Below, one piece after another: positions 1 through 64,000 of a stretch of 64,000 bases of DNA. The notes beneath the pieces are model-generated. The model was not told the DNA's origin. It searched no databases and was given only the letters and a program-made list of their open reading frames with translations. This DNA is from Escherichia phage KKE7M. How positions within the stretch are numbered: position 1 is the first letter of the stretch; each line of letters starts with the position of its first letter. The stretch is from sequence record PQ356295.1; one strand, 5' to 3'. The translations under genes were made by a program, and so were the position numbers.

Positions 1-5
1 TAACT

Positions 6-194
6 ATGACATTTATTGAAGAACTAACGAGAATTGCAAACGCACCTAACAGTAGCGAAGATCCTTACTTTATGGTGGATGATTACACTGGTGGTAATAT
101 TGATGATGCCTATGAACTAGGCAGACTACACGGTGAAATTGAAATGGCTAAATGGGTTCTTTCGCAACTGGAGGTTAAAGATGAAACAAACTAA
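6..194 (+). CDS. hypothetical protein (62 aa)
   Basis: ORF from ATG at 6; acidic; 3' end overlaps next gene start. Confidence 0.4.
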   Translation: MTFIEELTRIANAPNSSEDPYFMVDDYTGGNIDDAYELGRLHGEIEMAKWVLSQLEVKDETN

Positions 195-1296
195 TCCTAC
201 ATTATATGGTAAAACTTCTACAGGTAAAATTAAACAGTGGTCAGTCTATACCGAAGGTAGTGTTGTAACTGTTGCTCATGGTCAATTAGGTGGAAAGATT
301 ACTAGCAAATCTTATACAGCAGAACCTAAAAATATTGGTCGCTCAAATGAAACAACAGCAGAAGAACAAGCTGAAATAGAAGCTCTTGCCAAATGGACAA
401 AGCAACTTAAGAATGGGTATTATAAAACAAAAGAGGAAGCTGAAAACCATGTTCCTTCCACACCCATGAAATGTCAGGATTATAAAGATTATGCTGATCG
501 TGTTTTGTTCCCAGGTTATGCACAATATAAATTGAATGGCCTACGTTCAATGATTAACATGCAAGGTGAATGTTTATCTAAAGCTGGGGAGGTATATAAA
601 CTTCCACCTCACTGGAAAGAAATTCCAACCTTCATTAAAGAAGTAGTTGGTCATCCTCTTGACGGTGAAGTTTTTGCTGGCTTGGGTGTCCTTAGCCTTC
701 AACAAATTAATAGTGCGTGGAAAAAGCATAATGCTAACACTCCGCTTCTTAAATACTATGTATATGATGTTCCTGTGCCATCTGTACCATTTGAGAAGAG
801 GGTTCAAGTTTTAGCTGCTCTAAAAGAAGTTGTTGAAGATAAAGGTTTAGATGAACTTATTTGTGTAGTACATACAGAATACATTGAAAACCAAGAGCAG
901 TTTGATGAATTCTATGCAAAGGCTCTACGTGAAAAAGCGGAAGGTGTGGTGTATCGTAACGCACAAGGTGTTTACGAGTTTGATAAACGTTCTTATGATG
1001 TTATTAAACGTAAACCACGGCAGACTCTTGAAGTTAAGGTAGTCAGTGCAAAACGTGATAAAAATGGTGACGGGGTATTGACAGGCGAGATGGAAAATGG
1101 TAAAGTAGTCGAATTCCTGATGCGTAAGGATTCAGATGAAACCATTAACTATCGTAAAGAAGAAAATGCTTTGACACTTATTGGTCAATTTGTTGAAATT
1201 GAGTACGAAGAATTTTCAGACGAAGGTATTCCTACCAAGCCTGTTGGGGTACGTGTACGTAAGATGATTCCAGGTACTTGGGAACCAGCAGAGTAA
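181..1296 (+). CDS. ATP-dependent DNA ligase-like nucleotidyltransferase (372 aa)
   Basis: ATG 181 after GGAGGT; KLNGLR lysine motif, EGVVYR and KRKP segments resembling ligase motifs I, IV, V; size like small phage ligases. Confidence 0.55.
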   Translation: MKQTNPTLYGKTSTGKIKQWSVYTEGSVVTVAHGQLGGKITSKSYTAEPKNIGRSNETTAEEQAEIEALAKWTKQLKNGYYKTKEEAENHVPSTPMKCQDYKDYADRVLFPGYAQYKLNGLRSMINMQGECLSKAGEVYKLPPHWKEIPTFIKEVVGHPLDGEVFAGLGVLSLQQINSAWKKHNANTPLLKYYVYDVPVPSVPFEKRVQVLAALKEVVEDKGLDELICVVHTEYIENQEQFDEFYAKALREKAEGVVYRNAQGVYEFDKRSYDVIKRKPRQTLEVKVVSAKRDKNGDGVLTGEMENGKVVEFLMRKDSDETINYRKEENALTLIGQFVEIEYEEFSDEGIPTKPVGVRVRKMIPGTWEPAE

Positions 1297-1305
1297 GAGG
1301 TAAAT

Positions 1306-1485
1306 ATGGTATTAGCAACAGTTCTTATGATGTTAATTGCTATTGCAATTATAATGTTAGCCTCGTTTCCAGTGGACAAATGGTACTGCAATTTTTGTAG
1401 ATTTGTTGTTTTCCTCTGTGCTGGGGCGTATATGGGCGAATCGGTAGTTCGCATTAGTGTTTTGTTAGAACAATATTTTAAATAA
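1306..1485 (+). CDS. small hydrophobic protein (59 aa)
   Basis: ATG 1306 after AAGAGG; hydrophobic N-terminal half; below ORF-track size cutoff. Confidence 0.35.
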   Translation: MVLATVLMMLIAIAIIMLASFPVDKWYCNFCRFVVFLCAGAYMGESVVRISVLLEQYFK

Positions 1486-1494
1486 GGAGAAACA

Positions 1495-2217
1495 ATGATC
1501 GAGAATTTTTTCAAACAAGTAAAAGTGGACAATAGCTTCTTTATCAAAGCTGCCGATCAAATTGTTGCTTGGAATGCTAAGGCACGTGGTGGAGTAACTC
1601 CAGAGTTTACTCAAGAGATGTTTGAAGCTCAACTTTCTTTTGTACGAGAAGAACTTAAAGAGTTCCAAGCAGCAGCACAGGAAAATGATCACGTTGAATT
1701 ACTTGATGCAGCAGCAGATATTTTTGTGGTAGCATCCTACCTGGCGTTTATGTTCTTTGGTAAAGAAGGTGTTGATAAAGCTCTGGAAATGCCGACAGGA
1801 GATGTTCTGGCAGAAAACATCTACGATGTTATCATTGAATTTGATAAAATGGTAGAAAATGACTTGCAATTTGCCCTAATGTCTCTTACACTTACACGTA
1901 TGGCACGAGATACTTTGGTACGTTCTGTTTATAACGAGAAGAAGGTTATGCGTGAAGTGTTGAATAGCAATGAGTCCAAGTATCCTACCAAGAAGCAACT
2001 CCTGGCTATTTGGGAAACTAAGGATATTATTGAAGCTCTTGAAAAAGAATGTGATGCTATCGAGATGCGAAGCAAAGATCGTGCAGAAGGTTCTTATACT
2101 GGGGTACACGCTGTATATAACGAAGTTCAAAAGGTGTATGTATTCTTTGATGACAAAGGTAAAATTATGAAACCATCTACCTTTGTTAAACCTAATATCG
2201 CAGCAATCATTGCTTAA
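1495..2217 (+). CDS. hypothetical protein, possibly MazG-like NTP pyrophosphohydrolase (240 aa)
   Basis: RBS AAGGAG; acidic helical segment EELKEF...ELLDAAADIFVV weakly like all-alpha NTP-PPases. Confidence 0.3.
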   Translation: MIENFFKQVKVDNSFFIKAADQIVAWNAKARGGVTPEFTQEMFEAQLSFVREELKEFQAAAQENDHVELLDAAADIFVVASYLAFMFFGKEGVDKALEMPTGDVLAENIYDVIIEFDKMVENDLQFALMSLTLTRMARDTLVRSVYNEKKVMREVLNSNESKYPTKKQLLAIWETKDIIEALEKECDAIEMRSKDRAEGSYTGVHAVYNEVQKVYVFFDDKGKIMKPSTFVKPNIAAIIA

Positions 2218-2223
2218 GAAATA

Positions 2224-2244
2224 AAGCCCCTTCGGGGGCTTATT
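2224..2244 (+). terminator. stem-loop AAGCCCC-TTCG-GGGGCTT after preceding gene
   Basis: GC hairpin with short T tract. Confidence 0.45.
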
Positions 2245-2253
2245 GGAGGTATT

Positions 2254-2532
2254 ATGTTAACAGCAGAAGATATCTTTAAACACGGTTTGCGTCAGGTGAT
2301 CAAATCCTTGAAGAATGCAGGTATTGAAGATATCACACAGGAAATTGTTGGTTTAGAAAAAGAAGGTAAGAGAACAGAATTTAAGTTTTACACAGAAGAA
2401 CAGTGGTTGAGTAACCCGCAAAACAAAGCTAATGAGGCTGTTAGTCTGTTTGGTAAATCTTATAAAGGATTTAAATATCCTGATCATATTGTCGAATATG
2501 ATGGTGTAAAATATTTTGTAGTTGTTATTTGA
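2254..2532 (+). CDS. hypothetical protein (92 aa)
   Basis: ORF with GGAGG RBS. Confidence 0.5.
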   Translation: MLTAEDIFKHGLRQVIKSLKNAGIEDITQEIVGLEKEGKRTEFKFYTEEQWLSNPQNKANEAVSLFGKSYKGFKYPDHIVEYDGVKYFVVVI

Positions 2533-2542
2533 GGAGAAAACT

Positions 2543-3427
2543 ATGTTTGCTAAAAATTTCAAATCTTGCGTAACCCTGATTTCTGGTGATGGCCTGTCTA
2601 TTTCAGCACTGAACACAGTAACAGACAAACCGCTGGATTTTGTTGTGGCACAGGGGCAACAAGCACATACCATTGGTCTTGTTCGTTTTGAAGATGATGG
2701 TTCCTATGTAAAAGTGTTCTCTGGTTTAGAGGTTATTAAAGTAGGGCAATCTGTTAAGAAAGTTAACAAGAAGAAAGTTAAACGCATTCTTAATGAAAAA
2801 CTCCAGGAGATGGAACAAGAGTTTATTGCTGCAAATCCTACTAAAGAATTCTTCTTGGATAAAGAAAGTAAAAAAGCAATTGAGGCTGATATCGTGTTTT
2901 CTCTGCTTCCAGAAACAGAGGCAGATGATTTCTACAACTATGTTGTTGTAGACACTGAAAACAGTATTACCTATGTTCTTAATGGTTCTAAGAAAATTAG
3001 TGAAGATATTGCTGTATTTCTTCGTGAGGTGTTGGGTACTTTCCCAGTTCTGCCGTTTAGTGTACACGAAGAAGCCATTATTAAAGGTTTTGATACCATC
3101 TTAGAAGAACATGAGGCTGAACGACTGACCCTGGGTAATTATATTAAACTTGAAGATTCTGAAGGTGTGGTTGTATGGAGTAAAGAGTCCCTTTATGAAT
3201 CTCGTGCAGTAGAACTTATGGAAGATGGTAAGCACGTTGTTGCCATTGGCCTGGAATATGACGGTTTCGTTAACTTTATTGTCGATAAAGAATTTAAGTT
3301 GAGTGGTATTAAATTCCCTAAATACTTTAACGATGAAGAAGGATCTTTTGAAGCATCTGTCCTTCTGTGCTTTAATGAAATCCGTGGTATTATGCAAGAC
3401 CTTATCAAGTCAACTATTCAAAAATAA
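2543..3427 (+). CDS. RdgC-like recombination-associated protein (294 aa)
   Basis: ATG 2543 after GAGGAG; MFAKNFK N-terminus and LLP...VVDTEN...LREVLGTFPVLPF segment resemble RdgC. Confidence 0.5.
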   Translation: MFAKNFKSCVTLISGDGLSISALNTVTDKPLDFVVAQGQQAHTIGLVRFEDDGSYVKVFSGLEVIKVGQSVKKVNKKKVKRILNEKLQEMEQEFIAANPTKEFFLDKESKKAIEADIVFSLLPETEADDFYNYVVVDTENSITYVLNGSKKISEDIAVFLREVLGTFPVLPFSVHEEAIIKGFDTILEEHEAERLTLGNYIKLEDSEGVVVWSKESLYESRAVELMEDGKHVVAIGLEYDGFVNFIVDKEFKLSGIKFPKYFNDEEGSFEASVLLCFNEIRGIMQDLIKSTIQK

Positions 3428-3430
3428 TAC

Positions 3431-3488
3431 TTGACTTACTAATTTAATATGTGTTAATATGCCTACCTACTTAGTTAGGTGGGCTTTT
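3431..3488 (+). promoter_or_regulatory. sigma70-like promoter (TTGACT-N17/18-TAATAT) followed by stem-loop GCCTACCTA/TAGGTGGGC and T tract
   Basis: Read directly; lies between genes ending 3427 and starting 3502. Confidence 0.45.
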
Positions 3489-3501
3489 AAGGAGACACAC
3501 C

Positions 3502-3714
3502 ATGAAAAAACTTCTTGTCGGTTTACTTTTAGTAATCAGTTCTTATTCTTATGCTGGTCAAATAACTTTAATTAATTCTGGAGAACAAGTTTCTGGAAGT
3601 ACAAAATACTGTTTTTACTCTAACGGTATGTACGACAAGGTTATAGAGGTTTCTGCAAGTCGTCAGTGTCCCTACACACGAACATTCTCAACAGAGAGTT
3701 CAGATGATGAATAG
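3502..3714 (+). CDS. small secreted protein with signal peptide (70 aa)
   Basis: N-terminus MKKLLVGLLLVISSYSYAGQ is signal-peptide-like; GGAG RBS. Confidence 0.55.
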   Translation: MKKLLVGLLLVISSYSYAGQITLINSGEQVSGSTKYCFYSNGMYDKVIEVSASRQCPYTRTFSTESSDDE

Positions 3715-3722
3715 GAGGTAAT

Positions 3723-4841
3723 ATTAGCGGTTACATTTTAATCCAACCGGAAGACCTGCACAAATATGTTGACGAGAACACAATTCTTGCAATAGACTAC
3801 GATCAAGTGGCGTTCCAAGCGTCTTCAGCTTTAGAGCAAAGAAAAATCCACGCTGTACATAAGGCTTCCGGTAATGTAAAAGAGTTTGAAACAAGAACAG
3901 ATTTTTGGGGTAAGTCTTCAAAAAATATTGGAGGATGGTTAGGAGCACTTAACGCGCAACGCGAAGCTGCTGGTAAGAAGTTGTTCTCTAGAGAAGATTT
4001 TGAAATAAAAGATGTTCAAATAGTTCCAGATAATATTTCTTTTACGTTTCAAGCTGCAAAGACAAAAATAACCCAGATGATGGATCACCTAAAACTTCAA
4101 AAGTATTGCGGTGTCATCGGGGTAGGAAAAACCTTCCGGCATTCTTTCAAAATGCCAAAAGAATATAAATCAGAACGATCAGATTTAAGACCAATCCATT
4201 TATCAGATACTAAAGATTATCTAGTTGAAAAACATAACGGTGACGTTGTTACTGGTATTGAGGCAGATGATGCTTTAGAAATCTATGGGTATGCAGGGTA
4301 TAAAGCCTACAAGGAAACTGGTAAGTTTTCTCATATTGTAGCGTCTATCGACAAAGATAGCTTGCACACACCAAGTTTACTCTTTAACTTTTATAAAGAG
4401 GATGGTGTTTATAAAAATCCTTGTATTATTCTGATTGATGAATCTATCGGCGATATCTGGATCGTAGAAAAAGGTAAGAAAAAAGAAATTAAGGGCTGGG
4501 GTAGTTACTGGTTAGCTTATCAAATGCTAATGGGCGATAAGACAGATAGTATTCGACCTTACCAAGATTTCGATGTTAAGTTTGGAGATATTACTTGCTT
4601 TAATCTTATTTCCAAATGTAAAACACAGGCTGAACTTTTTCAGACAGTTAAAGATCAGTATTATGAATGGTTCCCAGATGGCGTTAAATTTACTTCTTGG
4701 GATGGTGAAGAAGTAGAGATGACAACTGACGAATGGATAGAGACAATTTTTCAGTTGGTATATATGAAACGTTGGGCGAATGATGAAACAACTTTTGAAA
4801 GTATGCTACAAGCATATATTTCAGAGCAGGAGGAACATTGA
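3723..4841 (+). CDS. rnh: FEN-family 5'-3' exonuclease / RNase H (T4 rnh or T5 D15-like)
   Basis: GIEADD, SIDKD, GDKTDSI acidic motifs; conserved N-terminal ILAIDYDQ lies upstream of the first GTG (3807), so start is probably non-canonical ATT at 3723 after AGGAGG. Confidence 0.55.
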   Translation: MSGYILIQPEDLHKYVDENTILAIDYDQVAFQASSALEQRKIHAVHKASGNVKEFETRTDFWGKSSKNIGGWLGALNAQREAAGKKLFSREDFEIKDVQIVPDNISFTFQAAKTKITQMMDHLKLQKYCGVIGVGKTFRHSFKMPKEYKSERSDLRPIHLSDTKDYLVEKHNGDVVTGIEADDALEIYGYAGYKAYKETGKFSHIVASIDKDSLHTPSLLFNFYKEDGVYKNPCIILIDESIGDIWIVEKGKKKEIKGWGSYWLAYQMLMGDKTDSIRPYQDFDVKFGDITCFNLISKCKTQAELFQTVKDQYYEWFPDGVKFTSWDGEEVEMTTDEWIETIFQLVYMKRWANDETTFESMLQAYISEQEEH

Positions 4842-5800
4842 GTAAATTAACAGACGAACAGAAAGCCTTGATTGTATCTATGAAAGCACAAGGTTACTCT
4901 TCGCGTAAGATTGCACAAGAGGTGTTGGGAAGTTCTACTAAGAAGAGCACAGTAAATGATTACTTAGCTCGTGTAAATTCACCACATCGCGGTGCTCCGC
5001 AAGACAAAGGTGGGCCAGTAATTAAAATTATTGACGTAGAGACAGCACCGGAGATTGTGTATAGCTTCTCACGTTTCAAAGCCTTTATTTCACCTGAACA
5101 AGTTATTCGTCGAGGTTACTTGCTTTCCTATTCATCTGCTGACTTAGAAACAGGAGAAGTAGAAGGTAAGAACCTTAGCAATTACCCTCTGTTTGACATA
5201 GATCATACCGATGATTGGGAATTATGTCAAGATCTGTGGCACTTGCTTGACGATGCAGATATTGTGATCGCGCATAACGGTATTAAGTTTGATAAGGCTT
5301 ATATTAACCAACGTTTTGCTTTTCACGGTATGGAGCCACCATCACACTATGTTGTAATTGATACACTCAAGGCAGCTAAGAAGCAGTTTGCACTACCTTC
5401 TAATGCGCTTAAAGAAATGTGTTTGTATTTTGATACAGAAAACTTTAAACTTGACAATGAAGGTTTTCCTTTGTGGAAAGCATGTTGTGAAGGAGACAGA
5501 CACGCCTTCTTCCGTATGCAAACATACAACGATGGTGATGTTGTTTCTCTTAGAGATCTTTACATCAAACTTCGTGCGTGGATTCCACAACATCCTAACG
5601 TATCTGCATTCTATGACGATGAAAAACTTCGTTGTCCTCGTTGCGGTAAAGAGCACCTTGAAGTTGTTCCTGGTAAGGTTTACACAACAGCGGTTAGTAC
5701 ATTCCAAGTGCTAAGATGCACATCATGTAATAGCCTGTCTCGTGGACGTGTTAATTTGCGTAGCAAAGAGAAGCGTGTAAACACTGTTATTGGAATTTAA
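4838..5800 (+). CDS. DEDD-type 3'-5' exonuclease with N-terminal HTH and C-terminal zinc ribbon (320 aa)
   Basis: TTG start after GGAGGA; IDVETAP, IAHNGIKFD, YNDGD exo motifs; CPRCG...CTSCNS. Confidence 0.6.
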   Translation: MSKLTDEQKALIVSMKAQGYSSRKIAQEVLGSSTKKSTVNDYLARVNSPHRGAPQDKGGPVIKIIDVETAPEIVYSFSRFKAFISPEQVIRRGYLLSYSSADLETGEVEGKNLSNYPLFDIDHTDDWELCQDLWHLLDDADIVIAHNGIKFDKAYINQRFAFHGMEPPSHYVVIDTLKAAKKQFALPSNALKEMCLYFDTENFKLDNEGFPLWKACCEGDRHAFFRMQTYNDGDVVSLRDLYIKLRAWIPQHPNVSAFYDDEKLRCPRCGKEHLEVVPGKVYTTAVSTFQVLRCTSCNSLSRGRVNLRSKEKRVNTVIGI

Positions 5801-5803
5801 TAA

Positions 5804-5829
5804 AAAGGGGCGGAAGCCCCTTTATTTTT
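5804..5829 (+). terminator. rho-independent terminator
   Basis: GGGGC-GGAA-GCCCC hairpin followed by TTTATTTTT. Confidence 0.65.
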
Positions 5830-5838
5830 GGAGGATTT

Positions 5839-6240
5839 ATGACTACAGCACTGGATATTCAAATTGATGGTGATCACTACAAACGTATGCGTATGCAACC
5901 TTTGGAACTTGCATATCTAATTGGTGCAACTCCTTGTTTCACTAAGTTAGCTAAGTATGCTTGTCGAAACAAAGGTGATCGTGTGATCAACCTAAACAAA
6001 GCGATTCACGTTATTCATATTGAAAAAGAATTGAGTGATAAGTATTACAATATGTTGTATGAAGCCTACCCTAATCTAAAAAACCCTGTAAAAATTGAGT
6101 TAGCTAATCAGCTAATTGATTTATACACAGACGATGATCTTGTTCGTAAGGCTTTAAAAGCAATGTATAAAGGTAAGTACATTGAAGCAGCAGATGCTAT
6201 TGAACAATTGAAGGAGAGTGTAGATGGCTTCTCACGGTAA
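5839..6240 (+). CDS. DUF3310-like protein (133 aa)
   Basis: GDHY...QP...KYACR.KG...NLNKAIHVI pattern recalled from DUF3310 phage proteins. Confidence 0.45.
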   Translation: MTTALDIQIDGDHYKRMRMQPLELAYLIGATPCFTKLAKYACRNKGDRVINLNKAIHVIHIEKELSDKYYNMLYEAYPNLKNPVKIELANQLIDLYTDDDLVRKALKAMYKGKYIEAADAIEQLKESVDGFSR

Positions 6241-6418
6241 ACAATACGGAGAGGGTGAAGTATATAAAATATACAATAAACGTGGAGATAAACTCCTATA
6301 TACAATCACAATCCCAGAAAACATGTGTAAGGCTGGTTTAGACCGTATGCTTTTCTTTAAGTATAACATTCCACCCGGAGATTATGTAGCTAAAAAGGTG
6401 AGCACTATTGGAAAATAA
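6224..6418 (+). CDS. hypothetical protein (64 aa)
   Basis: ATG overlapping upstream stop; short. Confidence 0.3.
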   Translation: MASHGKQYGEGEVYKIYNKRGDKLLYTITIPENMCKAGLDRMLFFKYNIPPGDYVAKKVSTIGK

Positions 6419-6983
6419 AGAACCTAAAGTTATTTGGGGAGATGGAACACCTTGGAAAACTCAAGCAGCCTTTTATACATATTTAAGGGGTTGCTTAAGG
6501 AAAGCATGGGTGAGACACCCGAATAAGATAAAAAAGATCCAATCTGTACGATTTAAAGCCGATAGGTTGGATAAAGATGGCAATGTAGTTTTAGATAAGA
6601 AAACAGGCAAACCGAAACAGGTTTGGAATTGTAAATGTGAATTGTGTGGACATACAGGAGGTATGAAAGACTTTCAAGTAGACCATATTAATGCAGCAGG
6701 TACATTAACCTGTTATGAAGATATCCCAAGTTTTGTTTTACGCCTATTGTATGTAACAGAAGACGACCTGCGTGTAGTTTGTAAGCAGTGTAACGCTATC
6801 CTGGCTTATGCTGACAAGCACGATATGACATTCAGGGAAGCAAAAGCGGAGAAAGAAGCGATAGCTTTATGCCAGTCTAAAAAGGATAAAAATTGGCTAA
6901 CGAAGCGCGGAATTTCACCAGAAAGTACAATAACTAAGCGAAGAAAACAGATAGTAAAAATTCTTCTTGACGAAGAGAAATAA
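6408..6983 (+). CDS. HNH endonuclease-like protein (191 aa)
   Basis: TTG start after AAGGTG; CKCELCGH...VDHIN...CKQCN zinc-finger HNH pattern. Confidence 0.5.
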   Translation: MENKEPKVIWGDGTPWKTQAAFYTYLRGCLRKAWVRHPNKIKKIQSVRFKADRLDKDGNVVLDKKTGKPKQVWNCKCELCGHTGGMKDFQVDHINAAGTLTCYEDIPSFVLRLLYVTEDDLRVVCKQCNAILAYADKHDMTFREAKAEKEAIALCQSKKDKNWLTKRGISPESTITKRRKQIVKILLDEEK

Positions 6984-7028
6984 TAAAGTATTATCGCTCC
7001 CACAAATGGGAGCGTTAGAGGAGAAAAT

Positions 7029-7592
7029 ATGGCTAAACTTTATTTCCGATATAGTCCAATGAACAGTGGTAAAAGCACACATCTGCTACAAACAGCTTGG
7101 AACTATAAAGAAAGAAATATGAAAGTTCTTCTTTTAACTTCAGCTTTAGATACCAGATCTGGTTGTGCTATTGCTTCTAGGATAGGTATTAAAGAGGAAG
7201 CAAAACCAGTTAAAACAAAAGAAGATATGCTGGAAATTTATACACAGCTTAAAGAAAATCCAGTAGATGCAGTATTTGTGGACGAATCACAATTCCTAAC
7301 TAAAGATATGGTTGACATTCTTGGAGATGTGGTAGATAATTACGATATTCCTGTATTCTGCTATGGACTTAAAACAGATTTTGCTACAGAATTGTTTGAA
7401 GGTTCTGAACGGCTATTAGCCATAGCAGATTCAATTACAGAATTGAAAAGCATTTGTAAATGTGGAAGAAAAGCTATTTTCAATGCTAGACTTATCGACT
7501 CTAAAGAACAGATTGTTATTGGGGGAGAAGACATTTACGAAACAATGTGTAGAAAATGTTATAACAGGAGAAATAATGCGTCTAGTATGTGA
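7029..7592 (+). CDS. tdk: thymidine kinase
   Basis: P-loop SPMNSGKST, VFVDESQF, C-terminal zinc ribbon CKCG...CRKC; typical Tdk length. Confidence 0.9.
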   Translation: MAKLYFRYSPMNSGKSTHLLQTAWNYKERNMKVLLLTSALDTRSGCAIASRIGIKEEAKPVKTKEDMLEIYTQLKENPVDAVFVDESQFLTKDMVDILGDVVDNYDIPVFCYGLKTDFATELFEGSERLLAIADSITELKSICKCGRKAIFNARLIDSKEQIVIGGEDIYETMCRKCYNRRNNASSM

Positions 7593-8166
7593 TTGGGATT
7601 TAGTAATAGCTCCTGCGGATATAGAATGGTTAAATTGGTTAAATGCGGTAAGTAGATCTAATATCAAATTTGATAAGACACATAAAACTGTGCATTATGA
7701 TATTACGAAATATTTCCCTGATTTTAAAAAGCAATTTGGTGTAGATCCTTACTCTTTTTGGGATAACCAACATCTATATGATACTATGGGCGTAGTACCT
7801 AATAGTACAGATGTTGTTCATCGTATAATTGCAAATGGAGCTAATATATCTATAGCAAGCCACACTAAGGGTGGACACCTTAGTTCTAAATATAGACACG
7901 TAACACGGTCTTTAGATAAAGTGGATTTTAGTAGAACATCTGGTAATGGTTTTTTCGCAACAAAAGAAAAATACTTATTACCTTGCGACGTAACTATTGA
8001 TGATAGGGCTGAAAATCTTGTCCTATTTCCAGATGAAACGTTGAAAATATATTTCAACACTATTTACGAAGATCCGTACTTGGAAGAGTTAAAGAAACTT
8101 CCTAATGTAATTATCACTGGTTTAGATAATCAGTGGGAAGAAATTGAAAGTATTTTACTACCTTAA
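7576..8166 (+). CDS. HAD-family 5'(3')-deoxyribonucleotidase (NT5C-like)
   Basis: ATG 7576 overlapping tdk stop; N-terminal DWDLV (DxDxV) HAD motif. Confidence 0.5.
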   Translation: MRLVCDWDLVIAPADIEWLNWLNAVSRSNIKFDKTHKTVHYDITKYFPDFKKQFGVDPYSFWDNQHLYDTMGVVPNSTDVVHRIIANGANISIASHTKGGHLSSKYRHVTRSLDKVDFSRTSGNGFFATKEKYLLPCDVTIDDRAENLVLFPDETLKIYFNTIYEDPYLEELKKLPNVIITGLDNQWEEIESILLP

Positions 8167-8175
8167 GGAGAAATA

Positions 8176-9147
8176 ATGGCAGATTCTATTTCAGCAAAAA
8201 TTATTGCACACTCTCAAACATCTGAAGGTAAGGATATTGTTACCTTTGAACTTGAATATCCTCGAATCATTCACTCTGAATTGATGACGCATCGTTTGTT
8301 TTCTCGTAATGCTGCATCAAGTCGAGCTATCCCTGTTAAAACTCTAATTGAAATGGTACGGCAATCTCCAGCACGTCCTTATCGTTTTGGTGCTAACCAA
8401 CCAGGTATGCAAGATAAAGGCACAGATCACGATGCCCTAATTGATGCAGGTTACACTGCAAAAGAATGGTGGGACTTGGCTGCACTAAGTGCTGCACGTT
8501 TTGCAGAAGAGTTTGCCCTTGCTGGTTATCATAAACAGGTTGCAAACCGATTACTAGAACCATTCCAGCGTATGAAGACTGTAGTAACCACTACAGAGTT
8601 AGAAAACTTCTTGTGGTTGCGCGTAGATGCTGATGCAGATCCTACTATTGAGGCTCTTGCTAAAGAAATTAAAAAACTGTATGAATCTTCTGAACCATAT
8701 CTTCTTTTCCCAGGGGAGTGGCATACACCTTACGTTAATCGTGATCGAGATCCAGAAACTGGTATGATCCGTTATTTCTTGGGTGAAACCTTCTCCAACG
8801 AGAAAATGTTGACAGAAGACGAAGCAAAAGCTATTTCAGCTTCTTGTTGCGCTCAGGTAAGTTATCGTAAGTTGAATGATACTAAAGATAAAGCATTGGA
8901 TATCTATTCTCGTTTGCTGTCTGGACAAAAGGTACATGCATCTCCGTTTGAACACCAGGCAACGCCAATGAAAGAAATGGATTTGTCAGGATTAAAACAA
9001 CAGAAAGGTGGTATTAATATTCCTCCGTTCCCTTCCTCTTGGGAAGAAGGTATTACACATATGGATCGTAAACATCGTTTGTGGAGTGGAAACTTCTGCG
9101 GTTGGATTCAACATCGTCAACTTTTGACTAACCATACAAAATGGTGA
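8176..9147 (+). CDS. thyX: flavin-dependent thymidylate synthase ThyX
   Basis: ELMTHRLFSRNAASSR (ThyX RHR-x7-S-like motif) and HASPFEH. Confidence 0.7.
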   Translation: MADSISAKIIAHSQTSEGKDIVTFELEYPRIIHSELMTHRLFSRNAASSRAIPVKTLIEMVRQSPARPYRFGANQPGMQDKGTDHDALIDAGYTAKEWWDLAALSAARFAEEFALAGYHKQVANRLLEPFQRMKTVVTTTELENFLWLRVDADADPTIEALAKEIKKLYESSEPYLLFPGEWHTPYVNRDRDPETGMIRYFLGETFSNEKMLTEDEAKAISASCCAQVSYRKLNDTKDKALDIYSRLLSGQKVHASPFEHQATPMKEMDLSGLKQQKGGINIPPFPSSWEEGITHMDRKHRLWSGNFCGWIQHRQLLTNHTKW

Positions 9148-9164
9148 TCAACTTAAAATTATAG

Positions 9165-9223
9165 TTGACTTTTAATTGAGATTCGTGTAGTATAGGCTAA
9201 CGTTAGGAGAGCTATGCTCTCCT
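9165..9223 (+). promoter_or_regulatory. sigma70-like promoter TTGACT-N17-TAGTAT followed by perfect 8-bp stem AGGAGAGC/GCTCTCCT
   Basis: Read directly upstream of gene starting 9245. Confidence 0.45.
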
Positions 9224-9244
9224 TAAAAGAGAGAAGGAGAATTT

Positions 9245-9655
9245 ATGTCACTAATTAATACAACCATTTGGGCGACCGTAAGTATGTCTACCATTAAGGC
9301 TACACCGATCTGGAAAGAAATGGCTAAAAAGCACGGAGGAAAAATTCCTCACGAATATCATAACACTACATTGCGAGCAGCATTAGTAATGCTTGGTATG
9401 TCTACCGATGGACATTATACAGTAGAACGTGGTGTTAATATTCGTAGTAACAACAATCGACGTGTGGTGTTTGCAAATACTACATTGTATACTTTCCCAG
9501 TTCGACAGGACTATAAATATAAGCGAATCTATCAAGGTGTAGATATTTTGCACTTTGGAGAAGAAGATTTTACAGGTTGGGGTAGCTCTCATATCAAAAT
9601 GGAAGACTTCGGAAATGAACATGATCCATCACGAGATGATGATTCTGAATTCTAA
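9245..9655 (+). CDS. hypothetical protein (136 aa)
   Basis: ORF with GAAGGAG RBS. Confidence 0.5.
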   Translation: MSLINTTIWATVSMSTIKATPIWKEMAKKHGGKIPHEYHNTTLRAALVMLGMSTDGHYTVERGVNIRSNNNRRVVFANTTLYTFPVRQDYKYKRIYQGVDILHFGEEDFTGWGSSHIKMEDFGNEHDPSRDDDSEF

Positions 9656-9916
9656 TTGAGAGGCCAAATGACAGAAAGTAATAAATATGAAGGCTGTGAA
9701 ATTGAAGTCTATTTTGATGAAACATTAGGTTGCAATGTAACAGTTATCCTTGATACATCTAAAAGATTATCCCCAAAAAGACAAGAAGCAGACCGCAAAG
9801 CAAAGGCAAAAGGTTTTGAAGGTATAGATCATTTTGAAGGTTTTCTATACGCAAATGGCTTATATAATGAGATGCGTGGCGGTTATGATGTAGATGTTCT
9901 AAACATGCACAATTAA
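9656..9916 (+). CDS. hypothetical protein (86 aa)
   Basis: ORF abutting upstream stop. Confidence 0.45.
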   Translation: MRGQMTESNKYEGCEIEVYFDETLGCNVTVILDTSKRLSPKRQEADRKAKAKGFEGIDHFEGFLYANGLYNEMRGGYDVDVLNMHN

Positions 9917-9927
9917 TAGGAGAGGAA

Positions 9928-12189
9928 GTGACTCAGTATCTAAGCAAATCTATCCGTTATGTAACAAAAACAAACGGCAAGAAAGAAGAATTTAATCCAG
10001 AAAAACTTCGTAAATGGTCAGAGTTTGCTGCTGGTAAATTAAATTGGTCTGAAATTGAACTCGAAGCTGTTAAACGTTGTTACGACGGTGTGCCTACTCG
10101 TGATTTACATAAAGCTATGATAGCAGCATGTATTGATAAGAAAGATCAGGCATATAGTGATATGGCAGGTCGGTTACTTCTTGGTATGATTTATAAACAG
10201 GCTCATGGGGGATATCATAATATCCCCTCCCTCCTGGATTTCTACAATATGTCTGTAAGTAAAGGCTATTGGGGAAAAATGGATTATACAGAAGAAGAAA
10301 TTATTGAGATTGGTAAAATTGTCGATCACGATAAAAACCTAACTTATGGTTATTCCGTACTGCGCCAGATGGTTGATAAGTATCTTGTGAAAGATGCGAT
10401 CAATGATGTTGTTTTTGAATCACCACAGTTTTTATTCATTGGTGTAGCAATGAAGGTAATGGAAATTCAACCAAAAGATCGCAGAGTAGAAGACATTAAA
10501 CGTCTATATACCTACGTAAGTGATCTCAAGATTAATTTACCATCGCCTTATTTAACAACTTTGCGTACTAAGATTAAAGGTAGTGCTTCTTGTTGTCTGT
10601 TTAGAGCAGATGATACAGCAGAATCTTTAGCAATTGCTAACTATCTTGCGCATGAATATACATTGAATAATGCAGGTATTGGTGTTAACCTCCAAACCCG
10701 TGCTACAGGACAAGGTGTTAAGAACAACCGTATCGTTCACGGTGGTCTTTTACCATACCTGAAATGGATGGAGACAAGTGTTGGAGCATCAAAACAAGCA
10801 AGTCGTGGTGGAAGTGCAACAGTAACGTTTACAATATTAGAACCTGATTTTGAAGATCTGGTACGTTTGAAAAACCCAACTACTGTTAGTGAAAAACGAG
10901 TAGATAAACTTGATTACTCTATCGTAGTAAACAATGCTTTCCTGCGTCGTGCAGCAAAAGGTAAAGATTGGATGCTAGTCAGTTATGACGAAGCACCAGA
11001 ACTCTATGAGGCGCTTTATAAAAGCGAGGAAGAGTTTGAAGAAGTATATGAAAAAGTTAGTCGCAAACGAATTAAGAAGAAGTTTGTAAAAGCACGAGAT
11101 CTTCTGGCAGAAATTATTACACAAAGAGCAGAGACAGGACGTATTTATATGTTCTTTGCGGATAATGCTAATAAGCATACTCCGTTTAAGGATGTTATTT
11201 ACCAGTCAAACTTGTGCCAAGAAATTTTCTTACCTACGAAAGCATTTCACAATATGACTGATCTTTTCACAGGTGAGAATACAGAAGATCAAGAATTGGC
11301 ATTATGCTTCCTGTCTTCTATTGTAGCTGGTCGTGTTACACCAGAAGAATATGAAGATGTTGCATATTATACCGTTCTGACTATTGATAATGTTATTGAA
11401 ACAATGCAGTATCCGTTTAAACATAACGAAATCACTGCTAAAGCACGTAGGTCTATCGGTGTAGGTATTACAAACCTTGCACATTATCTGGCAAGTAATT
11501 TTGTTACTTATTCAGATCCTTACGGCAAAAAACTAATTCATGAATTAGCAGAAAGACATTATTATTGGTTAGCAAGAGCTTCTCTTCGTTTGGCAAAAGA
11601 GAAAGGTAATGCAGAATGGATGCATAAAACCAAATGGCCTGGAGGATGGTTGCCTATTGACACCTACGCTAAAGCTGTAGACGATATTGGCAATTTTAAA
11701 CTTAAAATGGATTGGGAAGGTTTACGACAAGATATCATTGCACAGGGCGGTATCCGAAATAGTGTATTAGCAGCTATTGCTCCAAATGAGTCCAGTAGTC
11801 TTGTAAGTAATACGACTAACTCTGTGTATCCTGTACGTGATACTATAGTTTATAAACAAAGCCAAAAGGGTAATGTTCTGTTTATTGTGCCAGACTACGA
11901 TAAACTAAAAGATATTTACCAATCGGCTTGGGATACACCAGATAAAGATATGGCTGAAGCATATGGACTGTTGACTAAATTCTTAGATCAAGGTGCATCA
12001 TGTGATAAGTGGATTGACTATTCTAAGATGGAAGGTGGTCGTTTATCCATTAAATCAGAAATGCAATATATTCTTCAGTTTGCAAAACTTGGTGGTAAAT
12101 CTTTGTACTATCTAAATAGCAGAACAAAATCGGCAACCTCACTCGCTCAAGAGGATGAAGAATCCGGTTGTGAGGCTTGTAAGATGTAA
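9928..12189 (+). CDS. nrdA: ribonucleotide reductase class Ia large subunit
   Basis: 753 aa; GTG start after AGGAGAGG; NLCQEI active-site motif, C-terminal CEACKM tail. Confidence 0.9.
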   Translation: MTQYLSKSIRYVTKTNGKKEEFNPEKLRKWSEFAAGKLNWSEIELEAVKRCYDGVPTRDLHKAMIAACIDKKDQAYSDMAGRLLLGMIYKQAHGGYHNIPSLLDFYNMSVSKGYWGKMDYTEEEIIEIGKIVDHDKNLTYGYSVLRQMVDKYLVKDAINDVVFESPQFLFIGVAMKVMEIQPKDRRVEDIKRLYTYVSDLKINLPSPYLTTLRTKIKGSASCCLFRADDTAESLAIANYLAHEYTLNNAGIGVNLQTRATGQGVKNNRIVHGGLLPYLKWMETSVGASKQASRGGSATVTFTILEPDFEDLVRLKNPTTVSEKRVDKLDYSIVVNNAFLRRAAKGKDWMLVSYDEAPELYEALYKSEEEFEEVYEKVSRKRIKKKFVKARDLLAEIITQRAETGRIYMFFADNANKHTPFKDVIYQSNLCQEIFLPTKAFHNMTDLFTGENTEDQELALCFLSSIVAGRVTPEEYEDVAYYTVLTIDNVIETMQYPFKHNEITAKARRSIGVGITNLAHYLASNFVTYSDPYGKKLIHELAERHYYWLARASLRLAKEKGNAEWMHKTKWPGGWLPIDTYAKAVDDIGNFKLKMDWEGLRQDIIAQGGIRNSVLAAIAPNESSSLVSNTTNSVYPVRDTIVYKQSQKGNVLFIVPDYDKLKDIYQSAWDTPDKDMAEAYGLLTKFLDQGASCDKWIDYSKMEGGRLSIKSEMQYILQFAKLGGKSLYYLNSRTKSATSLAQEDEESGCEACKM

Positions 12190-12196
12190 TGAAACT

Positions 12197-12219
12197 AGGG
12201 GGCTTTGTCCCCCTTTCTT
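12197..12219 (+). terminator. stem-loop AGGGGGC-TTTG-TCCCCCT plus TTTCTT
   Basis: Read directly after nrdA. Confidence 0.5.
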
Positions 12220-12229
12220 AAGGAGGAAT

Positions 12230-12565
12230 ATGCCTACATTAGTTGTATTACCTGGGGCAACACCACAAAGACGCTGGGGAAATTATACACTGGTAGATAG
12301 TAAAGATTTTACATTCGATTGGTGTTGTCATTATATTGCAGGTTTTCAATTTTCCAGTGTTGAAATATGGGCTTCCAATGATCCCATAGCTACCTGGTAT
12401 GCTTTAACCAGAGCAAGGTATGAGGGAGAGGTTACTATATTACTCACAAAGAGTGTATGGGACGCATTAGAGAAGGCTTACCTAGAGGATGGTATGGAGA
12501 GAGAACACATTGATACAATAAAAGCAATGTGTGATATTGTGGAGGATTTAAATGGCAGCAATTAA
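12230..12565 (+). CDS. hypothetical protein between nrdA and nrdB (111 aa)
   Basis: ATG 12230 after AGGAGG. Confidence 0.45.
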   Translation: MPTLVVLPGATPQRRWGNYTLVDSKDFTFDWCCHYIAGFQFSSVEIWASNDPIATWYALTRARYEGEVTILLTKSVWDALEKAYLEDGMEREHIDTIKAMCDIVEDLNGSN

Positions 12566-13637
12566 CTTATACAACGACACTTACAAAGAAGGTTTCTACC
12601 CTGTATTTTTGGGAGAACAGTTAGGTATTTTTGATTCTATTAATGTAACATACCCAGAAATGCATCGTCTGTACAAACTACAAAAACAGCAAGATTGGGA
12701 TGAAAACGAAGTAAACTTAGATCAGACACGAAAAGATTTCGTAGCTTGTTCTAAAAGCAACTATGATGTTATGATCAAAAACCTATCCTTCCAATGGGAA
12801 AATGATTCACTTGCTAAATCAATCATCACTTTGTTTGCACCATTTTTAAGCAACAATGAAGCATGTGCAATGATGATGAAGCAATCAGAAATGGAAGTTT
12901 TACACGCTTTGACATATTCTGAAATTATTCGTCAGTGTATCCCTAATCCAAATGAAGTTATCGATCAGATTATGGAGAACGAAAGAATCTTCCAGAGGAT
13001 GGGTATAGTTGAAGAGATAATGAGTGATCTGGCAGAGGCAGGACATAAATATGCTCTAGGTCTGATTGAGAAGGATGATAACCTTCGTCTACTGATTCTG
13101 AAAGGAATGATTGCACTTATCGGTCTGGAAGGCATTCAATTCATATCATCTTTTGCTGCAACATTTGCCTTAGCAGAGCAGCAACTGTTTGTAGGTGCAG
13201 CTAAACTCATTCAAAAAATTATGTTGGATGAACTATTGCACGTTAAAATGGATTATGCTATTATTGATGCACTGCTGAAAGATCCTGTCTGGAGAAAAGT
13301 ATACGAAGATAATATCGACGTTCTGACAGAAATTCTTGACACGGTAGTTGGACAAGAGGAAGATTGGTGTGACTATCTGTTTAGTGAAGGAAGGATTATC
13401 GTTGGTGGTAACGCAGAGTTGTTCAAACTTTGGGTTTACTTCAATGCTGCGCCTATCTATCGCAGACTGAAAATGAAACACAAATTCCGTGCACCGAAGA
13501 AAAGTCCACTACCTTGGATGGATGTTTGGTTAAATCCAGACCAAATTCAAGCAGCAGCACAAGAGATCCAAATTACAGCTTACAAACTGAATTCAGCAAA
13601 TAAAGATGTAAGTGATGACGAGGAGTTAGACTTCTAA
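12552..13637 (+). CDS. nrdB: ribonucleotide reductase small subunit
   Basis: 361 aa; EMEVLHALTYSE and LEGIQFISSFA diiron-site motifs. Confidence 0.85.
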   Translation: MAAINLYNDTYKEGFYPVFLGEQLGIFDSINVTYPEMHRLYKLQKQQDWDENEVNLDQTRKDFVACSKSNYDVMIKNLSFQWENDSLAKSIITLFAPFLSNNEACAMMMKQSEMEVLHALTYSEIIRQCIPNPNEVIDQIMENERIFQRMGIVEEIMSDLAEAGHKYALGLIEKDDNLRLLILKGMIALIGLEGIQFISSFAATFALAEQQLFVGAAKLIQKIMLDELLHVKMDYAIIDALLKDPVWRKVYEDNIDVLTEILDTVVGQEEDWCDYLFSEGRIIVGGNAELFKLWVYFNAAPIYRRLKMKHKFRAPKKSPLPWMDVWLNPDQIQAAAQEIQITAYKLNSANKDVSDDEELDF

Positions 13638-13855
13638 TGAAACTACTTTGTGTTGGATTAATTTCTGACTTCAAAGACGTTTTCGAAAAGGGAGCCTCTT
13701 ATGAGGCTTCCGAATTACAGAATGGTTTCTGTGATGTTTACGGCAAACGTTTAAAAAAGAATGGTGATCATTGGCTAGGAGTTATGTCTTGCGGTCATAT
13801 TATAGTTAATGGTGTAGCCAAGTTTGAAATTATCAAAGGAGAAAAAGATGATTGA
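13637..13855 (+). CDS. hypothetical protein (72 aa)
   Basis: ORF overlapping nrdB stop. Confidence 0.4.
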   Translation: MKLLCVGLISDFKDVFEKGASYEASELQNGFCDVYGKRLKKNGDHWLGVMSCGHIIVNGVAKFEIIKGEKDD

Positions 13856-14030
13856 TTTTGTTGATGTAGATATTAATTCTGACTTAACAGAAGATGAAGG
13901 TGGTGCTTTTGTGTGTTCAGATGGAGAGAAATGTTTTACTCTGATGGTAGAAACTTATGATGGTATCACAGAAATTCTGTTAACAGAGAATGAGTTAAAA
14001 CAGATGTTAGAAAAGATTGAGGAGCTTTAA
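13848..14030 (+). CDS. hypothetical acidic protein (60 aa)
   Basis: ATG 13848 after AAAGGAG. Confidence 0.4.
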   Translation: MIDFVDVDINSDLTEDEGGAFVCSDGEKCFTLMVETYDGITEILLTENELKQMLEKIEEL

Positions 14031-14032
14031 TA

Positions 14033-14179
14033 ATGGACGATGTAAGTATTTGTCCTATCTGCGGCGGCACTGGGAATTTTATTGTTAGTATGGAACAATT
14101 TATTCCTTGTTGGAATTGTAACGGCTTAGGTTTCGTTCATACAGAAGAAAAAGAAGAGGAGGAAGATAGTGGGAGTTGA
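14033..14179 (+). CDS. small zinc-ribbon protein (48 aa)
   Basis: CPICGG...CWNCNG double CxxC; below ORF-track cutoff. Confidence 0.4.
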   Translation: MDDVSICPICGGTGNFIVSMEQFIPCWNCNGLGFVHTEEKEEEEDSGS

Positions 14180-14495
14180 TATTGCATGGCGTATGTTACA
14201 GGGTGCACCTTTTAATAAATGGGAAGAGGCTGTAGGAGAAGATCCTAAAATTGAAGAAGAATTTGGTGGAGATTTGAACTGGTTCTTACAAGAAGGTCTT
14301 GATTTAAGTCGTATCTCTCCTTTCTATGATGCTGATGAATCTTATTGCATATATGGCATTTATTTAGAAGGTGGCGAAGGAAGTATAGCTGTAGATCTTG
14401 AGCAACTAAATAAGAATGCAAAAGAAGCCTATGCACAACTTCTTGAAAAATATAACATTGAAACGGAAACTATTATTTCTCAACACGTTTGGTAA
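14169..14495 (+). CDS. hypothetical protein (108 aa)
   Basis: GTG start after GAGGAGG. Confidence 0.45.
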   Translation: MGVDIAWRMLQGAPFNKWEEAVGEDPKIEEEFGGDLNWFLQEGLDLSRISPFYDADESYCIYGIYLEGGEGSIAVDLEQLNKNAKEAYAQLLEKYNIETETIISQHVW

Positions 14496-14508
14496 GGAGG
14501 ATAGTAGA

Positions 14509-14706
14509 ATGATGCTAGATCAACTGATCAATGCTCCTCGCGTAACAGTAAGTCCAAAAACATTTGCATCACTTTTAGAAGATGCTAGAGAGGTTTATAA
14601 CTTTACTGAAGAAGAGCTTCCTGTTCCTGTTAAAAAAGGTTCCAGATGGTTATTTTATGAAGGTATTGTTTTTACTGAAGGGAATAATTGGAAGGAGACT
14701 AAATGA
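14509..14706 (+). CDS. hypothetical protein (65 aa)
   Basis: ATG 14509 after AAGGAGG. Confidence 0.4.
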   Translation: MMLDQLINAPRVTVSPKTFASLLEDAREVYNFTEEELPVPVKKGSRWLFYEGIVFTEGNNWKETK

Positions 14707-15692
14707 AATACTTAGTAACAGGTGGTTTAGGCTTTATTGGAAGTGCGGTAGTTCGTTTCCTGGCTAAAAACACTAAGAATGATATTTACGTTATAGATAA
14801 ATGGGGTTACGCTTCAGACCCTAGAAATTTATCAGAAACACCTAATGTAAAGTTTTGTCGTGTTGACTTGACAAATGCTCAGTTAACTGCTAAGATTGTG
14901 GCAGATGTTAATCCAGATTATATAATGCATCTTGCAGCAGAAAGTCACGTAGATAATTCAATAGCATCACCGAGTGTTTTTATAAATTCAAATATTGTTG
15001 GAACATTTAATCTTCTAGAAGCTGTTCGTTTAATGGGAGATAAATCAAATCTTAAAATGTTTCATCATATTTCAACAGATGAAGTGTATGGTGATATGGA
15101 AGAAGGGGATTATCCGTTTACAGAACAGAATCCTTATAAGCCAAGTAGTCCATATGCTGCATCTAAGGCAGCAAGCGATCATTTGGTAAGAGCGTGGCAT
15201 CGTACTTATGGTATTCCAACAGTTATAACAAATTGTTCAAATAATTTTGGAGCGTATCATCATCCAGAAAAACTAATACCTAAAACGATAACAAATATCT
15301 TGATGCATAAACCAATCCCTGTTTATGGCAATGGTCTTCAAGTAAGAGATTGGTTATACGTTGACGATCACGCAGAAGCATTACACCTAGTAGTAACTAA
15401 AGGCAAATCTGGAGAAACATATAATATTGGGAGCAGAAACCCTAGAACTAATATTGATGTAATCTATATGATTTGTGATTATATGGATGCGGTGTATCCA
15501 TCTGAAACAGATGCTTGTAGCCTCATTGAGATGGTTACAGATAGACCTGGACATGATTTAAGATACGAAGTGAATCCTTATAAGATTGAAAAGGAATTAG
15601 GGTGGAAAGCTAAAGGCACATTTGAAGAAAAACTTTATTCAACCATTGATTGGTATGTAGATAACAAAGAGTGGTGGGAAAATAAAGTTTAA
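14703..15692 (+). CDS. rmlB: dTDP-glucose 4,6-dehydratase
   Basis: TGGLGFIGS Rossmann motif, YAASKAASD catalytic Yxxx[10 protein letters not shown]. Confidence 0.9.
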
Positions 15693-15700
15693 GGAGGAGT

Positions 15701-16570
15701 ATGAAAGGTATTATCTTAGCAGGTGGTAGTGGAACAAGACTTTACCCAGTTACTAAAGGGGTTAGTAAACAACTATTACCAATTTATGATAAGCCTATGA
15801 TTTATTATCCACTCTCTGTCCTAATGCTTTCTGGAATTAGGGAAATACTAATAATTACAACACCAGAAGATCAAATTAATTTTGTAAATCTTTTAGGTGA
15901 TGGTTCTTCTTTTGGTATTTCCCTACAGTATGCAATACAGGATAGCCCAAGAGGTTTAGCAGAAGCGTTTATTATTGGTGAGAACTTTATTGGTGAAGAT
16001 TCTGTAGCACTTGTGCTAGGTGATAATTTATTCTTTGGTCAGAGTTTTGGTAGCATTTTAGATTCTGCTAAAGAACATATTGAAAAGAATGGTGGAGCTA
16101 ATATTTTTGGGTATCACGTAAATGATCCTGAAAGATTTGGTGTTGTTGAGTTTGATTCTGAAGGTACAGTGGTGAGTATTGAAGAAAAACCAAAAGCACC
16201 AAAAAGCAACTATGCAGTTACAGGCTTGTACTTTTACGATAATTCTGTTATACAGAAAGCTAAAAGCGTTAAACCTTCTGCTAGAGGGGAGTTAGAGATT
16301 ACAGATATAAATGAGATGTACTGGAAAGAAAAGACTTTACGTGTCTGTAAACTAGGAAGAGGTTTCACTTGGTTGGATACAGGAACACATGAAAGTCTTA
16401 TGGAAGCATCTCAATTTGTTCATGCAATAGAGAAGCAACAAGGTATGAAGGTTGCATGCCTAGAAGAGATTGCTTTTAAAAATGAATGGATTACTTTAGA
16501 TTCTGTAAAAAGTTCTGGAGAGGTTTTAAGTAAAACAGACTACGGTAAGTATTTACTTAAATTAAAATAA
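15701..16570 (+). CDS. rmlA: glucose-1-phosphate thymidylyltransferase
   Basis: [16 protein letters not shown] and [18 protein letters not shown] signature. Confidence 0.9.
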
Positions 16571-16581
16571 AGGGGAATTAA

Positions 16582-17136
16582 ATGATTCAAGCAACAAAAA
16601 TCGAAGACTTGTTGATCATTCAACCTGACGTTTATGGAGATGAACGTGGCTTTTTCTTAGAAAGTTTTAATCAGGCTTTATATGATCAATACATAGGTAA
16701 ACAAAACTTTGTCCAAGATAACCATTCACGTTCTATCAGAGGAGTTCTACGTGGGCTTCATTTTCAAAAGAAAAACCCACAAGGGAAGTTAGTACGTTGT
16801 GTTCGTGGTGAAGTTTATGATGTTGCTGTAGATATTAGGGTTGGTAGTCCAACATTTGGAGAATGGGTAGGTGTTCTCTTATCTGAAAAGAATAAAACAC
16901 AATTTTGGATTCCTCCTGGTTTCGCTCATGGCTTTGTTGTGATTAGCGATATTGCTGATTTTGAATACAAATGTACAGAATATTACGATCCGACTTCAGA
17001 GTGTAGTCTTGCGTGGAATGATCCAGATATCAATATAGATTGGGGTTTTGATTTAATCTTTAATGATATTAATTTTAAACCTATCTTGTCACAAAAAGAT
17101 CAGGAAGCCAAAACACTAAAGGAGATCATATTTTGA
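16582..17136 (+). CDS. rmlC: dTDP-4-dehydrorhamnose 3,5-epimerase
   Basis: 184 aa; RGLHFQ and FVQDNHS cupin motifs. Confidence 0.85.
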   Translation: MIQATKIEDLLIIQPDVYGDERGFFLESFNQALYDQYIGKQNFVQDNHSRSIRGVLRGLHFQKKNPQGKLVRCVRGEVYDVAVDIRVGSPTFGEWVGVLLSEKNKTQFWIPPGFAHGFVVISDIADFEYKCTEYYDPTSECSLAWNDPDINIDWGFDLIFNDINFKPILSQKDQEAKTLKEIIF

Positions 17137-17963
17137 CAAAATTTTTAGTCTTTGGTTCAAAAGGTCAATTAGGACAGTCTTTGGCAAAAGTTGCGCCAGA
17201 AGATGTTATTTTGATTGAAGCAAGTGATGTAGACATTACCAACTTTAAAGATGTTATGGATAGTCTTGTACAACATATGCCTGATGTTGTTGTGAATTGT
17301 GCGGCTTACACGGCAGTAGATAAAGCGGAAGAAGATGTTAACACCTGTATAAATGTTAATGCATACGGTGCAACAAACATTGCCAAAGCATGTAATGATT
17401 TACTGATACAGTTTGTACATATTTCAACAGATTATGTTTTTGATGGGAATGTTGCTGGCACAGAAGATAGTAAAACAAACCCCTTGAACATCTACGGTTA
17501 CAGTAAACAATTAGGTGAAACTTTAGTACAAACAGTTTGTCCTACAGCACTTATTATCAGAACAGCTTCTGTTTATAGTGAATTTGGACATAACTTTTTG
17601 AAAACTATGTTGGAACGCTACAACGGTGGTCAAAAAGAATTTAATGTAGTGTGTGATCATTTATCATGTCCTACTTATGCACCTGATCTTGCAGAAACAA
17701 TTTTTAAACTTGTAAAAGATGGTGTAAATAGTAAAATTGTACACTATGCAGGTGCAGATTATATTTCTTGGTATGATTTTGCACGAAAGATATTTCTTGT
17801 TATAGATTTATCTGTTACAGTTAATCCTGTATCTGCTTCAACCTATAATTCAAAAGCAGTCAGACCAGCAACATCTTATTTAAAAACAGATCCTACTTTA
17901 AATCCGCGAAGTGTTGATAGCGGTATTGTAAGAACTTTAACTATACTTTTAAACAAGGAGTGA
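17133..17963 (+). CDS. rmlD: dTDP-4-dehydrorhamnose reductase
   Basis: TTG start overlapping rmlC stop; FGSKGQLGQ Rossmann motif; operon context. Confidence 0.85.
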   Translation: MTKFLVFGSKGQLGQSLAKVAPEDVILIEASDVDITNFKDVMDSLVQHMPDVVVNCAAYTAVDKAEEDVNTCINVNAYGATNIAKACNDLLIQFVHISTDYVFDGNVAGTEDSKTNPLNIYGYSKQLGETLVQTVCPTALIIRTASVYSEFGHNFLKTMLERYNGGQKEFNVVCDHLSCPTYAPDLAETIFKLVKDGVNSKIVHYAGADYISWYDFARKIFLVIDLSVTVNPVSASTYNSKAVRPATSYLKTDPTLNPRSVDSGIVRTLTILLNKE

Positions 17964-17965
17964 AA

Positions 17966-18226
17966 ATGAATTTTATTATCTACGGTAAACCAAATTGTCC
18001 TTTCTGCACTAACGCTAAGATTCTACTGGAACAGCGTGAACAGGATTTTAAATACCTTACCTTAGATGAAGACTATTCTTTAGATCAGATTCAGAATCTG
18101 GTTTTAGAGAAAACAGGTGTTCTACCACGCACATTTCCTCAGATTTTTGTGGAAGATGGTGAACAGCTAACCCACGTAGGAGGTTTTTCTGAACTACGTG
18201 AATTCATGGCTCAGATTGCGGAGTAA
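17966..18226 (+). CDS. glutaredoxin/thioredoxin-fold protein (NrdC/NrdH-like)
   Basis: CPFC active site in IYGKPNCPFCTNAK; ~87 aa. Confidence 0.8.
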   Translation: MNFIIYGKPNCPFCTNAKILLEQREQDFKYLTLDEDYSLDQIQNLVLEKTGVLPRTFPQIFVEDGEQLTHVGGFSELREFMAQIAE

Positions 18227-18230
18227 CAAT

Positions 18231-18374
18231 ATGAAAGGTAAACAGAAACGTAAGATCTTTTCTCGTGCTTTGGCAACAGAGCTTAAGTCCCAAACTAAAA
18301 AGACGAAGCCTAAACGTGAAATGTCTCCTGAACACCTACTGTTTCAAGAGCTAGATCATGGGGAGGGCGACTAA
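18231..18374 (+). CDS. small basic protein (47 aa)
   Basis: ATG 18231; Lys/Arg-rich; short. Confidence 0.3.
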   Translation: MKGKQKRKIFSRALATELKSQTKKTKPKREMSPEHLLFQELDHGEGD

Positions 18375-18386
18375 TATAAGGAAAAC

Positions 18387-18887
18387 ATGGCTAAAGTAGT
18401 TGATGTGTTTGATATGTTACGTTTTGATGAAGGACTAAAGCTAACTGTATACACTGATACCGAAGGGTATTGGACAGTTGGTATTGGACACCTTCTGACA
18501 AAACTCAAAGATAAAGCAGAAGCTATACGCATTCTTGATAACTTAGTAGGTAGAAAAACCAATGGGGTTATTACTGAAGCGGAGGCTAGAAAAATCTTTG
18601 AGGGTGACGTAAAGAAAGCGATACAACAAATCCATTCAAGTACCATATTATCTCCTATTTACGATAAAGTAAGTCCTAATCGTAAAATGGCTATTATCAA
18701 TATGGTATTTCAAATGGGGTTGAAAGGTGCAGAATCTTTCAAAAATAGCTTGACTTTAGTGAGTAATTCATATTATACTCAAGCCTCTATAAATTTACGT
18801 AAAAGTAAATGGTATCGCCAAACGCCTAATCGCGCAGAGCGTGTAATTCAGGTGCTTAAAACTGGAACATTAGACGCTTATAACTAA
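18387..18887 (+). CDS. e: T4-type lysozyme (endolysin)
   Basis: Near-collinear match to T4 lysozyme recalled from memory: MLRFDEGLKLTVYTDTEGYWTVGIGHLLTK ... INMVFQMG ... WYRQTPNRAERVI. Confidence 0.95.
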   Translation: MAKVVDVFDMLRFDEGLKLTVYTDTEGYWTVGIGHLLTKLKDKAEAIRILDNLVGRKTNGVITEAEARKIFEGDVKKAIQQIHSSTILSPIYDKVSPNRKMAIINMVFQMGLKGAESFKNSLTLVSNSYYTQASINLRKSKWYRQTPNRAERVIQVLKTGTLDAYN

Positions 18888-18890
18888 ACA

Positions 18891-18910
18891 AAGGGGCGAA
18901 AGCCCCTTTT
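18891..18910 (+). terminator. rho-independent terminator
   Basis: AAAGGGGC-GAA-AGCCCCTTTT. Confidence 0.6.
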
Positions 18911-18925
18911 ATAAGGAGTGCAAAC

Positions 18926-19678
18926 ATGGGAAATAAAACCGCAAAGGCTCGTCGTCAATCAGCAGCCAATGATGACAAACGTGCCAGTCGTTATGCGGCT
19001 AAAGCAGTAGGAAATGATGATTACCGTCTTGATGAATTTACCCCTATTGGGAATCAAGAAGCTATTGTAAGAAGCATGGTTTGGAATGACTTAACCATTG
19101 TTAATGCCCCAGCAGGAACAGGAAAAACAACAACAGCACTATGGAAAGCATTGCAAATGCTTAAAGCTGGTGACTTCAGAAAGTTGATTTTCCTTAAAAA
19201 CCCGACAGAAGTAGGTGATGATCAAATTGGTTTCTTATCTGGAGATAAGACTGATAAACTAGCAGCACACTATGAATCAACTAAAAGAATTTTCCAACAG
19301 TTTATGACTGCAAATAAATTGGAAAACGATATTGCAAGTGGCAAAATTGAACTTAATATTCCAAACTATGCACTAGGTGCTACGTGGGATAACAGCATTA
19401 TTCTTATTGATGAAGTTCAACTTATGTCACCAAATACAGTAAAACTTCTCCTTGAGCGAGCAGGTCTTAATACACGTATTGTCATTATGGGCGATGTTAA
19501 TCAAACATATGCAATTAAACGAAGAGCTAATGGGTTAGGTGATTTGTTAGATCGTGTTGTTCCTATTAACGAAGAAGGAGAAAGGGAAGCTATTGTAGAT
19601 TTTATTGGTTATGTTGAAATGACAACTGCTGATAACCAACGTTCCCGTTTGTCTCAGTTCATCACGGAAGTATATTAA
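18926..19678 (+). CDS. phoH: PhoH-like ATPase
   Basis: Walker A NAPAGTGKTTTA, Walker B ILIDEVQ. Confidence 0.9.
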   Translation: MGNKTAKARRQSAANDDKRASRYAAKAVGNDDYRLDEFTPIGNQEAIVRSMVWNDLTIVNAPAGTGKTTTALWKALQMLKAGDFRKLIFLKNPTEVGDDQIGFLSGDKTDKLAAHYESTKRIFQQFMTANKLENDIASGKIELNIPNYALGATWDNSIILIDEVQLMSPNTVKLLLERAGLNTRIVIMGDVNQTYAIKRRANGLGDLLDRVVPINEEGEREAIVDFIGYVEMTTADNQRSRLSQFITEVY

Positions 19679-19714
19679 TAATTACAAGGCAAGGATGCCT
19701 ATTATGGAGGTTAA

Positions 19715-20206
19715 ATGACGCTAATTGAGATTGATCGCAATGGTATTGATGAATGCTATCAAGCTGGCTTAGTTAAGCCGAATGAGTTTAGACAGATTTA
19801 TATTGACAAGATTGAAAAAGAAATATCTCTTCGTTTAGAGAACATGACAACTTTGCAAAAAGTTCAGATGTTTTTTAGTTGGTTGAAAGGGGAGGATTGG
19901 CTAACTAAATATTACCAGGAATTATCTGATAGTCAAGAAGGCTTGTTTGAGTGTATAATAAATGTAGCTGGGTCTAATTCAGAATTACTCCTGATCGATG
20001 AAGAAGATTGTAAACTTCTTTTTCTTAGCAGCATCTTTCACAAGAAATCTATGTTAGTAAGAAATTGCAGTGATTTACTAAATCATCCACTAACAAGAAC
20101 TAATAAAATTCTTGTGGATAAAGAAACACTAAGAGCTATTGATTACCTCCGTAAATATGTAAGCGGTGGTAAAGCAGTCCTTAAAACACTACAGGAGGAA
20201 GTATAA
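19715..20206 (+). CDS. hypothetical protein (163 aa)
   Basis: ORF; stop overlaps next start. Confidence 0.5.
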   Translation: MTLIEIDRNGIDECYQAGLVKPNEFRQIYIDKIEKEISLRLENMTTLQKVQMFFSWLKGEDWLTKYYQELSDSQEGLFECIINVAGSNSELLLIDEEDCKLLFLSSIFHKKSMLVRNCSDLLNHPLTRTNKILVDKETLRAIDYLRKYVSGGKAVLKTLQEEV

Positions 20207-20859
20207 TGACAACAATTATTGCAACACGTAACAAAATTCTGTCTGACGGTAAGGTAACAGTAGGTAGTCGTGTAGACACTTTAAATTTCAAGAAAGTGCG
20301 TAAAATTGGGGACTACCTTGTTGGTGGTGCAGGACGTCTGTCTTCTATCCTGACTTTCTTTTCTTGGTTTGAACAAAACTTACAATGCCAGGCAGCACAA
20401 GAGACAATCCCAGGTTTGGTGATCCAGTCAGATCCCGATAAAGAAGATGAAGAGTTTGTGGCATTGGTTGTTCACCCAGACGGTAAAATTTATATGCACG
20501 AGGGTAATAATCCAACTCGAGCATATCCTTTAACTGAAGATTATTATGCAGTTGGTAGTGGGGCAGATTTTGCTTTAGCAGCTTTAGATGCTGGGGCAAC
20601 CCCGGAAGAAGCGATGGAAGTTGCAAAACTACGAGATGCTTTTTCAGGTGGTGAAACTTTTGTCGAAGAGATCGAAGAACAACTGGAGTTAACAGCGGAA
20701 GATATTCTGAACTTCAGCAAGGAGCAACTAATTAGTATGCTGTTGACTGGTGATCCTGATAGTGATGAAGCTGAAAGTATTTTAGCAGAAATGAAAGAAT
20801 CACAAGAAAAAGTATTGACAGTCTCTGAAAAACTTGATAAAGTATCCTCTGATAATTAA
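20206..20859 (+). CDS. HslV-like Ntn-hydrolase peptidase with acidic C-terminal tail (217 aa)
   Basis: N-terminal MTTII (Thr after Met), GGAGRLSS and YAVGSGADFALAALDAGAT glycine-rich segments like HslV. Confidence 0.45.
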   Translation: MTTIIATRNKILSDGKVTVGSRVDTLNFKKVRKIGDYLVGGAGRLSSILTFFSWFEQNLQCQAAQETIPGLVIQSDPDKEDEEFVALVVHPDGKIYMHEGNNPTRAYPLTEDYYAVGSGADFALAALDAGATPEEAMEVAKLRDAFSGGETFVEEIEEQLELTAEDILNFSKEQLISMLLTGDPDSDEAESILAEMKESQEKVLTVSEKLDKVSSDN

Positions 20860-20868
20860 TCTATCATA

Positions 20869-20888
20869 AACCCCCTCAAGGGGGTTAT
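20869..20888 (+). terminator. stem-loop AACCCCC-TCAA-GGGGGTT
   Basis: Read directly; weak T tract. Confidence 0.4.
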
Positions 20889-20899
20889 TAGGAGGAGAT

Positions 20900-21328
20900 A
20901 TGTTACCAGTACCTGTAATATTTGTAGAAAAAGCCTACTACTCTTTAGAACAAAACTGTAAAAGAGCTAAAAATTTTATTGAAAGTTTAGCAGAACAACG
21001 TTACACTGTATCTAAAAAGGGATGGTTTAGAAATTCACAATATTTAGTCAACCCTTTCGGAGAAGTTCGTGTGTTGTACGGCAACACAGAAAACATCTTA
21101 GAAAGAATGTTAGAACTAGATAGGATCTCCTCCTGTGATTATCAACTGTTGAAATTTTACGATGTGTCAGAAAACATTAAAAACTTTCTTGACGATTTGT
21201 CTAAACGAAAAACAGAAGAAGATACAATACCAGTATCTATGGAAGAATTAACGTTCTTAAGAGATATTATGGTTTTTGAAGAAAACCCTGAAATTACAAA
21301 AGAGGAGATTTTAAGTAGTGGCAAATAA
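20900..21328 (+). CDS. hypothetical protein (142 aa)
   Basis: ORF with AGGAGG RBS. Confidence 0.5.
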   Translation: MLPVPVIFVEKAYYSLEQNCKRAKNFIESLAEQRYTVSKKGWFRNSQYLVNPFGEVRVLYGNTENILERMLELDRISSCDYQLLKFYDVSENIKNFLDDLSKRKTEEDTIPVSMEELTFLRDIMVFEENPEITKEEILSSGK

Positions 21329-21827
21329 GTATGATCGTCCACCAACTGATTACTATCCTACTCCACAAAAATGTATAAATGCATTATTTAGTGTAATAGA
21401 TTTTAATAACCTTAAAGAAGAAGGTTTTATTTTTGCAGAACCGTGTAAAGGCGCTGCTGCTGCAATTTATCAACATTTTCCAGAAGGATCAGAATATTGT
21501 GAGTTAGAAGAAGGGAAGGATTATTTTAACCACGAATGGCATACTAAGCCGGATATTATAATCACAAATCCACCATTCAGACTTGCACTTGAGTTCTTGC
21601 AAAAGAGCTTAAAAGAAGCAGACGTTTGCATATACTTGTTGCGTCTTGGGTTCCTAGAGTCTATTAAACGAAGGGAATTCCATAAACAGAATCCACCAAC
21701 AAATTTGATTGTTCTCTCTGAACGACCATCTTTTGTTGCAGGTGGCACTGACAAGACAGCATATGCTTGGTACGTCTACGACCCAAAAAACAGGCTGGGT
21801 TTAACTCAACCTTTCTATTTTGTTTAA
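21318..21827 (+). CDS. minimal SAM-dependent methyltransferase-like protein (169 aa)
   Basis: YYPTP...FAEPCKGAAAA...DIIITNPPF resembles gamma-class amino-MTase motifs X, I, IV; no target-recognition domain. Confidence 0.4.
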   Translation: MANKYDRPPTDYYPTPQKCINALFSVIDFNNLKEEGFIFAEPCKGAAAAIYQHFPEGSEYCELEEGKDYFNHEWHTKPDIIITNPPFRLALEFLQKSLKEADVCIYLLRLGFLESIKRREFHKQNPPTNLIVLSERPSFVAGGTDKTAYAWYVYDPKNRLGLTQPFYFV

Positions 21828-21840
21828 GAGGAGCATTTTT

Positions 21841-22071
21841 ATGACCGAGAAATTTATTGTTACTATGGAACTCACCTTTGATGAAGAAGATTTTGATCTT
21901 CACGTATCAACTAAAGCAGATAACATTCACACAACACAGAGTGTTGCAATCGCTATGTTCTTTAAACAAGCAATTGCAAAACAAGCTGAAGTGTGTGCTG
22001 GTTTAGCTGTAGAGTATGCAGAAGTTGTCAAGGTTCTTGAAAATGCTCGTAACAACGATTGGGAAGAATAA
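21841..22071 (+). CDS. hypothetical protein (76 aa)
   Basis: ATG 21841 after AGAGGAG. Confidence 0.4.
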   Translation: MTEKFIVTMELTFDEEDFDLHVSTKADNIHTTQSVAIAMFFKQAIAKQAEVCAGLAVEYAEVVKVLENARNNDWEE

Positions 22072-22274
22072 TGGCATACAATTACTATCTGGTATATTTT
22101 AACGAAACTAAGAAAAAAGACACAGGGACTAATGTTTATGCGGAATCCGAAGAACACGCAAAAGCTATTGGTTCAGTGCTTCTTTCTAGAATAGCAGGTG
22201 AAGAAATTCCTGTAGAAGCTATCTTTGCAGAAGTTGATCCTGGTATTCAAGAAGATGATATTACCACTACTTAA
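22071..22274 (+). CDS. hypothetical protein (67 aa)
   Basis: ATG 22071 overlapping upstream stop. Confidence 0.4.
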   Translation: MAYNYYLVYFNETKKKDTGTNVYAESEEHAKAIGSVLLSRIAGEEIPVEAIFAEVDPGIQEDDITTT

Positions 22275-22331
22275 CTGTTGACTTTAACGTTAAGGTAGTG
22301 CATACTTCCTGTAACAGAACAGGAGGGTATT

Positions 22332-22994
22332 ATGAAGTTTGTACTGTATCATCGACTTTCTAAGAAGAAACAACAAGGCAACCAGTATGGTATAGAATCA
22401 CAGGAAGCAGATATCCAACGCTTCCTGGATTCACAAGAAAATTATACTATTGTAGGTAGCTTTGCAGAGTTTTATTCTGGTAAAGGCGATTGGAAGCAAC
22501 GTAGAGAGCTTGTAAAAGCTGTTAATCTTTGCAAAGAAACAGGTGCTACACTTGTTGTTGCTAAGGTTGACCGTCTTGGACGTAACACAGCTTCTGTTGC
22601 AACCTTGTTAGAGATGATTAATGTACGAATAGCAACGATGCCCTCCGCTGAAAATATGATAATAAATATTTTAGCAGTTCTGGCAGAAGAAGAGGCTCGT
22701 GCAATATCGGATCGTGTTAAGAAGAGCCTTAAGGTAGCAAAAGCGAAGGGAACGCTTCTTGGTGCAGCAAACCCTAAATACAAAAGAACAGATTATACGA
22801 AAACGGAAGAAGCAAAACGCTCAAAAGAGTTTGCGCTTTCTTTAAAAGATTCTTTAGTTGCATACAGGGCTTGTAAAACGCCATATATGACGATTGCAAA
22901 GCATCTGAATGAATCAGGAAAGAGAACTATTCGTGGGAGTTTGTTCGATGCCAAAGCGGTACAACGTCTTTGTGCAAAATTGAATATTAAATAA
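22332..22994 (+). CDS. small serine recombinase (resolvase/invertase family)
   Basis: YHRLSKKKQQ...ESQ catalytic Ser region, LVVAKVDRLGRN motif, C-terminal HTH-like segment. Confidence 0.65.
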   Translation: MKFVLYHRLSKKKQQGNQYGIESQEADIQRFLDSQENYTIVGSFAEFYSGKGDWKQRRELVKAVNLCKETGATLVVAKVDRLGRNTASVATLLEMINVRIATMPSAENMIINILAVLAEEEARAISDRVKKSLKVAKAKGTLLGAANPKYKRTDYTKTEEAKRSKEFALSLKDSLVAYRACKTPYMTIAKHLNESGKRTIRGSLFDAKAVQRLCAKLNIK

Positions 22995-23003
22995 GGAGGA
23001 AAC

Positions 23004-23207
23004 ATGGCAGTTCAATCTTTTGAGGAGACTGTTAAAAAACAATTCCTATCGAAGCGAGCGATGGTTGAATTTTTGCATTTTCTCGAAGTAGATAGGGTAC
23101 TTATTGAGACTACACCAGATGGTAACTGGCAAGTCTCGTATATTGCCACCAGGCATATCGTAGACAGTACGAAAGAAGAAATTTCGGAAGTTACGGTTGC
23201 TAGTTAA
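23004..23207 (+). CDS. hypothetical protein (67 aa)
   Basis: ORF with AAGGAGG RBS. Confidence 0.4.
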   Translation: MAVQSFEETVKKQFLSKRAMVEFLHFLEVDRVLIETTPDGNWQVSYIATRHIVDSTKEEISEVTVAS

Positions 23208-23218
23208 AGGAGTTAAAT

Positions 23219-23791
23219 ATGCGTTTAGCTTTTAACGGGAAGATAAGCACAGCAAACATATTATCAGCAATAGGATTATTAGGTAAAAAATTCACACCTT
23301 TCAGTTTACCCGTTTGTGTAGATTTTGATCATGTATTTGATATTAATAATCCTTCACGTTGTATCGCCAGAAGTAATATTGATAACCCAAGTGAAAATCT
23401 GTTTTATATTACTAAACCATCCCAAGCAATTTTGAATCAATGGGAAGCAGGTCTGATTAAACCAGGTAAATATTTTGCATTACTACCTTGTAAATCATTG
23501 GCTATAGAGGACAGTCTAAACTATGCAAACAATCTTATTGTTACAGCATTCATTGTCTCAGAAAAAGAAGAAACTGCGGCACTTGCAAACACTGTTAAAT
23601 CTTTGTATGATTCTTTGGGTGTTACTTACACTACATTCGTTTGTGAAGATATTCCTCATTGCGTTGAATTTGTAGTAAATGGTGTAACTGTATGTCGTGT
23701 AGAAACAACGCAAGATGAGGACGTTTTTATTACTGTAGCCGATGTAATATCTGAACCTGTGTTTAGTTACGCAGTTTCATTAACACATTAA
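23219..23791 (+). CDS. hypothetical protein (190 aa)
   Basis: ORF with AAGGAG RBS. Confidence 0.5.
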   Translation: MRLAFNGKISTANILSAIGLLGKKFTPFSLPVCVDFDHVFDINNPSRCIARSNIDNPSENLFYITKPSQAILNQWEAGLIKPGKYFALLPCKSLAIEDSLNYANNLIVTAFIVSEKEETAALANTVKSLYDSLGVTYTTFVCEDIPHCVEFVVNGVTVCRVETTQDEDVFITVADVISEPVFSYAVSLTH

Positions 23792-23801
23792 GGAGAAGGG
23801 G

Positions 23802-24128
23802 ATGAAAATAACGACAGAACAGGCTTTAATAGACAAAGGAAGGGAAATCTTAGAAAGTCATTTGGAGGATATTCAAAGGACTCCAGGGTATCTCGGCTGG
23901 CGTATACAAGAAGCCGTCGATTTTCTACCCCGAAAAAATAAAGAGATTGAGGTAAGATCTCTATTCCTCCTTGTTAAAGTAGATGGTGACGCTATATACA
24001 AAGATGTAGCGTCTCACATTGAACAAATAGAAGAAAAAGCCTACAAAGAATTTGCAGATCTTGTTGTAGAACATAATATAGAAGGTAAAGTTAATATCTT
24101 TATACTTATGGATTTTGAGGAGAATTGA
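23802..24128 (+). CDS. hypothetical protein (108 aa)
   Basis: ORF with AGGAGAAGG RBS. Confidence 0.5.
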   Translation: MKITTEQALIDKGREILESHLEDIQRTPGYLGWRIQEAVDFLPRKNKEIEVRSLFLLVKVDGDAIYKDVASHIEQIEEKAYKEFADLVVEHNIEGKVNIFILMDFEEN

Positions 24129-24871
24129 TGCTAGTATATCAAGAAATTAGTGTAAAAGATGATCAAGACCTGTTTATTATTGGTGATTTACATGGTTGCT
24201 TTGATTTGTACCAGAAAGGTGTTAATACTTTAGGTATCCGAGATCAAGATGTTGTTGTATCTTTAGGAGATCTTACAGATCGCGGCAAGCAGAATTTTCG
24301 TTGTACCGTTGAATTCACCAGAAAGCTAAATCGCTATGGTATTCGTGGAAATCACGAAGATATGATGATTAAAGGGTTGCTAGAAGGTGATAGACGATAT
24401 TACGAATGTTGGTTTCAGAACGGAGGCCATACAGTTCTAAATGAGTGTGGAGAAGAAGGTGCAACTGCTCTTGCTTTGATGCTAGAAGACTTACCTGTTG
24501 TACTTGTTGTCAATTATCGTAATATGAAACTAGGCTTTATTCACGGAGGATATCCTTCAGTTTTGGAACATCTGCCAGTGACGGAAGTTTTGCCATTTTG
24601 TTCGAATATGAATAAAGAACAAGTATCTCGATTCACAGAATCTTTAATGTGGGATCGTGATATGATAGATTGCGCCCTTGAAGGGATTCTTCTTCCTAGA
24701 GTTTCAGGAGTAGATTATGTATTTCACGGGCATTCTTATGTTCCTAAACCTGTGATTAGCAGTAATAGGGTATATATGGATACAGGATCTTGCTTCAATG
24801 GTAATTTAACCTTTGCATATTTTGATGATTCAAATACGTTACAATTTTATTCTACTTTAGAGGAGGACTAA
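24128..24871 (+). CDS. Ser/Thr protein phosphatase (calcineurin-like metallophosphoesterase)
   Basis: GDLHGC, GDLTDRG, GNHE motifs. Confidence 0.85.
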   Translation: MLVYQEISVKDDQDLFIIGDLHGCFDLYQKGVNTLGIRDQDVVVSLGDLTDRGKQNFRCTVEFTRKLNRYGIRGNHEDMMIKGLLEGDRRYYECWFQNGGHTVLNECGEEGATALALMLEDLPVVLVVNYRNMKLGFIHGGYPSVLEHLPVTEVLPFCSNMNKEQVSRFTESLMWDRDMIDCALEGILLPRVSGVDYVFHGHSYVPKPVISSNRVYMDTGSCFNGNLTFAYFDDSNTLQFYSTLEED

Positions 24872-25191
24872 TGTATAAAGTCACAATTAAAGAGACGGTA
24901 GGGAATATTACGAAAGAAACTACTATTGAAACAGAAGATGTTGAGTTAGTCAAAGAGCTTTTATTTCCAAAACCAGAAATAAAAGATAATGACGAACAGT
25001 TGGATGAAGATAATGAGACAGCAAGGGATAAATGGAAGAAACAACTAGCGGAGATTTGGAAAAAGCCTCAAGTAACGCCTCCATTTGATCCTCGTACACC
25101 TTATAATCCCTGGGAAATTGGAAGCCCTTGGTATACGTATCCTATTACTCCAATTGTTACTCCTAATATTATTCCCAATATTACTTGTTAA
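24871..25191 (+). CDS. hypothetical protein with Pro-rich C-terminus (106 aa)
   Basis: ORF overlapping upstream stop. Confidence 0.4.
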   Translation: MYKVTIKETVGNITKETTIETEDVELVKELLFPKPEIKDNDEQLDEDNETARDKWKKQLAEIWKKPQVTPPFDPRTPYNPWEIGSPWYTYPITPIVTPNIIPNITC

Positions 25192-25201
25192 GGAGAAAAC
25201 C

Positions 25202-25780
25202 ATGAGCGATTTATTCTACACAGGTGTTGGTAGCAGAGACATTACAGACGAAGAATGGGACACTATGGTAGCTGTTGCAAAATGGTTATCTACATGGTTC
25301 ATTTTGCGATCTGGTAAAGCAGAAGGTGCAGATTCCGCATTTGAATGCGGGGTATATGATAGTGGAAACAATACAAAGAAAGAAATATACATTCCTTGGC
25401 CTTCGTTTAAAGGTAATGAGATAGAGGGAGAGGTTATTGTTCTTGACAGACCCGATAGTGTAAACTATGCTCTAACTTTGCAATATGCAAAAGAATTGCA
25501 TCCAGCTTGGGACAGATTATCTCAAGGTGCTAAAAAATTACATCAAAGAAATATCCACCAAGTTCTTGGCAGAGATCTTGAGAATCCAAAACCATCTTGT
25601 TTTCTTTTAGCTTGTGCAAATACAGATAAGAATGGAGATCCTTTAGGTGGTACAAGAACAGCTTGGATGTTGGCTAAAAAGTTTAATGTTCCTTGTTTTA
25701 ATATTCGAGGTAAAAGTAAAAAACAAATCTTCGAATTTATTAAACCTATTTTAGAGGAGAATGGTCTTGTCCAGAAATAA
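25202..25780 (+). CDS. Rossmann-fold LOG/DprA (SLOG)-like protein (192 aa)
   Basis: ATG 25202 after AAGGAG; GVGSRD and PLGGTRTAWMLA (PGGxGT-like) motifs. Confidence 0.4.
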   Translation: MSDLFYTGVGSRDITDEEWDTMVAVAKWLSTWFILRSGKAEGADSAFECGVYDSGNNTKKEIYIPWPSFKGNEIEGEVIVLDRPDSVNYALTLQYAKELHPAWDRLSQGAKKLHQRNIHQVLGRDLENPKPSCFLLACANTDKNGDPLGGTRTAWMLAKKFNVPCFNIRGKSKKQIFEFIKPILEENGLVQK

Positions 25781-26285
25781 TATAAGTGTCATTAAAGATA
25801 GCTTTATTGATGTAACAAACGATATTGTACCTACAATACAATATATAGTTGAGGCACAAGGTTTAAACTTCATACGTGATAAAGTTAAGATTGTTTTTCA
25901 TAACACTCCAGGTTTTGTAATAGTAGGTTCAACAGAAACGATGTATCCTACAGATCTGATCACTTTAGACAAAAACTTAACACAAGAAGAAGTAGAAATT
26001 CTTAACCTCTATTGGTTAGGTTTTAAAAGATATGAGGATACAGCTTTATCCCGAATGTCAACTATTTTAGCTAATATTCTGGTGCGGAAAATTTCTAAAA
26101 TATGGGATGAAGAAAACCCAGATGAAATAATTTTACACTTTGCTAAACCGGAAGACGGGGCATATGATATAGACACATCTGAAATGGCTTATGGGTTTAT
26201 TATTTCTGGTAATGTATTACAGATGGAATCTTTATTGTATGTTGAGACAGTAAAACACAATAACAATTACGAGGAGGTTGTATGA
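25761..26285 (+). CDS. hypothetical protein (174 aa)
   Basis: ORF. Confidence 0.5.
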   Translation: MVLSRNNISVIKDSFIDVTNDIVPTIQYIVEAQGLNFIRDKVKIVFHNTPGFVIVGSTETMYPTDLITLDKNLTQEEVEILNLYWLGFKRYEDTALSRMSTILANILVRKISKIWDEENPDEIILHFAKPEDGAYDIDTSEMAYGFIISGNVLQMESLLYVETVKHNNNYEEVV

Positions 26286-26539
26286 AAGGTTTAGAGTTTA
26301 ACTTTGTAGATGCGTGGGAAGGATGGGATGAACTAGGAGTAGGGGATTTATGTTTTTATGATGTTACCTTGAAGGAAGAATACAAACATCTAGCTCCTAG
26401 TGAAGATTGCGATGTGATTCTATCTATTCTATTAAGTCAGTCTATAGTGCAATTCGATTTCTTAAAAGGTAGTGAATGTATTGAAAGTAAAGCATTCCGT
26501 TTGGAAGTTTCTCTTGGTGAAGAAATTCCTGTAGAATAA
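26282..26539 (+). CDS. hypothetical protein (85 aa)
   Basis: ORF overlapping upstream stop. Confidence 0.45.
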   Translation: MKGLEFNFVDAWEGWDELGVGDLCFYDVTLKEEYKHLAPSEDCDVILSILLSQSIVQFDFLKGSECIESKAFRLEVSLGEEIPVE

Positions 26540-26541
26540 TA

Positions 26542-26565
26542 TAAACCCGCTTCGGCGGGTTTTTT
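26542..26565 (+). terminator. rho-independent terminator (AAACCCGC-TTCG-GCGGGTTTTTTG)
   Basis: Perfect hairpin with T tract; same hairpin family recurs at 31648 and 58113. Confidence 0.7.
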
Positions 26566-26594
26566 GTTGACAACACCAGTTTTTTCGAATAAAC
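26566..26594 (+). promoter_or_regulatory. sigma70-like promoter TTGACA-N17-TAAACT
   Basis: Immediately after terminator, upstream of gene at 26622. Confidence 0.5.
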
Positions 26595-26621
26595 TACAGA
26601 AAAACAGAAGAGGAGATTAGC

Positions 26622-27035
26622 ATGTACTATAGTGACTATTTTGTAAACCCAACAAAAGAACAACTTCAATCGGCAGTGGATAAGATGCAGATTGTAGTTA
26701 AAGAATGTGAGAAAATAAGAAAACAACTACAAGAAGAAACTGTTGTTGTTAATAAATGGTTTGGTCTTAGAAAGAAGGTTGTTAGTAAACACAATATCAT
26801 CCTTGAAAAAGCAAAAACGACAGGGACTAGTTACGCCTTACAAGGCTTGTTGCTAAATTACATTGATATAGAACAACATTCTCTTCTGCACTGTTGGCTT
26901 CACAGTCCTAGTATTGAGGATCTCTTGTTCTGGTTGTCGTGTGAATCTGTACTTTTAAACGAAAATGAGGCTTACCGTTTAAACTTCTGCCTTAAGGCAG
27001 AGTTACCAGCTAGTGTTAAGGAGAAGAAGCAATAA
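26622..27035 (+). CDS. hypothetical protein (137 aa)
   Basis: ORF with GAGGAG RBS. Confidence 0.5.
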   Translation: MYYSDYFVNPTKEQLQSAVDKMQIVVKECEKIRKQLQEETVVVNKWFGLRKKVVSKHNIILEKAKTTGTSYALQGLLLNYIDIEQHSLLHCWLHSPSIEDLLFWLSCESVLLNENEAYRLNFCLKAELPASVKEKKQ

Positions 27036-28024
27036 TGAAAGTTTTAAGTCTTTTTGATGGTATGTCAGGAGGAATGCTTGCACTAAAAAGCGCAGGTATT
27101 GAAGTAGATAAGTATTATGCCTCAGAATTGGACAAATTTGCCATAGCTGAAAGCCAAGCCAATTTTCCAGATATTATTCAATTAGGTGATGTTACAAAAT
27201 GGAGAGAATGGGATATCCCGTGGGGAGAAATTGATCTTTTGTTAGGTGGTAGCCCGTGCCAAGGCTTCTCTTCTTCTGGTAAGGGTTTGAACTTTCAAGA
27301 TCCGCGATCTAAACTGTTCTTTGAATATGTTGAAATTCTTGAACATATTAAAAAGTTTAACCCTAATGTTAAGTTCATGCTTGAAAACGTTAAGATGAAG
27401 GTGGAGTGGGAAAACGTGATCACAAGTTACTTAGGTGTTGATCCCGTATTCATTAACTCCGCAGATTTCACGGCACAGAATAGGCAACGTTTATACTGGT
27501 GCAATTGGGAAATAAAACCTTGGGATATTACCAATGAAGTGTTGCAAGATATCATTGAAGATGATAGTATCGTAGACAGAGATAAGGCTTATTGCATAGA
27601 TGCAAATTATGCCAAAGGTGGTAATATAGAACAGTATTTTGAAAAGAGTCGCAGACAACTGGTTTTTTATCCGGCAGCAATATATGGGCGTAGAATTAAT
27701 GAAAATGGCAAACGTAGTACATCTAAAACTGATCGTTTGGTACATTGTTTGGAAGTTCAGGACAGTGAAAAAACTCGTTGCCTCACGACTGTGCCTAAAG
27801 ACGTACTACTAGCTTACATTCCACCTGGAAGATATCTAGATGCCTTTGAAAAATTGAGTGAAGGCGTACATTATAGAAAGTTAACGGTTAAAGAGTGTTG
27901 CCGCTTACAAGGTGTTCCAGATGATTACTTTAAAGTGAGTAGTAACACACAAGCATATAAGATGTTAGGCAATGGTTGGACTATACCTGTCATTGCGCAT
28001 ATTCTTAAATCTATGGAGGAATAA
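27035..28024 (+). CDS. DNA cytosine-5 methyltransferase
   Basis: LSLFDGMSGG (motif I), GGSPCQGFS (PCQ motif IV), ENV (motif VI), C-terminal LGNGWTIPVI. Confidence 0.85.
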   Translation: MKVLSLFDGMSGGMLALKSAGIEVDKYYASELDKFAIAESQANFPDIIQLGDVTKWREWDIPWGEIDLLLGGSPCQGFSSSGKGLNFQDPRSKLFFEYVEILEHIKKFNPNVKFMLENVKMKVEWENVITSYLGVDPVFINSADFTAQNRQRLYWCNWEIKPWDITNEVLQDIIEDDSIVDRDKAYCIDANYAKGGNIEQYFEKSRRQLVFYPAAIYGRRINENGKRSTSKTDRLVHCLEVQDSEKTRCLTTVPKDVLLAYIPPGRYLDAFEKLSEGVHYRKLTVKECCRLQGVPDDYFKVSSNTQAYKMLGNGWTIPVIAHILKSMEE

Positions 28025-28147
28025 TGGAAACATTGTGGAAAGGCTGGAAGACTGCTCTGATAGCTTTTATAATTCCATTAACTTTTCTTGGTTGGTGTTT
28101 TTGGGAATTTATCTTTTGGGTAATTTCCCATATACATTGGGGGTAAT

Positions 28148-28759
28148 ATGACTCAAAAAGTTGCATATCAAGTAGATCGTGAAGATGGTGAAGGTAGCGT
28201 TGTAGTTTTTGATACACATGGTCTTGCAGCAAGACGCAGAGGCGCTTGTCTATTGGACATTGGTGGTGAAGATGAATACTGCACTGTACGTAGAGTAAAA
28301 GAATTTGATCAATACGCTGAAAAAGGTTTTGTACCTGCAAAAGCACTATTAGAAGCTGGATGGTGGATACCTAGTGCACATGATTATGATATTTTGGAAT
28401 CAGATACAGACGAGTTTAACAGTGAAAATTTTGTTTTCTCTCTGGATGAAAAATGCGTTTGGAAAGATTGGGATGAAATGGAACGCCATGCTTATTTTAT
28501 AAACGAAGCATTAGATCGTAAAACTTGGTTTGAAAATACAGTTAAAGCAGCGTATCCTCAATTTACTTTTACAGAGTTTTGGGGTGGCCCACACCATATT
28601 ACTCATGTGGCATACTTCGAGTTCCCAGGCTCACGCTATAAAGGTACTGTCTACTGGGATTGGGACGAGGACAAAGAACCTTCTGCTCAAGACTTCCGTT
28701 GCTATGTTTGTCAAGGTGATCAAGAAGCCCTTGACAAGTACCTTAAAAGTCTGGTATAA
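28148..28759 (+). CDS. hypothetical protein (203 aa)
   Basis: ORF. Confidence 0.5.
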   Translation: MTQKVAYQVDREDGEGSVVVFDTHGLAARRRGACLLDIGGEDEYCTVRRVKEFDQYAEKGFVPAKALLEAGWWIPSAHDYDILESDTDEFNSENFVFSLDEKCVWKDWDEMERHAYFINEALDRKTWFENTVKAAYPQFTFTEFWGGPHHITHVAYFEFPGSRYKGTVYWDWDEDKEPSAQDFRCYVCQGDQEALDKYLKSLV

Positions 28760-28775
28760 TCCGTAAAACTTAACC

Positions 28776-28800
28776 AAAGCCCCAAGCAGGGGCTTTATTT
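28776..28800 (+). terminator. rho-independent terminator
   Basis: AAAGCCCC-AAGCA-GGGGCTTTATTT. Confidence 0.6.
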
Positions 28801-28813
28801 GTCTGGAGGATAT

Positions 28814-29347
28814 ATGGGTTTTGATGACATGTTATTATATGAGGAGGCTTGTGTGAAAGAAGCTATGGCTTTACCAGTTTTATCTATTGATATTACAACA
28901 GTAGACACTTTTTCAGATTGTGAAACGTGTGGATCGTATTCATCTATTGTACATGAAGTCAGTGGGGATTTAGGCACTTACGAAGATGGAGATTATGCAA
29001 GTTGTTTAGGTGATAATCGAGATGGTGAAGTGGCGAATGTTGCAAACTGGATCGCTTCTAAGTTAAAAGAAAGAAATCGTCCGTTCCCTAATCTTCTTAC
29101 ACCAGAATCTATGCTTAAAGCTGAACAAGAGATGGATGACTATGGTTATAAAGTAGATTATGACTATAATGATCCTACTTATAAAAAATTGAGTGACAAG
29201 TATTGGGAACTAGCTAATGCTTATGATAAATACTACTCTACAGAAAACATTGTTAAATTATTTTTAGATTTTGGAGTAGAAATTAATTGGGATTTCGAAG
29301 AGGAAGAGCGTTACGATGCATCTTATTGGGAGGACGAGGGTGAATGA
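28814..29347 (+). CDS. hypothetical acidic protein (177 aa)
   Basis: ATG 28814 after GGAGGA. Confidence 0.5.
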   Translation: MGFDDMLLYEEACVKEAMALPVLSIDITTVDTFSDCETCGSYSSIVHEVSGDLGTYEDGDYASCLGDNRDGEVANVANWIASKLKERNRPFPNLLTPESMLKAEQEMDDYGYKVDYDYNDPTYKKLSDKYWELANAYDKYYSTENIVKLFLDFGVEINWDFEEEERYDASYWEDEGE

Positions 29348-30084
29348 TAGAACGAAAACCCTTACCAGATAGAGATTACTTGTTATCAAGGTTTAGTGTG
29401 GAGAATGGTCGTCTTGTTTGGAAACCTAAACCTTCTACAACAAAAGAGAACAAAAGGTGGAATAGCAGATACGCAGGGAAGATTGCAGGGACTATTGATA
29501 AAGTTGGTTACTCTCATGTCAAAATAGATGGTATTGTATATTTGGAGCACAGAATTTGTTTTAAAATGTATCATAATTACTGTCCAGATGTTATAGACCA
29601 TGACGACGGCAATAAACTTAATAATGCGGAAAGTAATTTATTGGATAGTAACTATTTATTAAATAATAACAATAGACACGTAGATGGGTTAGAAGGTATT
29701 TATGAAAAGGATGGTGTTTTTCTTTGGGTTATAAACTACAACCAAGAAACTTTCTCTGTTTCAGGTTTCAAAACTAAAGAGGAAGCTACTGTAGCTAGAG
29801 CTTTAGCAAAACAAGAAATTTTGAAAGGATCTTATATCAAAAAAGAAAAGAAGCGTATAGATAACACTTCAGGATTAAGTTGTGTGTTTGTGGCAACAAG
29901 AGAGAGAACATTCTTTTTCAAGTTTGTGTTTGACAAGACCGCTTATTGCAAATATGGTTTCAACGATCCAGAGAGATGTGCTATAGCTCTGGAGAAGTTA
30001 AGGTTGAAGGTGATGAAAGAAAAATATAAACCTGCAAATAAAAGCATTTGCGAAAAATATAAGGAGGAGATTTATGCCGCGTAG
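29344..30084 (+). CDS. HNH endonuclease-like protein (HNH_3-type, 246 aa)
   Basis: GYSHVKIDG...LEHRI...VIDHDDGNKLNNAESNL pattern. Confidence 0.5.
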   Translation: MIERKPLPDRDYLLSRFSVENGRLVWKPKPSTTKENKRWNSRYAGKIAGTIDKVGYSHVKIDGIVYLEHRICFKMYHNYCPDVIDHDDGNKLNNAESNLLDSNYLLNNNNRHVDGLEGIYEKDGVFLWVINYNQETFSVSGFKTKEEATVARALAKQEILKGSYIKKEKKRIDNTSGLSCVFVATRERTFFFKFVFDKTAYCKYGFNDPERCAIALEKLRLKVMKEKYKPANKSICEKYKEEIYAA

Positions 30085-30889
30085 AGTCATATTCATAACT
30101 GGCGCAGGACTATCTGTGGATAGCGGTATCCCAGCTTTTAGAACAGATACTTCTTCAGGGGAGGCGTTATGGTCTTCTTATGATCTTTCTGAGGTCTGTG
30201 ACATTTTCAACTTCCGTGATGGTTATCAGCAAGAACAAGGTGTTCTTGATGCTATGGGTGGTTTAGATGCGGAAGGATATAACCTCTACCGTAAAACTCA
30301 CGACTTTTACAATAAACGTCGCGTGGAATTAGCGAAAGTTGACCCGAATCCAGCACATCTTCAGATTGGAGAATGGTTCAAAAAATATGGCCCAGAACGA
30401 ATTCTTAACATTACTACTAACGTGGATGACCTCCTTGAACGAGCAGGAGTAAATAGGGAAGAAGTGCTACATGTGCACGGTTTTCTTCCTGAAATTACTT
30501 TTCAAAGAAAAGCTGGACAACCTACAATTGTAAAAGATGTTGGTTATCAAGCCATAGATGTAGATGACTACCATTATGTAAAACCTAATGTAATTTTCTT
30601 TGGAGAAGCTGCTCCACTTTACACAGATATGTATCATATTCTTGATACACTAACGGCTCAAGATATGGTTGTAGTAGTAGGATGTTCAAACCAAGTTATC
30701 AATTTTAATTGGGAATTATTCCCTGCACTTAATATGGGTACAAAAATGATCGTTGTTAACCCAGGAATTAATTACGAAGAAACTCTTCTTTACGAAGATA
30801 GAGGAGTCTTTGTTTATCGAGAAAAGGCCGCAGATGCTTTTAGCAATCCTGCTTTCATAAAAATGATAGAAGATCATTTGACTAAATAA
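30074..30889 (+). CDS. SIR2-family (sirtuin-like) protein lacking zinc-binding cysteines
   Basis: GAGLSVDSGIPAFR, NPAH, TTNVDDLLERAG, HVHG, VIFFGE, VVVGCS, VVNPGIN match sirtuin motifs; no CxxC...CxxC module. Confidence 0.75.
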   Translation: MPRRVIFITGAGLSVDSGIPAFRTDTSSGEALWSSYDLSEVCDIFNFRDGYQQEQGVLDAMGGLDAEGYNLYRKTHDFYNKRRVELAKVDPNPAHLQIGEWFKKYGPERILNITTNVDDLLERAGVNREEVLHVHGFLPEITFQRKAGQPTIVKDVGYQAIDVDDYHYVKPNVIFFGEAAPLYTDMYHILDTLTAQDMVVVVGCSNQVINFNWELFPALNMGTKMIVVNPGINYEETLLYEDRGVFVYREKAADAFSNPAFIKMIEDHLTK

Positions 30890-30896
30890 CTTAACC

Positions 30897-30920
30897 AAGG
30901 GGGCGAAAGCCCCTTTTCTT
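30897..30920 (+). terminator. rho-independent terminator
   Basis: AAGGGGGC-GAA-AGCCCCTTTTCTT. Confidence 0.65.
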
Positions 30921-30933
30921 ATAGGAGAATATT

Positions 30934-31191
30934 ATGACCACAGAACAAATCGTTAAAGACCATTTTATGATGCACTACGTTTATTACTTCAATAATAATC
31001 AGCAGAAAGGTGAGGGATTTTGTTATCTATCCGCACAACAAGGTTTTGGTATCCGTCAAGCAGATATTAACGGGGCAGTAGCTGGGATTACAAAAGGCTT
31101 GGTTGCAAACCTTAAAGATAATGTTGTTGTTGTCCCAACGTGCATTTCTTATCTCTCAACCTGTCCTGAAGAAGATTTTATGCATTCCTAA
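30934..31191 (+). CDS. hypothetical protein (85 aa)
   Basis: ORF with AGGAGA RBS. Confidence 0.45.
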   Translation: MTTEQIVKDHFMMHYVYYFNNNQQKGEGFCYLSAQQGFGIRQADINGAVAGITKGLVANLKDNVVVVPTCISYLSTCPEEDFMHS

Positions 31192-31257
31192 AACCTCCTG
31201 TAACGCATTCTAACGCACTTTTTATTTTAGTAATACGTTTCCCTACCTTATGCAAAC

Positions 31258-31293
31258 AAAAGCCCCTAGAAGCGATTCTAGGGGCTTTATTTT
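31258..31293. terminator. bidirectional terminator at convergence of plus and minus gene blocks
   Basis: AGCCCCTAGAA-GCG-ATTCTAGGGGCT hairpin flanked by A and T tracts. Confidence 0.65.
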
Positions 31294-31366
31294 AGTCTTC
31301 TGTAAAATATCCTATGACAACAATGATAAAGATGATTAACACTACAATACTCTCTAATAAAGTCAT

Positions 31367-31588
31367 CTATAGATCTCGTTCATATAGTTCAATTATCAAT
31401 TCATCCTCTGCTGTTATCGTACCAATTTGCCAAGTGTGAAGATAAACCTCTGTATAAGAGTGTATCTTACTATCTAACAAGCACAGCCACGTATTGTTGC
31501 TTACCTTTTCTTGAATATGAACCTTAACCACGAAAGGGTGAGGGTTATCTACTAAGAAACCAATACTACCTTCTACAACTACAGACAT
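31367..31588 (-). CDS. hypothetical protein (73 aa)
   Basis: ORF, minus strand. Confidence 0.45.
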   Translation of the reverse strand: MSVVVEGSIGFLVDNPHPFVVKVHIQEKVSNNTWLCLLDSKIHSYTEVYLHTWQIGTITAEDELIIELYERDL

Positions 31589-31647
31589 AATACCTCCTAT
31601 TGTTTATGCTAAAAGTGTTTATAACATATAAAGAGCATATATACAAG

Positions 31648-31667
31648 AAAACCCGCCGAAGCGGGTT
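31648..31667 (-). terminator. terminator hairpin AAACCCGC-CGAA-GCGGGTTT
   Basis: Downstream of minus gene ending 31674; T tract on minus strand. Confidence 0.55.
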
Positions 31668-31673
31668 TATGCG

Positions 31674-31997
31674 TCATACAATGTGTTTTGTTTTAACGTG
31701 CGAAGATTTAAAAATCTTGTTATGTAATGAAATACGATTATCACGGAACACATAATAGTTAGCAACATCTGGTTTATCAACACAGAGTGTAGCCACAACT
31801 TTCATAGGTATAGATACATTCTCACGAAGAGTAACACTACCTTTCAAACGTTCAGATGAAATGTGAATCAAACCTTCTTTTTCATCAATGATGACTTCTT
31901 TAACATTTTTGAAATTATAACAAGAGTTATCAATATAAGACACCCTTGCTTTTGTTTGCTTCTGTTTAGGACGAGAACCAGTGTTTATTTTTTGCAT
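31674..31997 (-). CDS. hypothetical protein (107 aa)
   Basis: ORF, minus strand. Confidence 0.5.
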   Translation of the reverse strand: MQKINTGSRPKQKQTKARVSYIDNSCYNFKNVKEVIIDEKEGLIHISSERLKGSVTLRENVSIPMKVVATLCVDKPDVANYYVFRDNRISLHNKIFKSSHVKTKHIV

Positions 31998-32005
31998 AGT
32001 TTTCC

Positions 32006-32293
32006 TTATTTGCTTTCACGAGCAAAATAATAATTTTCATATTCATTACGTGTAACGATTTCTGGATGATCAGGTTCACCGTAACTAAGTTTAACTTCAG
32101 GATACACTTTGGTGTTGAATAGACACGTAACACCTCTCATATAATATCCTGTAGGACTTAAAACAACATCATCTTCACTTACACTTGAGAATTTTATTTC
32201 ACCATTAGTATCTTTGACGACAATAAGAGCATGTTCAGGCCAATCAAGATTCTCTTCTTTTAGTTTTTCATAAACTTCTTGTACTAGTTCCAT
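32006..32293 (-). CDS. hypothetical protein (95 aa)
   Basis: ORF with GGAGG RBS. Confidence 0.5.
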   Translation of the reverse strand: MELVQEVYEKLKEENLDWPEHALIVVKDTNGEIKFSSVSEDDVVLSPTGYYMRGVTCLFNTKVYPEVKLSYGEPDHPEIVTRNEYENYYFARESK

Positions 32294-32302
32294 ATTGCCT
32301 CC

Positions 32303-32476
32303 TCAGATTACAAATTTTTCTTCTTCTGGTTTCTCGTAGTTGGGAGAATAAACGTGGGATGGATTAAAACCTTTAAAGCTACCTCGCCCTTTTCGTGGAC
32401 AATTGAACGTCTTAGCTTGGTGATCACCAAAAGATTTACCACAATGTACACATTTATAATTGGTATCTTTGAACAT
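32303..32476 (-). CDS. small zinc-finger protein (57 aa)
   Basis: CVHCGK...CPRKGRG; AGGAGAG RBS; preferred over overlapping 65-aa track ORF in another frame. Confidence 0.4.
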   Translation of the reverse strand: MFKDTNYKCVHCGKSFGDHQAKTFNCPRKGRGSFKGFNPSHVYSPNYEKPEEEKFVI

Positions 32477-32632
32477 TTTACTCTCCTTTGAAAGATAGGC
32501 TGCACAATAGTACAGCCTTTTAGAAAATTAGTGTTTAAATTTTTCGATTACTTCGTCAACTTTAGCGATGATAACATCCTGATACTTGTGACCAAAATAA
32601 CCAACAACAACACCAACAATAAACGTCATCAT

Positions 32633-33232
32633 TTACTTCTCCTTTTTAACTATAATGGCTTCTTCATTCAGAGTAAACAGCAAGGAAGATGTATCACCAA
32701 CACACCTTGCACCTGGAATGAGTTCTAAAATTTTAGAGGATATAGCAATAGTAGTGTCATCCAGTACGTATTCCCCAGGTAACAATCTTAATGTTATTGG
32801 AAAATCTACAGATGCCAGACCAGAGAACATCCCATCATTCAGAAGAATAACTTCTAAACCGCTATCTTCTTGTTGTGCATTATGCACTTTTTCAGGTAAG
32901 AAGTCAATACATTGATTTAAAATTTCTACATCTAATTCTACACCAGTCCTAGCCTTATAAACTCTAGCCAAATCTATGATCCGAGAATCAATGCTGGCGT
33001 AAGGAGATTCCAAGTGTTTTGGGTCAATAGGAGCAACGCGTAATTTACTATCGAGAGATATCCACGTTACAATCCACATTTCACCAACCCCAGGTTGATC
33101 TCGCGCAGTAAGGAATTCTACTAATGCTCCAGGATTAGGCATTATGTAATCTTGTGTGATCAACATGTTCTTTACTCGCAAAAGCATTCCTGGCTTTAGC
33201 AAGCCCTTCTCACCACTCCAATATTCTTTCAT
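32633..33232 (-). CDS. hypothetical protein (199 aa)
   Basis: Start refined to internal ATG with GGAG RBS. Confidence 0.5.
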   Translation of the reverse strand: MKEYWSGEKGLLKPGMLLRVKNMLITQDYIMPNPGALVEFLTARDQPGVGEMWIVTWISLDSKLRVAPIDPKHLESPYASIDSRIIDLARVYKARTGVELDVEILNQCIDFLPEKVHNAQQEDSGLEVILLNDGMFSGLASVDFPITLRLLPGEYVLDDTTIAISSKILELIPGARCVGDTSSLLFTLNEEAIIVKKEK

Positions 33233-33245
33233 TTTTACTCCTGAT

Positions 33246-33518
33246 TTAATGTCGTAGTTCACTAAACTTACAAACAAAGTGAACGTTAAGAAAAGTTAGT
33301 TTTCGATCTGGTGTAAACTCTGTTACTGTTTTATACACCTGTGCAATACCGAACCTGTTGACAGCAGGTACTGACAATTGGCTTATACACTTTATAGCTG
33401 ATAGTTTTGCCTCTTCTTCAGATGCAAAATAAGTAAACATACCTTCTTCGTCAACTATAATTTCTTGTGTAACGCAATCTACAAAACAAAAGAAAACGTT
33501 AGGTAATTTTTCCGACAT
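33246..33518 (-). CDS. hypothetical protein (90 aa)
   Basis: Start refined to MSEKLPN. Confidence 0.45.
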   Translation of the reverse strand: MSEKLPNVFFCFVDCVTQEIIVDEEGMFTYFASEEEAKLSAIKCISQLSVPAVNRFGIAQVYKTVTEFTPDRKLTFLNVHFVCKFSELRH

Positions 33519-33519
33519 A

Positions 33520-33732
33520 TTAGTTGTTCCTGTACTTAGAGAACAAAGTATTGACCAACCAATCAGCAAACAGTAGTCCAAGTGTACCAATACCGTAACC
33601 AATAAGCATAATGTAAGGCACGGCTTTATTTTCATTACCTGTCATTACTTCAGGAAAAATCAAAAATACGATACCGTTACCAACGATAATCCAGAACATA
33701 AGAAACACAAAAATACGAAGCAACATTGTCAT
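33520..33732 (-). CDS. small membrane protein, two predicted TM helices (70 aa)
   Basis: Hydrophobic stretches FVFLMFWIIVG and LIGYGIGTLGLLF. Confidence 0.5.
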   Translation of the reverse strand: MTMLLRIFVFLMFWIIVGNGIVFLIFPEVMTGNENKAVPYIMLIGYGIGTLGLLFADWLVNTLFSKYRNN

Positions 33733-33733
33733 A

Positions 33734-33916
33734 TTATTCTTCCTCCTTCACTTCTTCAACTTTACGAAGCATACGTTTATCAAATGTAGCTTTCTGTAGT
33801 TGCTCATTAACATCAAACCACACTACTTCGCAAGTATCATAAGTAGATACCATTACAGTCATTAACATTTCTTCACTGGCAAGACGTACAATATCACCTG
33901 TTTTAATATTTACCAT
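33734..33916 (-). CDS. hypothetical protein (60 aa)
   Basis: ORF abutting neighbours. Confidence 0.4.
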   Translation of the reverse strand: MVNIKTGDIVRLASEEMLMTVMVSTYDTCEVVWFDVNEQLQKATFDKRMLRKVEEVKEEE

Positions 33917-34320
33917 AACTCCTCCAGAAGTTTACCAAGTTTAGTTTTAAATTCATTATCCCACGCTGTGCTAACTATGTCAAGATTACCTTGTGAATTA
34001 CGTTTTGTCTCTAAATAGTAACCACCACGCTCATAGCGATGTTTTATATGCTCGATCAGACGTTCTTTATCACTCTTAGATAAATAATCATCAAACTCCC
34101 CATTGAAAAGATCTAAGATTGTTTGTCTATTATCTCCTAATTGAGTGATTCTAAAACTAATCAAACATCCCTGTAAACCTATATCTGTTTGTTTAAGGGA
34201 AAACCCATGACCAAAGCCGCCTGTAACTATAACAAGCGGTTTTCCTGTGATAGAGCTTTTAATAACATCTTGCTTAGGTTCTGCCAAAGATGTTAGAAAC
34301 CCTTTTAACCATTTGAACAT
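33910..34320 (-). CDS. hypothetical protein (136 aa)
   Basis: ORF. Confidence 0.5.
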   Translation of the reverse strand: MFKWLKGFLTSLAEPKQDVIKSSITGKPLVIVTGGFGHGFSLKQTDIGLQGCLISFRITQLGDNRQTILDLFNGEFDDYLSKSDKERLIEHIKHRYERGGYYLETKRNSQGNLDIVSTAWDNEFKTKLGKLLEELW

Positions 34321-34425
34321 AAACTCTCCTATGTGGCGTGGCTTTGCCTAAGCGCCGAAGGCGCGGATCAAATATAAGCTGAATTTATTACGCCCAGGTA
34401 GCCAGGGCGCATAAATATCAGAAAT

Positions 34426-34674
34426 TTACCATCGAATAACTATTCGAGTAAAGTTTTCATCGTAGTGGGATGTTTCTGTATCAATAAAAGTTGAAAAACC
34501 TTCAGCATCCAAGCTAACTTTTACAAAAGTTGGATAAAGCGTGTAGATAGCAACTTCTCTGTCCCCGTCTTTAGCTGCTCTCTCAATATACGCGTAGATA
34601 TTTTGTAAACTCTCCTTTGCTTTGTTAAGTTCTGCGTTTTCTGCCAGTTCTCTCATTTTATCTGCTACAGTCAT
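34426..34674 (-). CDS. hypothetical protein (82 aa)
   Basis: ORF. Confidence 0.45.
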   Translation of the reverse strand: MTVADKMRELAENAELNKAKESLQNIYAYIERAAKDGDREVAIYTLYPTFVKVSLDAEGFSTFIDTETSHYDENFTRIVIRW

Positions 34675-34943
34675 TTGTCAGTATCCTTTTCAATAAAGCC
34701 TGTGGTTTTACAAGGTACACATTCATACATTTGTCCAACATCTGCAACCACCCAACCCATTCCACTGCAATAAGGACATATTGTTTTGTTCTCTTTAGCA
34801 TACACAGCCAGAAGTCTTTCTTCTAGCTTATTGTAATCAGCAAGAAGAACATAATCCCCTTCTGGATCTGGTACAATATCACATTGACCAGCAGCACCTT
34901 GGCTGTACACCTCTAAACCATATCGTGTAACCATTATTCCCAC
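34671..34943 (-). CDS. hypothetical Cys-rich protein (90 aa)
   Basis: CPYCSG...CVPCKTTG zinc-ribbon-like. Confidence 0.45.
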   Translation of the reverse strand: MGIMVTRYGLEVYSQGAAGQCDIVPDPEGDYVLLADYNKLEERLLAVYAKENKTICPYCSGMGWVVADVGQMYECVPCKTTGFIEKDTDK

Positions 34944-35152
34944 TCCGCAATCAGTTTTGGATTTTCTGCACGAGAATAGAATGTTGTAATGTCACCGTAA
35001 GTGTACTCTTGTTCTGACAGCTTTACAAGAGAGATCATTTCACGATCTGGAGTACCAGAGATCCAATCAAATACAGCAACACCTCGTGGTGTTACATAGA
35101 AACCAGATGTATTACCCGTAAACTTATCTTTTGCTTTATATAATTTGTACAC
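34934..35152 (-). CDS. hypothetical protein (72 aa)
   Basis: GTG start after GAGGAG. Confidence 0.45.
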   Translation of the reverse strand: MYKLYKAKDKFTGNTSGFYVTPRGVAVFDWISGTPDREMISLVKLSEQEYTYGDITTFYSRAENPKLIAEWE

Positions 35153-35209
35153 TTTCTACTCCTCATAGATAAAATCTATTAAAAACCTGCTATCAATCAG
35201 TATAAACAG

Positions 35210-35310
35210 TTTTACTTTTCGTAAAAAACATGCTACCCTAATCTTATATACCGAGCGATAGCGAGGTAGAGAATATTCCATGTTATACATGGAAAGAGTA
35301 TATGTAATGT
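35210..35310 (+). repeat. conserved noncoding element, copy A (promoter-like TTTACT-N17-TACCCT plus GAGCGATAGCGAG)
   Basis: Shares 18-mer AAAAACATGCTACCCTAA and extended similarity with 63039-63150. Confidence 0.5.
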
Positions 35311-35359
35311 TACTAACTCTATAACTAACTATATACTCTTTATATCTTACTTACTACTC

Positions 35360-35623
35360 TTATTGCAGTTCAAAGATATCCCCATCTCCATCATATCCAT
35401 ACTCTAACTCTCCTGTATCATATAATACAATAAAGTCTGTATCATCTTCAATAAAAGATTTAGCATAATCTACTAACTCTTCATTATCTTCATAACCTTC
35501 CAGGTACTCAATACGACCATTGATACACTTAGCTGCAACAATTCCTGGGCCATTGCTTGGAGTCCACTCACTGTATACTCGCATCCCTAATTCTTTAATC
35601 ATTGTTTGTCTCCTCATAATCAA
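35360..35623 (-). CDS. hypothetical acidic protein (87 aa)
   Basis: ORF. Confidence 0.45.
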   Translation of the reverse strand: MIMRRQTMIKELGMRVYSEWTPSNGPGIVAAKCINGRIEYLEGYEDNEELVDYAKSFIEDDTDFIVLYDTGELEYGYDGDGDIFELQ

Positions 35624-35819
35624 TGTAATTGTAACACTTATTCTTTAAGAAATCTTCTGCTTGTTTATTGTGTTTTAGAATGGTGCACTTCTCTATATTG
35701 TGTTCTACATTATTATGTAGCTTGTATAAGTTAGATGCACCATACAGAATACCAATTAACAAAAGCAAAAAGATTGCTGTTGATAACAAAAATTGTTGCA
35801 ACTTGTTTACAGACTTCAT
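35595..35819 (-). CDS. small membrane protein (74 aa)
   Basis: Hydrophobic segment LLSTAIFLLLLIGILYG. Confidence 0.45.
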   Translation of the reverse strand: MKSVNKLQQFLLSTAIFLLLLIGILYGASNLYKLHNNVEHNIEKCTILKHNKQAEDFLKNKCYNYIDYEETNND

Positions 35820-35872
35820 AAACCCTCCTTATCGTTAGTACATACTGATACTAACAAGAAGTTAAGATCGTG

Positions 35873-36046
35873 TCAACATCTTTGTGTTAATTTTATCCAC
35901 TGTTCACATTCCTCTTTTGTGTCATACTCTACAGGCTTCCCTGTATCATTTCCACAACCATCTCCGAACGTAGCCCACCAGGAGAATAGAAAACAAGTTT
36001 CTCTTACTCTCCACTTATTGGCATAGGGTACAACATAATAACTCAT
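35873..36046 (-). CDS. small Cys-rich protein (57 aa)
   Basis: ATG overlapping upstream stop (ATGA); below ORF-track cutoff. Confidence 0.3.
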   Translation of the reverse strand: MSYYVVPYANKWRVRETCFLFSWWATFGDGCGNDTGKPVEYDTKEECEQWIKLTQRC

Positions 36047-36294
36047 AAGATTGTGATCCTTAGCTCATTTTCTAAGGTATGTCTCACACACTCTTTGAAA
36101 TTGTTATCAATATACACCACACGTACTCCATGAGGTGTGTCTTTACATTCAAACACATTATATACAGTATCAGATAAGACATGTTGTACGTTTACTTGTC
36201 CAATGCCATCTTTAACCACAACCATTACTTTCAGTAAACTTGTATGGTTTTTAACTTCATCTTCTACGTATGCTACAACATCTTTGATATTCAT
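36043..36294 (-). CDS. hypothetical protein (83 aa)
   Basis: ORF. Confidence 0.45.
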   Translation of the reverse strand: MNIKDVVAYVEDEVKNHTSLLKVMVVVKDGIGQVNVQHVLSDTVYNVFECKDTPHGVRVVYIDNNFKECVRHTLENELRITIL

Positions 36295-36590
36295 GGTTTC
36301 TCCTGTTTAAGTACGATATAAGATTGACGAGATTTCCATCGCCCTATCTTAACAAGGCAAATAATGCCTCTCTTTAACAAATATTTCATATCTTCGTCAT
36401 AAGCTGTTTGCAATTGCCACTTACTGTTAACAGGAAGCGAACCATGTACCCTTAAATGAGCTAACAAATACTTTCTTCGCTCTTTTCCATAAGGCAGGTA
36501 TTGCCATTCTTTCTTTGATACAGGTTCATGTACTTTGCGATGCCAGTAAGTAAGGTGTCTTCTTTTATGTAAACCCCTATTCCTTACCAT
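36291..36590 (-). CDS. hypothetical basic protein (99 aa)
   Basis: Arg/Lys/His-rich. Confidence 0.45.
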   Translation of the reverse strand: MVRNRGLHKRRHLTYWHRKVHEPVSKKEWQYLPYGKERRKYLLAHLRVHGSLPVNSKWQLQTAYDEDMKYLLKRGIICLVKIGRWKSRQSYIVLKQEKP

Positions 36591-36829
36591 TATACCTCTA
36601 CCTCCGTTACCCCAGGATCTCTAGTCCAGGTGTAGTAGAGCATACCATCTTCTTTCAGTGCAATGCGATCACTTTCGTCTCGAAGATATAGGTCACAAAC
36701 CACACGCAGTTGCGGATCTGATCCTAGTAGTTCGGAAACAATAAAGTCATCACCACTCATACGAGCAACAATCACTGCATATTGACCAGTATCTTCATCA
36801 AAAATTGGTTGTCCGATGTTTAATTGCAT
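36590..36829 (-). CDS. hypothetical protein (79 aa)
   Basis: ORF. Confidence 0.45.
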   Translation of the reverse strand: MQLNIGQPIFDEDTGQYAVIVARMSGDDFIVSELLGSDPQLRVVCDLYLRDESDRIALKEDGMLYYTWTRDPGVTEVEV

Positions 36830-37016
36830 TGTGTTGTCTCCTTATTCAGTACGTTGTTTTGTGCTGCGCACCAGCACTCATAAAAACCTTGGGTTAATGG
36901 CATAGTGTAGTTTCCAGAAGGATCTCTTTCGAGATCCCCCATCTGCATAACAACCACTACCTAAGAACCATTTTTCAAAATCGGATAAATCATCCCAATC
37001 TACACTATGTTTCATA

Positions 37017-37508
37017 TTATACAGTCTTATACCCGACAATAGCAACCTGATTCGTAGGCTTCCAACGACCAATAATCTCACCAGAAATCTCTGTGCTACT
37101 GTTTATGTATTGGTAATGGGTATCATCATGATTAACCCACGCCATAATGTCAAGGGTAGGGGTTTTCACGTGTACCAGTAGTGTAGCCCATTCTGGGGCT
37201 TCTTTAATATCCACAGAATCTTGCCAATCTTCTTCGATGTGCCAAGTAGGTTCACCATCAACATCTGTAACGAAGAAACGAGCTTTCATACGTTTAAAGA
37301 ACATTGGTGTATACCCATGATCGCACTCTGGGATAAAATCATCCATCGTCTCGTCATAGGTGAAATATTGTCCATCTTTGTAATGAAAAGATGCACAAAA
37401 CAGTTCATTACGAGCAGGAACATGCCATACAGCTACAAAACTACGACCATGTGGATAATGTTTAACCTCTTGCATAGTTTTCTCCTTATTTTTATTCAAA
37501 AGAATCAA
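37017..37508 (-). CDS. hypothetical protein (163 aa)
   Basis: ORF. Confidence 0.5.
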   Translation of the reverse strand: MILLNKNKEKTMQEVKHYPHGRSFVAVWHVPARNELFCASFHYKDGQYFTYDETMDDFIPECDHGYTPMFFKRMKARFFVTDVDGEPTWHIEEDWQDSVDIKEAPEWATLLVHVKTPTLDIMAWVNHDDTHYQYINSSTEISGEIIGRWKPTNQVAIVGYKTV

Positions 37509-37836
37509 TTCGATTTTGTTCTATGTCAATTGCAGCATCTAGGATAAGTTTTAATGCTTCAAATTGCAAGTGTTCTTCTAAAGAGAAGACATATAAAACA
37601 ACGGATTCCAAGTAAGACAGCACCCCAAGACTAAGAGTTGCAATTTCTACTCCTGCATCGGAGAAGCCTGTTTGCAAAACTTCTTTGAAGAAACGTTGTT
37701 TATCAACAATAGCAGATAAAATAAGCGTTTTACGCTCCTCTGCTGATCGTACTGTGCAGTATATGTTGCTAAAAGAGTCCAGCCACATTTTGATCATACC
37801 TTGTCGGTACATAAGGATTTCAATATCAGCCAACAT
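37492..37836 (-). CDS. hypothetical protein (114 aa)
   Basis: Start refined to ATG with GAGGAG RBS. Confidence 0.45.
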   Translation of the reverse strand: MLADIEILMYRQGMIKMWLDSFSNIYCTVRSAEERKTLILSAIVDKQRFFKEVLQTGFSDAGVEIATLSLGVLSYLESVVLYVFSLEEHLQFEALKLILDAAIDIEQNRIDSFE

Positions 37837-37837
37837 A

Positions 37838-38005
37838 TTATTTCTCCTCTGGAGAGAGATTCGAATTGATTTGATAGTAAAAATCAAAATCCTTGTGTTG
37901 ATTGCACCATTCTTGAGCTTCTTTAAACGACGCAAATTGCATAGTGAATGTTGCCATCCACGTGTTCATATTTTTATTGAACTTGTCGATAAAAAATGTT
38001 TGCAT
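37838..38005 (-). CDS. hypothetical protein (55 aa)
   Basis: ATG with GGGAGG RBS. Confidence 0.35.
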   Translation of the reverse strand: MQTFFIDKFNKNMNTWMATFTMQFASFKEAQEWCNQHKDFDFYYQINSNLSPEEK

Positions 38006-38238
38006 TATTCCTCCCATTTTATCCAAAGGCAGTATTCTGGAACATAAACCTCTTTCCCTTTGTTATTCACAAAGGTGTACTCCACAAATTCTGCTTTATA
38101 TGTTTTGTTATATTCCTGTGCTGCTGGCACAGGACATTTTGTAATGCGCGTTTCAGTCCAACGGCGGTGTATAACCGCCTTGTTCTTTGGATCAAACGGA
38201 TGTATAAAGTGTGTTTTACTCATGTGCCATTTCCACAA
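38005..38238 (-). CDS. hypothetical protein (77 aa)
   Basis: ORF. Confidence 0.45.
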   Translation of the reverse strand: MWKWHMSKTHFIHPFDPKNKAVIHRRWTETRITKCPVPAAQEYNKTYKAEFVEYTFVNNKGKEVYVPEYCLWIKWEE

Positions 38239-38620
38239 GATTTTTAATCATAGTTTCTCGACAGAGATTCCACATATCTGAAGCAACCATAGAGGCATAT
38301 TCATCGGGGTTGGATTCTGGTAAAATCTCTTTGACTGCTTCTGGTGTCGGATTGCACATAGCAGGTAGTGCTTTAAGTGCATCTTCAATAGAGAGCTTCT
38401 TACCTTCACTGTAAATAATCTCGTAATCATAGTCATTTACATCTTCCGAAATATCCCGATCCAGGTAACGTACAGTGGAGTTATGCATTTTGTTCATAGA
38501 TTCACTAACACCAGCACCACAAAGCTGTGCAACTTCTTTAGAGATACAGTCACAAATAACAACTTCGTAAGGCTTTCCACCATAATACTGCGCATTATAT
38601 TTGATTTTAACAGACCACAT
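38216..38620 (-). CDS. hypothetical protein (134 aa)
   Basis: ORF. Confidence 0.5.
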   Translation of the reverse strand: MWSVKIKYNAQYYGGKPYEVVICDCISKEVAQLCGAGVSESMNKMHNSTVRYLDRDISEDVNDYDYEIIYSEGKKLSIEDALKALPAMCNPTPEAVKEILPESNPDEYASMVASDMWNLCRETMIKNLVEMAHE

Positions 38621-38630
38621 ATTACTCTCC

Positions 38631-39317
38631 TTATTTAACGTGTTTTAGCAATTCAATGTTAGCAGAATAGTTTTCACCACAATTAGTAACGCTCAACAGT
38701 GACCATTTACAAGAGAATACACCTTTTAGATGATCTGGAATACACATCAACGGAACATAAACTGTTTCTGAATCTTCTGTTTGCTCTGTTTTGTTAACAT
38801 TGCAACAAAATGGCAATACATCATCATGAATCATTTTACATTCACTCAAATTGTCTAACATATGTGAAACTTGTTCTGAAGTTTCAAACATTTCTGCTTC
38901 ACAAGCCAGTGCACCAACCACTTGATAAGCCTCTCCACACAAATCTTCTAGTTCTAAAATACGTTCAGACATAGTTTCGATGATTGCTGATCGTGCTTTC
39001 ACTTTAGTTTCTGCTTCTTTAATTTTATTCTCAAGTTCGGCAATGTACTTCAGTAGTGCACTAACAACATCTTGAGTATTTTCTTGATCATCTTGGGAAA
39101 TTTTTACCAAAGAAGAAGCTGCTTTGCAGCGCACTTTAGGCTCTACGTAGCCAAAAGTCATATTTTCCGAAGAAGATTGTTGTGAAAACCAGTGTTTGTT
39201 CGAAGAAAACACAGGTTCATCTTCAAACCAGAACACATCCCCAGTAATATCACGAGCCATGAAGTTTGCATTATCTGGAACTTCGTAACGATGCCCTTCA
39301 AACATAATCTCTTTCAT
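38631..39317 (-). CDS. hypothetical protein with coiled-coil segment (228 aa)
   Basis: Heptad-like LLKYIAELENKIKEAETKVKAR. Confidence 0.5.
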   Translation of the reverse strand: MKEIMFEGHRYEVPDNANFMARDITGDVFWFEDEPVFSSNKHWFSQQSSSENMTFGYVEPKVRCKAASSLVKISQDDQENTQDVVSALLKYIAELENKIKEAETKVKARSAIIETMSERILELEDLCGEAYQVVGALACEAEMFETSEQVSHMLDNLSECKMIHDDVLPFCCNVNKTEQTEDSETVYVPLMCIPDHLKGVFSCKWSLLSVTNCGENYSANIELLKHVK

Positions 39318-39901
39318 TACACATCCTCCATTTGGAACATCTCTTTGTGGTTAGAATAGATCTGTTTGAAAATCTTGTCAAGGCGTTCATATGATTCTTT
39401 ATGCTCTTGTTTCCATCCGTGATTTCGGATTTTATCTGCCAGGTCATAAACCTCGCATAAAACTTTGGCAAAGTTGGTATTATTTATAGCACAAGCCTCA
39501 AAACCTTGAACTAAACCCTCTACATCGTACCACGTATAGTCAGAGTCACTAGGAGGCTTTCCTGCATCGGCTAAACGTTGCCTTACCCATTCAATACGTT
39601 TTTCATTCAAATGGCACTTACCTTCTCTGCACTCTTGTTCTAATTCTTCTTTAGATTCATTGAATGGGTGAAGGACAGGAAGTTCTGCTTTTTGCAATTG
39701 CTCCAGGTATTCACCTACAATGCGCATAGCTTCACTGTGTGTACACTTTCTGCCTGTGTGCCAGTAACGGAAGATACTTTCTGTTAAACAGATGTTTTTA
39801 CTAAACATCGCATTGTCTTTAACATTCGATCTAGTAACCCAGTCTATATAATATACATAAAACTGCAATAATTCATAACTGCTTGGTATAATTTTACTCA
39901 T
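39317..39901 (-). CDS. hypothetical protein, paralog family member 1 (194 aa)
   Basis: Shares SxYxLLxFY, LHPFN, HLNEKRIEWV motifs with 40525-40893 and 42821-43186. Confidence 0.5.
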   Translation of the reverse strand: MSKIIPSSYELLQFYVYYIDWVTRSNVKDNAMFSKNICLTESIFRYWHTGRKCTHSEAMRIVGEYLEQLQKAELPVLHPFNESKEELEQECREGKCHLNEKRIEWVRQRLADAGKPPSDSDYTWYDVEGLVQGFEACAINNTNFAKVLCEVYDLADKIRNHGWKQEHKESYERLDKIFKQIYSNHKEMFQMEDV

Positions 39902-39910
39902 GACTTCTCC

Positions 39911-40078
39911 TTAGTTGTGCAAAATGTTATCGATCAGTATGACTAGTAGTACGAGGATAGAAGGGAGCAGGAATAGAAATCTTAACATTATGTGATGCGT
40001 GTGAGAAGCGGCTTTAGCTCCAGCCGCCAATAAGCCTACTAGTCCTACAATAAAGAGGAGTTGTTCAGGGACACCCAT
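39911..40078 (-). CDS. small membrane protein (55 aa)
   Basis: Hydrophobic; below ORF-track cutoff. Confidence 0.3.
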   Translation of the reverse strand: MGVPEQLLFIVGLVGLLAAGAKAASHTHHIMLRFLFLLPSILVLLVILIDNILHN

Positions 40079-40079
40079 A

Positions 40080-40304
40080 TTATGGAACACTTGGATACTC
40101 CGTAAGTTTAGCTAACAGTTGAATATGTGGACACGTAAATTGTTGTCCTGGATAGCGTGAGCTAATATCCTCCAGTAAAGCGATCACAGCATTGTGCAAT
40201 GCTTCGTAATCTTCATAATACACCATTTCTCCATTAGGATCTTCAACAATATCGCAGTGACAAGCGTGAGCAGTACACGCATCCCATTCCAGACGTTTTA
40301 CCAT
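40080..40304 (-). CDS. hypothetical Cys/His-rich protein (74 aa)
   Basis: CTAHACHCD motif. Confidence 0.45.
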   Translation of the reverse strand: MVKRLEWDACTAHACHCDIVEDPNGEMVYYEDYEALHNAVIALLEDISSRYPGQQFTCPHIQLLAKLTEYPSVP

Positions 40305-40313
40305 AAATCCTCC

Positions 40314-40532
40314 TTACTTATACATTTGATATGATACATAACGATTGCAATCAAGTGCGAGAAACTTTTCAGCATCCCTTTGATGCTTGAACACAATACA
40401 CTGTTCTTTTTTAGCTTCACTTTCACGAGCTTCTCTTGCCATATAATCACCTAAACGAACGATATTAGAGAACAATACGTATGCAAGAATAAGACAAACA
40501 GTAATTGCACAGAAAATTTTAAACTTAACCAT
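40314..40532 (-). CDS. small membrane protein (72 aa)
   Basis: Start refined to ATG with GGAGGG RBS. Confidence 0.45.
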   Translation of the reverse strand: MVKFKIFCAITVCLILAYVLFSNIVRLGDYMAREARESEAKKEQCIVFKHQRDAEKFLALDCNRYVSYQMYK

Positions 40533-40893
40533 TGTATCCCTCCATATCACGAATACGATCAATCACCCATTGTACACGTTCTTTGTTAAGGTGTGCAGTG
40601 CCTAGCTCTGTTTCCGTAAAGTAATGTGAGAAATCTGTATTAAATGGATGTAAATGGTTCAAACCCGCTTTCTTAAACTGTTCCTTCATTTCCTCTCGTA
40701 CAGAGGATTGGAGTTTTGATACATTTTCAACATCTTTTATCCAAGCGATGTTATATAAGAAGTCTACAAGACACGTGCAAAGACCATAGTGCTTTTTGCT
40801 AAAGTTTGTATCTTCTTGTTCCAACCACCACTCATAAAATTGTAGCAAATAGGGGCTGCTTTTCATGTTACACACTTTATTATTCTCTTGCAT
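40525..40893 (-). CDS. hypothetical protein, paralog family member 2 (122 aa)
   Basis: SPYLLQFYEWW, GLCTCL, LHPFN, HLNKERVQWVIDRI. Confidence 0.5.
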   Translation of the reverse strand: MQENNKVCNMKSSPYLLQFYEWWLEQEDTNFSKKHYGLCTCLVDFLYNIAWIKDVENVSKLQSSVREEMKEQFKKAGLNHLHPFNTDFSHYFTETELGTAHLNKERVQWVIDRIRDMEGYNG

Positions 40894-40902
40894 GGCTTCT
40901 CC

Positions 40903-41202
40903 TTAATGCCAGTCTACGATCACTGAATCTACAAAACCCTCTTTGGTGTTTAAAGCATACACCTTACTAAGTCCACGCTCTCGTAGTGCTTCCATAGCAA
41001 GATCAATCAAATCAACTTGGCGTTTCCTTGCTTGTTCATTTGTCGGGTAGTCATCCAAACCGAAAACAGATGGTTTAAATGCTTTGGAGTATTTACCAGT
41101 CTTAGCCTGATCATAACAGTCCTGAATGACTTCATCAATAGGAAACCACAAGCCTTCTCCACTTTGTTTTGCAATACAACGCAGTTTTTCTGTAACAGTC
41201 AT
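40903..41202 (-). CDS. hypothetical protein (99 aa)
   Basis: ORF. Confidence 0.45.
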   Translation of the reverse strand: MTVTEKLRCIAKQSGEGLWFPIDEVIQDCYDQAKTGKYSKAFKPSVFGLDDYPTNEQARKRQVDLIDLAMEALRERGLSKVYALNTKEGFVDSVIVDWH

Positions 41203-41420
41203 TCTTCCTCTCCTTTCAATTTACACTCAAAGATACCATTCTTAATGTTATCTGTCAAATAAAGGCTATCTTCTATCTCTTCTTTTGTATACACATAAGC
41301 CTCCTTTTCCACGTCAGTCAGACCTTGCATCGGAGCTAGTAGCCACCAGCCCCGCCAGTCAAACATAGGAGACTTATCAGATACACGAAGAATGTATCTG
41401 TCATTACACATATTATACAA
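41199..41420 (-). CDS. hypothetical protein (73 aa)
   Basis: ORF. Confidence 0.45.
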   Translation of the reverse strand: MYNMCNDRYILRVSDKSPMFDWRGWWLLAPMQGLTDVEKEAYVYTKEEIEDSLYLTDNIKNGIFECKLKGEEE

Positions 41421-41865
41421 TGTTCACATGAACATCTGCAACACCAATAAGAGAATAGACTTCAACTACACTCTGTGTACGATCCAGCTTGTAACGTTTT
41501 GCCTCTTTTTCAACTTCCTCACGGTAGATGGTTTCCACGATTGGAACTCCATCCACTACAAGCAGGTATTTCTCTTCATGCTTACTTTTTGGTGCTTCTT
41601 CTAATACCTCTACAAAGTATTCAAACTCACTCTCTACAAGCAATGTGTAACACTGAAGAAAATCTCCTTCATTTTGAGTGATAATTTCTTGCTCTCCTGC
41701 TAAGGATTGCAAAGAAGTGACACCATACCAGTCATCAATATCTAATACACGAAAATAGGAATCACCTAAGAAAGAAGCAATCCTGCTATTGAACTCAGAC
41801 ACATTAGCAAACTTACGGATATAAGATTCGTTCTTAAAACGATACACTTTACCAATTTCAAACAT
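41413..41865 (-). CDS. hypothetical protein (150 aa)
   Basis: ORF. Confidence 0.5.
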   Translation of the reverse strand: MFEIGKVYRFKNESYIRKFANVSEFNSRIASFLGDSYFRVLDIDDWYGVTSLQSLAGEQEIITQNEGDFLQCYTLLVESEFEYFVEVLEEAPKSKHEEKYLLVVDGVPIVETIYREEVEKEAKRYKLDRTQSVVEVYSLIGVADVHVNIV

Positions 41866-41876
41866 TACACAACTCC

Positions 41877-42059
41877 TTATTGTTCAATAGTAAAAGGAAT
41901 GATTTCACCATAACTGTGTTGCATTTGCATGGCATCCACTTCTGCTTCTGCGCGTTGTGCTAGTTCTAATGTTGCACAGATCTTGTAAGGGACAGTGCTG
42001 CATTGGTTCCAGTCTAGGGTATTCTTTGTTACTAAGTACACAGTAGTTTGTTTATCCAT
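41877..42059 (-). CDS. hypothetical protein (60 aa)
   Basis: ORF. Confidence 0.4.
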   Translation of the reverse strand: MDKQTTVYLVTKNTLDWNQCSTVPYKICATLELAQRAEAEVDAMQMQHSYGEIIPFTIEQ

Positions 42060-42074
42060 CTTCTTTTCCTCTCT

Positions 42075-42335
42075 TTAAACAGTATATTCGTGTGGAAGGA
42101 AAACATAGTCTTCTCCTTCAACAACATCAACTACTTCCCAATTCCAGCCAGGTACTTGGCTCATTGTCTTGAATGACACATAAGCAACTCCGCTGTAAGC
42201 TATATCGGCATCCAATATAAGAGGGAAAGCAACGTGTGTCAACCCCAGATAGCCACAATTATTCTCGATACACACCCTAATGCTTTTCATGTTATGCTCC
42301 ATTAAAGACGGGGCGTGTAGCGTTACGTTCATCAT
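42075..42335 (-). CDS. hypothetical protein (86 aa)
   Basis: ORF. Confidence 0.45.
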   Translation of the reverse strand: MMNVTLHAPSLMEHNMKSIRVCIENNCGYLGLTHVAFPLILDADIAYSGVAYVSFKTMSQVPGWNWEVVDVVEGEDYVFLPHEYTV

Positions 42336-42750
42336 TCACTGTAATAAGGTTTTTCATAACCATAACACCCTGAATATAGCCTAGCCAACGATGGCGTTTG
42401 GTTTCAGACATACCATTACACCCATCCTGAATTTCATTCAACATCCACAGCAAGTGGGAAGCACCTGTTTCACTAGTATCTGGATCTTCTACAGAACTAA
42501 GAATCGTTTCATAGCGTTCACAAATTTCTGGGTAGAATTCATAATCCTGTAGTACATCTCGCATTTCTTGAATGAAGTGACGAGCAATAGGTTTTCCACG
42601 AAAATATTCATTGAGGAAATCAATAACACACATCTCACTGCCTGTCACCACGGAAGGCTTTCCTATGTTAAATTGAACACTCACACCGCATTCTTTTACA
42701 AGATTATGTACACGCTCCGTGTTAGCAAGATACAAAGATACAGTTTTCAT
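42292..42750 (-). CDS. hypothetical protein (152 aa)
   Basis: ORF. Confidence 0.5.
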   Translation of the reverse strand: MKTVSLYLANTERVHNLVKECGVSVQFNIGKPSVVTGSEMCVIDFLNEYFRGKPIARHFIQEMRDVLQDYEFYPEICERYETILSSVEDPDTSETGASHLLWMLNEIQDGCNGMSETKRHRWLGYIQGVMVMKNLITVNDERNATRPVFNGA

Positions 42751-42820
42751 TTACACCTCTCATTAGTAGTTTGTTATGCGCGATATTGTATATCTTATGG
42801 AACACAGTGTACAGACATTT

Positions 42821-43186
42821 CTATTCAATGCAAGCATTATTTGCATCTTCGATTCTGTCTTTCACCCACTGCAATCTCTTTGGGTTGGTATGGCAAGAAT
42901 GTGTCTTACCTTCATCTTCATAACACAGAAGATCATAATTAAAGGGTAGGAAGGAGGATAGCCCAGCACACGTGAATTGCAGTTTCATCTCTTCCAGTGT
43001 TTTACTACGAACCATCTTGAAATATTCTATATCTTCTTCCGTAGGTTTTTTCTTTGACATAGTGGTTGCCAGGTAATCCATAAGGCAATTACACAAACCA
43101 ACATTCTCACGATGCATTGAGGAATGATCTTCCATCCATGCTTTGTAAAATTCTAACAGCAGAGGACTGCTAAGAGGAACACACAT
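42821..43186 (-). CDS. hypothetical protein, paralog family member 3 (121 aa)
   Basis: Start refined (AAGGAG RBS); SPLLLEFYKAW, GLCNCL, LPFN, RLQWVKDRI. Confidence 0.5.
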   Translation of the reverse strand: MCVPLSSPLLLEFYKAWMEDHSSMHRENVGLCNCLMDYLATTMSKKKPTEEDIEYFKMVRSKTLEEMKLQFTCAGLSSFLPFNYDLLCYEDEGKTHSCHTNPKRLQWVKDRIEDANNACIE

Positions 43187-43546
43187 ATCAGACTCCTTTA
43201 TAAATTTACGTTTCATGCTACACATCATACAGCGTCTTTTCATCTATTACAAGAACAGCAACCTAGAAACATCATTAATAGAGGAATTAGTATAGGATTT
43301 CCCTATCAATTATTCTATATATACCTAATATTTTTAACACACCCCTTTGTACATAATATAGACAAATAAATATCTATGCCACAAAAATTTTCCGGTATAC
43401 CCGATTTATTTCGACACACCCCCTTTTCATAAGCGTAAAGCCAATAATATCAATAACTTGCCGCAAAATACTGCTCGCTTGCGAGAGGTGCTTAACGCGA
43501 TTTTTAGCGCCCCCGATTTCTGCCGACCGTCCCCCTCAAATATCAA

Positions 43547-43561
43547 TGAGAATTATTATCA
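43547..43561. promoter_or_regulatory. Fur-box-like 7-1-7 palindrome TGAGAATTATTATCA
   Basis: 14/15 match to TGATAAT-N-ATTATCA. Confidence 0.45.
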
Positions 43562-43741
43562 TTTGCATTATCATTCAATGACTTATAAGACTTTTGATTA
43601 TTTTCTGAGCAAGAAAGGCACTACTCACAACAAAACAGATAAATTATAAGTAAATCAATGACTTGGCAAGTCTAAACATCTATATACACCTTGCCAAATG
43701 AAATGATCCTGCGTGAAATAGTGCTACCCGTGGAAGATAGC

Positions 43742-43756
43742 TGATAATGATTATCA
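43742..43756. promoter_or_regulatory. Fur-box-like palindrome TGATAATGATTATCA (perfect 7-1-7 match), with TATACT -10-like hexamer 14 bp downstream
   Basis: Exact match to Fur 7-1-7 consensus TGATAAT-N-ATTATCA. Confidence 0.55.
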
Positions 43757-44279
43757 TTTGCATATTTTCTATACTATAAAACTACCTAAAAATCAAGATA
43801 ATTCTGATTTATTGCGCTTTTAAGAGAATAGGCTCAACAAATAGGCTATAACTATGCTCAACAAATGATAGGTTATATGGGGCAATAGTATGAAAAACCA
43901 TCTATTCAGATATAAATAATTTTGCGCAATAATGGTGATATTTTTCTTGACAAGAAAGATTTCTTTGTGTTCACATAGCGTCCCCTGGAAGGTGGCGCAT
44001 TATGATCATCAATGTCATTGTTCACGATGTTTATTATTGAATAGCTTATTATATGTAGCTTATATTATAGCCAATGTTCCAAACATTAGCTAATAATAAC
44101 GCACCGCAACAATGTAAGGGATACAATATACCATGTATATTGTTGCGCTTGCAATTGTTGCAAGCTACATAAGCACAAATAATAACTATCGGTGATGGTT
44201 ATTATGTGGGGTGTGTAGTTGCGTTATTATTAGCCGCCTATGTGTCCGGCATAGGCTGCTAATGATACGCTTGCTAATT

Positions 44280-44640
44280 ATATTTCTTGTTATAATTATT
44301 GTATGAAATGATTACGGTATGAAATGATTATTTAGGTAATAGATAGTAAGGTAAAGATTAGATCATAAATAGATAGGATATTAATTATTTAGTAATGTTA
44401 CTAACAATTTAATAGTTACTTTGTGCAACAATTCGATAGATTATAGTTATAGTTTTAAAGGTTAGATAGATTATATTTAGCTTGGTAATGATTTATATTA
44501 GTTATTGTTGTTTAATATAAGGTTATCAATGAGATAGTAACAGTAAGTTATAAATAAAGGTGAAATAATTAGCTTTAATTTAGTTAGATAACTTATTATT
44601 TTATAGGTTAGATGGTCATAAGTTAAGAATGATTATCATT
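44280..44640. repeat. AT-rich iteron-like repeat block (TAGATAG repeats, 14-bp direct repeat GTATGAAATGATTA x2)
   Basis: Read directly; ORF-free. Confidence 0.5.
44624..44638. promoter_or_regulatory. Fur-box-like palindrome TAAGAATGATTATCA
   Basis: 13/15 match to 7-1-7 consensus. Confidence 0.4.
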
Positions 44641-44681
44641 ATTGCATTATGCAGTTTATTGCATAAATAATCAGCTATAAA

Positions 44682-44696
44682 TGAGAATGATTATTA
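44682..44696. promoter_or_regulatory. Fur-box-like palindrome TGAGAATGATTATTA
   Basis: 13/15 match to 7-1-7 consensus. Confidence 0.4.
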
Positions 44697-44903
44697 TTTA
44701 AGAGGAAAGACAAGAAAAAGGCTGTTTTTGCCAGATAGTTACATGGAGAAATTAAAAATAAGCGGTCTAAAACACGTTGTAAGCGCCTTATGATCTTCAT
44801 GGTATGGTTGTTCATCTGCTCCTTGATTAGCTCGATACCGCGATCTATTCACTTTTTTCGGTGAACGTTTTTGATAGGTAAAAGCTATCATCTTTATTTA
44901 GGT

Positions 44904-44930
44904 AAAAAGAAAGGGCGCTTTGTGCGCCCT
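44904..44930 (-). terminator. terminator hairpin GGGCGC-TTTGT-GCGCCC with flanking A/T tracts
   Basis: Downstream of minus gene ending 44946; same hairpin family at 46082 and 50473. Confidence 0.55.
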
Positions 44931-44945
44931 GGTGTGAAATGTTAT

Positions 44946-45329
44946 TTACTGATAAGCTGGATCGTTTGTTATATCAATCCAATGAGCTAAATTAATTTTA
45001 TTTTTTGCTTTCATTTTCTCGATCAAACGTTCGGCTAATGTCTCGGAACGAATATAAACATGCTCGCTAAAATCTTGCCCCGTTTCCTCGTCGATCATCT
45101 CGCGATATTCAATTTTCCCGATAAACGCATGATTCAGCGCATAAGTTTTACCCGTGTACCAGTTGTGCAAATGAATCTCACATTTATAATCATCGCTATA
45201 ACCTTCGGTTGTTCTAACTTCAACCAGATCGCCTTTAAACACTGATAAGCACCACATAGGATCACGATCTACAGCGCCGTTAAAGTCTTTACCGTTTACA
45301 GTAGCCGCCAGGTTGATGATATTGCTCAT
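44946..45329 (-). CDS. hypothetical protein (127 aa)
   Basis: Start refined to MSNIINL with GAGGAA RBS. Confidence 0.5.
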   Translation of the reverse strand: MSNIINLAATVNGKDFNGAVDRDPMWCLSVFKGDLVEVRTTEGYSDDYKCEIHLHNWYTGKTYALNHAFIGKIEYREMIDEETGQDFSEHVYIRSETLAERLIEKMKAKNKINLAHWIDITNDPAYQ

Positions 45330-45416
45330 GGTGATTCCTCGTTTACCGTTTAAAATGATTTGCCCTACGTGATAAATAATAATGTAAGCGCGATCCGGTG
45401 TCAATAAGAAAGTTAA

Positions 45417-45653
45417 TTATTTTGCATAATCAATAACAGCGCAGATTTTATCATTTACATCTTGTAAATCAAAAGCATAGGCGATCTTACCTTGCAATTT
45501 CCCACGGGTGAAACAGATACGATAAACGCCGTTTTTACTATCCTCTTCTGATTTTAGTATTTTTGCAACCGTTGCAATTAACAGATCATCAGAGTAAGCG
45601 ATAAAGCCACCACGTAAAATAGGTGATTTTTTGAGGATCATGACTTCTTTCAT
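45417..45653 (-). CDS. hypothetical protein (78 aa)
   Basis: ORF; promoter TTGACC-N17-TAATAT upstream (rc of 45702-45730). Confidence 0.45.
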   Translation of the reverse strand: MKEVMILKKSPILRGGFIAYSDDLLIATVAKILKSEEDSKNGVYRICFTRGKLQGKIAYAFDLQDVNDKICAVIDYAK

Positions 45654-46074
45654 TTTCTTTTTCCTGTTTTCGTTTTGGGTATGTTCTACCCTCTAAAAAC
45701 AATATTAAACTGCTATGATTTATCGGTCAATAGATGAGATTGTAAAGATTTGATAGTTTATTCCTTTGATGTTTTGTTGTTTGATAGTTATTAGCTATCA
45801 ATATATAGCGGGATCTTCCGGTGATTATCTTCCCCTGTCCCCAGGTGCCGCCCGTTCCATAATAATAATCAAAAGCAGGGTAAAAGGCAAGATAAAAAGC
45901 AAATTATTTCCTATGTGCTTTAAACGCTCTAAACAGCTTTATAACAGCTTTTTCATCCTGGTAAGGGGATTAATCATCCCTACCTTGTTTAAGCGGTTAC
46001 AGTCGGTTTTAGATGGTTTTACGCCACCTTTACGCCTATTCTTTACGTGTTGTTTCCATCGTGAAAAAAGAATA

Positions 46075-46107
46075 CAAAAAAGGGCGCTTAGTGCGCCCCT
46101 TTCTTTT
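46075..46107. terminator. bidirectional terminator hairpin GGGCGC-TTAGT-GCGCCC
   Basis: A tract before and T-rich tract after. Confidence 0.55.
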
Positions 46108-46115
46108 ACCGTGTA

Positions 46116-46505
46116 TTAATATTCGTTATAATACATCGCTAATTTTTCATCAAAAGCCGATTGACGATCAGCATACTCCCAAAACATTTCCTGATCCTGT
46201 TGGTCATCTTCATCCATCATGTTAAACTGTGCTACTTCCTGGTAAGTGATCGCCATATTATAACGATAGGTGATCTCTTCTGCGATGTTTTCCGGTAAAG
46301 ATGATTCTACACTGTCTAACAGCATATTTAACATCATTTCAGCCGCTTTTTCATCATTATCAAAGCAGTAAGCAGACCATGCCGCATGATGCTTATTCTT
46401 CATCTTTGCAATCAAGCCATTGACTAAAAAAGGCGCTACGTTGTTAACGATACCCTGTAAAGATTGGAATTTTTCAACGTTAGAAACAGAAACCAGGTTG
46501 CGCAT
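46116..46505 (-). CDS. hypothetical protein (129 aa)
   Basis: Start refined; track start ATG lies inside the 5' stem-loop. Confidence 0.5.
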   Translation of the reverse strand: MRNLVSVSNVEKFQSLQGIVNNVAPFLVNGLIAKMKNKHHAAWSAYCFDNDEKAAEMMLNMLLDSVESSLPENIAEEITYRYNMAITYQEVAQFNMMDEDDQQDQEMFWEYADRQSAFDEKLAMYYNEY

Positions 46506-46528
46506 AGTATTTACCTTTTTGATTACCT

Positions 46529-46587
46529 GGCGGGAAACCATTTCCCGCCTACGTGGTAAATAATACCATACTGGGGATCGGTGTCAA
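46529..46587 (-). promoter_or_regulatory. promoter plus 5' stem-loop cassette (TTGACA-N16-TATTAT then GGCGGGAAATGGTTTCCCGCC)
   Basis: Read directly; hairpin 46529-46549. Confidence 0.55.
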
Positions 46588-46593
46588 TACTTT

Positions 46594-46980
46594 TTATTCA
46601 ATATAAATCAAATTATCTTCACCAATGTAAGCATGCACCGATGGCATTAATTTAGCGGCATTTGTTAGGCGGTTCGCCGTGTTAGTGGTGTATATTTCAG
46701 GGCGATCCCAAAAGCCTACGCCGTGACCGTTACGGGTAAAATGTAAATCATTCCCGATCTGGTTTGCTGTAGCGCCGTCGCTCATTGCCTCAGAGATAGC
46801 TGCAACATTGGCATTACAAAAGGCGGTCACATCGCTGGTAATACGTTTCAGGGCGCTAGAAGAAAAATCATAATCGTCTAGATTCTCAATATATTCCCCA
46901 TTGTGATCCGTCGCTGGTTCGGCAAAAATAAAGGCTTCTTTATAGCCGTTGATCATTTCGTTAATGATTTCTGTTTTCAT
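46594..46980 (-). CDS. hypothetical protein (128 aa)
   Basis: ORF. Confidence 0.5.
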   Translation of the reverse strand: MKTEIINEMINGYKEAFIFAEPATDHNGEYIENLDDYDFSSSALKRITSDVTAFCNANVAAISEAMSDGATANQIGNDLHFTRNGHGVGFWDRPEIYTTNTANRLTNAAKLMPSVHAYIGEDNLIYIE

Positions 46981-47192
46981 GCTGTACGCTCAACAATAAT
47001 AATGGTTTGCGGGATCTCGTTTTCTACTACTATCAAGGCTTTTTTCTGCGTGATAGATATCTTTACCCGCTTCAGCGTGGCGGTAAAGTCTTTCATTTCG
47101 TCACGTGGTGTTTTAGTGCAATACCAGATCTCAGGTTTACCTATTTGCAAGCCGCGTAAAAATTCCGTTTTACCTGTCTTATTCGTGATCAT
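46977..47192 (-). CDS. hypothetical protein (71 aa)
   Basis: Start refined to ATG with AAGGTG RBS. Confidence 0.45.
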   Translation of the reverse strand: MITNKTGKTEFLRGLQIGKPEIWYCTKTPRDEMKDFTATLKRVKISITQKKALIVVENEIPQTIIIVERTA

Positions 47193-47202
47193 TTGTTTCA
47201 CC

Positions 47203-47307
47203 TTATCCAATACCGTGGGAAGATAGGATCATGTTAGCCATAGTTGCAATCACTCCAACCGATAACGCCAGGCCCACTATTACAACCGTGAAAATTTTCT
47301 CTAACAT
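47203..47307 (-). CDS. small hydrophobic peptide (34 aa)
   Basis: Preceded by promoter/stem-loop cassette; short. Confidence 0.3.
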   Translation of the reverse strand: MLEKIFTVVIVGLALSVGVIATMANMILSSHGIG

Positions 47308-47325
47308 GATGCTACCCTCATTAGT

Positions 47326-47387
47326 GGGCGTTGCCTTATTGCCCCGCCCTATGTGATACATATTATCAGCTTATTAGCCGTTGTCAA
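47326..47387 (-). promoter_or_regulatory. promoter plus stem-loop cassette (variant hairpin GGGCG...CGCCC)
   Basis: TTGACA (rc of 47382-47387) and CCTATGTGATACAT box. Confidence 0.45.
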
Positions 47388-47492
47388 TTACTTTTTTAAA
47401 CTTCTTTCAAAGAGAAGATCATCGATCTCAGAAACAATAAGCGTTATCAAAGGAATAATAACCGCCGCGCACATCATGGTAAGAATAATCAT
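47388..47492 (-). CDS. small hydrophobic peptide (34 aa)
   Basis: MIILTMMCAAVIIPLITLIV...; preceded by cassette at 47511. Confidence 0.3.
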   Translation of the reverse strand: MIILTMMCAAVIIPLITLIVSEIDDLLFERSLKK

Positions 47493-47510
47493 TTTAGTTC
47501 TCTCTATTCT

Positions 47511-47570
47511 GGCGGGAAACCATTTCCCGCCCTACGTGGTACACTTTACCAGATAACCGCATATTGTCAA
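47511..47570 (-). promoter_or_regulatory. promoter plus stem-loop cassette (GGCGGGAAATGGTTTCCCGCC)
   Basis: Hairpin 47511-47531; TTGACA rc at 47565-47570. Confidence 0.55.
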
Positions 47571-47571
47571 A

Positions 47572-47766
47572 CTATTTTTTACAAGGGATCAGTAAACTTC
47601 TCGCTACTGCTTCACGAAAACCTTTACTTTTTATTAGATCTATTGTTGCAGGGTGACAAGTAAAAGCCTTTGACCATTTTTGATCACCTGGTTTACGGGC
47701 GAAAATGTATACTTCCCCGTCAATTTCATCCCAACGAGTATTGCTTGTTAGTTTTTTAAGCGCCAT
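47572..47766 (-). CDS. hypothetical protein (64 aa)
   Basis: Start refined to MALKKLTS. Confidence 0.45.
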   Translation of the reverse strand: MALKKLTSNTRWDEIDGEVYIFARKPGDQKWSKAFTCHPATIDLIKSKGFREAVARSLLIPCKK

Positions 47767-47789
47767 GATGATTTCTCTTTTAGTTGTGA

Positions 47790-47845
47790 GCGGCACTATT
47801 GCCGCCCTACGCAATACATTCTACCCTATTTATAATTGTTGTCAA
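47790..47845 (-). promoter_or_regulatory. promoter plus stem-loop cassette (GCGGCAATAGTGCCGC variant)
   Basis: TTGACA-N16-TAGAAT then hairpin. Confidence 0.5.
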
Positions 47846-47846
47846 A

Positions 47847-48116
47847 CTATTTTTTCAAGCTCGCCCAGTCAAAACACGGCGGGATCTCGTTAAAACTTGT
47901 GCCCTGTAAAGCACATAATTTTTTAGCAATAGCCGCCGTGACCTGGCGCTGTACGCGCGGATCTGCTACTGATTGGAGAAAGTAGGCGGCTTTATATGTG
48001 ATCATGCTTTCGCCTGTTTCCTTGTTAACATGATGCACTATTTTAGCCTTATCATCTTTTACCAGGGTGTAACCGGATTCGATGGCCTTGATTGCAACGT
48101 CCAATGATATTTTCAT
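47847..48116 (-). CDS. hypothetical protein (89 aa)
   Basis: ORF. Confidence 0.45.
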   Translation of the reverse strand: MKISLDVAIKAIESGYTLVKDDKAKIVHHVNKETGESMITYKAAYFLQSVADPRVQRQVTAAIAKKLCALQGTSFNEIPPCFDWASLKK

Positions 48117-48162
48117 GATTTATCTCTTTATTGATGGCGGGGAATACTCCCCGCCTTATTAA

Positions 48163-48333
48163 TTACTCTTCATCGTCGCCGTTGTAGTATTCAATGCCGT
48201 TTTCATCGGTTACGGTAATATTAACGCCACCGATAGCAACACGATCACGGGCAAACGTCATGGCTTCATTTAAATCTTCAGACCAAAAAATATTGTGACC
48301 TTTGCGCGATACGTAAAACATAGTCGGGATCAT
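48163..48333 (-). CDS. hypothetical protein (56 aa)
   Basis: Below cutoff; preceded by cassette at 48357. Confidence 0.35.
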   Translation of the reverse strand: MIPTMFYVSRKGHNIFWSEDLNEAMTFARDRVAIGGVNITVTDENGIEYYNGDDEE

Positions 48334-48356
48334 GATTTGTTTCTCTTCTGCTGTGA

Positions 48357-48416
48357 GCGGGAAACCATTTCCCGCCCTATGTGATAAACTTTACTACGTT
48401 GTTTGCCTACTGTCAA
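48357..48416 (-). promoter_or_regulatory. promoter plus stem-loop cassette
   Basis: Hairpin GCGGGAAACCATTTCCCGC 48357-48375; TTGACA rc 48411-48416. Confidence 0.55.
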
Positions 48417-48417
48417 A

Positions 48418-48702
48418 TTATTTTTTAATGTTTTGCCCTACAAAATTGATCACATCTTTAAGCTGTTTCTCAGTCATGATCGTGCCTGGTAGTTCCTCTT
48501 TGATTTCTTGCGGTAAATAGATATTACCGCGCCAGGTTAATAAACAACCGTTTTGATCTTCGCAGATAGAATAAGAGAAGATCCACTCATTATCATTCTC
48601 AAGCTCCCAAAAGCACAAAAAATCTTCTTTCCCTAAGTTTTCAACGGTTAAGCATAAGCCGCGACGTGCTGCATAGTTGGAAAGTGCTTTTGTGATCTTC
48701 AT
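48418..48702 (-). CDS. hypothetical protein (94 aa)
   Basis: ORF. Confidence 0.45.
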   Translation of the reverse strand: MKITKALSNYAARRGLCLTVENLGKEDFLCFWELENDNEWIFSYSICEDQNGCLLTWRGNIYLPQEIKEELPGTIMTEKQLKDVINFVGQNIKK

Positions 48703-48721
48703 ATCTTATCTCTTCTGTTAA

Positions 48722-48784
48722 GGCGGGAAAACCATTTCCCCGCTCTATGAGATACAATATACCCCTTATCAGGTGTGCTGTCAA
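48722..48784 (-). promoter_or_regulatory. promoter plus stem-loop cassette
   Basis: Hairpin 48722-48743; TTGACA rc 48779-48784. Confidence 0.5.
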
Positions 48785-49108
48785 TCAATAATCTTTAATA
48801 TTTTCCACATTTACAAAAGTGTGTTTATTTTCTAAGTTTTCGCCGTACCATTGCCCAATGTTGATTTCTGCGGTGCGCAACCAGGACATGCCGCGTTCTA
48901 TCTTTTTGCTTGCAATGTCGATCCGGCTTTTACATAGTGCTTTCGCTTGCAATGTAAAAACACTATTGCCCTGTAATGCTTCCAGGTCATCATGTGCAAG
49001 GCGATACTCTTTAAAGCCTGATTCTATCATTTCAATAGCATCAAGTAAACGCGCGCGATGATAGAAAAAATCAGAGTTATCCAAATAAACACCGATCACA
49101 GATTTCAT
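48785..49108 (-). CDS. hypothetical protein (107 aa)
   Basis: Start refined to MKSVIGVYL. Confidence 0.45.
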   Translation of the reverse strand: MKSVIGVYLDNSDFFYHRARLLDAIEMIESGFKEYRLAHDDLEALQGNSVFTLQAKALCKSRIDIASKKIERGMSWLRTAEINIGQWYGENLENKHTFVNVENIKDY

Positions 49109-49437
49109 AATTTTACCCTTTTGTTTGCGGCCTTTGCCGTTTTCAAGATATAGTTTAAAGCATAACAAAAAATTGTCAAGCCTTTAAAGCGTACAACTAT
49201 AAAACCTATTAAAACACAATGTATAACAACATGGCTATAGTAGCAATACAACATAAAGCCATGCTTGTTTTCCTTCCTTCCTCGTATGCTGGATTTATTA
49301 CGCTATATTGTACGGGAATAATTTTCATGCTGTTTCCTTAATGTCTTAAAACGTGGTTTACAATAGAAACAAGTATACAGAAGAAAAAAGATCCTGACAA
49401 TAAGATCCCGAAAAATAAATGTAAATAGGGCATGGTT

Positions 49438-49740
49438 TTACTCCTTAAAAAAATCATTGACAATTAAACTGATAACGCCCAGCACCAGATCACCAGGTAG
49501 CGCCGCGCTTTCGTTGTTGCTTGTTTGCACTTCCTCACTAGTACCAGCATGATAGATTGCATGGTAAGCAATAGTATAATAACCTTTCGTTATTTCTTTA
49601 AGATTAATGATTAGCACGTTATTTGTTTCATCTTGAAACAATTTAGCGGTGATAGTATTGTTTTCTTTTACACTATCGACTTTTATTGATGGATCATTTA
49701 CACCAGAAAAAAGAAAAAACGTTTTAGCTATGCCGTTCAT
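49438..49740 (-). CDS. hypothetical protein (100 aa)
   Basis: ORF with GGAG RBS. Confidence 0.45.
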   Translation of the reverse strand: MNGIAKTFFLFSGVNDPSIKVDSVKENNTITAKLFQDETNNVLIINLKEITKGYYTIAYHAIYHAGTSEEVQTSNNESAALPGDLVLGVISLIVNDFFKE

Positions 49741-49787
49741 GTAGTTCTCCTTTGTTGTGTGTATCTTATAACGTGCTTTCTATGTTG

Positions 49788-50189
49788 TCAATCTTTTATT
49801 TCGGTGCATTTTGCTAGGGTATACGTTGCAAGTGCTGACACTAGTTTTTCATTGTTACGATCTGCGGCTGTACTGTGTACTTTTTGGATACTTTTTAACC
49901 ACGGTGTAAAATTTTGAGTAGTGAGCACACTGGTAATAATTTCACATGGCACGTTTTCATTTAAGCCATTAACAATAGATTTATCTATTTTTGCCGTTAA
50001 TTGTGTAACAGCACCATAAGCGATCATGTGTGAATCCTCCATGATTTCATCGGGGATCGCATTATTAATGATCATGACGTTTTCCATTGCATCAACGGCG
50101 CTTAATTCTGCTACTGTGGAGGATATCGCCGCGTGAGATGTTCCAACCATGCCAAAAGAGATTAAACCAGCGATCAATAATTTTTTCAT
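49788..50189 (-). CDS. secreted/periplasmic protein with signal peptide (133 aa)
   Basis: MKKLLIAGLISFGMVGTSHA signal-like N-terminus. Confidence 0.5.
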   Translation of the reverse strand: MKKLLIAGLISFGMVGTSHAAISSTVAELSAVDAMENVMIINNAIPDEIMEDSHMIAYGAVTQLTAKIDKSIVNGLNENVPCEIITSVLTTQNFTPWLKSIQKVHSTAADRNNEKLVSALATYTLAKCTEIKD

Positions 50190-50197
50190 TTCTTGCC

Positions 50198-50440
50198 TCA
50201 TATATGTTTTATTGAGATTATATTGTCACTATATACAACGTTTTTCAACGTGTCAATAAAAATTTTATTGTCTTCAATCCCCAGGATCACGCCGCTAGTT
50301 ATAAAGCCATATTGATCACGATATCTGGCGCATAACCTTTGCCCCTGGGCTAGTGCCTTGCTTATTTCGTCTAATTTCATTTTTAAAGCTCCTGTAAAGC
50401 CGTCTAACGTTGATTTATAGGCTTGCCCTGGCGTTACCAT
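50198..50440 (-). CDS. hypothetical protein (80 aa)
   Basis: ORF. Confidence 0.45.
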   Translation of the reverse strand: MVTPGQAYKSTLDGFTGALKMKLDEISKALAQGQRLCARYRDQYGFITSGVILGIEDNKIFIDTLKNVVYSDNIISIKHI

Positions 50441-50472
50441 TGCCTATGGGTAACAAGCCTCTATATAAGCTA

Positions 50473-50497
50473 AAAGGGCGCTTATTGCGCCCTTTTT
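50473..50497. terminator. terminator hairpin AAAGGGCGC-TTATT-GCGCCCTTTTT
   Basis: Perfect hairpin with T tract. Confidence 0.6.
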
Positions 50498-50498
50498 G

Positions 50499-50636
50499 TT
50501 ATTCGTTCCAGTGTCTTTTTGTGCTGCGATCTCTTTTTGTTTTGTTCCGCTTATCGCCTTTCTTGGTAATCTCTTCGTTCCAATTTTTACGCGCCTTGCT
50601 GCGGTTGAATTTTTCGATCTGCTGTGATGCGTTCAT
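50499..50636 (-). CDS. small highly basic protein (45 aa)
   Basis: Lys/Arg-rich; short. Confidence 0.3.
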   Translation of the reverse strand: MNASQQIEKFNRSKARKNWNEEITKKGDKRNKTKRDRSTKRHWNE

Positions 50637-50651
50637 GTTTTTTCCTCTTAA

Positions 50652-51011
50652 TTACGCAACGTTATGCTGTTTTGCCAGGGTTACAATCATGCTTGCAATA
50701 TATAACCAATAATTTTCCCTCTCACGGGTAACGGTTGTTTCTTTGCTTGTTTCTTTTATGTACTTCCATTCAATTAACAAGTGATCGATCTCGTTATAAT
50801 CAAAAGCAATATTGACTTCTGACGGTAAACCTTGTAACCATGAGGCTATTGCCTTGATCACGTTATAATTGTAACGTTTTTGATTATCGGGATACCAGTA
50901 TTCAGAGTTAAAACGGCGCATCAGTTCGGTGATCTTTTCTTTTTCGGTTGTAGTACCATCAAAAGAAATAGCCGACACAATGTAAGTTTTAATTGCTTTT
51001 ACTGATTTCAT
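50652..51011 (-). CDS. hypothetical protein (119 aa)
   Basis: ORF. Confidence 0.5.
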   Translation of the reverse strand: MKSVKAIKTYIVSAISFDGTTTEKEKITELMRRFNSEYWYPDNQKRYNYNVIKAIASWLQGLPSEVNIAFDYNEIDHLLIEWKYIKETSKETTVTRERENYWLYIASMIVTLAKQHNVA

Positions 51012-51031
51012 AATCTTATCTCTTTATTGAT

Positions 51032-51090
51032 GGCGGGAAACCATTTCCCGCCGTTGTTGTTACTTTACTTATAAATGATGCTACTGTCAA
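51032..51090 (-). promoter_or_regulatory. promoter plus stem-loop cassette
   Basis: Hairpin GGCGGGAAACCATTTCCCGCC 51032-51052; TTGACA-N17-TAAAGT. Confidence 0.55.
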
Positions 51091-51097
51091 GCGAATA

Positions 51098-51268
51098 TTA
51101 TTTATTTTTTAACGTTAATGTTCCCAGCTTATCAGCGTGACGCAGACCAGGAAAGATCCATTTTCCTGATTCATCTTTCACCGGGGCTTTAAGCGTAGCG
51201 CCCAGGTTGGCGGCGTTAACTTTACGTGCAACGTTGCGAGCGGCTTCACGGGTGGCGAAAGTGATCAT
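51098..51268 (-). CDS. hypothetical protein (56 aa)
   Basis: Below cutoff; preceded by cassette at 51292. Confidence 0.35.
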   Translation of the reverse strand: MITFATREAARNVARKVNAANLGATLKAPVKDESGKWIFPGLRHADKLGTLTLKNK

Positions 51269-51291
51269 GATGTTTCCTCTTCTCTTTGTTA

Positions 51292-51354
51292 GGCGGTGGG
51301 CTATTCCACCGCCTTAATGAATATAATTTACTTTATTGATGGCCCTGGAGTCAA
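51292..51354 (-). promoter_or_regulatory. promoter plus stem-loop cassette (hairpin GGCGGTGG...CCACCGCC)
   Basis: TTGACT-N18-TAAATT then hairpin. Confidence 0.5.
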
Positions 51355-51372
51355 GGCCATCTAAAAATAAAT

Positions 51373-51714
51373 TTACTCGTTTTCTTCCAGCTCTGAAAGA
51401 TCTTCTTTCACTTCTTCGAGCTCTGTCTGCAATTCTTGGTACTCTTCATCGTCCTCAATATCCAGGCTGCCGATGTAGTCGCTAAATCCGCAGCGGTAAG
51501 CGATAGGATCTAACTCCTTGAGGATACGCGACGGAAGAAAAGAAATGTCTCCGATCATAATTTCGCCGTAGATCTCGTCTAACCATTCATCATAGTTTTC
51601 GTCGTACTTGTCCTCGTCGATTTCAAAGTTATCGATCTTGTTCTCAAGGTCTGCGATCTGTTTTTTCAGCGCGGCGATCTGCATAGCTTTTTCTGCGGCG
51701 GTCATAGTAGTCAT
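51373..51714 (-). CDS. hypothetical acidic coiled-coil protein (113 aa)
   Basis: ORF. Confidence 0.5.
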   Translation of the reverse strand: MTTMTAAEKAMQIAALKKQIADLENKIDNFEIDEDKYDENYDEWLDEIYGEIMIGDISFLPSRILKELDPIAYRCGFSDYIGSLDIEDDEEYQELQTELEEVKEDLSELEENE

Positions 51715-51739
51715 GGTGTTTTCTCCTTTTGTGTATTCT

Positions 51740-51793
51740 GGGAAGTTTTCCCGTTTACGTGTTTAAGTATATCGATTTTAGTTATCTTGTCAA
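51740..51793 (-). promoter_or_regulatory. promoter plus short stem-loop (GGGAA-GTT-TTCCC)
   Basis: TTGACA rc at 51788-51793. Confidence 0.4.
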
Positions 51794-51801
51794 TATTATT
51801 T

Positions 51802-52029
51802 TTAGTTTAACTGATCCAGGCACAACAAGCGATCAACATTTAGATCGGTTAGGCTAATCGTTGGCACTTGGTAGGCTTCGATGTACTCAACGCTCGACCA
51901 TTGCCCAAAGTTAGCGACCGCCCAGCTATTCAAGGAGGAGTGAAGATCATCCCCTTTCTTCTCGGTGATAACTGCTACTACCTGGGATATTCCAACCGTG
52001 CCGGATACGCGAACAATAACGATAGCCAT
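51802..52029 (-). CDS. hypothetical protein (75 aa)
   Basis: ORF. Confidence 0.45.
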   Translation of the reverse strand: MAIVIVRVSGTVGISQVVAVITEKKGDDLHSSLNSWAVANFGQWSSVEYIEAYQVPTISLTDLNVDRLLCLDQLN

Positions 52030-52051
52030 AATGTTAACCTTTCTTTGATTT

Positions 52052-52111
52052 GGCGGGAAACCATTTCCCGCCCTATGCGATAAACTATACCAGATTAAAA
52101 AACGTTGTCAA
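52052..52111 (-). promoter_or_regulatory. promoter plus stem-loop cassette
   Basis: TTGACA-N16-TATAGT then GGCGGGAAATGGTTTCCCGCC. Confidence 0.55.
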
Positions 52112-52120
52112 CTGCTTTTA

Positions 52121-52360
52121 TTACATTCCTACCATAGCGGCGCGGATACTGGTTTTACTGAATTTATAGCCATCTGGCGTAGTATTTTGGCCCATTTCGT
52201 TAAGTAGTGACATCATTTCACGCGCGGCGTTATCTTTATTGTTGTTCACGGCTATAAATTCTTTTGCCATATTATAAAAACCTGGATCGTTATTAATCCA
52301 AAGGCTTACATTCCAATGAGTTTTATTTTTGTGACCGTTGTACATTTTAGATTTAGCCAT
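52121..52360 (-). CDS. hypothetical protein (79 aa)
   Basis: ORF. Confidence 0.45.
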   Translation of the reverse strand: MAKSKMYNGHKNKTHWNVSLWINNDPGFYNMAKEFIAVNNNKDNAAREMMSLLNEMGQNTTPDGYKFSKTSIRAAMVGM

Positions 52361-52384
52361 GATGTTAATCTCTTTTTCAGTGAG

Positions 52385-52442
52385 GCGGGAACTATTCCCG
52401 CTCTCGATATAAGTATTATATGCTTTTTATTCGTGCTGTCAA
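52385..52442 (-). promoter_or_regulatory. promoter plus stem-loop cassette
   Basis: TTGACA-N16-TATAAT (perfect -10) then GCGGGAATAGTTCCCGC. Confidence 0.55.
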
Positions 52443-52448
52443 TGCTTT

Positions 52449-52814
52449 TTATAAATCTTTTTTGCGTTTAACATCGCTTGCATGACTGTATACAGCGATC
52501 CCATTGTCACGGCAAAAACGGGAAAGGTAAGCATAATTTGAAAAGTCTTTACCTTCCAGGTTGATAACCTTGCTAAACTCTTCCAGGGCAACGGTATCAA
52601 AATGATCACCATAACCATATTGAAACGGAACGTTAACGACTTCAATCAGTTTACCGCCGATCTCAACGTCAACCATCAAAGAGAAATAAGTATTACCATA
52701 CGACTTTTGAAACCAGCGACGGGCGCTAATATGTACCGCTTCAATGCTGGATAGCTCAATTTTAGCAGTGTTAGCCAGGGTAGCATAAGCAGAAACATTG
52801 ATATTTTTAGCCAT
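52449..52814 (-). CDS. hypothetical protein (121 aa)
   Basis: ORF. Confidence 0.5.
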   Translation of the reverse strand: MAKNINVSAYATLANTAKIELSSIEAVHISARRWFQKSYGNTYFSLMVDVEIGGKLIEVVNVPFQYGYGDHFDTVALEEFSKVINLEGKDFSNYAYLSRFCRDNGIAVYSHASDVKRKKDL

Positions 52815-52909
52815 AGTCTTTAATCTCTTTTGATTAGTTAGGAGTATTCCCGATAAAAGTTATTATGCTTGTGCTATCGTTCGTTGTCAATAGCACAAGA
52901 CTAAAACTT

Positions 52910-53089
52910 TTAACGATAATCATCATAGGCTTTATTGACCTGGCGAATATAGCATTCAAAAGCTAGATCAATAGATTTATATTCACGGATATAATCACCA
53001 TAGGAAACCACATACATTTCTATAGCTTCCTCATATGCCAGGATGATAGAATCTAAACCTACGATCTCAGTCTTTGCAATAATAGCCAT
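52910..53089 (-). CDS. hypothetical protein (59 aa)
   Basis: Below cutoff; own promoter TTGACA (rc 53149-53154) and TATAAT. Confidence 0.35.
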   Translation of the reverse strand: MAIIAKTEIVGLDSIILAYEEAIEMYVVSYGDYIREYKSIDLAFECYIRQVNKAYDDYR

Positions 53090-53176
53090 GCTTTTATTCC
53101 TTAGTAATGTTTCAATCTATATAAGCATTATAGCTTACTGATTTCAGGTGTCAAGTGATTTTTTATTTCACCTTAT

Positions 53177-53232
53177 GGGGCGTTGCCCCGCTTTATGTGG
53201 TACATATTACGGGGCTTATTTGCATATGTCAA
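53177..53232 (-). promoter_or_regulatory. promoter plus stem-loop cassette (GGGGC-GTT-GCCCC)
   Basis: TTGACA rc 53227-53232. Confidence 0.45.
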
Positions 53233-53235
53233 GCC

Positions 53236-53790
53236 TTACACAATGCAATTTTCATAATTTTTTAGGGCTTGTCTTTTTTCCTCTTCTGTCGGCATGTATG
53301 GCTGGATCTCTTCCTCTTCCAGAGTAGGCATGATTTCTTCCTCTTCCTCCTGGTCGCCCTGGTCTTCCTCTTGCGCTATGGTAACAAGTTTATTGATCTT
53401 CTCCTGGGCTTTAATCAATTTTGCATCTAGCACCATTTTAGCGGTGTTGTATACAGTCCAGGCCATGCGCTTTTCTTCGTATGCCTTATCTAGTGCGGCT
53501 AATTTAGCGGGATACTCTTCCAACACCTTAAAAGCCGGATCAATGTTGTACAAGGGATTATTTTTAGCGTCATCGCTTGGATCTGCGGCGCTTGCAATGT
53601 CAGCGTTACCATTCGCCAGCCATCCAGGACGAACGGATCGCGTCCTGGTGTTGCCGTTGCTCTTTGCCGCTCGATTTCCTATCTGCTCCCCGCTATACCC
53701 TACCATGTGATCGATCATGTCATCTGGTATTATGCGCGGATCATTTGCGTCATGCTTTACCCAGGACTGGATCACATATTCACGCCCCAT
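53236..53790 (-). CDS. hypothetical protein with acidic C-terminal tail (184 aa)
   Basis: ORF. Confidence 0.5.
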   Translation of the reverse strand: MGREYVIQSWVKHDANDPRIIPDDMIDHMVGYSGEQIGNRAAKSNGNTRTRSVRPGWLANGNADIASAADPSDDAKNNPLYNIDPAFKVLEEYPAKLAALDKAYEEKRMAWTVYNTAKMVLDAKLIKAQEKINKLVTIAQEEDQGDQEEEEEIMPTLEEEEIQPYMPTEEEKRQALKNYENCIV

Positions 53791-53791
53791 G

Positions 53792-54052
53792 CTAGTTCGC
53801 CTCTTCTGTTAGTAGTTTACATACCTTAAACATGCTTGCAGCGTCTTTTGACGGTAGCCAGCCTATTCGATACACTCCAGGATCTGGATTAGTTACATCA
53901 GTCAGTTGCGCGTTGCGATGATTAAAAATAGTGTAACCGCCGCCAGCACGGGGATAAACATTATCTTTAAACCTGATAGCGTATCTCGCCAGGTCGAACG
54001 TTGTAGCATGTTCAAAAGCGATCACATTATCAAAAACTTTTAGAAAAAACAA
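53792..54052 (-). CDS. hypothetical protein (86 aa)
   Basis: TTG start after GGGGAGGA. Confidence 0.45.
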   Translation of the reverse strand: MFFLKVFDNVIAFEHATTFDLARYAIRFKDNVYPRAGGGYTIFNHRNAQLTDVTNPDPGVYRIGWLPSKDAASMFKVCKLLTEEAN

Positions 54053-54220
54053 GATTATCCTCCCCAGCGTTTAAAGCCCGTTGCACGGTTATTTTTTAGC
54101 TCTCGTTTTAGTCTCTTGCAACGGTTTACAAGTGCAAACCGTGCCGGAGTCGTAACAGTAGCGCCGTTTTTGGTATGAATACTCATTACATATTGTTTCA
54201 TAAAGTTTTATCCTATATAA

Positions 54221-54273
54221 GCGGGAACAATTCCCGCTTTAAGATAGCTTATCAGGTTTTAGTGCAATGTCAA
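54221..54273 (-). promoter_or_regulatory. promoter plus stem-loop cassette
   Basis: Hairpin GCGGGAACAATTCCCGC 54221-54237; TTGACA rc 54268-54273. Confidence 0.5.
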
Positions 54274-54279
54274 CCGTTT

Positions 54280-54642
54280 TTATTCGTAAATTTTACCGCT
54301 TTCTACCCATACCATAACACGGCGCATGTTATCCCATGCATCTTGTTGCAGATTTAAGGCATGCAATTCTTCCGTGGTGCTCATACCTAGAACGGGCTTG
54401 CTATATGTTACAAAGAGATCGCCAGCATATTCATAAGCCAGGGTAAGATCACATTGAATCATCTTTTTAATCATAGCATCAAGCATCATATTAGCGGCAT
54501 GTTGATCACGTTTCAGCGGTAACGTTGCGATCTGTGTGCGATAGCTTTCGATCCGTGCATCCACTGCATCACGCGAAAGGTTTTTCACGTCATCGCGGAA
54601 AGATACCAGATTAAACATGATAGTATTGATTTGCTTGCTCAT
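54280..54642 (-). CDS. hypothetical protein (120 aa)
   Basis: ORF. Confidence 0.5.
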   Translation of the reverse strand: MSKQINTIMFNLVSFRDDVKNLSRDAVDARIESYRTQIATLPLKRDQHAANMMLDAMIKKMIQCDLTLAYEYAGDLFVTYSKPVLGMSTTEELHALNLQQDAWDNMRRVMVWVESGKIYE

Positions 54643-54664
54643 TGTGTTACCCTTTCTTTGATTT

Positions 54665-54724
54665 GGCGGGAAACCATTTCCCGCCTTATGTGGTATATAT
54701 TACCAGATTATTTTTCAGTGTCAA
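54665..54724 (-). promoter_or_regulatory. promoter plus stem-loop cassette
   Basis: Hairpin 54665-54685; TTGACA rc 54719-54724. Confidence 0.55.
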
Positions 54725-54727
54725 GCC

Positions 54728-55000
54728 TTAAAACAAAAATGCTATATCTTGCGCTTTTAGTGTAGTGTCGATCATTTTCGGGCTTTTATAATCGACAAAG
54801 CGCGCGGTTTTTTCAATAACGAAGCCGAGGTAATCTTGTTTATTGAAATCACATTCTTTTTTAAATGTTTCCCGTGCCACTGTGATCGCTGCGTCCAGGG
54901 ATAAACGTCCATCAATATTGATGTTAGCGAAAGATCCGCCACCGCGCATAGGTTTACCAGTGATACCCTTTACGATCATTGATGCGCTATATGATGCCAT
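54728..55000 (-). CDS. hypothetical protein (90 aa)
   Basis: ORF. Confidence 0.45.
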   Translation of the reverse strand: MASYSASMIVKGITGKPMRGGGSFANINIDGRLSLDAAITVARETFKKECDFNKQDYLGFVIEKTARFVDYKSPKMIDTTLKAQDIAFLF

Positions 55001-55024
55001 GATTATTTCTCTCTTCTGTTATGA

Positions 55025-55080
55025 GCGGCACTATTGCCGCCCTATGTGATACATCTTATCAGATTAAAAAACGTTGTCAA
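55025..55080 (-). promoter_or_regulatory. promoter plus stem-loop cassette
   Basis: TTGACA-N16-TAAGAT then GCGGCAATAGTGCCGC. Confidence 0.5.
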
Positions 55081-55089
55081 GAATATTTT

Positions 55090-55185
55090 TTAGAAAATAA
55101 CAACCGCTACTACAATCCAAAATGGAACGGCTAGAATGATAGCGTTAATCGTTCCAACCGTCAAGCTGTTTTCTTTCTTGATCAT
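55090..55185 (-). CDS. small membrane peptide (31 aa)
   Basis: Hydrophobic; strong promoter TTGACG-N17-TATTAT upstream; short. Confidence 0.3.
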   Translation of the reverse strand: MIKKENSLTVGTINAIILAVPFWIVVAVVIF

Positions 55186-55451
55186 CGTTATCAACCTTTT
55201 ATAAGTAATGTTATTGTGACGGTGGATTGTGGAGATCCTCACCTTTGCCCGTCCTGCATTGCACCCGCCTTTTATTTATTGTCGTTGTGCCTTGCCCCCC
55301 TCGACAAGATGAATAATATGTTATTACCCTGGTAACGTCAACCATTTTTTTAATCTTTTTTCATTTCTTTTTTGCTTGCTATCTATAAAGGAAACGGCTA
55401 TTATCTTTCTACCGCGCCAACCAGGGCGCACATCAAAGAAAGGGCGATACC

Positions 55452-55718
55452 ATGACAAATACTCCTTTACATCTCATGCACTCATTGGGCTGGCAAGGCG
55501 GCACGGTGCACCAGGTAGCAAGCGCAACGGGCTTAAAGGTTGAAACCGTTCTCAACCTGGGCGATCATAAGGTGGAAGAGATAGATCATTTTGATACGTT
55601 CGCAAATGGTTATCTATGGGCTTGCAGTGGCGGCGGGGAAAGCAAGATCCCACCAGGGGCGCGGGGCGACATGTATTTTTGGTTAGGTGTCCTATCCTGG
55701 CAAGAAAACAAAAAATAA
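55452..55718 (+). CDS. hypothetical protein (88 aa)
   Basis: ORF; promoter-like TTGCTA-N17-TATTAT upstream. Confidence 0.45.
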   Translation: MTNTPLHLMHSLGWQGGTVHQVASATGLKVETVLNLGDHKVEEIDHFDTFANGYLWACSGGGESKIPPGARGDMYFWLGVLSWQENKK

Positions 55719-55721
55719 TCT

Positions 55722-55750
55722 TGACAAGCCCAGGGATCGGGCTTATACTG
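55722..55750 (+). promoter_or_regulatory. sigma70-like promoter TTGACA-N17-TATACT
   Basis: Points into ORF-free Fur-box/repeat region. Confidence 0.4.
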
Positions 55751-55981
55751 TTTTACATACAGAAGAGGAAGCGCCACCCCCACGGCGTAAAGGCGGGGCT
55801 AACATACCAGGGGGGCACTGGTTGGAAGGTTGATCGCCGGTAGCTCGTCTAAAATAAATTTGTAAAGAAATGTAAAGATAAAAATAATCGCTTGCTTTTG
55901 TTGTTGGTTATGCTATTCTTATTGTATGGCGAGGGGACACGGGAGCGCGAGACAAACACCACCCCTGCGCGTTATTCTCTA

Positions 55982-56000
55982 AATGAGAAAAATTCTCATT
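55982..56000. promoter_or_regulatory. palindrome AATGAGAA-AAA-TTCTCATT
   Basis: Perfect inverted repeat related to adjacent Fur-box-like sites. Confidence 0.4.
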
Positions 56001-56024
56001 TGCTAACGATTCTCATTCTCTTAC

Positions 56025-56039
56025 TGAGAATGATTATCA
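56025..56039. promoter_or_regulatory. Fur-box-like palindrome TGAGAATGATTATCA
   Basis: 14/15 match to 7-1-7 consensus. Confidence 0.5.
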
Positions 56040-56053
56040 CTTACATAATTAAA

Positions 56054-56068
56054 TGATAATGATTCTCA
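56054..56068. promoter_or_regulatory. Fur-box-like palindrome TGATAATGATTCTCA
   Basis: 14/15 match. Confidence 0.5.
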
Positions 56069-56076
56069 TTTACAAA

Positions 56077-56091
56077 TGAGAATGATTATCA
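56077..56091. promoter_or_regulatory. Fur-box-like palindrome TGAGAATGATTATCA
   Basis: 14/15 match. Confidence 0.5.
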
Positions 56092-56116
56092 TACGCACAC
56101 CTATAAAAACACGAAA

Positions 56117-56320
56117 TTGAACTTTTCATTTTTGATTTTTCTACGGAAAAAGGCAAAAAAACTTTAAATAAACTGGGGAATTTTTAAAAAATTGAAGTTT
56201 TCATTTTCAAAATCTGGATAGAAATACATACAAAAACTTTAAATAATTTTGACCAAACTTGAACTTTTCATTTTCTAAATTTGTACCCAAAAATCTGTAA
56301 AAACTTTAAATAATTTTGTA
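56117..56320. repeat. three tandem ~67-77 bp repeat units, each with boxes TTGAA(C/G)TTTTCATTTT and AAAAACTTTAAATAA
   Basis: Box 1 at 56117, 56192, 56259; box 2 at 56154, 56231, 56300. Confidence 0.6.
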
Positions 56321-56532
56321 CTTTTTATAAAAATGATTTTACTGTTCTGTTATAAGTAGTAGTTAAGAGATAGTATGTCTTTTAAAGATCAGATACCATA
56401 GTCCAACAAACAAATTAAATACTTTATTAACAGGGTATAGAATACTACTTACTCTGGATATATTATTCAGAGGGTGAATTTCCGTACATGAAACCCACAC
56501 CCCTTTTTATAAAAATAAAAATTTTCAAAATA

Positions 56533-57084
56533 TCAGGAAATATCAGATTGTGCTTTTAGATAAACAGCAAGGTCTGTATGCCATTTTCCTAAAAGATTTT
56601 GTCCTTTCCAACAATCCTTATTTTCCACGTCACGATCCCACATCCCCATTTTGATACCATAAATAGAATCATAAGGGCTTGCCTCTACGAACTCCTTATC
56701 TGCGTAAGCGATAAGTTTATTTTTGAGATCTTCATTTTGTGTGTATTTAAGATACAAACCACGCTTGACAATCTTCTCCCGTAAAGAAGCCCAAGTATCT
56801 TCATCGTAATCTTTAACTAATCTACCTAGTCGCTTATAATATGCCTGTTCTTTTTCTCCTGTATATCTTAGATCTCCGGTTAAAATAGAAGATGCAATGT
56901 TGTAATCATAAAACAAACATGCTTTTCTCCACATCATATATTGTTCCACACAAGTAAATTCAACAGAACTTGTAATAGAATTATTATACTTGGGTGCTAA
57001 AGGTTCAATAAAAGATGATAGATACCAGTTGCTAAATTCATCTTTTGCTGAAAAGAAGAACACATACTTATCAGTAATCCGCAT
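56533..57084 (-). CDS. NADAR (YbiA-like) family protein
   Basis: VFFFSAKDEFSNW and CVEQYMMWRKACLF match YbiA FYS...FSNF and SEHYFQAQKF; NLLGKWHTDLAVYL C-terminal match. Confidence 0.65.
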   Translation of the reverse strand: MRITDKYVFFFSAKDEFSNWYLSSFIEPLAPKYNNSITSSVEFTCVEQYMMWRKACLFYDYNIASSILTGDLRYTGEKEQAYYKRLGRLVKDYDEDTWASLREKIVKRGLYLKYTQNEDLKNKLIAYADKEFVEASPYDSIYGIKMGMWDRDVENKDCWKGQNLLGKWHTDLAVYLKAQSDIS

Positions 57085-58074
57085 TTACATCTCCTTACTG
57101 TATACTAATTTGCCACCATATTGTGTAATAATTTTTTGAAGATTTTCCAAATCAGAAACACTTACTGTTTCTGTATAACCGTCTTTCAACTCTCTTTCCG
57201 TTAAAATACCAGTTTTTAATTTTTTCTTTATAGCTCTTTCAGCAGCCTTACATTGTTTTACTGTGCTAAAATCATATAAACAAATACGCTCCATAGGAAA
57301 CATATTACGGCTATTTTGAATTTTTAATCGTCTATCACTATCTTTAGCTATACCAAACTTAAGAGCAACTATAATATTATCATCCTTAACAATATTAATA
57401 TATAACTGCTGCTGACTATGACCAGCACACATAGGACAACCTCGACCGAGGCTTAATAAATTATGAGCACTCCCTATCTGCTCACCATGCACAAGACAAA
57501 AATATTTAAACTTACCTATAGAAGAGGGTTTGGTAATCCAATCTACCCAGACATACCCTTTCCCTTCTACTTCCTTTTTTACCCTATAGGTGATCTGGTC
57601 TTCTGTATACCGATAGTTCCCACAACGACACGGAATATACCCTCGTTTAAGGTTATCTCCTTCAGAGTAAAATTTACCATCACAAACACCTGCTTGAACA
57701 TATTCATCATGAGAGCAAACAGGACATTCAACCATCCAGATAATATTCCTACATCCTTTACCCCGTGTTCCTGTGTTAGTGAAGATAGTGCCTTCCTTAA
57801 ATTCCCCTGTAGAAAAGAAATCTGCAATATGTTGATCGTCGGACATTGTTTGTGACTTCCTTATATTCTTCCTCCTACATTGTGGACAACCGCTACCACA
57901 TTTAAAACTGTTAATACTTGTAGTATCCCATTTATAACCACAATGGCACAACAAATCAAGTTTTGTGTGGACCCCTTTCCATTGTCCCGTCCATCCTAAG
58001 ATTTGGATTTGCTTACTCTCTGCTATTGGTATACACTCTTCTTTATATTGTTCCCATGATTTTGGTGCTGCCAT
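57085..58074 (-). CDS. T5orf172 (GIY-YIG-like) domain protein with N-terminal zinc-ribbon repeats (329 aa)
   Basis: Repeated CxxC pairs; C-terminal LYINIVKDDNIIVALKFGIAKDSDRRLKIQN resembles T5orf172 domain. Confidence 0.45.
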   Translation of the reverse strand: MAAPKSWEQYKEECIPIAESKQIQILGWTGQWKGVHTKLDLLCHCGYKWDTTSINSFKCGSGCPQCRRKNIRKSQTMSDDQHIADFFSTGEFKEGTIFTNTGTRGKGCRNIIWMVECPVCSHDEYVQAGVCDGKFYSEGDNLKRGYIPCRCGNYRYTEDQITYRVKKEVEGKGYVWVDWITKPSSIGKFKYFCLVHGEQIGSAHNLLSLGRGCPMCAGHSQQQLYINIVKDDNIIVALKFGIAKDSDRRLKIQNSRNMFPMERICLYDFSTVKQCKAAERAIKKKLKTGILTERELKDGYTETVSVSDLENLQKIITQYGGKLVYSKEM

Positions 58075-58112
58075 CTACTACTCCTCTTATTAAATCTGGC
58101 ATTAATGCAAGA

Positions 58113-58134
58113 AAACCCGCCGAAGCGGGTTTTT
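58113..58134. terminator. terminator hairpin AAACCCGC-CGAA-GCGGGTTTTT
   Basis: Between AAA+ gene and T5orf172 gene. Confidence 0.55.
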
Positions 58135-58148
58135 ATTTGCTGGCTTAC

Positions 58149-59276
58149 TTAAAACACACTTGCCAAAGTTGCACCATTGGTGATAGTTGGTTCCAGAACA
58201 ATACGGAAAGAATCTTCTGGATCATCACTAAACACAACGATTTTACCGCCTGTGATAAGATCTGCTTTCATTTTTGTCGCATTCAATGGAATTCGAGCAT
58301 CGCCTTCATCATCAAAAACCACGTAAGAGCTATTAGCAAGGGCTTCTTTAGAGTCTGCATCACTTGGAGATGACAAGTACACGTCTAGTGTGCACGAACC
58401 ACCTAAAAAGATTGCAGGTGTAAAGTTATGCCAACTAGATACCCAGCTAACTTTCTGAAGTTTTCCATTAATAACAACGCTGCTGATATCCCATTTATTA
58501 CCACCACCTAAAGAAACGCCCATCATAGAGATGCATTCTTTAAAGGATAAATCAGGGTAGAAATTAAGTTCTTCTACTATACCTTGGATCACATCAAAGG
58601 ACAACTCTAAACTTACATCCCAAAGTCTTTGGAAATTATCAAAGTGTGCTTTGTTATCCAGGTTTTTATCTAAATAGTCAATCATAGTTTCTAGTGAGAT
58701 TTTATCATAATTAAAATTATAAAACACACGACTAGGACGATTTAAAAAGAATTCAGAGATAAAACCACTGTTTTTAGTCAGAATAAACAGTTTATTACCA
58801 CTGCCAGTACCATCTAACAAAGTGAGAAGTGCTTCTTGATCTTGTTTCTTCTCATATACTTTATCAAACTCGTCAAAAATAATCACTGCTTTGTCGGTGA
58901 TCTTGCTAATAAGTTCAATGAAATTAGCATCACTGTAGGCTTGAGTAACCATAATAGTTGGAATACCTTCTTCTACAAGATCACGACTAATGAGTTTGGC
59001 TAACATAGTTTTACCACTACCCTTAGTTCCTGTCAGAAGCAAGCCTGTATTTTTACCTTGTGCACTCCGGCGATGGAATGTACGGATAACGTGATTTGCT
59101 CGTTTTTCTGTTTCACCATACAGAACATCCGGTACACCTGTTAGATTACCACGGCTTAAAAAATAATTGCCAAGGGGATCACGACTAACAGTATAGAATC
59201 CAGGTGGAAGATAGTTAGATTCCACGCCCATATCTTTATTTACACTTACAATATCACCATAAATCGTGTATTTCAT
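58149..59276 (-). CDS. AAA+ / P-loop ATPase (375 aa)
   Basis: Walker A GTKGSGKT, Walker B VIIFDEFD; C-terminal domain unassigned. Confidence 0.6.
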   Translation of the reverse strand: MKYTIYGDIVSVNKDMGVESNYLPPGFYTVSRDPLGNYFLSRGNLTGVPDVLYGETEKRANHVIRTFHRRSAQGKNTGLLLTGTKGSGKTMLAKLISRDLVEEGIPTIMVTQAYSDANFIELISKITDKAVIIFDEFDKVYEKKQDQEALLTLLDGTGSGNKLFILTKNSGFISEFFLNRPSRVFYNFNYDKISLETMIDYLDKNLDNKAHFDNFQRLWDVSLELSFDVIQGIVEELNFYPDLSFKECISMMGVSLGGGNKWDISSVVINGKLQKVSWVSSWHNFTPAIFLGGSCTLDVYLSSPSDADSKEALANSSYVVFDDEGDARIPLNATKMKADLITGGKIVVFSDDPEDSFRIVLEPTITNGATLASVF

Positions 59277-59287
59277 TTTAACCCCTT

Positions 59288-59725
59288 TTATTTTTGTTGA
59301 GATGAACGAATTAAATCAGCAGCAAATTCAATCAGATACACTTTTGGTGCAATAATGATTTTTAGCCAATCAAAATTCGAAAAGAAAATAACAAATCCTA
59401 AAAAGAAAAAGAAAGCACAGACAACAAGACCAACAATAGGTAAAGCAGATACTTCACCATAACGATCTCGTGACCACAGGCATTCTTTATCTTTAATTGC
59501 TTTTACGATGTTCCGCACAGCAATAAAAGTAATAAACATAAAGCAAATACTAAAAAGTTGCCATAAACCTGCGGATACTGCTTTCCACACTAATAATTGA
59601 TGGATTACTTCTGGAATTTGTTGTTTTCCAAACTCTACAACATCACTCATTGTTTGAATAGTGACGTTAACCATGTTCAGAAGTACATCCGTTGCTTTAT
59701 CTGCGATTACGTTTGTTTTACTCAT
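59288..59725 (-). CDS. membrane protein, two predicted TM helices (145 aa)
   Basis: Hydrophobic segments LWQLFSICFMFITFIAV and LPIVGLVVCAFFFFLGFVIFF. Confidence 0.5.
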   Translation of the reverse strand: MSKTNVIADKATDVLLNMVNVTIQTMSDVVEFGKQQIPEVIHQLLVWKAVSAGLWQLFSICFMFITFIAVRNIVKAIKDKECLWSRDRYGEVSALPIVGLVVCAFFFFLGFVIFFSNFDWLKIIIAPKVYLIEFAADLIRSSQQK

Positions 59726-59739
59726 TCTTTATTCCTCAC

Positions 59740-59913
59740 TTACCTTTTAAGGAAACCAATCATAATGAAGAACCACATCCAGGCAGGAGAGATAATAAAG
59801 CCAAAGAAACCGCAAATAACCGCTTTCTTAATCTCTTCCAGACAACCCACTAGGAAAAGAACGAGTGAGACTACAATCCAAATAGCCATAAATACTGTAA
59901 CAAAGAAACTCAT
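59740..59913 (-). CDS. small membrane protein (57 aa)
   Basis: Hydrophobic; below cutoff. Confidence 0.35.
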   Translation of the reverse strand: MSFFVTVFMAIWIVVSLVLFLVGCLEEIKKAVICGFFGFIISPAWMWFFIMIGFLKR

Positions 59914-59933
59914 ACCTTTCTCCCGTCTGTATT

Positions 59934-60185
59934 TTAAAATTCAACCACCACTTTATCGAGGTGCTCTGCTTCAACTTGATCTAATGTTAACACCTCAACT
60001 AAACCCTTGTCAATACCTAATTTAATAACATCAACATATTGTCCAAACAGATCCTGGATAGATATCTTGTGTTCGACAACAACAACCACTTCATTCCCTT
60101 TTGTGAATTCTCTCCATACACGTCCACATTTGAAAATAAAGTCTGCTTCATCTGCTGTTATCATTTTAGGTTTGATACTTAACAT
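59934..60185 (-). CDS. hypothetical protein (83 aa)
   Basis: ORF. Confidence 0.45.
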   Translation of the reverse strand: MLSIKPKMITADEADFIFKCGRVWREFTKGNEVVVVVEHKISIQDLFGQYVDVIKLGIDKGLVEVLTLDQVEAEHLDKVVVEF

Positions 60186-60736
60186 TATAAAACTCCGTAT
60201 TCCGGCTCAAAATCATATTTTTCACAAATCATGTCCCAGCGTTCGTTACCGAAGCTGCGACCACAAATTGCATCGTAAGCATAATGCTCTGCTAACCATT
60301 TTACAACAGTGTCTACATCATTATCAAGTGGTAATCTGAATTCTTTGCCATAGCGCATACGAAGAACAAATTCACCCCCTTCTTCAAACAAGTGCATATG
60401 GCTTTTTGCATAAGAAGCCAGGTTGAAAAAAGATACCTCTTCCCAGCATTCTTTTTCCACTGCAATCCCGTGATCAACAACTAAAGCACCGATGACGCGA
60501 TACATAATAGGGCTAAACAGTGCGCTTGAGTTAGGCTGATCTTCAACTATAGACCAACCTGTTCCCTGCCAAATTTCATTTTTGAACCATTGTTCCATGT
60601 TATTTCCTTTTTCGTCTACAAGGGATTGGTTACGCATTTCAAACCATTCCCCTTCGCAAAAGTATGTATGTTTAACACGTTTGCCTTTTAACATTGCTTC
60701 TTTGGCTTCTACCCAAGTCAGATCGGTGTTTTGCAT
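60185..60736 (-). CDS. hypothetical protein with DUF2829-like N-terminus (183 aa)
   Basis: Start refined (GAGAGGAG RBS); TWVEAKEAMLKGKRVKH resembles DUF2829 phage proteins. Confidence 0.45.
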   Translation of the reverse strand: MQNTDLTWVEAKEAMLKGKRVKHTYFCEGEWFEMRNQSLVDEKGNNMEQWFKNEIWQGTGWSIVEDQPNSSALFSPIMYRVIGALVVDHGIAVEKECWEEVSFFNLASYAKSHMHLFEEGGEFVLRMRYGKEFRLPLDNDVDTVVKWLAEHYAYDAICGRSFGNERWDMICEKYDFEPEYGVL

Positions 60737-60852
60737 TCGTTTATCTCCTCTCATTTGTGTATGCATTAAGATTAGCACAATAAAACAGTATGTCAATACT
60801 TGATCTGAAATTAGTTTCTGGTACTCTGTGTGTATCGTAACAAAAGAGGTAG

Positions 60853-61146
60853 ATGATGAACATTACTTTAGCAACTAAGAATATTTCTGAAACAATTAAC
60901 GGTTTTGGTGTGATTGTAGCCTTGCACGGTAACAATGAGAAATGGTTGGCTTCTTTTGAAGAGGATCGTCAGCACAACATCATTTTAGATGCTCCTATAA
61001 AAGTTATGCATATTGTTGGTGAAAGCAAAGTGCTCACTTCCTCCCGTTCAAGGGAACAAATTACAAATGAATTAGTAAAACTGCTTGACAATGTTCTTAA
61101 CATGTTTGATGATGCTCCCATCAACACAAAACGTGTCTTAATGTGA
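60853..61146 (+). CDS. hypothetical protein (97 aa)
   Basis: ORF with AGAGG RBS. Confidence 0.45.
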   Translation: MMNITLATKNISETINGFGVIVALHGNNEKWLASFEEDRQHNIILDAPIKVMHIVGESKVLTSSRSREQITNELVKLLDNVLNMFDDAPINTKRVLM

Positions 61147-61158
61147 GAGGAGAACCAA

Positions 61159-61446
61159 ATGTATTATTCACAAGACGAAGTAGCAAACATTAAACTGGCA
61201 GTGGGCGATCTTATTGTGTCACCTAACTACTATTGGGATAACACAGACTTGGTTGAAGTAGTAACCTATGTTGGAGTTGAAGGTATTGTGCTCTACACAC
61301 TAGGTGGAGGTGTTGTTGGGGAAATGGAACGTTATACGACAACGAAGAAACTGGTAAGCTCTTATCACATGTTTTTACACCAAGGTTCGGAAGAGTATAC
61401 AGATTTCTTGTTGAAATTAGATGCAGATCGGGAGAAGGCACGATGA
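61159..61446 (+). CDS. hypothetical protein (95 aa)
   Basis: ORF with GAGGAGAA RBS. Confidence 0.45.
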   Translation: MYYSQDEVANIKLAVGDLIVSPNYYWDNTDLVEVVTYVGVEGIVLYTLGGGVVGEMERYTTTKKLVSSYHMFLHQGSEEYTDFLLKLDADREKAR

Positions 61447-61796
61447 AAATTGTACACGATGAAATTCAATTTGAAGAGAGTGATCTTCTTGATCTGGATG
61501 TGACACTAAGTAAACTGATCTACAATGCACTTTCTGCGTATCGTGCAAAAGTGATAGCCACAAACAATGTTAAAATTCCTAGTGGGTTACTTCGTCGGAT
61601 GTACCCACACGCTAAAGGTGACTATCTACCTTATATGGAAGAACGAGCAGCAGAACACTGGTTAGAAATTCTTGAAAAAATGGAGTCTTCTTTTAAGGAC
61701 TCAACTCCACCAGAAGAAGTTAATGAAAAACAACGGCAAGATCGTTTAGAAGGTCGTATTTTGTTTGCTAAGTATTTTCATAACCTGTGGATGTAA
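61443..61796 (+). CDS. hypothetical protein (117 aa)
   Basis: ORF overlapping upstream stop. Confidence 0.45.
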   Translation: MKIVHDEIQFEESDLLDLDVTLSKLIYNALSAYRAKVIATNNVKIPSGLLRRMYPHAKGDYLPYMEERAAEHWLEILEKMESSFKDSTPPEEVNEKQRQDRLEGRILFAKYFHNLWM

Positions 61797-61808
61797 CAAG
61801 GAGTAAAG

Positions 61809-61964
61809 ATGGTTATCTACAAAAATAAGTTCACTGGCTGTCTGCGTAAATTTATTGACAAAAAAGGGTATGTTTCTGTTGACAATGGTGTTACGTGGGT
61901 GCAAAATGGCACTTCAGAACAACTGATCAGGGCTTTACCTTACTACGAGGAGTCTACAAAATGA
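61809..61964 (+). CDS. hypothetical protein (51 aa)
   Basis: ATG after AAGGAG; below cutoff. Confidence 0.3.
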   Translation: MVIYKNKFTGCLRKFIDKKGYVSVDNGVTWVQNGTSEQLIRALPYYEESTK

Positions 61965-62161
61965 CAGAATGGGTAAAAGTAGAAGATCCATACGATATCC
62001 CACTAGGTGAGTATGTGGTGGTAATGGAAGATGGTGGAAAAGGGTATTGTGAAGTGCATAAAAGTATGTCTGGTAAGATTATTGTGGTGAACCATCATTT
62101 TCACTTTGATTACCCTCCCATTGTGGCATATATGCCTTTACCTAAATATGAAGGGGATTAA
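61961..62161 (+). CDS. hypothetical protein (66 aa)
   Basis: ATG 61961 (ATGA overlap). Confidence 0.4.
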   Translation: MTEWVKVEDPYDIPLGEYVVVMEDGGKGYCEVHKSMSGKIIVVNHHFHFDYPPIVAYMPLPKYEGD

Positions 62162-62304
62162 ATGTTATTCTTTAGACTTAATATTGCTTTTTGTTTGTTT
62201 GCAAATATTGCATTCTGGGTATTGGGTAGTGTAAAATTAGGCTACTTCTTTATTGTACTACAAGCTATTTGTTTAGCTGGTCAAATAATCACTAAGGGGC
62301 GAGT

Positions 62305-62733
62305 ATGACACAACAAATCCAAGACAAGTTTAATGAACTCTATCCAGCAAGCGAAAGCGGCACTCATAACGTGCGTAAATCGCTCTATAACGTCTTTAAA
62401 GCAGGATGGGAGGCTTGCCTTCAGGCTCAAGAGGAACCAGCGTCAGGGACGCGTAACGGCTTTTATATCCCGATTGTTGAAAGTGAGGAAGGATGGGGTA
62501 GCAAACATGATGGTTATATGGTAGGATTCACCATAGAAGATCTTGAAGAACGCCGTAAAGTCTTTGAGGCAGCTAATACAGAAAAGTATGGCTACTATTA
62601 TGAACGACCTGTTCGTTACATTCCTGTTGTGCTTAGTCCTAAAGCTGTTGAAACAATGTCTGCAACAGAAAAAGAAAGGACTCGCCATTGTGTATGGTTT
62701 GATGATATTGACGATTTTCGATTTGGAGAATAA
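62305..62733 (+). CDS. hypothetical protein (142 aa)
   Basis: ORF. Confidence 0.5.
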   Translation: MTQQIQDKFNELYPASESGTHNVRKSLYNVFKAGWEACLQAQEEPASGTRNGFYIPIVESEEGWGSKHDGYMVGFTIEDLEERRKVFEAANTEKYGYYYERPVRYIPVVLSPKAVETMSATEKERTRHCVWFDDIDDFRFGE

Positions 62734-62736
62734 ATT

Positions 62737-63009
62737 ATGAAAAATAAACACCCTTACTATAAATTATTGCATGTACTGCGCCGATTGCGCAATAAACAGA
62801 TTGAAGATTTCCGTCACTTCAAGCGTGATCGTGTGAATCGTCAATGGATGGATCATCGTTTCTTCTCTCTAACTATACGTAAGTTCCGTGAAGAGATTAA
62901 GAAGACAGACCAGGTAATTGCAGGTGCTAAACGTGCAATCTCTATGTCAAAGATCACAGGTGTAAATCATATGTACGACTTCAAAACAGACTCTGTTGTA
63001 CCTATGTAA
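62737..63009 (+). CDS. hypothetical basic protein (90 aa)
   Basis: ORF. Confidence 0.45.
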   Translation: MKNKHPYYKLLHVLRRLRNKQIEDFRHFKRDRVNRQWMDHRFFSLTIRKFREEIKKTDQVIAGAKRAISMSKITGVNHMYDFKTDSVVPM

Positions 63010-63038
63010 AAGTATTTTGTAAAGTTTTGTGGAGAGTA

Positions 63039-63150
63039 TTGACTTTTTCAGAAAAACATGCTACCCTAAACCTGAAAGGTGACGAGCGAAGCGAGTTAGT
63101 ATTCTCTATAGATATTGTTCCTGTCACTCATGGAGGGGCAGGAACAGAGT
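63039..63150 (+). repeat. conserved noncoding element, copy B (TTGACT-N17-TACCCT plus GAGCGAAGCGAG)
   Basis: Same architecture and shared 18-mer as 35210-35310. Confidence 0.5.
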
Positions 63151-63173
63151 ATATTACTGTATAGGAGAATACT

Positions 63174-63440
63174 ATGGATGTTACTACACTAAGGTTTATA
63201 CTTCTCTTCTTACTTATAGTTATAGGATTAATTGTTATACCCTATCTATATGTCTACATGTTATCTTGTAAGTATGGTTATGATCGTATACCATTTTACT
63301 ATTTAATACCTGTCTTAATTATCTATCTATTTCTCTTTTGTAGATATTGCCCTGAATTAGTCCCTGAACACTGGAAGTTAGAACCTGTTGAAGTTTACTA
63401 TTGTGAATGGAAGACAGAATACAGATCTAACAGTAATTAG
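63174..63440 (+). CDS. membrane protein (88 aa)
   Basis: Hydrophobic N-terminal half; GGAGAA RBS. Confidence 0.45.
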   Translation: MDVTTLRFILLFLLIVIGLIVIPYLYVYMLSCKYGYDRIPFYYLIPVLIIYLFLFCRYCPELVPEHWKLEPVEVYYCEWKTEYRSNSN

Positions 63441-63500
63441 TTATTGACTCTATCTACTAAATAATCTAGACTCTATGTAAAATTTACTAAGGAGACTACT

Positions 63501-63665
63501 ATGCAAAACATTTCTATCACTAAAACAAAAAGATCTGTACCTAAACTTACTCACTCTACATATCCTGTTATCATCCGTAAAGGAAAAGAATGGATTAAAG
63601 ATGATCATGGTGGTTATGTAGAAGTGTCAAAGCTGAAAGAAGCAGAAGTTAACTTTGTACGCTAA
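63501..63665 (+). CDS. hypothetical protein (54 aa)
   Basis: ATG after AAGGAG; below cutoff. Confidence 0.3.
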   Translation: MQNISITKTKRSVPKLTHSTYPVIIRKGKEWIKDDHGGYVEVSKLKEAEVNFVR

Positions 63666-63675
63666 GGAGTAGACT

Positions 63676-63957
63676 ATGACTGAAGAATTTAAGCAATGGT
63701 TTGATAAAACCTTCCCACCACATATGTGGCCTAACGAAGAAGAACGTCAAGAAGTGATGATCTACACTTGGCTTGCCTGGCGGGATGGTATCCGTAGCAA
63801 AGAAGCACAGGAAGAGGAACCTATTGCCTACATCTTTAAACATCCAGCAGGTAAGTTGTTTTGGGCTTTAACAGATGAAAGTAATAAAGATCAACACGAT
63901 GTTATTCCTGTGTATACCAAGAGCAATGTAAAGGATCAATCAGATGACAAGGTATAG
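63676..63957 (+). CDS. hypothetical protein (93 aa)
   Basis: ORF with AAGGAG RBS. Confidence 0.45.
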   Translation: MTEEFKQWFDKTFPPHMWPNEEERQEVMIYTWLAWRDGIRSKEAQEEEPIAYIFKHPAGKLFWALTDESNKDQHDVIPVYTKSNVKDQSDDKV

Positions 63958-64000
63958 CATATGGGGTAGAATGGGCGAAGACCATGATTACTATTGCTTG

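Follow-up and report, generated by a model that had tools for sequence, protein, structure and literature searches.

Two probable orphan DNA methyltransferases of a phi92-like coliphage, one of them apparently limited to the catalytic core

Why should a virulent coliphage carry two DNA methyltransferase genes? The question is raised by a stretch of 64,000 nucleotides from Escherichia phage KKE7M (PQ356295.1; the window), in which the genes of a 169-aa protein (21318–21827, + strand) and a 329-aa protein (27035–28024, + strand) lie 5.2 kb apart. An earlier note had read both open reading frames as methyltransferases, and this was confirmed by their motifs and by matches to phrog_799 and PF00145, respectively. 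The window belongs to a phi92-like coliphage (Justusliebigvirus) with 98–99% identity to phages Antha, alia and PaulScherrer/Bas60, and the region containing both genes was found in 55 phage records at 98–99% identity. GenBank already labels the two frames as N6-adenine and C5-cytosine methyltransferase, and in PaulScherrer they are called 'putative N6 adenine methyltransferase' and 'Dcm-like C5 cytosine methyltransferase'. Both genes are already known, with annotations in dozens of public genomes of phages; orphan phage methyltransferases are a well-studied subject, and the finding is largely ordinary. The existing annotation and a tested orthologue (PMC12548924) had been missed in the earlier note. 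No nuclease gene adjoins either methyltransferase gene in the window or at related loci, and neither has the adjacent cognate restriction endonuclease of a type II restriction-modification system. The two genes are separate, unrelated acquisitions. In this study, we believe with good confidence that they encode two independent orphan DNA methyltransferases, without a restriction partner, which mark the phage's own replicating DNA. The basis of this reading is gene integrity, motifs, predicted fold, family size, distribution and orthology; we infer the activity and specificity of the 169-aa protein, its DNA-contact loop and the biological benefit.

The small gene encodes a minimal N6-adenine-type protein of 19.6 kDa, orthologous to bas60_0202, phi92 gene 056 and bas51_0176. 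A Shine–Dalgarno-like AAGAGGAG (21300–21307, + strand) was read from the sequence 10 nt ahead of its GTG start. A consensus scan placed a sigma-70-like promoter match, TTGACA-17-TAAAGT with a TG extension, at 20815–20843 (+ strand), 5' of ORF 20900–21328 and the methyltransferase gene; promoter-like sites showed no excess in the region (45 found, 41.8 expected from shuffles). The motifs, all on the + strand, follow the linear order X, I, IV of the gamma class (T15-P16, E41–A48, N84–F87). T15-P16 (21360–21365), the motif X-like end of D-x-Y-x-T-P, has an invariant T15 and a nearly invariant P16, and its region aligned with YFTP in type I HsdM. Motif I, the AdoMet-binding loop after strand 1, is E41-P-C-K-G-A-A-A48 (21438–21461); D68-Y69 (21519–21524) is motif III-like; and strand 4 with catalytic motif IV, of the (D/N/S)PP(Y/F/W) type, is D79-I-I-I-T83-N-P-P-F87 (21552–21578). 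The loop 133–148 (S-E-R136-P-S-F139 ... T-D145; 21714–21761) is proposed to contact the target base and the DNA. It had the lowest model confidence within the structured part of the protein, and some homologues carry a CxxC...CxxC insert at its position. Across 45 family members, T15, E41, P42, T83-NPP86, F93, R118, R136, P137, F139, D145 and D155 were invariant, and F87 was nearly so, being Y in Vequintavirus and Seunavirus orthologues.

The predicted model of the 169-aa protein (pLDDT 91) was a bare class I AdoMet-dependent Rossmann core, and its closest structures were gamma-class DNA adenine methyltransferases and METTL5. The catalytic domain of MmeI alone covered 159 of the 169 residues, METTL5 aligned over 140, and the chain stops 82 residues past NPPF, leaving no C-terminal target-recognition domain. 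The motifs and the model therefore agree with the earlier description of a gamma-like motif order in a protein too short for a recognition domain. The protein had no Pfam or NCBIfam match at E ≤ 0.01 and no sequence match in the PDB, and the curated models PF02384, PF07669 and PF13651 did not match it. Below threshold, EcoRI_methylase was matched in 41 of 45 family members (e.g., 13.4 bits, cut-off 26.4), and N6_Mtase, Eco57I and Dam were also found. The phrog_799 'DNA methyltransferase' profile matched residues 2–163 (E 1.7e-56), and in the PDB the family profile matched type I HsdM best (E 0.0085; motifs X, I and IV), with METTL5 at E 0.3.

This family comprises 13,939 clusters and is found in 494 isolated phages; nearly all clusters measure 160–260 aa and family members 156–260 aa, and they vary by inserts such as a Zn-ribbon or by C-terminal tails of ~55 aa. 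It has no curated Pfam or NCBIfam model and one experimentally tested member, which is why it is often annotated as 'hypothetical' (phAPEC8 and several records). Conservation of the gene spans Stephanstirmvirinae and Vequintavirinae. On metagenomic phage contigs it lies in replication modules, with other DNA methyltransferases adjoining in three of six contexts and a nuclease in none of the six. No conserved partner gene was found.

A study published in 2025 has examined the Bas51 orthologue. The mutations D69G, D79G and T83P in the Bas51 N6 adenine methyltransferase abolished retron triggering; by nanopore sequencing, wild-type phage DNA had m6A at GATC, which was lost almost completely in T83P, and the logo was a clean GATC motif rather than a diffuse one (PMC12548924). 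The host was Dam+, the link from gene to GATC depends on one point mutant, and expression of the enzyme was toxic to E. coli (PMC12548924). The Bas51 orthologue sets off retrons Asa1 and Squ1, and retron Ec86 is set off by phage C5 methyltransferases. BLASTP aligned bas51_0176 (177 aa) with the 169-aa protein at 47% identity over 161 aa (E 8e-46), and the core and the 133–148 loop are well conserved between them. Its D, D and T at 69, 79 and 83, the escape sites, align with D68, D79 and T83, which are invariant or nearly invariant across the family. By this orthology, the most likely product of the 169-aa protein would be Gm6ATC on phage DNA, although at 47% identity its specificity may differ. 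The toxicity of the Bas51 enzyme is not easily reconciled with strict GATC specificity in a Dam+ cell and may point to a relaxed one.

The 329-aa protein, an orthologue of bas60_0189, is a C5-cytosine DNA methyltransferase. It matched PF00145 with 150.5 bits (cut-off 22; model positions 1–323 of 324) and TIGR00675 with 141 bits (cut-off 100.65), and its top PADLOC matches were type II methyltransferase models. Motifs I, IV, VI, VIII and X were all present, as FDGMSGG (7–13), PCQ (74–76), ENV (117–119), QNRQR (148–152) and GNG (312–314), respectively, and P74-C75-Q76 of motif IV (27254–27262, + strand), which includes the catalytic cysteine, aligned to SPC in DNMT3A. The best solved-structure sequence matches were DNMT3A/3B, HaeIII and HhaI (E 4e-24 for DNMT3A, 1e-22 for HaeIII and HhaI). 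PDB alignments covered both conserved ends but not residues 156–280 (27500–27874, + strand), a variable region of ~125 aa between motif VIII (QNRQR) and motif IX (from R281) that is presumably the target-recognition domain. The earlier note had called this protein a canonical Dcm-type enzyme, a term that holds in a loose sense only. A complete C5 enzyme it is; membership of the E. coli Dcm subfamily (NF007772 / PRK10458; CCWGG) was rejected, because the score of 29.5 bits was far below the cut-off of 710 and the C-terminal motif alone aligned.

The transcription unit of the C5 gene follows an intrinsic-terminator-like hairpin (26543–26562, + strand; 8 bp, 5 GC, T-run) that closes the preceding unit, and a sigma-70-like promoter match, TTGACA-17-TAAACT, stands 5' of it as a consensus match only (26567–26595, + strand). 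A 137-aa ORF (26622–27035, + strand), with a weak phAPEC8 homologue at 24% identity, is translationally coupled to the C5 gene through a TAATG overlap. A second terminator-like hairpin (28776–28796, + strand) ends the unit ORF137–C5 methyltransferase–ORF40–ORF203; 15 terminator-like sites were found against 7.0 ± 2.9 in shuffles. Further along, the HNH ORF at 29344–30084 is a homing-type insertion that is missing from relatives. Only the phi92-like genus has the C5 gene; in phAPEC8, an unrelated ORF takes its place.

In the window, GGCC, CCGG, GGWCC, AAGCTT and other sites were strongly avoided, and GATC, GCGC, CGCG, CCWGG and GCWGC were not; GATC occurred 317 times against 279 expected (O/E 1.14). 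The sites unavoided here were also unavoided in phAPEC8, and the comparison with this phage, which is without the C5 gene, gave no candidate for the C5 target. Close relatives were described in BASEL as exceptionally RM-susceptible, with high sensitivity to each of the six RM systems tested there. The thymidylate synthase in the window is of the ThyX type, and no ThyA-family hydroxymethylase or TET enzyme was found near the C5 gene. Together with the sensitive relatives, this is consistent, within the window, with ordinary cytosine in the phage DNA, as the earlier note had supposed. The genome also has dTDP-rhamnose synthesis genes, termed 'a putative dTDP glycosylation machinery' in BASEL.

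Methyltransferases of the METTL5 / PH1948 kind are small and without a recognition domain, and they need structured RNA or a partner protein. The 169-aa protein could be such an N6-adenine methyltransferase of rRNA or tRNA, but we consider this very improbable. The profile matches favour DNA enzymes (HsdM over METTL5), the sub-threshold Pfam matches were mostly DNA methyltransferase families, the structural alignment was longer with a DNA enzyme (MmeI), in other phages the family gene is clustered with those of DNA methyltransferases, no conserved partner gene was found, and T83P in the orthologue strips m6A from GATC in phage DNA (PMC12548924). An unlikely reading, which still deserves some weight, is a DNA adenine methyltransferase of different or relaxed specificity, with a short degenerate site or nearly non-specific. 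This might be expected where a recognition domain is missing, and it is in line with the modest identity to an orthologue that is toxic in Dam+ E. coli, with the variable inserts of the family, and with known non-specific phage or prophage enzymes such as Hia5, Hin1523 and M.EcoGII (PMC3299994, PMC5778455). The clean Bas51 logo (PMC12548924) and the conserved core and loop argue otherwise, and extensive non-specific m6A should have shielded the relatives, whose sensitivity to EcoRI (GAATTC) and EcoRV (GATATC) is nevertheless high.

The same sensitivity bears on the benefit of both enzymes. In textbooks, orphan phage methyltransferases serve to shield the viral DNA from the restriction enzymes of the host (Murphy et al. 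2013, cited in PMC12210895), and the pattern of unavoided and avoided sites is that expected of self-methylated sites. However, phAPEC8 leaves the same sites unavoided without a C5 gene, host Dam and Dcm already account for the tolerance of GATC and CCWGG, methylation is costly through retron triggering, and the BASEL relatives are exceptionally susceptible. We regard shielding as the main role of both enzymes with some scepticism, though not as far-fetched. Anti-restriction by methylation, which the earlier note had suggested, was not supported as a general strategy, since the relatives are RM-susceptible and the genome relies on restriction-site avoidance; a broad role of both enzymes is doubtful, and narrow protection at their own target sites is possible. 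It has also to be considered that the C5 enzyme starts a hypermodification (5mC, TET oxidation, glycosylation), possibly linked to the dTDP-rhamnose genes, or is a CmoX-like carboxymethyltransferase. Such pathways exist in phages (PMC8256090, PMC12783734), and the rhamnose genes are in the genome. Pfam found no TET/JBP, glycosyltransferase or CmoA-like protein among ten neighbouring ORFs, phAPEC8 has rhamnose genes without a C5 gene, and the relatives are restriction-sensitive, so that we give this reading almost no credence.

In the preferred reading of two orphan DNA methyltransferases, the 169-aa protein would be a catalytic-core-only N6-adenine enzyme that binds AdoMet at E41-PCKG, E62 and D68 and flips the target adenine into the T83-N-P-P-F87 pocket. 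Because no recognition domain exists, DNA would be contacted by core loops, most likely 133–148 with R136, F139 and D145, and Gm6ATC would be made on phage DNA faster than host Dam follows. The protein is acidic, with a pI of 5.8, an unusual value for a protein that would bind DNA without a dedicated domain, and this counts against the explanation. In the C5 enzyme, Cys75 would attack C6, E117 would protonate N3, and the variable region would read the site. In view of the high sensitivity of close relatives to all six BASEL systems, the protective value is probably narrow, covering nucleases that cleave the target sites of the two enzymes when these are unmethylated; GATC methylation may perhaps also allow escape from MutH or SeqA, and the possible cost of both enzymes is the triggering of retron defences. 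We tentatively speculated that the 169-aa enzyme and its family are fully sequence-specific GATC methyltransferases made of the catalytic Rossmann core alone, which we regard as possible but short of likely. Such an enzyme would read its site through loop 133–148, where some relatives have a zinc ribbon, or as a dimer; to our knowledge, there is no structural description of site recognition by the catalytic core alone for DNA methyltransferases. If true, it would rank with the smallest enzymes that modify DNA site-specifically and would provide a compact tool to place m6A at chosen targets, and GATC specificity in a core of this size is a directly testable structural question. For work on phage therapy and defence systems, such enzymes predict liabilities as well as benefits, and methylation also exposes DNA to nucleases that depend on it.

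Compared with the gamma-class M.TaqI, M.EcoRI, MmeI domain and HsdM, the 169-aa protein has a third to a half of their size and lacks their C-terminal recognition domain, the N-terminal helical domain and the HsdS-binding helices. METTL5 and PH1948 act on RNA, and METTL5 needs TRMT112, whereas the orthologue of the 169-aa protein acts on DNA; the sequence relationship to METTL5-type enzymes was not significant (E 0.3–0.9), and an RNA substrate was not indicated. EcoDam and T4 Dam (alpha class) possess a recognition domain. They and the small phage Dam of PF05869, which is similar in size to the 169-aa protein, share its orphan status and probably its product, Gm6ATC, but differ from it in sequence family and motif order. 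With a PF05869 member, the family profile aligned in hhalign over 29 columns around NPPF (probability 6.9%); sub-threshold matches occurred in 12 of 45 members only, with no homology beyond the catalytic tetrapeptide, and both kinds of protein were found on one metagenomic phage contig. Bas51 (phage WalterGehring), for which alone GATC specificity and retron triggering have been demonstrated, belongs to Vequintavirinae; its enzyme is of the same family and similar size, with the shared synteny PhoH–protease–methyltransferase, but has an N-terminus 4 aa longer, NPPY instead of NPPF, and a short C-terminal tail. The phage K42 Dcm differs from the C5 enzyme in being shorter (711-bp gene) and specific for CCWGG. 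Similar to M.HaeIII, M.HhaI and DNMT3, the C5 enzyme has all the hallmarks of the ten motifs, and it has in common with DNMT3 a motif I of the 'SLFDG' type.

Both methyltransferase genes of this region were known from earlier annotation, and experiments have characterised an orthologue of the small, unusual one. The 7.1-kb region around the two genes matched 55 phage records at 98–99% identity, and 53 of them covered at least 80% of the region. The top matches were Escherichia phages Antha, alia and PaulScherrer (BASEL Bas60), which are phi92-like myoviruses of approximately 145–150 kb belonging to the genus Justusliebigvirus, subfamily Stephanstirmvirinae. In PaulScherrer, bas60_0202 is annotated as "putative N6 adenine methyltransferase" and bas60_0189 as "Dcm-like C5 cytosine methyltransferase", and in alia the small gene and the C5 gene are each annotated as "DNA methyltransferase". 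The literature on methylation in phi92, phAPEC8 and Justusliebigvirus yielded annotation-level statements only. The records MG065639, MG065645, MG065656 and MG065689, labelled "Campylobacter phage" (host C. jejuni), were 98% identical to this coliphage region; we believe that their host labels are probably wrong or that contaminating coliphages were the source. The earlier note had described a minimal NPPF-motif protein and a Dcm-type enzyme here and had suggested anti-restriction by methylation. The observation was confirmed, and the interpretation was partly supported.

The open reading frame of the small methyltransferase (169 aa) is present at 21318–21827 on the + strand. It starts with GTG 10 nt downstream of AAGAGGAG, an in-frame ATG is absent, and 11 nt are shared with the ORF upstream. 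The motifs that had been noticed lie at T15-P16, E41-PCKGAAA-48 and N84-PPF-87, and the gamma-like motif order without space for a recognition domain was borne out by the motifs and by the fold and profile comparisons. Pfam, NCBIfam and PDB chains, searched directly with the sequence, gave no match, and the leads on this protein came from profile and fold methods only. Among them, phrog_799 "DNA methyltransferase" was matched with an E value of 1.7e-56.

All 237 homologues found by a word-indexed search were 95–203 aa long, and none carried a Pfam domain. When the family profile was run exhaustively against 1.84 billion representatives, it hit 13,939 clusters at E ≤ 1e-3, of which 7,085 reached E ≤ 1e-10, with lengths of 160–260 aa in nearly all of the best 150. 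Because the homologues are uniformly small, small size is the rule of the family rather than a truncation. By tblastn, 494 phage isolates carried a member of the family, among them phi92, phAPEC8, rV5-like Vequintavirus, Seunavirus, and phages of Klebsiella, Erwinia, Vibrio and Aeromonas. That so large a family has no curated model is part of the remaining interest. In an alignment of 45 members (A1), T15, E41, P42, T83-N-P-P86, F93, R118, R136-P137, F139, D145 and D155 were invariant. Some members (A1 P0077, P0088, P0100, P0106 and P0117) carry a CxxC...CxxC insert between R-P-S-F and T-D, and members from Seunavirus and Avunavirus carry a charged C-terminal tail of approximately 55 aa (comparison sequences L010 2432–3112 and L009 2432–3112). 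The tail and the zinc-ribbon insert, which falls in the 133–148 loop, may be add-on DNA-binding elements.

The predicted model matched the folds of PH1948 (13.2, 138 aligned residues), METTL5 (13.0, 140), the MmeI methyltransferase domain (13.0, 159 of 169 residues), M.TaqI (12.7, 142), M.BseCI (12.1, 146) and type I HsdM subunits (11–12, about 150–156). The best PDB sequence match of the family profile was HsdM of StySJI (E 0.0085), and this alignment runs through Y-x-T-P, (D/E)P-x-C-G and NPPF. Sub-threshold Pfam matches were to EcoRI_methylase in 41 of the 45 members, followed by MTS, N6_Mtase, Dam and Eco57I. On the predicted model, a DNA and an RNA substrate are not separable by fold alone. 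Kinship with the non-specific adenine methyltransferases Hia5 and Hin1523 was rejected, as both are Dam-like enzymes of the alpha class, 281 aa long, that have DPPY and a recognition region that diverges. A relationship to the small Dam family PF05869 was likewise rejected (hhalign probability 6.9%), and a literature search on PF05869 and HP1 Dam found nothing.

The gene of the C5-cytosine methyltransferase (329 aa) is present at 27035–28024 on the + strand, and its ATG overlaps the upstream stop codon. The protein bears all the hallmarks of its class (FDGMSGG, PCQ with Cys75, ENV, QNRQR and GNG), with approximately 125 variable residues separating motifs VIII and IX. The PF00145 match (E 1e-43) runs from end to end, and the TIGR00675 score is above that model's cut-off. 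These motifs and profiles make the family assignment unambiguous: an orphan C5 methyltransferase, type II-like and complete. The label "Dcm-type" holds in the sense of a complete C5 methyltransferase but not of the subfamily, since the E. coli Dcm model gave only 29.5 bits against a cut-off of 710. The nearest solved relatives by sequence were the DNMT3A/3B catalytic domains (E ~4e-24), HaeIII and HhaI. Among the PADLOC defence-system models, the matches were all generic ones, to type II and orphan methyltransferases.

At an identity of at least 95%, the C5 gene was confined to phi92-like phages (54 records). Relatives of approximately 50% identity followed, in Vibrio phages (ICP1 among them), jumbo phages (phAPEC6, CBB and K64-1) and one Roseobacter phage; a literature search on the specificity of the ICP1 homologue found nothing. 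In phAPEC8, of the sister genus, the flanks of the C5 slot are conserved and the slot is occupied by an ORF of 227 aa that is unrelated and matches nothing in Pfam. This ORF, phAPEC8_0075, was rejected as a degenerate methyltransferase (tblastn E 0.59, Pfam nothing). The C5 cassette (26543–28796, + strand) is a compact unit between two terminator-like hairpins at 26543–26562 and 28776–28796. The first hairpin is directly followed by a sigma-70-like promoter match (TTGACA/TAAACT, + strand), and then come ORF137, the C5 gene, ORF40, ORF203 and the second hairpin, shortly before which a perfect TTGACA-18-TATAAT consensus lies at 28731–28760 (+). Given the differing distribution of the two methyltransferases and the C5 gene's own unit, the two are independent acquisitions rather than a pair.

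Accessory genes surround the two methyltransferases, all on the + strand: PhoH (18926–19678), an HslV-like peptidase (20206–20859), a NinI-like phosphatase (24125–24871), a DprA-like/SLOG protein (25202–25780; phrog_768, no Pfam match), and Sir2 (30074–30889). Two further ORFs (23219–23791 and 28799–29347) are called "aminoacyl-tRNA synthetase" in relatives and are without a significant Pfam match. A serine recombinase/DNA invertase (22332–22994, +; PF00239 E 8e-22, phrog_125) was found in this virulent myovirus, and its 57% identical phAPEC8 homologue lies in a different place on the opposite strand (16633–17295 of phAPEC8 1–50000). An HNH homing-type endonuclease ORF (29344–30084, +, with 29332–30560; phrog_99 E 6e-33, weak PF13392) stands between an aminoacyl-tRNA-synthetase-like ORF and the Sir2 gene, whose start it overlaps. 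It is missing at this locus in PaulScherrer and alia, and blastn finds no PaulScherrer counterpart to the 5' part of Sir2 next to it, a pattern typical of a recent homing event. The window also holds a full rmlABCD-like dTDP-rhamnose set (the region corresponding to 23524–26784 of comparison sequence L002), called putative glycosylation machinery in BASEL (PMC8594841). Near 31 kb (about 30000–32000), the GC skew flips from approximately +0.2 to −0.2, coinciding with the gene switch from the + to the − strand and a strong terminator at 31259–31288.

The view that the phage DNA contains ordinary cytosine is, within the window, consistent with a divergent ThyX-type thymidylate synthase (8176–9147, +; PF02511, only 37 bits over residues 22–170 of 323), with the lack of TET/JBP or glycosyltransferase partners of hypermodification among the Pfam-searched C5-gene neighbours, and with restriction-sensitive relatives. 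BASEL challenged Bas60–62 and Vequintavirinae with two type I, two type II (EcoRI and EcoRV) and two type III systems and found them "exceptionally susceptible", without "any effective protection" (PMC8594841). The window itself shows site avoidance, a strategy different from methylation: AAGCTT occurs 0 times against 19 expected, GGWCC once against 18, GGCC 21 times against 66, and GGATCC, CTGCAG, CCATGG and CAGCTG not at all. Therefore, any protection that methylation gives would be confined to the enzymes' own sites. The C-containing sites GCGC, CGCG, CCWGG and GCWGC are unavoided both in the window and in phAPEC8, which has no C5 gene; as the profiles are the same with and without the gene, the C5 target is not inferable from them. 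In phAPEC8 (1–50000), AAGCTT occurs 47 times against 46 expected and GGWCC 18 times against 23, and GTAC is avoided harder (0.35) than in the window (0.70). This very strong, lineage-specific avoidance suggests that the two sister genera met different host restriction enzymes.

By analogy, methylation would have a cost too, namely retron triggering. Retron Ec86 is triggered by a phage C5 methyltransferase. The orthologue of the small enzyme in Bas51 (phage WalterGehring, MZ501111) triggers two retrons (PMC12548924). In this 2025 PLoS Biology study, all Bas51 escapers of retrons Asa1 and Squ1 were mutated in an "N6 adenine methyltransferase", and engineered D69G, D79G or T83P abolished defence (PMC12548924). 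Nanopore sequencing detected m6A at GATC in wild-type Bas51 DNA, nearly all of which was gone in the T83P mutant, and the enzyme was toxic on expression in E. coli (PMC12548924). The annotated gene, bas51_0176 (177 aa), is a member of the small-protein family and lies five genes away from a "putative glycosidase" that was likewise mutated in retron escapers. By analogy, these data settle DNA, not RNA, as the substrate for the family.

The gamma-class mechanism is established for M.TaqI. By analogy with such enzymes, AdoMet would be held by E41-PCKG, E62 and D68, and the flipped adenine would be placed against N84-PPF87, where F139 of the R-P-S-F loop would probably stack on it. No conserved partner gene able to supply DNA recognition, like HsdS or TRMT112, was found in the loci compared, including metagenomic contigs; immediately upstream stands a 142-aa ORF in this phage, a ClpP-like protease gene in Vequintavirus and various ORFs in the contigs. 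As the small enzyme lacks a recognition domain, reading of the GATC bases would have to fall to core loops. We infer that the candidate is the loop of residues 133–148, which is conserved, is the least confident stretch of the model's structured part, and is the site of the relatives' zinc-ribbon insertion. The other part of the remaining interest is structural: how such a core-only methyltransferase recognises its sequence. At 317 observed against 279 expected, GATC shows no avoidance in the window. Compared with the tested enzyme, the window's protein is 47% identical to bas51_0176 (E 8e-46), and D69, D79 and T83 of Bas51 align with D68, D79 and T83 here; by analogy at this level of identity, Gm6ATC is the most likely product of the small enzyme.

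What the first reader, a model, noticed from the sequence alone, without database searches (positions are those of the whole stretch)
22332..22994. Small serine recombinase in an otherwise lytic-looking gene set
The protein has the resolvase/invertase catalytic region and DRLGRN motif with a short HTH tail (220 aa). No att site, large integrase or repressor was seen in the window. It may drive an invertible segment (for example host-range switching) or resolve replication dimers.
Basis: partly seen in the sequence, partly recalled or inferred. Interest (0 to 1): 0.5.

Follow-up and report, generated by a model that had tools for sequence, protein, structure and literature searches.

The report
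Orphan serine recombinase in lytic coliphage
This is a real, intact and strongly conserved small DNA-recombinase gene (phi92 gp053) in a strictly lytic E. coli phage, but I found no flippable DNA segment for it to act on, so its target is still unknown and the finding is fairly ordinary.

Summary
The ORF at 22332-22994 (+) is real. It encodes a 220-aa small serine recombinase: Pfam Resolvase 78 bits, Y6/R8/S10, DRLGRN at residues 80-85, and a confident AlphaFold model. The window is a phi92-like Justusliebigvirus, and the protein is phi92 gp053, already annotated as 'DNA invertase/resolvase'. It is 99-100% identical in 55 deposited records and under strong purifying selection (9 synonymous, 0 non-synonymous differences versus phi92). 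All ten orthologs examined have a TTGACA-type promoter directly upstream. The C-terminal tail is a four-helix domain that resembles the start of the large-serine-recombinase 'recombinase domain', not the Hin/gamma-delta HTH.

The host-range-switch idea is not supported. No inverted-repeat-bounded segment was found in about 150 kb. The tail-fibre module and the other regions checked are collinear across about 55 genomes. The single inversion polymorphism (window about 60.5-61.8 kb) has no inverted repeats, has non-reciprocal junctions, and is fixed by lineage. No prophage copy exists in 5,426 E. coli genomes.

The gene sits at a different locus in the sister genus Phapecoctavirus, so it behaves as a self-contained cassette. 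Homologs on minimal plasmids suggest a resolvase-like role, but that is inferred. The target site is unknown.

The parts
22278..22306 (+). sigma-70-like promoter TTGACT-17 nt-CATACT in the 57-nt spacer after the upstream gene's stop codon
   Evidence: Consensus scan, 9/12 matches. On its own this is no better than chance in this AT-rich region (11 sites found, 10.5 expected). However, all 10 orthologs examined at 35-100% aa identity have a (c)TTGACA -35 box, a 16-18 nt spacer and a -10-like hexamer at the same distance from the ATG. Function is inferred, not shown.
22321..22327 (+). ribosome-binding site AGGAGGG, 4 nt before the ATG
   Evidence: Read from the sequence. The phi92 record annotates an RBS at the homologous place.
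22332..22994 (+). serine recombinase gene (220 aa plus stop), equal to phi92 gp053 / YP_009012384.1
   Evidence: ORF. 100% aa identity to phi92 gp053 and 99-100% in 55 records. dN/dS about 0 to 0.09.
22341..22754 (+). catalytic (resolvase-type) domain including the long helix E, residues 4-141
22359..22361 (+). codon of the predicted nucleophile Ser10 (Y6-H-R8-L-S10)
   Evidence: Sequence. At least 90% conserved in the family alignment. Invariant in the 6-sequence alignment A2.
22569..22586 (+). DRLGRN motif, residues 80-85 (active-site Asp/Arg cluster)
   Evidence: Sequence. D80, R81, L82 and R84 are invariant in 27 homologs.
22809..22979 (+). C-terminal four-helix putative DNA-binding domain, residues 160-216, with motif TIAKHLNESGKRTIRGSLFDAKAVQRL
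   Evidence: AF2 helices 160-170, 172-180, 185-194, 207-216 at pLDDT above 90. No Pfam hit. LSR structures (Bxb1, SPbeta, PhiC31) align 150-159 residues against 101-115 for catalytic-domain-only entries. The NCBIfam CcrB model aligns residues 4-212 to model positions 10-225. One homolog carries PF07508.

Best explanation
SHOWN: window 22332-22994 encodes a small serine recombinase with an intact active site and strong purifying selection (phi92 gp053 family). It has an N-terminal resolvase-type catalytic domain, a long helix E and a short four-helix C-terminal domain. That tail resembles the first part of the 'recombinase domain' of large serine recombinases, not the HTH_7 of Hin or gamma-delta. 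The genome is a strictly virulent phi92-like myovirus. The gene is a self-contained unit (promoter-like element, RBS, ORF) that is present throughout Stephanstirmvirinae but lies at a different locus in Phapecoctavirus. No invertible segment goes with it. INFERRED: host RNA polymerase transcribes it early from its own sigma-70-type promoter. The protein binds as a dimer to a short, still unidentified site through the C-terminal domain. Two sites synapse in a tetramer, Ser10 cuts all four strands, one half of the tetramer rotates 180 degrees, and the ends are rejoined. The most likely substrate is the phage's own replicating DNA, in a resolvase-type (deletion or monomerisation) reaction between directly repeated or sister-copy sites. 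This would parallel the lone recombinase on small plasmids that carry homologs. A tail-fibre switch is unlikely.
For: Identity and integrity: Pfam 78.3 bits. Catalytic residues are invariant in 27 homologs spanning 31-88% identity. The AF2 model has pLDDT 88.9. Fold matches go to serine recombinases only. Selection: 9 synonymous and 0 non-synonymous differences versus phi92, and dN/dS of 0.06-0.09 at greater distance. The protein is 99-100% identical in 55 records whose DNA differs by 1-2%. Own transcription unit: 10/10 orthologs have TTGACA plus 16-18 nt plus a -10-like box, and KP13-16 has a terminator just upstream. Cassette behaviour: phAPEC8 keeps the gene order gp056-055-054-[45-bp spacer]-052-051-049 without the recombinase, which sits 16 kb away among early genes. 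No gene other than the recombinase is shared with the Vibrio phage locus. Not an invertase. Not an integrase: no match in 5,426 E. coli genomes. Resolvase-like role in the family: the best sequence-profile hits among solved structures are Tn3, Sin and gamma-delta resolvases. Full-length 35%-identical homologs sit on 6-7 kb plasmids, one beside a replication initiator and a ParA/RHH partition pair. In a clade of marine viral contigs the gene sits in the replication/recombination module, next to an apparently YqaJ-like exonuclease and a primase-helicase-like ORF; those names are my reading of the ORF sequences, not a search result.
Against: No recombination site was identified. The 57-nt upstream spacer has no second copy in the genome and no repeated subsites. 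The terminal non-coding region is only 70-80% conserved between genera and shows no conserved dyad. Stephanstirmvirinae genomes are linear with direct terminal repeats (PMC12695924; phi92 DTR feature). I would expect such phages to package from concatemers, which leaves no obvious need for dimer resolution. The Schickermooser copy carries at least five frameshifting indels in its first 330 nt. If these are real and not sequencing errors, the gene is dispensable at least in culture. The plasmid context is circumstantial, and the family is functionally mixed: several bacterial homologs have adjacent inverton-like inverted repeats. The only published statements on function are unsupported guesses (PMC10282059).
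Confidence: 0.4

Rival explanations
1. DNA invertase (Gin/Cin/Hin/Mpi-like) that flips a segment of the phage genome, for example to switch tail fibres or a promoter.
For: PHROG 125 and many GenBank records call it 'DNA invertase'. A weak full-length match to the Mpi master-invertase model, 33.5 bits. An inversion polymorphism does exist in the genus, at window about 60.5-61.8 kb: about 31 records have one orientation and about 23 the other. Some bacterial homologs have 21-36 nt inverted repeats directly upstream, which look like invertons.
Against: Near the gene there are only 70-89% matches of 18-28 nt, as chance would give. Genome-wide, the top inverted matches are terminator palindromes and one 72% paralog pair. 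The tail module is collinear in all phi92-like records, and tailspike differences are replacements, not flips. The polymorphic block has no inverted repeats at its ends (no better than shuffles). Its junctions are not reciprocal: a 98-nt spacer with two separate genes in one form, and an in-frame fusion ORF in the other. Block and flank sequences cluster by orientation, 98.9% within and 93.5% between. Across 80 viral loci with homologs, the best nearby inverted repeat is no better than in shuffled sequence. The tail lacks HTH_7. The Mpi score is far below its cut-off of 272.
Confidence: 0.07
2. Moron-like or selfish cassette whose substrate is not the phage's own replication intermediates. It would either promote its own spread between co-infecting phages or act on host, prophage, plasmid or rival-phage DNA as an accessory weapon or anti-defence function.
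For: It has its own promoter and RBS and no conserved partner gene. It occupies different loci in sister genera, with a clean empty site. Its distribution is patchy across unrelated phages of Vibrio, Shewanella, Cellulophaga, Microcystis and Arthrobacter. No target site was found in the phage genome.
Against: It is fixed, not sporadic, within each genus: all 55 Justusliebigvirus records have it at one site and the Phapecoctavirus records listed have it at another. Adjacency to the gp056 methyltransferase is kept in phi92, FKP3, L021, 05F01 and KP13-16. So only one relocation needs to be assumed. The cassette ends carry no terminal repeats or duplicated target. Strong purifying selection points to a benefit for the phage.
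Confidence: 0.2
3. Small serine integrase that allows rare integration or pseudolysogeny. My own recollection is that the filamentous phage phiRSM uses a resolvase-like small serine recombinase this way; I did not check this here.
For: Small serine recombinases are counted among prophage integrases in recent surveys (PMC12823448). PHROG 95 'integrase' is the second-best family, at 1.5e-25.
Against: Window 20000-26000 has no megablast match in 5,426 complete E. coli genomes. No repressor, excisionase or att-like repeat is annotated in phi92, ESCO32 or J-01. The phages were isolated and described as lytic. The genome is a 148-kb linear DTR genome.
Confidence: 0.05
4. Domesticated DNA-binding regulator that no longer recombines, for example a repressor of its own or other early promoters.
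For: Palindromes overlap the -10 region or 5' UTR in some orthologs: 10-bp arms in FKP3, 6-bp arms in L020, and hairpins over the RBS in L021, 05F01 and VPMCC14. From my own knowledge, Tn3-type resolvases also repress their own promoter.
Against: Every catalytic residue is conserved across the family down to 31% identity, which a pure DNA-binder would not need. The palindrome is not conserved in the window itself, where only 4 of 6 arm positions match (my reading).
Confidence: 0.08

Closest known systems
Tn3 / gamma-delta / Sin resolvases (small serine recombinases with solved structures)
   Same: Same catalytic fold and active-site residues (Y6, R8, S10, D80/R81/R84, E121, R128) and a long helix E. 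They are the best sequence-profile matches in the PDB: Tn3 6.4e-17, Sin 2.6e-16, gamma-delta 1.4e-15. The protein is of similar size.
   Different: The matches stop at about residue 150-169. The tail is not HTH_7. There is no multi-subsite res next to the gene, since the upstream spacer is 57 nt and holds a promoter. There is no transposase or plasmid context.
Phage DNA invertases Gin (Mu), Cin (P1), and Hin/Pin
   Same: Phage- or prophage-borne small serine recombinases of about 190-220 aa. Profile matches to Gin and Hin structures at 5e-15 and 1.5e-14 over the catalytic domain. Databases label this gene 'DNA invertase'.
   Different: There is no adjacent invertible segment and no inverted crossover sites. 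The tail-fibre genes are not rearranged in about 55 genomes. The C-terminal domain is of a different type. Dependence on Fis and an enhancer was not assessed.
Large serine recombinases (Bxb1, PhiC31, SPbeta SprA, CcrB)
   Different: It has only 220 aa. It lacks the rest of the recombinase domain, the zinc-ribbon domain and the coiled coil. The CcrB score is 35.8 bits against a cut-off of 900. No attP/attB and no prophage were found.
Mpi-family master DNA invertase and YneB resolvase-like proteins (NCBIfam NF009949, NF049883)
   Same: Similar length, with end-to-end alignment: residues 6-196 to model positions 5-197 of 203, and residues 3-193 to 2-190 of 211. From my own knowledge, Mpi acts in trans on remote sites.
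   Different: Scores are 33.5 and 29.8 bits against cut-offs of 272 and 175, so it is not a member. No remote inverted-repeat sites were found in the phage genome.
Unnamed 'recombinase family protein' of about 215-235 aa on plasmids and in bacterial and viral genomes
   Same: Same full-length architecture. There are 3,402 clusters at E<=1e-30, most of the best 150 being 214-240 aa. Identity is 31-40% over 98-100% of the length on plasmids and chromosomes. This is the family the phage protein actually belongs to.
   Different: None of these has been characterised as far as the tools show. Contexts are mixed: minimal plasmids with rep and par, inverton-like repeats in some bacteria, and replication modules of marine phages.

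Membership tests
Serine recombinase superfamily (PF00239 catalytic domain) | Sequence match above the curated threshold | tested here: met
   78.3 bits against a gathering score of 23.3, residues 4-141.
Serine recombinase superfamily (PF00239 catalytic domain) | Nucleophilic Ser in the Y-x-R-x-S motif, plus the D-R-x-x-R cluster and the helix-E Glu/Arg | tested here: met
   Y6, R8, S10, D80, R81, R84, E121 and R128 are conserved in 27 homologs.
Serine recombinase superfamily (PF00239 catalytic domain) | Alpha/beta catalytic fold followed by a long helix E | tested here: met
Serine recombinase superfamily (PF00239 catalytic domain) | Catalyses strand exchange through a covalent 5'-phosphoserine intermediate | not testable with these tools
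   This needs biochemistry.
Hin/Gin/Cin/Pin DNA invertases | C-terminal HTH_7 domain with a minor-groove arm | tested here: not met
   No PF02796 hit on the whole protein at E<=1, nor on the tail at E<=10. PDB profile matches end at about residue 155.
Hin/Gin/Cin/Pin DNA invertases | Inverted crossover sites bounding a segment next to the gene | tested here: not met
   Only chance-level inverted repeats within +/-8 kb. None genome-wide apart from terminators.
Hin/Gin/Cin/Pin DNA invertases | Both orientations of the segment found among isolates or reads | tested here: not met
   About 55 genomes are collinear over the regions checked. The one inverted block is lineage-fixed and lacks repeats. 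Read-level data were not available.
Hin/Gin/Cin/Pin DNA invertases | Fis-bound recombinational enhancer | not tested
   No scan was made, and a consensus match would not be decisive.
Tn3/gamma-delta/Sin resolvases | res site with a crossover site plus accessory subsites adjacent to the gene | tested here: not met
   The upstream spacer is 57 nt, holds a promoter-like element, and has no repeated subsites or second genomic copy.
Tn3/gamma-delta/Sin resolvases | Carried by a replicative transposon or plasmid | tested here: not met
   It lies in a virulent phage DNA-metabolism cluster, and no transposase is annotated.
Large serine recombinases (phage integrases) | More than 400 aa, with a full recombinase domain, zinc ribbon and coiled coil | tested here: not met
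   220 aa. No PF07508 or PF13408 hit. CcrB 35.8 bits against 900.
Large serine recombinases (phage integrases) | Integrated prophage copies or attB in host genomes | tested here: not met
   No match of window 20000-26000 in 5,426 complete E. coli genomes.
IS607-family serine transposases | DNA-binding (MerR-like) domain N-terminal to the catalytic domain | tested here: not met
   The catalytic domain starts at residue 2 and the extra domain is C-terminal.
Mpi / YneB NCBIfam equivalogs | Score above the curated cut-off | tested here: not met
   33.5 against 272 and 29.8 against 175.

The most novel reading that the evidence does not exclude
This early-expressed recombinase, conserved across the subfamily, is neither an invertase nor a classical resolvase. 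Instead it performs a step specific to virulent DTR phages or to phage-host conflict. Examples would be joining or circularising incoming linear genomes at a short site in the terminal region, or cutting and rearranging host, prophage or rival-phage DNA. That would be a new biological role for a small serine recombinase with a truncated LSR-type DNA-binding domain.
Probability: 0.12. Interest if true: 0.7.

Novelty: new member of a known kind. Interest (0 to 1): 0.28.

Why it matters
Phage-therapy screening pipelines flag any 'recombinase' as a possible lysogeny marker. phi92-like and phAPEC8-like phages are therapy and BASEL-collection phages. Showing that this gene is a conserved orphan recombinase, with no integration evidence in 5,426 E. 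coli genomes and no host-range switch, argues against reading it as a lysogeny marker. Scientifically it raises a modest open question. What does a strongly constrained serine recombinase, apparently transcribed early, do in strictly lytic phages with terminally repeated linear genomes? The same short architecture occurs in thousands of uncharacterised proteins in phages, plasmids and bacteria. If the target were found, a compact 220-aa recombinase with a simple DNA-binding domain might also be a useful tool.

Tried and rejected
1. Inverted repeats within +/-8 kb of the gene and genome-wide on a 149.7-kb composite of the window plus phi92. Only terminator palindromes, RBS/start-codon look-alikes and one 72% paralog pair turned up.
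2. Inversion census by megablast of five 25-kb chunks and one 4.5-kb chunk against 50,697 phage records. Extra 'places' were traced to record ends, the DTR, paralogs or tailspike replacement; J-01 was checked and ESCO32.
3. The 60.5-61.8 kb inversion looked at first like the missing invertible segment. I rejected it as an active switch after junction analysis, orientation-specific divergence and the absence of boundary repeats.
4. Search for a second copy of the gene's upstream spacer as a candidate site: chance level only.
5. A site in the terminal repeat or terminal non-coding region: it is only 70-80% conserved between genera and has no conserved dyad. The abundant palindromes there are 7-1-7 Fur-box look-alikes, whose odd centre does not fit a 2-bp staggered serine-recombinase crossover (the crossover geometry is my own knowledge).
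6. Self-mobilising element: no terminal repeats or target duplication at filled versus empty sites.
7. Conserved partner gene: none across distant phages. Adjacency to the gp056 methyltransferase is kept in most of the subfamily but lost in Phapecoctavirus.
8. Pfam on the isolated tail: nothing.
9. Literature: only unsupported remarks about function. The phi92 genome paper is not in the held library.
10. Cluster-member names for ten close profile hits: none carried a name.
11. The first genome-contig scan with A1 failed for lack of a conserved stretch. It was repeated with A2.

Full report

2. THE TAIL IS NOT THE CLASSICAL HTH. Neither the whole protein nor the isolated tail hits HTH_7 or any other Pfam family. 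Sequence-profile matches to solved resolvases and invertases stop at residue 150-169. Large serine recombinases with their recombinase domain (Bxb1, SPbeta, PhiC31) align 150-159 residues, against 101-115 for catalytic-domain-only structures. The NCBIfam CcrB model aligns residues 4-212, and one homolog carries PF07508. I read the tail as a truncated LSR-type recombinase-domain module. No curated NCBIfam family reaches its cut-off. A profile search shows the same 215-235-aa architecture in thousands of unnamed proteins: 3,402 clusters at E<=1e-30.

3. WHERE IT COMES FROM. The window is 98-99% identical to about 55 phi92-like phages (Justusliebigvirus, Stephanstirmvirinae). The protein is phi92 gp053 (YP_009012384.1). 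It is 99-100% identical in 55 records and is variously annotated as DNA invertase, resolvase, recombinase or hypothetical. The annotations of phi92, ESCO32 and J-01 list no other recombinase, integrase, excisionase or repressor. I did not scan the window's other ORFs myself. Window 20000-26000 has no match in 5,426 complete E. coli genomes, so nothing indicates a prophage state. Published remarks on the gene are guesses only, for example that it keeps 'concatemers as single genome' (PMC10282059). Some genome papers overlooked it altogether.

4. IS IT FUNCTIONAL? Against phi92 the gene has 9 synonymous and 0 non-synonymous differences. Against homologs at 72-79% identity, dN/dS is about 0.08-0.09 with dS saturated. 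All ten orthologs examined (35-100% identity; E. coli, Klebsiella and Vibrio phages and metagenomic contigs) have a TTGACA -35 box, a 16-18 nt spacer and a -10-like hexamer about 50-60 nt before the ATG. In KP13-16 an intrinsic terminator lies just upstream. In the window alone the promoter match is not above chance. The comparative conservation is what supports an independent, probably early, host-polymerase transcript. That step is inferred.

5. TEST OF THE INVERTIBLE-SEGMENT IDEA.
(a) Near the gene there are only 18-28-nt inverted matches of 70-89%, typical of chance.
(b) On a 149.7-kb composite genome, the best inverted matches are G+C-rich terminator palindromes, one 72% paralog pair, and RBS/start-codon look-alikes.
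(c) Deposited genomes served as a proxy for isoforms. Window 1-25000 is one collinear place in 51 of 55 close records, and the rest are split by record ends. The tail-sheath-to-tailspike region (phi92 65-90 kb) is collinear in all; the only difference is replacement of the endosialidase gene, and the one odd record (J-01) proved collinear on inspection. Window 25001-50000 and phi92 90-115 kb are collinear. For phi92 40-65 kb only 42 records have 80% in one place. I did not resolve the remainder, and tRNA matches to T4-like phages inflate that search.
(d) As a positive control for the method, the same repeat scan on 80 bacterial loci with homologs found 20 with inverted repeats of at least 30 bits, against 2 in shuffles. 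Several of these are 21-36-nt pairs just upstream of the gene. On 80 viral loci it found no excess: the median was 25.7 bits in both real and shuffled sequence.

6. THE ONE INVERSION FOUND. A local comparison with ESCO32 showed that window 60635-61791 matches on the opposite strand while both flanks match on the same strand. About 31 records share the window's arrangement and about 23 share the other. The cleanest pair is phiWec187 versus VEcB. An 872-bp block is inverted at 93.3% identity, with flanks at 96.5% and 98.8%. The block holds a divergent promoter region, two or three small genes and the 5' part of a small gene I read as DUF2829-like.
- The junctions are not reciprocal. One form has an in-frame fusion ORF (183 aa in phiWec187, 203 aa as listed in the window). 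The other has separate 59-aa and 112-aa genes plus a 98-nt spacer.
- There are no inverted repeats at the boundaries; the best score is no better than shuffles.
- Block and flank sequences cluster by orientation: 98.9% within, 93.5-93.9% between.
This is an old rearrangement carried by two sublineages, not a programmed switch. I cannot exclude that the recombinase once caused it.

7. CASSETTE BEHAVIOUR. phAPEC8 (Phapecoctavirus, 57% aa identity) keeps the gene order methyltransferase gp056, gp055, gp054, gp052, gp051, gp050, phosphatase. Between the gp054 and gp052 homologs it has only a 45-bp spacer with a terminator-like hairpin. Its recombinase lies instead among the small early genes, after the homolog of phi92 gp013, co-oriented with them. 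FKP3, 05F01 and a 72%-identical metagenomic contig keep the phi92 position. In KP13-16 the methyltransferase-recombinase pair has moved together. One relocation of a unit made of promoter, RBS and ORF explains all of this. There are no terminal repeats or target duplications. I therefore see moron-like shuffling rather than self-transposition. The Vibrio phage locus shares no gene with phi92 except the recombinase.

8. WHAT IT PROBABLY DOES. Shown: an intact enzyme, strong constraint, its own expression signals, no invertible segment, no prophage. Inferred: a conservative serine-recombinase reaction at an unidentified short site. Three observations point toward a resolvase-type role on replicating phage DNA. 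First, by sequence profile it is closest to the Tn3, Sin and gamma-delta resolvases. Second, full-length homologs sit on 6-7-kb plasmids, one beside a replication initiator and a ParA/RHH pair. Third, it lies in replication/recombination modules in a marine phage clade and in the DNA-metabolism cluster here. Four points weigh against this. No site was found. DTR phages have no obvious need for dimer resolution. The Schickermooser copy may be disrupted. The family is functionally mixed. I put 0.4 on this reading, 0.2 on an accessory or selfish role acting on other DNA, and under 0.1 each on invertase, integrase and pure regulator.

9. LIMITS. Serine-recombinase sites can be about 28 bp with degenerate half-sites and can escape repeat searches seeded on 10-11 exact bases. 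Deposited assemblies are consensus sequences, so minority isoforms are invisible. Two stretches were not checked across all relatives: phi92 115-128 kb was not searched, and window 50-59 kb was compared only with ESCO32.

10. VERDICT. The gene is a genuine orphan small serine recombinase that is already annotated. Novelty is low: it is a member of a large, uncharacterised short-tailed branch of a known superfamily. Interest is 0.28.

Noticed in passing
window 60433-61796 (block 60635-61791); compare L012 41057-41927, L013 3129-3999, L015 3138-4009: An inversion polymorphism of about 0.9-1.2 kb at a divergent-promoter junction. About 31 phi92-like records have the window's orientation and about 23 the opposite. 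In the window's form a small domain I read as DUF2829-like is fused in frame to a gp141-like domain (ORF 60185-60796, 203 aa). In the other form these are separate 59-aa and 112-aa genes. There are no boundary repeats, the junctions are not reciprocal, and the sequences cluster by orientation.
   Followed up: yes
window 43547-43561, 43742-43756, 44624-44638, 44682-44696, 47354-47368, 55179-55193, 56025-56039, 56054-56068, 56077-56091: Nine matches (up to 2 mismatches) to the 7-1-7 palindrome TGATAATNATTATCA, which from my own knowledge is the E. coli Fur-box consensus, against 1.1 expected. They cluster in the non-coding region around the genome terminus and as three tandem copies near 56.05 kb. 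They could be iron/Fur-responsive early promoters or a Fur decoy. This was not pursued.
   Followed up: partly
window about 43492-43834 (terminus at 43834); non-coding stretch about 43250-44900: The window runs across the physical ends of the phi92-type genome. phi92 position 1 aligns to window 43834, several deposited records begin exactly there, and phi92 annotates a 343-bp left direct terminal repeat. The source assembly is therefore circularly permuted or joined relative to the virion DNA. About 1.6 kb around the terminus has no annotated gene.
   Followed up: partly
L096 2307-3046 (Escherichia phage Schickermooser, NC_048196.1 about 11216-11955): The recombinase ortholog carries at least five small frameshifting indels within its first 330 nt, while the remainder is about 99-100% identical to phAPEC8. 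It is annotated as a 128-aa C-terminal fragment. It is either a real pseudogene or a locally poor assembly.
   Followed up: partly
window 12157-12534, against phi92 29950-30675 (L001 9525-10181): Between nrdA and nrdB, phi92 has a 657-bp free-standing HNH endonuclease gene (gp074). The window has an unrelated 378-bp stretch instead. This looks like a presence/absence polymorphism of the homing-endonuclease kind.
   Followed up: no
records MG065639, MG065645, MG065656, MG065689 (labelled 'Campylobacter phage'), OP562383 ('Acinetobacter phage'), OK210077 ('Serratia phage'): The Campylobacter-labelled and Serratia-labelled genomes are about 98% identical to this coliphage over 25 kb, with an identical or 99.5%-identical recombinase. 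The Acinetobacter-labelled genome carries the Phapecoctavirus-type recombinase (56.9% aa identity). The host labels look doubtful and may reflect contamination or mislabelling.
   Followed up: no
window 26538-26563, 31648-31670, 58112-58137; also 31259-31288: Near-identical copies of a G+C-rich terminator-like palindrome (AAAACCCGCCGAAGCGGGTTTT) recur at module boundaries. A 30-nt palindrome sits at the convergent junction near 31.27 kb. These account for the strongest 'inverted repeats' in the genome.
   Followed up: partly
window 45726-48756, against L099 5954-8525 (Phapecoctavirus ASO2A): About 2.6 kb of small early genes just inside the right genome end is 91-92% identical between the two genera. 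Conserved genes elsewhere are about 77% identical. This suggests recent exchange or unusually strong constraint on this early region.
   Followed up: no
L108 4334-4595, L166 2945-4594, L176 4395-4562, L132 1865-4140, L171 2245-3643 (bacterial loci; recombinase gene starts at 5001): Several bacterial homologs of this short recombinase have 21-36-nt inverted repeats bounding segments of 0.1-2.2 kb directly upstream of the gene. These are candidate invertons, which suggests that parts of the family are true invertases.
   Followed up: no

Follow-up and report, generated by a model that had tools for sequence, protein, structure and literature searches.

Escherichia phage KKE7M (accession no. PQ356295.1) carries a sirtuin gene whose product has lost the cysteines of the zinc site, and whose start overlaps the end of a gene for an HNH endonuclease. 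The locus raises two questions, namely which reaction such an enzyme might catalyse for the phage and whether the neighbouring nuclease takes part in it. Both were addressed by computational analysis of a 64,000-nucleotide stretch of the phage sequence, referred to below as the window, in which all coordinates are given.

Identification of the sirtuin gene

The sirtuin gene and its principal active-site motifs are located as follows.

30074..30889, + strand: sirtuin gene sir2 (271 aa, pI 4.9), homologue of phi92 gp038 and muut_83
30101..30142, + strand: NAD-binding motif GAGLSVDSGIPAFR (sir2 aa 10-23), aligning with GAGISAESGIPTFR of Sir2Af2 and CobB
30413..30427, + strand: TTNVD (sir2 aa 114-118), corresponding to TQNID but with Thr for Gln; invariant residues N116 and D118
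30476..30478, + strand: catalytic His135 of the HG motif, aligned with its counterpart in CobB and Sir2Af2

The gene starts with ATG, ahead of which lies the ribosome-binding site AGGAGGAG. All the sirtuin motifs claimed in the sequence-only reading were found in this open reading frame, including NPAH (aa 92-95), TTNVDDL (aa 114-120), HG (aa 135-136), FFGE (aa 175-178) and VVNPG (aa 227-231), and profile searches agreed with them: the product matched Pfam SIR2 (PF02146) above the curated threshold (E=1.5e-20; 74.3 bits, gathering score 24) and PHROG 2162, 'Sir2 (NAD-dependent deacetylase)', over aa 2-270 (E=2.6e-99). Similarity to sirtuins is thus far beyond chance. S14, S17, F22 and R23 are invariant among 73 homologues, and H135 is invariant in 144 of the 144 family representatives examined. 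The dN/dS ratio against four relatives was 0.10-0.20, and sir2 is under purifying selection.

The AF2 model generated with the 73 homologues had a pLDDT of 90.1 and a pTM of 0.88 and was poor only at residues 24-31, which we take as the cofactor-binding loop. Motif alignment, conservation and the model concur in an intact NAD site. The gene was already known, as it is annotated in near-identical public genomes and its family is in PHROGs. Amino-acid identity was 97.8% to the 'NAD-dependent histone deacetylase' of phage BME3 and 71% to phi92 gp038, the record of which is annotated with a predicted Sir2-like fold.

Classification among sirtuins

The sequence-only reading had called for profile-HMM and structure-prediction checks on the subfamily, and these place sir2 among classical deacylase-type sirtuins (PF02146, PHROG 2162, Foldseek). 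Its best solved relatives by sequence are Sir2Af2, E. coli CobB and SIRT5, and the best 50 matches in a Foldseek search against PDB were all deacylase sirtuins, with CobB first (E~3e-16). The class-III hallmarks GLW and FY-x-x-RR are present, and Y79 and R82, which are invariant in the 73 homologues, align with FYNARR of CobB. In the peptide-binding loop, V-x-P (VYP) is replaced by VINFNW, itself invariant in close homologues; a lineage-specific insert of ~25 aa follows the cofactor loop, and the family is acidic (pI 4.9 for sir2, family median 4.94). Scores in NCBIfam were 95.6 bits for NF001753 (cut-off 243) and 81.3 for NF040867, CobB (cut-off 320). As sir2 falls below all the NCBIfam cut-offs, it was rejected as a CobB equivalog or an orthologue of the host CobB. 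It is one ordinary representative of a large, phage-specific group within the classical sirtuins (class-III-like, CobB/SIRT5-type). Gene, family, fold class and conserved active site are observed or computed.

Kinship with the NAD-cleaving SIR2 effectors of anti-phage systems, which had been suggested from the apparent lack of the zinc module, was not borne out. The product matched no PADLOC family at E<=0.1 and no SIR2_2, PF02146 being the sole Pfam match at E<=0.1, and defence SIR2s were not its closest structural neighbours, given that the best 50 PDB matches in Foldseek are deacylase sirtuins. No defence-type sensor or partner (SLOG, HerA, pAgo, STAND, TIR) is fused or adjacent to this single-domain 271-aa protein, the immediate gene neighbours being an ORFan, the HNH gene and an 85-aa ORFan.

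A related proposal is that sir2 is an NADase or a mono-ADP-ribosyltransferase of protein or nucleic acid, which would hit host targets or drain or divert NAD+ in host takeover or counter-defence. The intact NAD site would allow this, side ADP-ribosyltransferase activity is known in some classical sirtuins (PMC9503650, PMC4518038), the gene block lies near a predicted promoter, which is consistent with early expression, and NAD-salvage genes of close relatives could offset the use of NAD+. Such a role has no specific support, however, and we consider it quite improbable. Among sirtuins, the class M ADP-ribosyltransferases (SirTM) have QG for HG, keep the zinc domain and are linked to macrodomains (PMC4518038). 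Assignment of sir2 to SirTM was rejected, as both QG and a macrodomain are absent.

Loss of the zinc ligands

In zinc-bearing relatives the small domain contains a CxxC...CxxC ribbon. The corresponding segment of sir2 is as follows.

30482..30595, + strand: Cys-less small-domain ribbon (sir2 aa 137-174), with F143 and K146 at the first CxxC positions

The cysteines of the protein are just C42 and C204, neither of which falls in the 38 aa that separate HG from FFGE, and the ribbon of close homologues contains 0-1 (n=121). The ribbon is 38 aa long in sir2 versus 39-42 aa in the zinc-bearing relatives, and it was modelled by AF2 as a three-stranded sheet (strands 136-144, 152-155 and 168-173, pLDDT 94-96). 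The earlier statement that the Cys4 zinc module is absent is thus right for the ligands but not for the module itself: as computed here, the four zinc cysteines are lost and the ribbon is retained in the predicted structure. An alternative metal site in the ribbon, formed by H167 and an acidic run, was dismissed because these residues are not conserved.

In a search of 1.84 billion representatives (50% identity clusters), the nearest ~30 clusters were zinc-less, and from E~1e-29 outward many relatives had a CxxC...CxxC ribbon of similar length. A neighbour-joining tree of 144 representatives grouped the zinc-less sequences near the query in one clade (42 zinc-less and 3 partial), and two changes suffice to explain the zinc state on the whole tree. 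The zinc-less and zinc-bearing groups are nearly identical in motifs besides the cysteines, differing in the Q to T change in TQNID and in GTS to G(C/S)S; the second position of TQNID (residue 115) is T in 69% of zinc-less clusters and Q in 83% of zinc-bearing clusters. Judging from these comparisons, loss of the zinc ligands is common to the whole clade. For the zinc-bearing sister P0149 the gene context was uninformative, as its contigs did not exceed 4 kb and the genes alongside were unannotated. A 2016 study had already reported that the finger domain has lost its zinc ligands in Sir2/CobB of the KVP40-like Vibrio phages phi-Grn1 and phi-St2, and of KVP40 (PMC5107563). A literature search on zinc-less cellular sirtuins returned nothing usable.

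Distribution of sir2

The 2.3 kb around sir2 showed 97-98% identity to Escherichia phages BME3 and muut and to Serratia phage KKP_3264, and the region matched ~100 phi92-like genomes (Stephanstirmvirinae; Justusliebigvirus and Phapecoctavirus). By tblastn, sir2 homologues were detected in 983 of 50,697 phage records (~2%), including phi92-like, rV5-like, T5-like, Moazamivirus, KVP40-like and jumbo phages. No cellular relatives were found in 185,579 prokaryotic species genomes, a search with two exact peptide patterns that excludes only close relatives.

Organization of the locus

The following features surround sir2.

28731..28760, + strand: promoter-like site TTGACA-18-TATAAT (12/12, with TG) upstream of the gp039-HNH-sir2-gp037 block; consensus scan, pattern match only
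28776-28796: hairpin between the promoter-like site and gp039
28814..29347, + strand: gp039 homologue, an acidic 177-aa ORFan (pI 4.05; PHROG 9509, unknown function)
29344..30084, + strand: HNH gene, predicted free-standing homing endonuclease gene (246 aa, pI 9.2) between gp039 and sir2
30897..30915, + strand: short GC hairpin with a weak T tract, 3' of sir2; pattern match only
30934..31191, + strand: gp037 homologue (85 aa), closing the block (PHROG 15991, unknown function, E=4e-52)
31259..31288, + strand: strong terminator-like hairpin with a 13 bp stem, at the end of the + strand block; convergent - strand genes lie beyond

The genes gp039, HNH, sir2 and gp037 lie in one block behind a predicted sigma-70-type consensus promoter, the latter a pattern match only. 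The block closes a long + strand region for nucleotide metabolism and modification, which encodes RNR, thymidylate synthase, dTDP-rhamnose synthesis, PhoH, a calcineurin-like phosphoesterase and two DNA methyltransferases. Downstream of sir2, gp037 is kept in phi92, muut, nepoznato and ZCKP1. Upstream, gp039 directly overlaps or abuts sir2 in relatives that lack the HNH gene (overlap in phi92). Only 4 protein clusters of gp039 were found among 5.8 billion sequences searched, with invariant cysteines C13, C36xxC39 and C64, and a PDB fold search with its AF2 model (pLDDT 80) gave no significant match (best E=0.05). The label 'putative aminoacyl-tRNA synthetase' in some records is unsupported, the Pfam PheRS_B1 match being weak (E=0.039). 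The invariant cysteines made gp039 a candidate donor of the zinc module in trans, which is very unlikely, as gp039 is confined to Stephanstirmvirinae and zinc-less sirtuins are widespread without it.

The HNH gene and the mosaic structure of sir2

The HNH product matched PHROG 99 (E=6e-33) and, below the cut-off of 24.8, Pfam HNH_3 (E=1.7e-4, 21.6 bits); the motif DHDDGNKLNN...NL (DH-x-DGN-x2-NN) is visible. The gene overlaps the start of sir2 by 11 nt (29344-30084 versus 30074), as had been noted, which raises the possibility that the nuclease and an NAD-consuming enzyme cooperate as a two-component system encoded in one transcription unit. The distribution of the HNH gene speaks against this. 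The 741-nt gene was found in 8 records representing 6 phages (BME3, muut, KKP_3264, nepoznato, DIJ07P2 and ECML-183-2), that is, in only 6 of ~100 related phage genomes with the sir2 locus, and in every carrier it lies immediately upstream of sir2. It is absent from phi92 and Klebsiella phage ZCKP1, and hundreds of other phages likewise carry sir2 without an HNH gene. The HNH copies are 97.6-98.5% identical across two genera, whereas the flanks are much more diverged.

Sequence comparison of the window with phi92 and with nepoznato, an HNH-bearing Phapecoctavirus, revealed a tract that had moved together with the gene.

29326..30670: approximate mobile or co-converted tract, comprising the HNH gene and the first ~600 nt of sir2; boundaries ~+/-50 nt

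The alignment with phi92 breaks at 29331 and restarts at 30561, and nepoznato matches window positions 29326-30826 at 94.7%. In 100-nt bins, nt 1-600 of sir2 were 90-100% identical to nepoznato and 54-68% identical to phi92, while nt 601-816 were 98-100% identical to phi92 and 63-74% identical to nepoznato. Thus, sir2 is chimeric, with a mosaic breakpoint at ~nt 600. Both the mosaic and the mobility of the HNH gene are observed or computed from these alignments.

Because of its sporadic presence, its near-identical copies across diverged genomes and the mosaic junction inside sir2, the HNH gene is predicted to be a selfish homing endonuclease, the expected footprint of whose spread is a co-conversion tract of the target gene. 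It would have invaded the gp039/sir2 junction, carrying along the 5' two-thirds of sir2, and the two genes would share a transcript and have separate functions. The overlap and co-transcription of HNH gene and sirtuin noted earlier hold; a functional partnership does not, since distribution and mosaicism indicate a selfish insert; cooperation of the two products is effectively refuted and is given next to no probability. Co-transcription with the HNH gene is uninformative on the function of Sir2. The HNH/sir2 mosaic is a clean natural case of homing-endonuclease co-conversion between two phage genera.

Candidate activities of Sir2

The literature on phage sirtuins consisted of genomic and in-silico treatments, and biochemical or genetic data on the sir2 family were not found in it; substrate, expression timing and biological role are what we infer here. 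As the default chemistry, we tentatively favour NAD+-dependent lysine deacylation, at a little under an even chance, on the grounds of homology, a full set of catalytic residues, the FGE loop and the YxxR pair. The enzyme would take up NAD+, and the carbonyl oxygen of an acyl-lysine in a host or phage protein would attack C1' of the nicotinamide ribose, with departure of nicotinamide. H135 would then activate a ribose hydroxyl and resolve the intermediate into deacylated lysine and O-acyl-ADP-ribose, and the freed nicotinamide might be recycled via the NAMPT-family enzyme and Prs of close relatives. These relatives encode an NAPRTase/NAMPT-family enzyme and Prs, which fits any NAD-consuming role. 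The invariant YxxR pair suggests that acidic acyl groups of the succinyl/malonyl type might be substrates besides acetyl, and the acidic surface of Sir2 (pI 4.9) suggests basic protein targets. An in-silico study in 2016 proposed that the Sir2 of KVP40-like phages deacetylates host proteins, and linked it to the phage NAMPT (PMC5107563).

Several observations weigh against lysine deacylation. The NCBIfam CobB/deacylase cut-offs are missed by far (95.6 versus 243 and 81.3 versus 320); the proline of V-x-P is replaced (VINFNW), the Gln of TQNID is Thr, and there is the ~25-aa insert; and RNA-repair neighbours in rV5-like and T5-like phages point to RNA rather than protein as the substrate. The last is the basis of a second proposal, a prediction by Iyer, Burroughs and Aravind (2022), under which the sir2 clade would be a Tpt1/KptA-like remover of RNA 2'-phosphates using NAD+. 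The 2'-phosphate oxygen at an RNA junction or end left after healing of a 2',3'-cyclic phosphate would attack C1', and nicotinamide would depart; a tRNA cut by a host anticodon nuclease would be an example of a substrate. Tpt1/KptA performs an NAD+-dependent two-step transfer in which an ADP-ribosylated intermediate is resolved by the ribose 2''-OH (PMC9503650; PMC6097658).

The prediction was made from gene neighbourhoods for V5, Mydo, SP15 and Serratia BF types of the same clade (PMC9503650), and it covers exactly the clade of sir2 (PMC9503650). In rV5, one strand carries genes for RNA_lig_T4_1 (6.2e-15), cREC_REC (3.1e-15) and Sir2 in direct succession, with Sir2 third; the genes for a P-loop kinase and a calcineurin-like phosphoesterase diverge from this row, and tRNA genes are near. 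In the T5-like phage AKFV33, a HAD_SAK_2 RNA-repair domain (2.4e-20) is encoded three genes downstream of the sir2 homologue. Relatives of the window carry the set of RNA ligase, kinase and phosphoesterase, and the invariant Y79/R82 anion-binding pair, together with the catalytic His, might suit the two-step chemistry. However, in phi92-like phages sir2 lies apart from the ligase-kinase-phosphoesterase cluster, which in muut lies ~30 kb upstream of sir2 and falls outside the window; cREC was not detected in the muut cluster. Both in the window and in muut, ~28-32 kb separate sir2 from the nearest genes of this kind upstream. Within 6 kb of sir2 in the window, the only such gene was that for a calcineurin-like phosphoesterase, and no RNA-repair gene is annotated within 5 kb of the Moazamivirus and KVP40-like homologues. 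Acidity extends across the whole family (pI 4.9; median 4.94), which is unusual for an RNA-binding enzyme, and no sirtuin is known to act on RNA, the literature search having found no experiment. The operons of two other lineages and the changes peculiar to the clade (VINFNW, Q to T, zinc loss and the insert) leave the Tpt1-like model in play, and we regard it as unlikely but well worth carrying forward beside lysine deacylation.

The finding of sir2 is itself of little weight, as annotations of the gene already exist, zinc-ligand loss has been on record for Vibrio phage homologues since 2016 and a hypothesis on function since 2022. What interest remains concerns the biochemistry of a phage sirtuin clade that is widespread: ~2% of phage records, from many lineages, retain an intact predicted NAD-consuming sirtuin under purifying selection. 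Protein deacylation, if it proved to be the activity, would show phages rewriting host acylation, and Tpt1-like RNA repair would extend the chemistry of sirtuins to RNA. If the RNA-repair prediction is true, the zinc-less phage clade, sir2 included, would be the first case of a sirtuin acting on RNA and would have reinvented Tpt1 chemistry by convergence.

Comparison with known systems

The class III sirtuins (E. coli CobB, A. fulgidus Sir2Af1, human SIRT5 and P. falciparum Sir2A) are NAD-dependent lysine deacylases. Compared with these cellular enzymes, to which it shows 20-26% identity and below whose NCBIfam equivalog cut-offs it falls, sir2 lacks the Cys4 zinc site, has Thr for the Gln of TQNID and VINFNW for VYP, and carries the ~25-aa insert and an acidic pI. 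The defence SIR2 NADases (ThsA, DSR1/2, SIR2-HerA/Nezha, SPARSA, Avs5 and KomC) share with sir2 the sirtuin-type Rossmann fold, the catalytic Asn and His, and the lack of a zinc ribbon. In contrast to SirTM, sir2 has an invariant HG, has lost the zinc ligands and has no macrodomain gene nearby. Tpt1/KptA belong to the ART superfamily, the fold of which is unrelated; sir2, with its sirtuin/Rossmann fold, is not a member, and the likeness would be a functional analogy at most.

Free-standing homing endonuclease genes of the T4 seg/mob type occur in large lytic phages. The HNH gene resembles them in its intergenic insertion, sporadic distribution, near-identical copies in diverged genomes and co-conversion of flanks, its cleavage and homing being putative.

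Among phage sirtuins, the phi92 gp038 orthologues occupy the same locus as sir2, with gp039 upstream and gp037 downstream, and are all zinc-less. Unlike phi92, the window allele, as in muut, BME3 and KKP_3264, contains the inserted HNH gene, and the 5' two-thirds of its sir2 are Phapecoctavirus-like. Sir2/CobB of the KVP40-like phages phi-Grn1 and phi-St2 belong to the same phage sirtuin family (36-40% identity in tblastn), whereas the KVP40-like sirtuins differ from sir2 in being Straboviridae proteins that are shorter and have other neighbours. The RNA-repair-associated sirtuins of rV5-like, Mydo-like and T5-like phages belong by sequence to the same clade (48-60% identity), and while the rV5- and T5-like homologues stand beside RNA ligase/cREC or HAD_SAK genes, sir2 lies here between lineage-specific ORFans in a nucleotide-metabolism region.

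Promoter-like sites and hairpins around the sirtuin gene

Candidate regulatory sites in and around the block containing the sirtuin gene (30074-30889) were as follows.
28731-28796, promoter within this interval: perfect match to the sigma-70 consensus (12/12, with TG), overlapping the last part of the gp041 homologue
At most 16 nt past the 28731 promoter, ahead of the gp039 homologue start: terminator-like hairpin
29930-29958, promoter-like site: TTGACA-17-TATGGT (10/12), within the 3′-terminal part of the HNH gene and some 115 nt ahead of the sirtuin gene
26543-26562, + strand: 20-nt GC hairpin AAACCCGCTTCGGCGGGTTT, terminator-like, copy 1, scoring on both strands
31649-31668, - strand: 20-nt GC hairpin, terminator-like, copy 2, identical in sequence to copy 1

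The order of a promoter followed by a hairpin at 28731-28796 is unusual, and attenuation could operate there. The site at 29930-29958, identified by consensus match only, might allow expression of the sirtuin gene independently of HNH translation. With one copy of AAACCCGCTTCGGCGGGTTT on either side of the region, the hairpin resembles a terminator cassette that has been used twice.

Other genes in the window

Three further genes in the window were characterized.
28814-29347, + strand: gp039 homologue, an ORFan directly upstream of the HNH gene and the zinc-less sirtuin
27035-28024: full-length C5-cytosine DNA methyltransferase (Pfam, E = 1e-43)
22332-22994: protein with a resolvase/invertase N-terminal domain (E = 8.4e-22)

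The gp039 homologue is strongly acidic (pI 4.05), and its homologues form four protein clusters confined to Stephanstirmvirinae. Four cysteines are invariant (C13, C36xxC39 and C64), a pattern that may constitute a zinc site. The name "putative aminoacyl-tRNA synthetase", which gp039 bears in some GenBank records, was supported by neither profile nor fold searches. The methyltransferase and the resolvase/invertase-domain protein are both encoded in the genome of a lytic myophage.

NAD-salvage and RNA-repair genes in relatives

Two gene groups lie outside the window in phage muut, a close relative.
muut 12026-14724: NAPRTase/NAMPT-family enzyme (577 aa) and ribose-phosphate pyrophosphokinase, adjoining a 15-tRNA cluster
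muut 17619-22912: calcineurin-like phosphoesterase (weak match), RNA ligase, P-loop kinase, DNA ligase, and a MazG-like gene whose counterpart in the window is 1495-2217

Close relatives of the window phage carry both the NAPRTase/NAMPT-ribose-phosphate pyrophosphokinase genes and the RNA ligase-kinase cluster.

Public annotation of sirtuin homologues

In the T5-like phage AKFV33 (NC_017969.1), orf108 (6129-6635) is named "Sir2 (NAD-dependent deacetylase)" in RefSeq, and its product matched the HAD_SAK_2 RNA-repair phosphatase domain in Pfam (E = 2.4e-20); the Sir2 label is probably an annotation error spread from a PHROG name. Clear Sir2 homologues in Pectobacterium phage DU_PP_V and Klebsiella phage vB_Kpn_3 (53-60% identity) are publicly labelled "tail assembly protein". 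The rV5-type Sir2 was also found in 25 records named Campylobacter phage, e.g. the 143-kb "Campylobacter phage A135" (MG065690.1), at 48% identity, equal to that of E. coli rV5 phages, and some Campylobacter-named records matched the window DNA at 60-80% identity. The host labels or classification of these records may be worth checking.

A conserved motif in the sirtuin ribbon

In the family alignment, the central part of the ribbon (the small-domain segment at aa 137-174) contains a conserved (I/V)GY motif, at aa 155-158 of the query (DVGY), in zinc-less and zinc-bearing members alike, with G conserved in 61-86% and Y in 45-73%. (I/V)GY may be a substrate-contact element specific to this sirtuin family; CobB lacks this ribbon motif.
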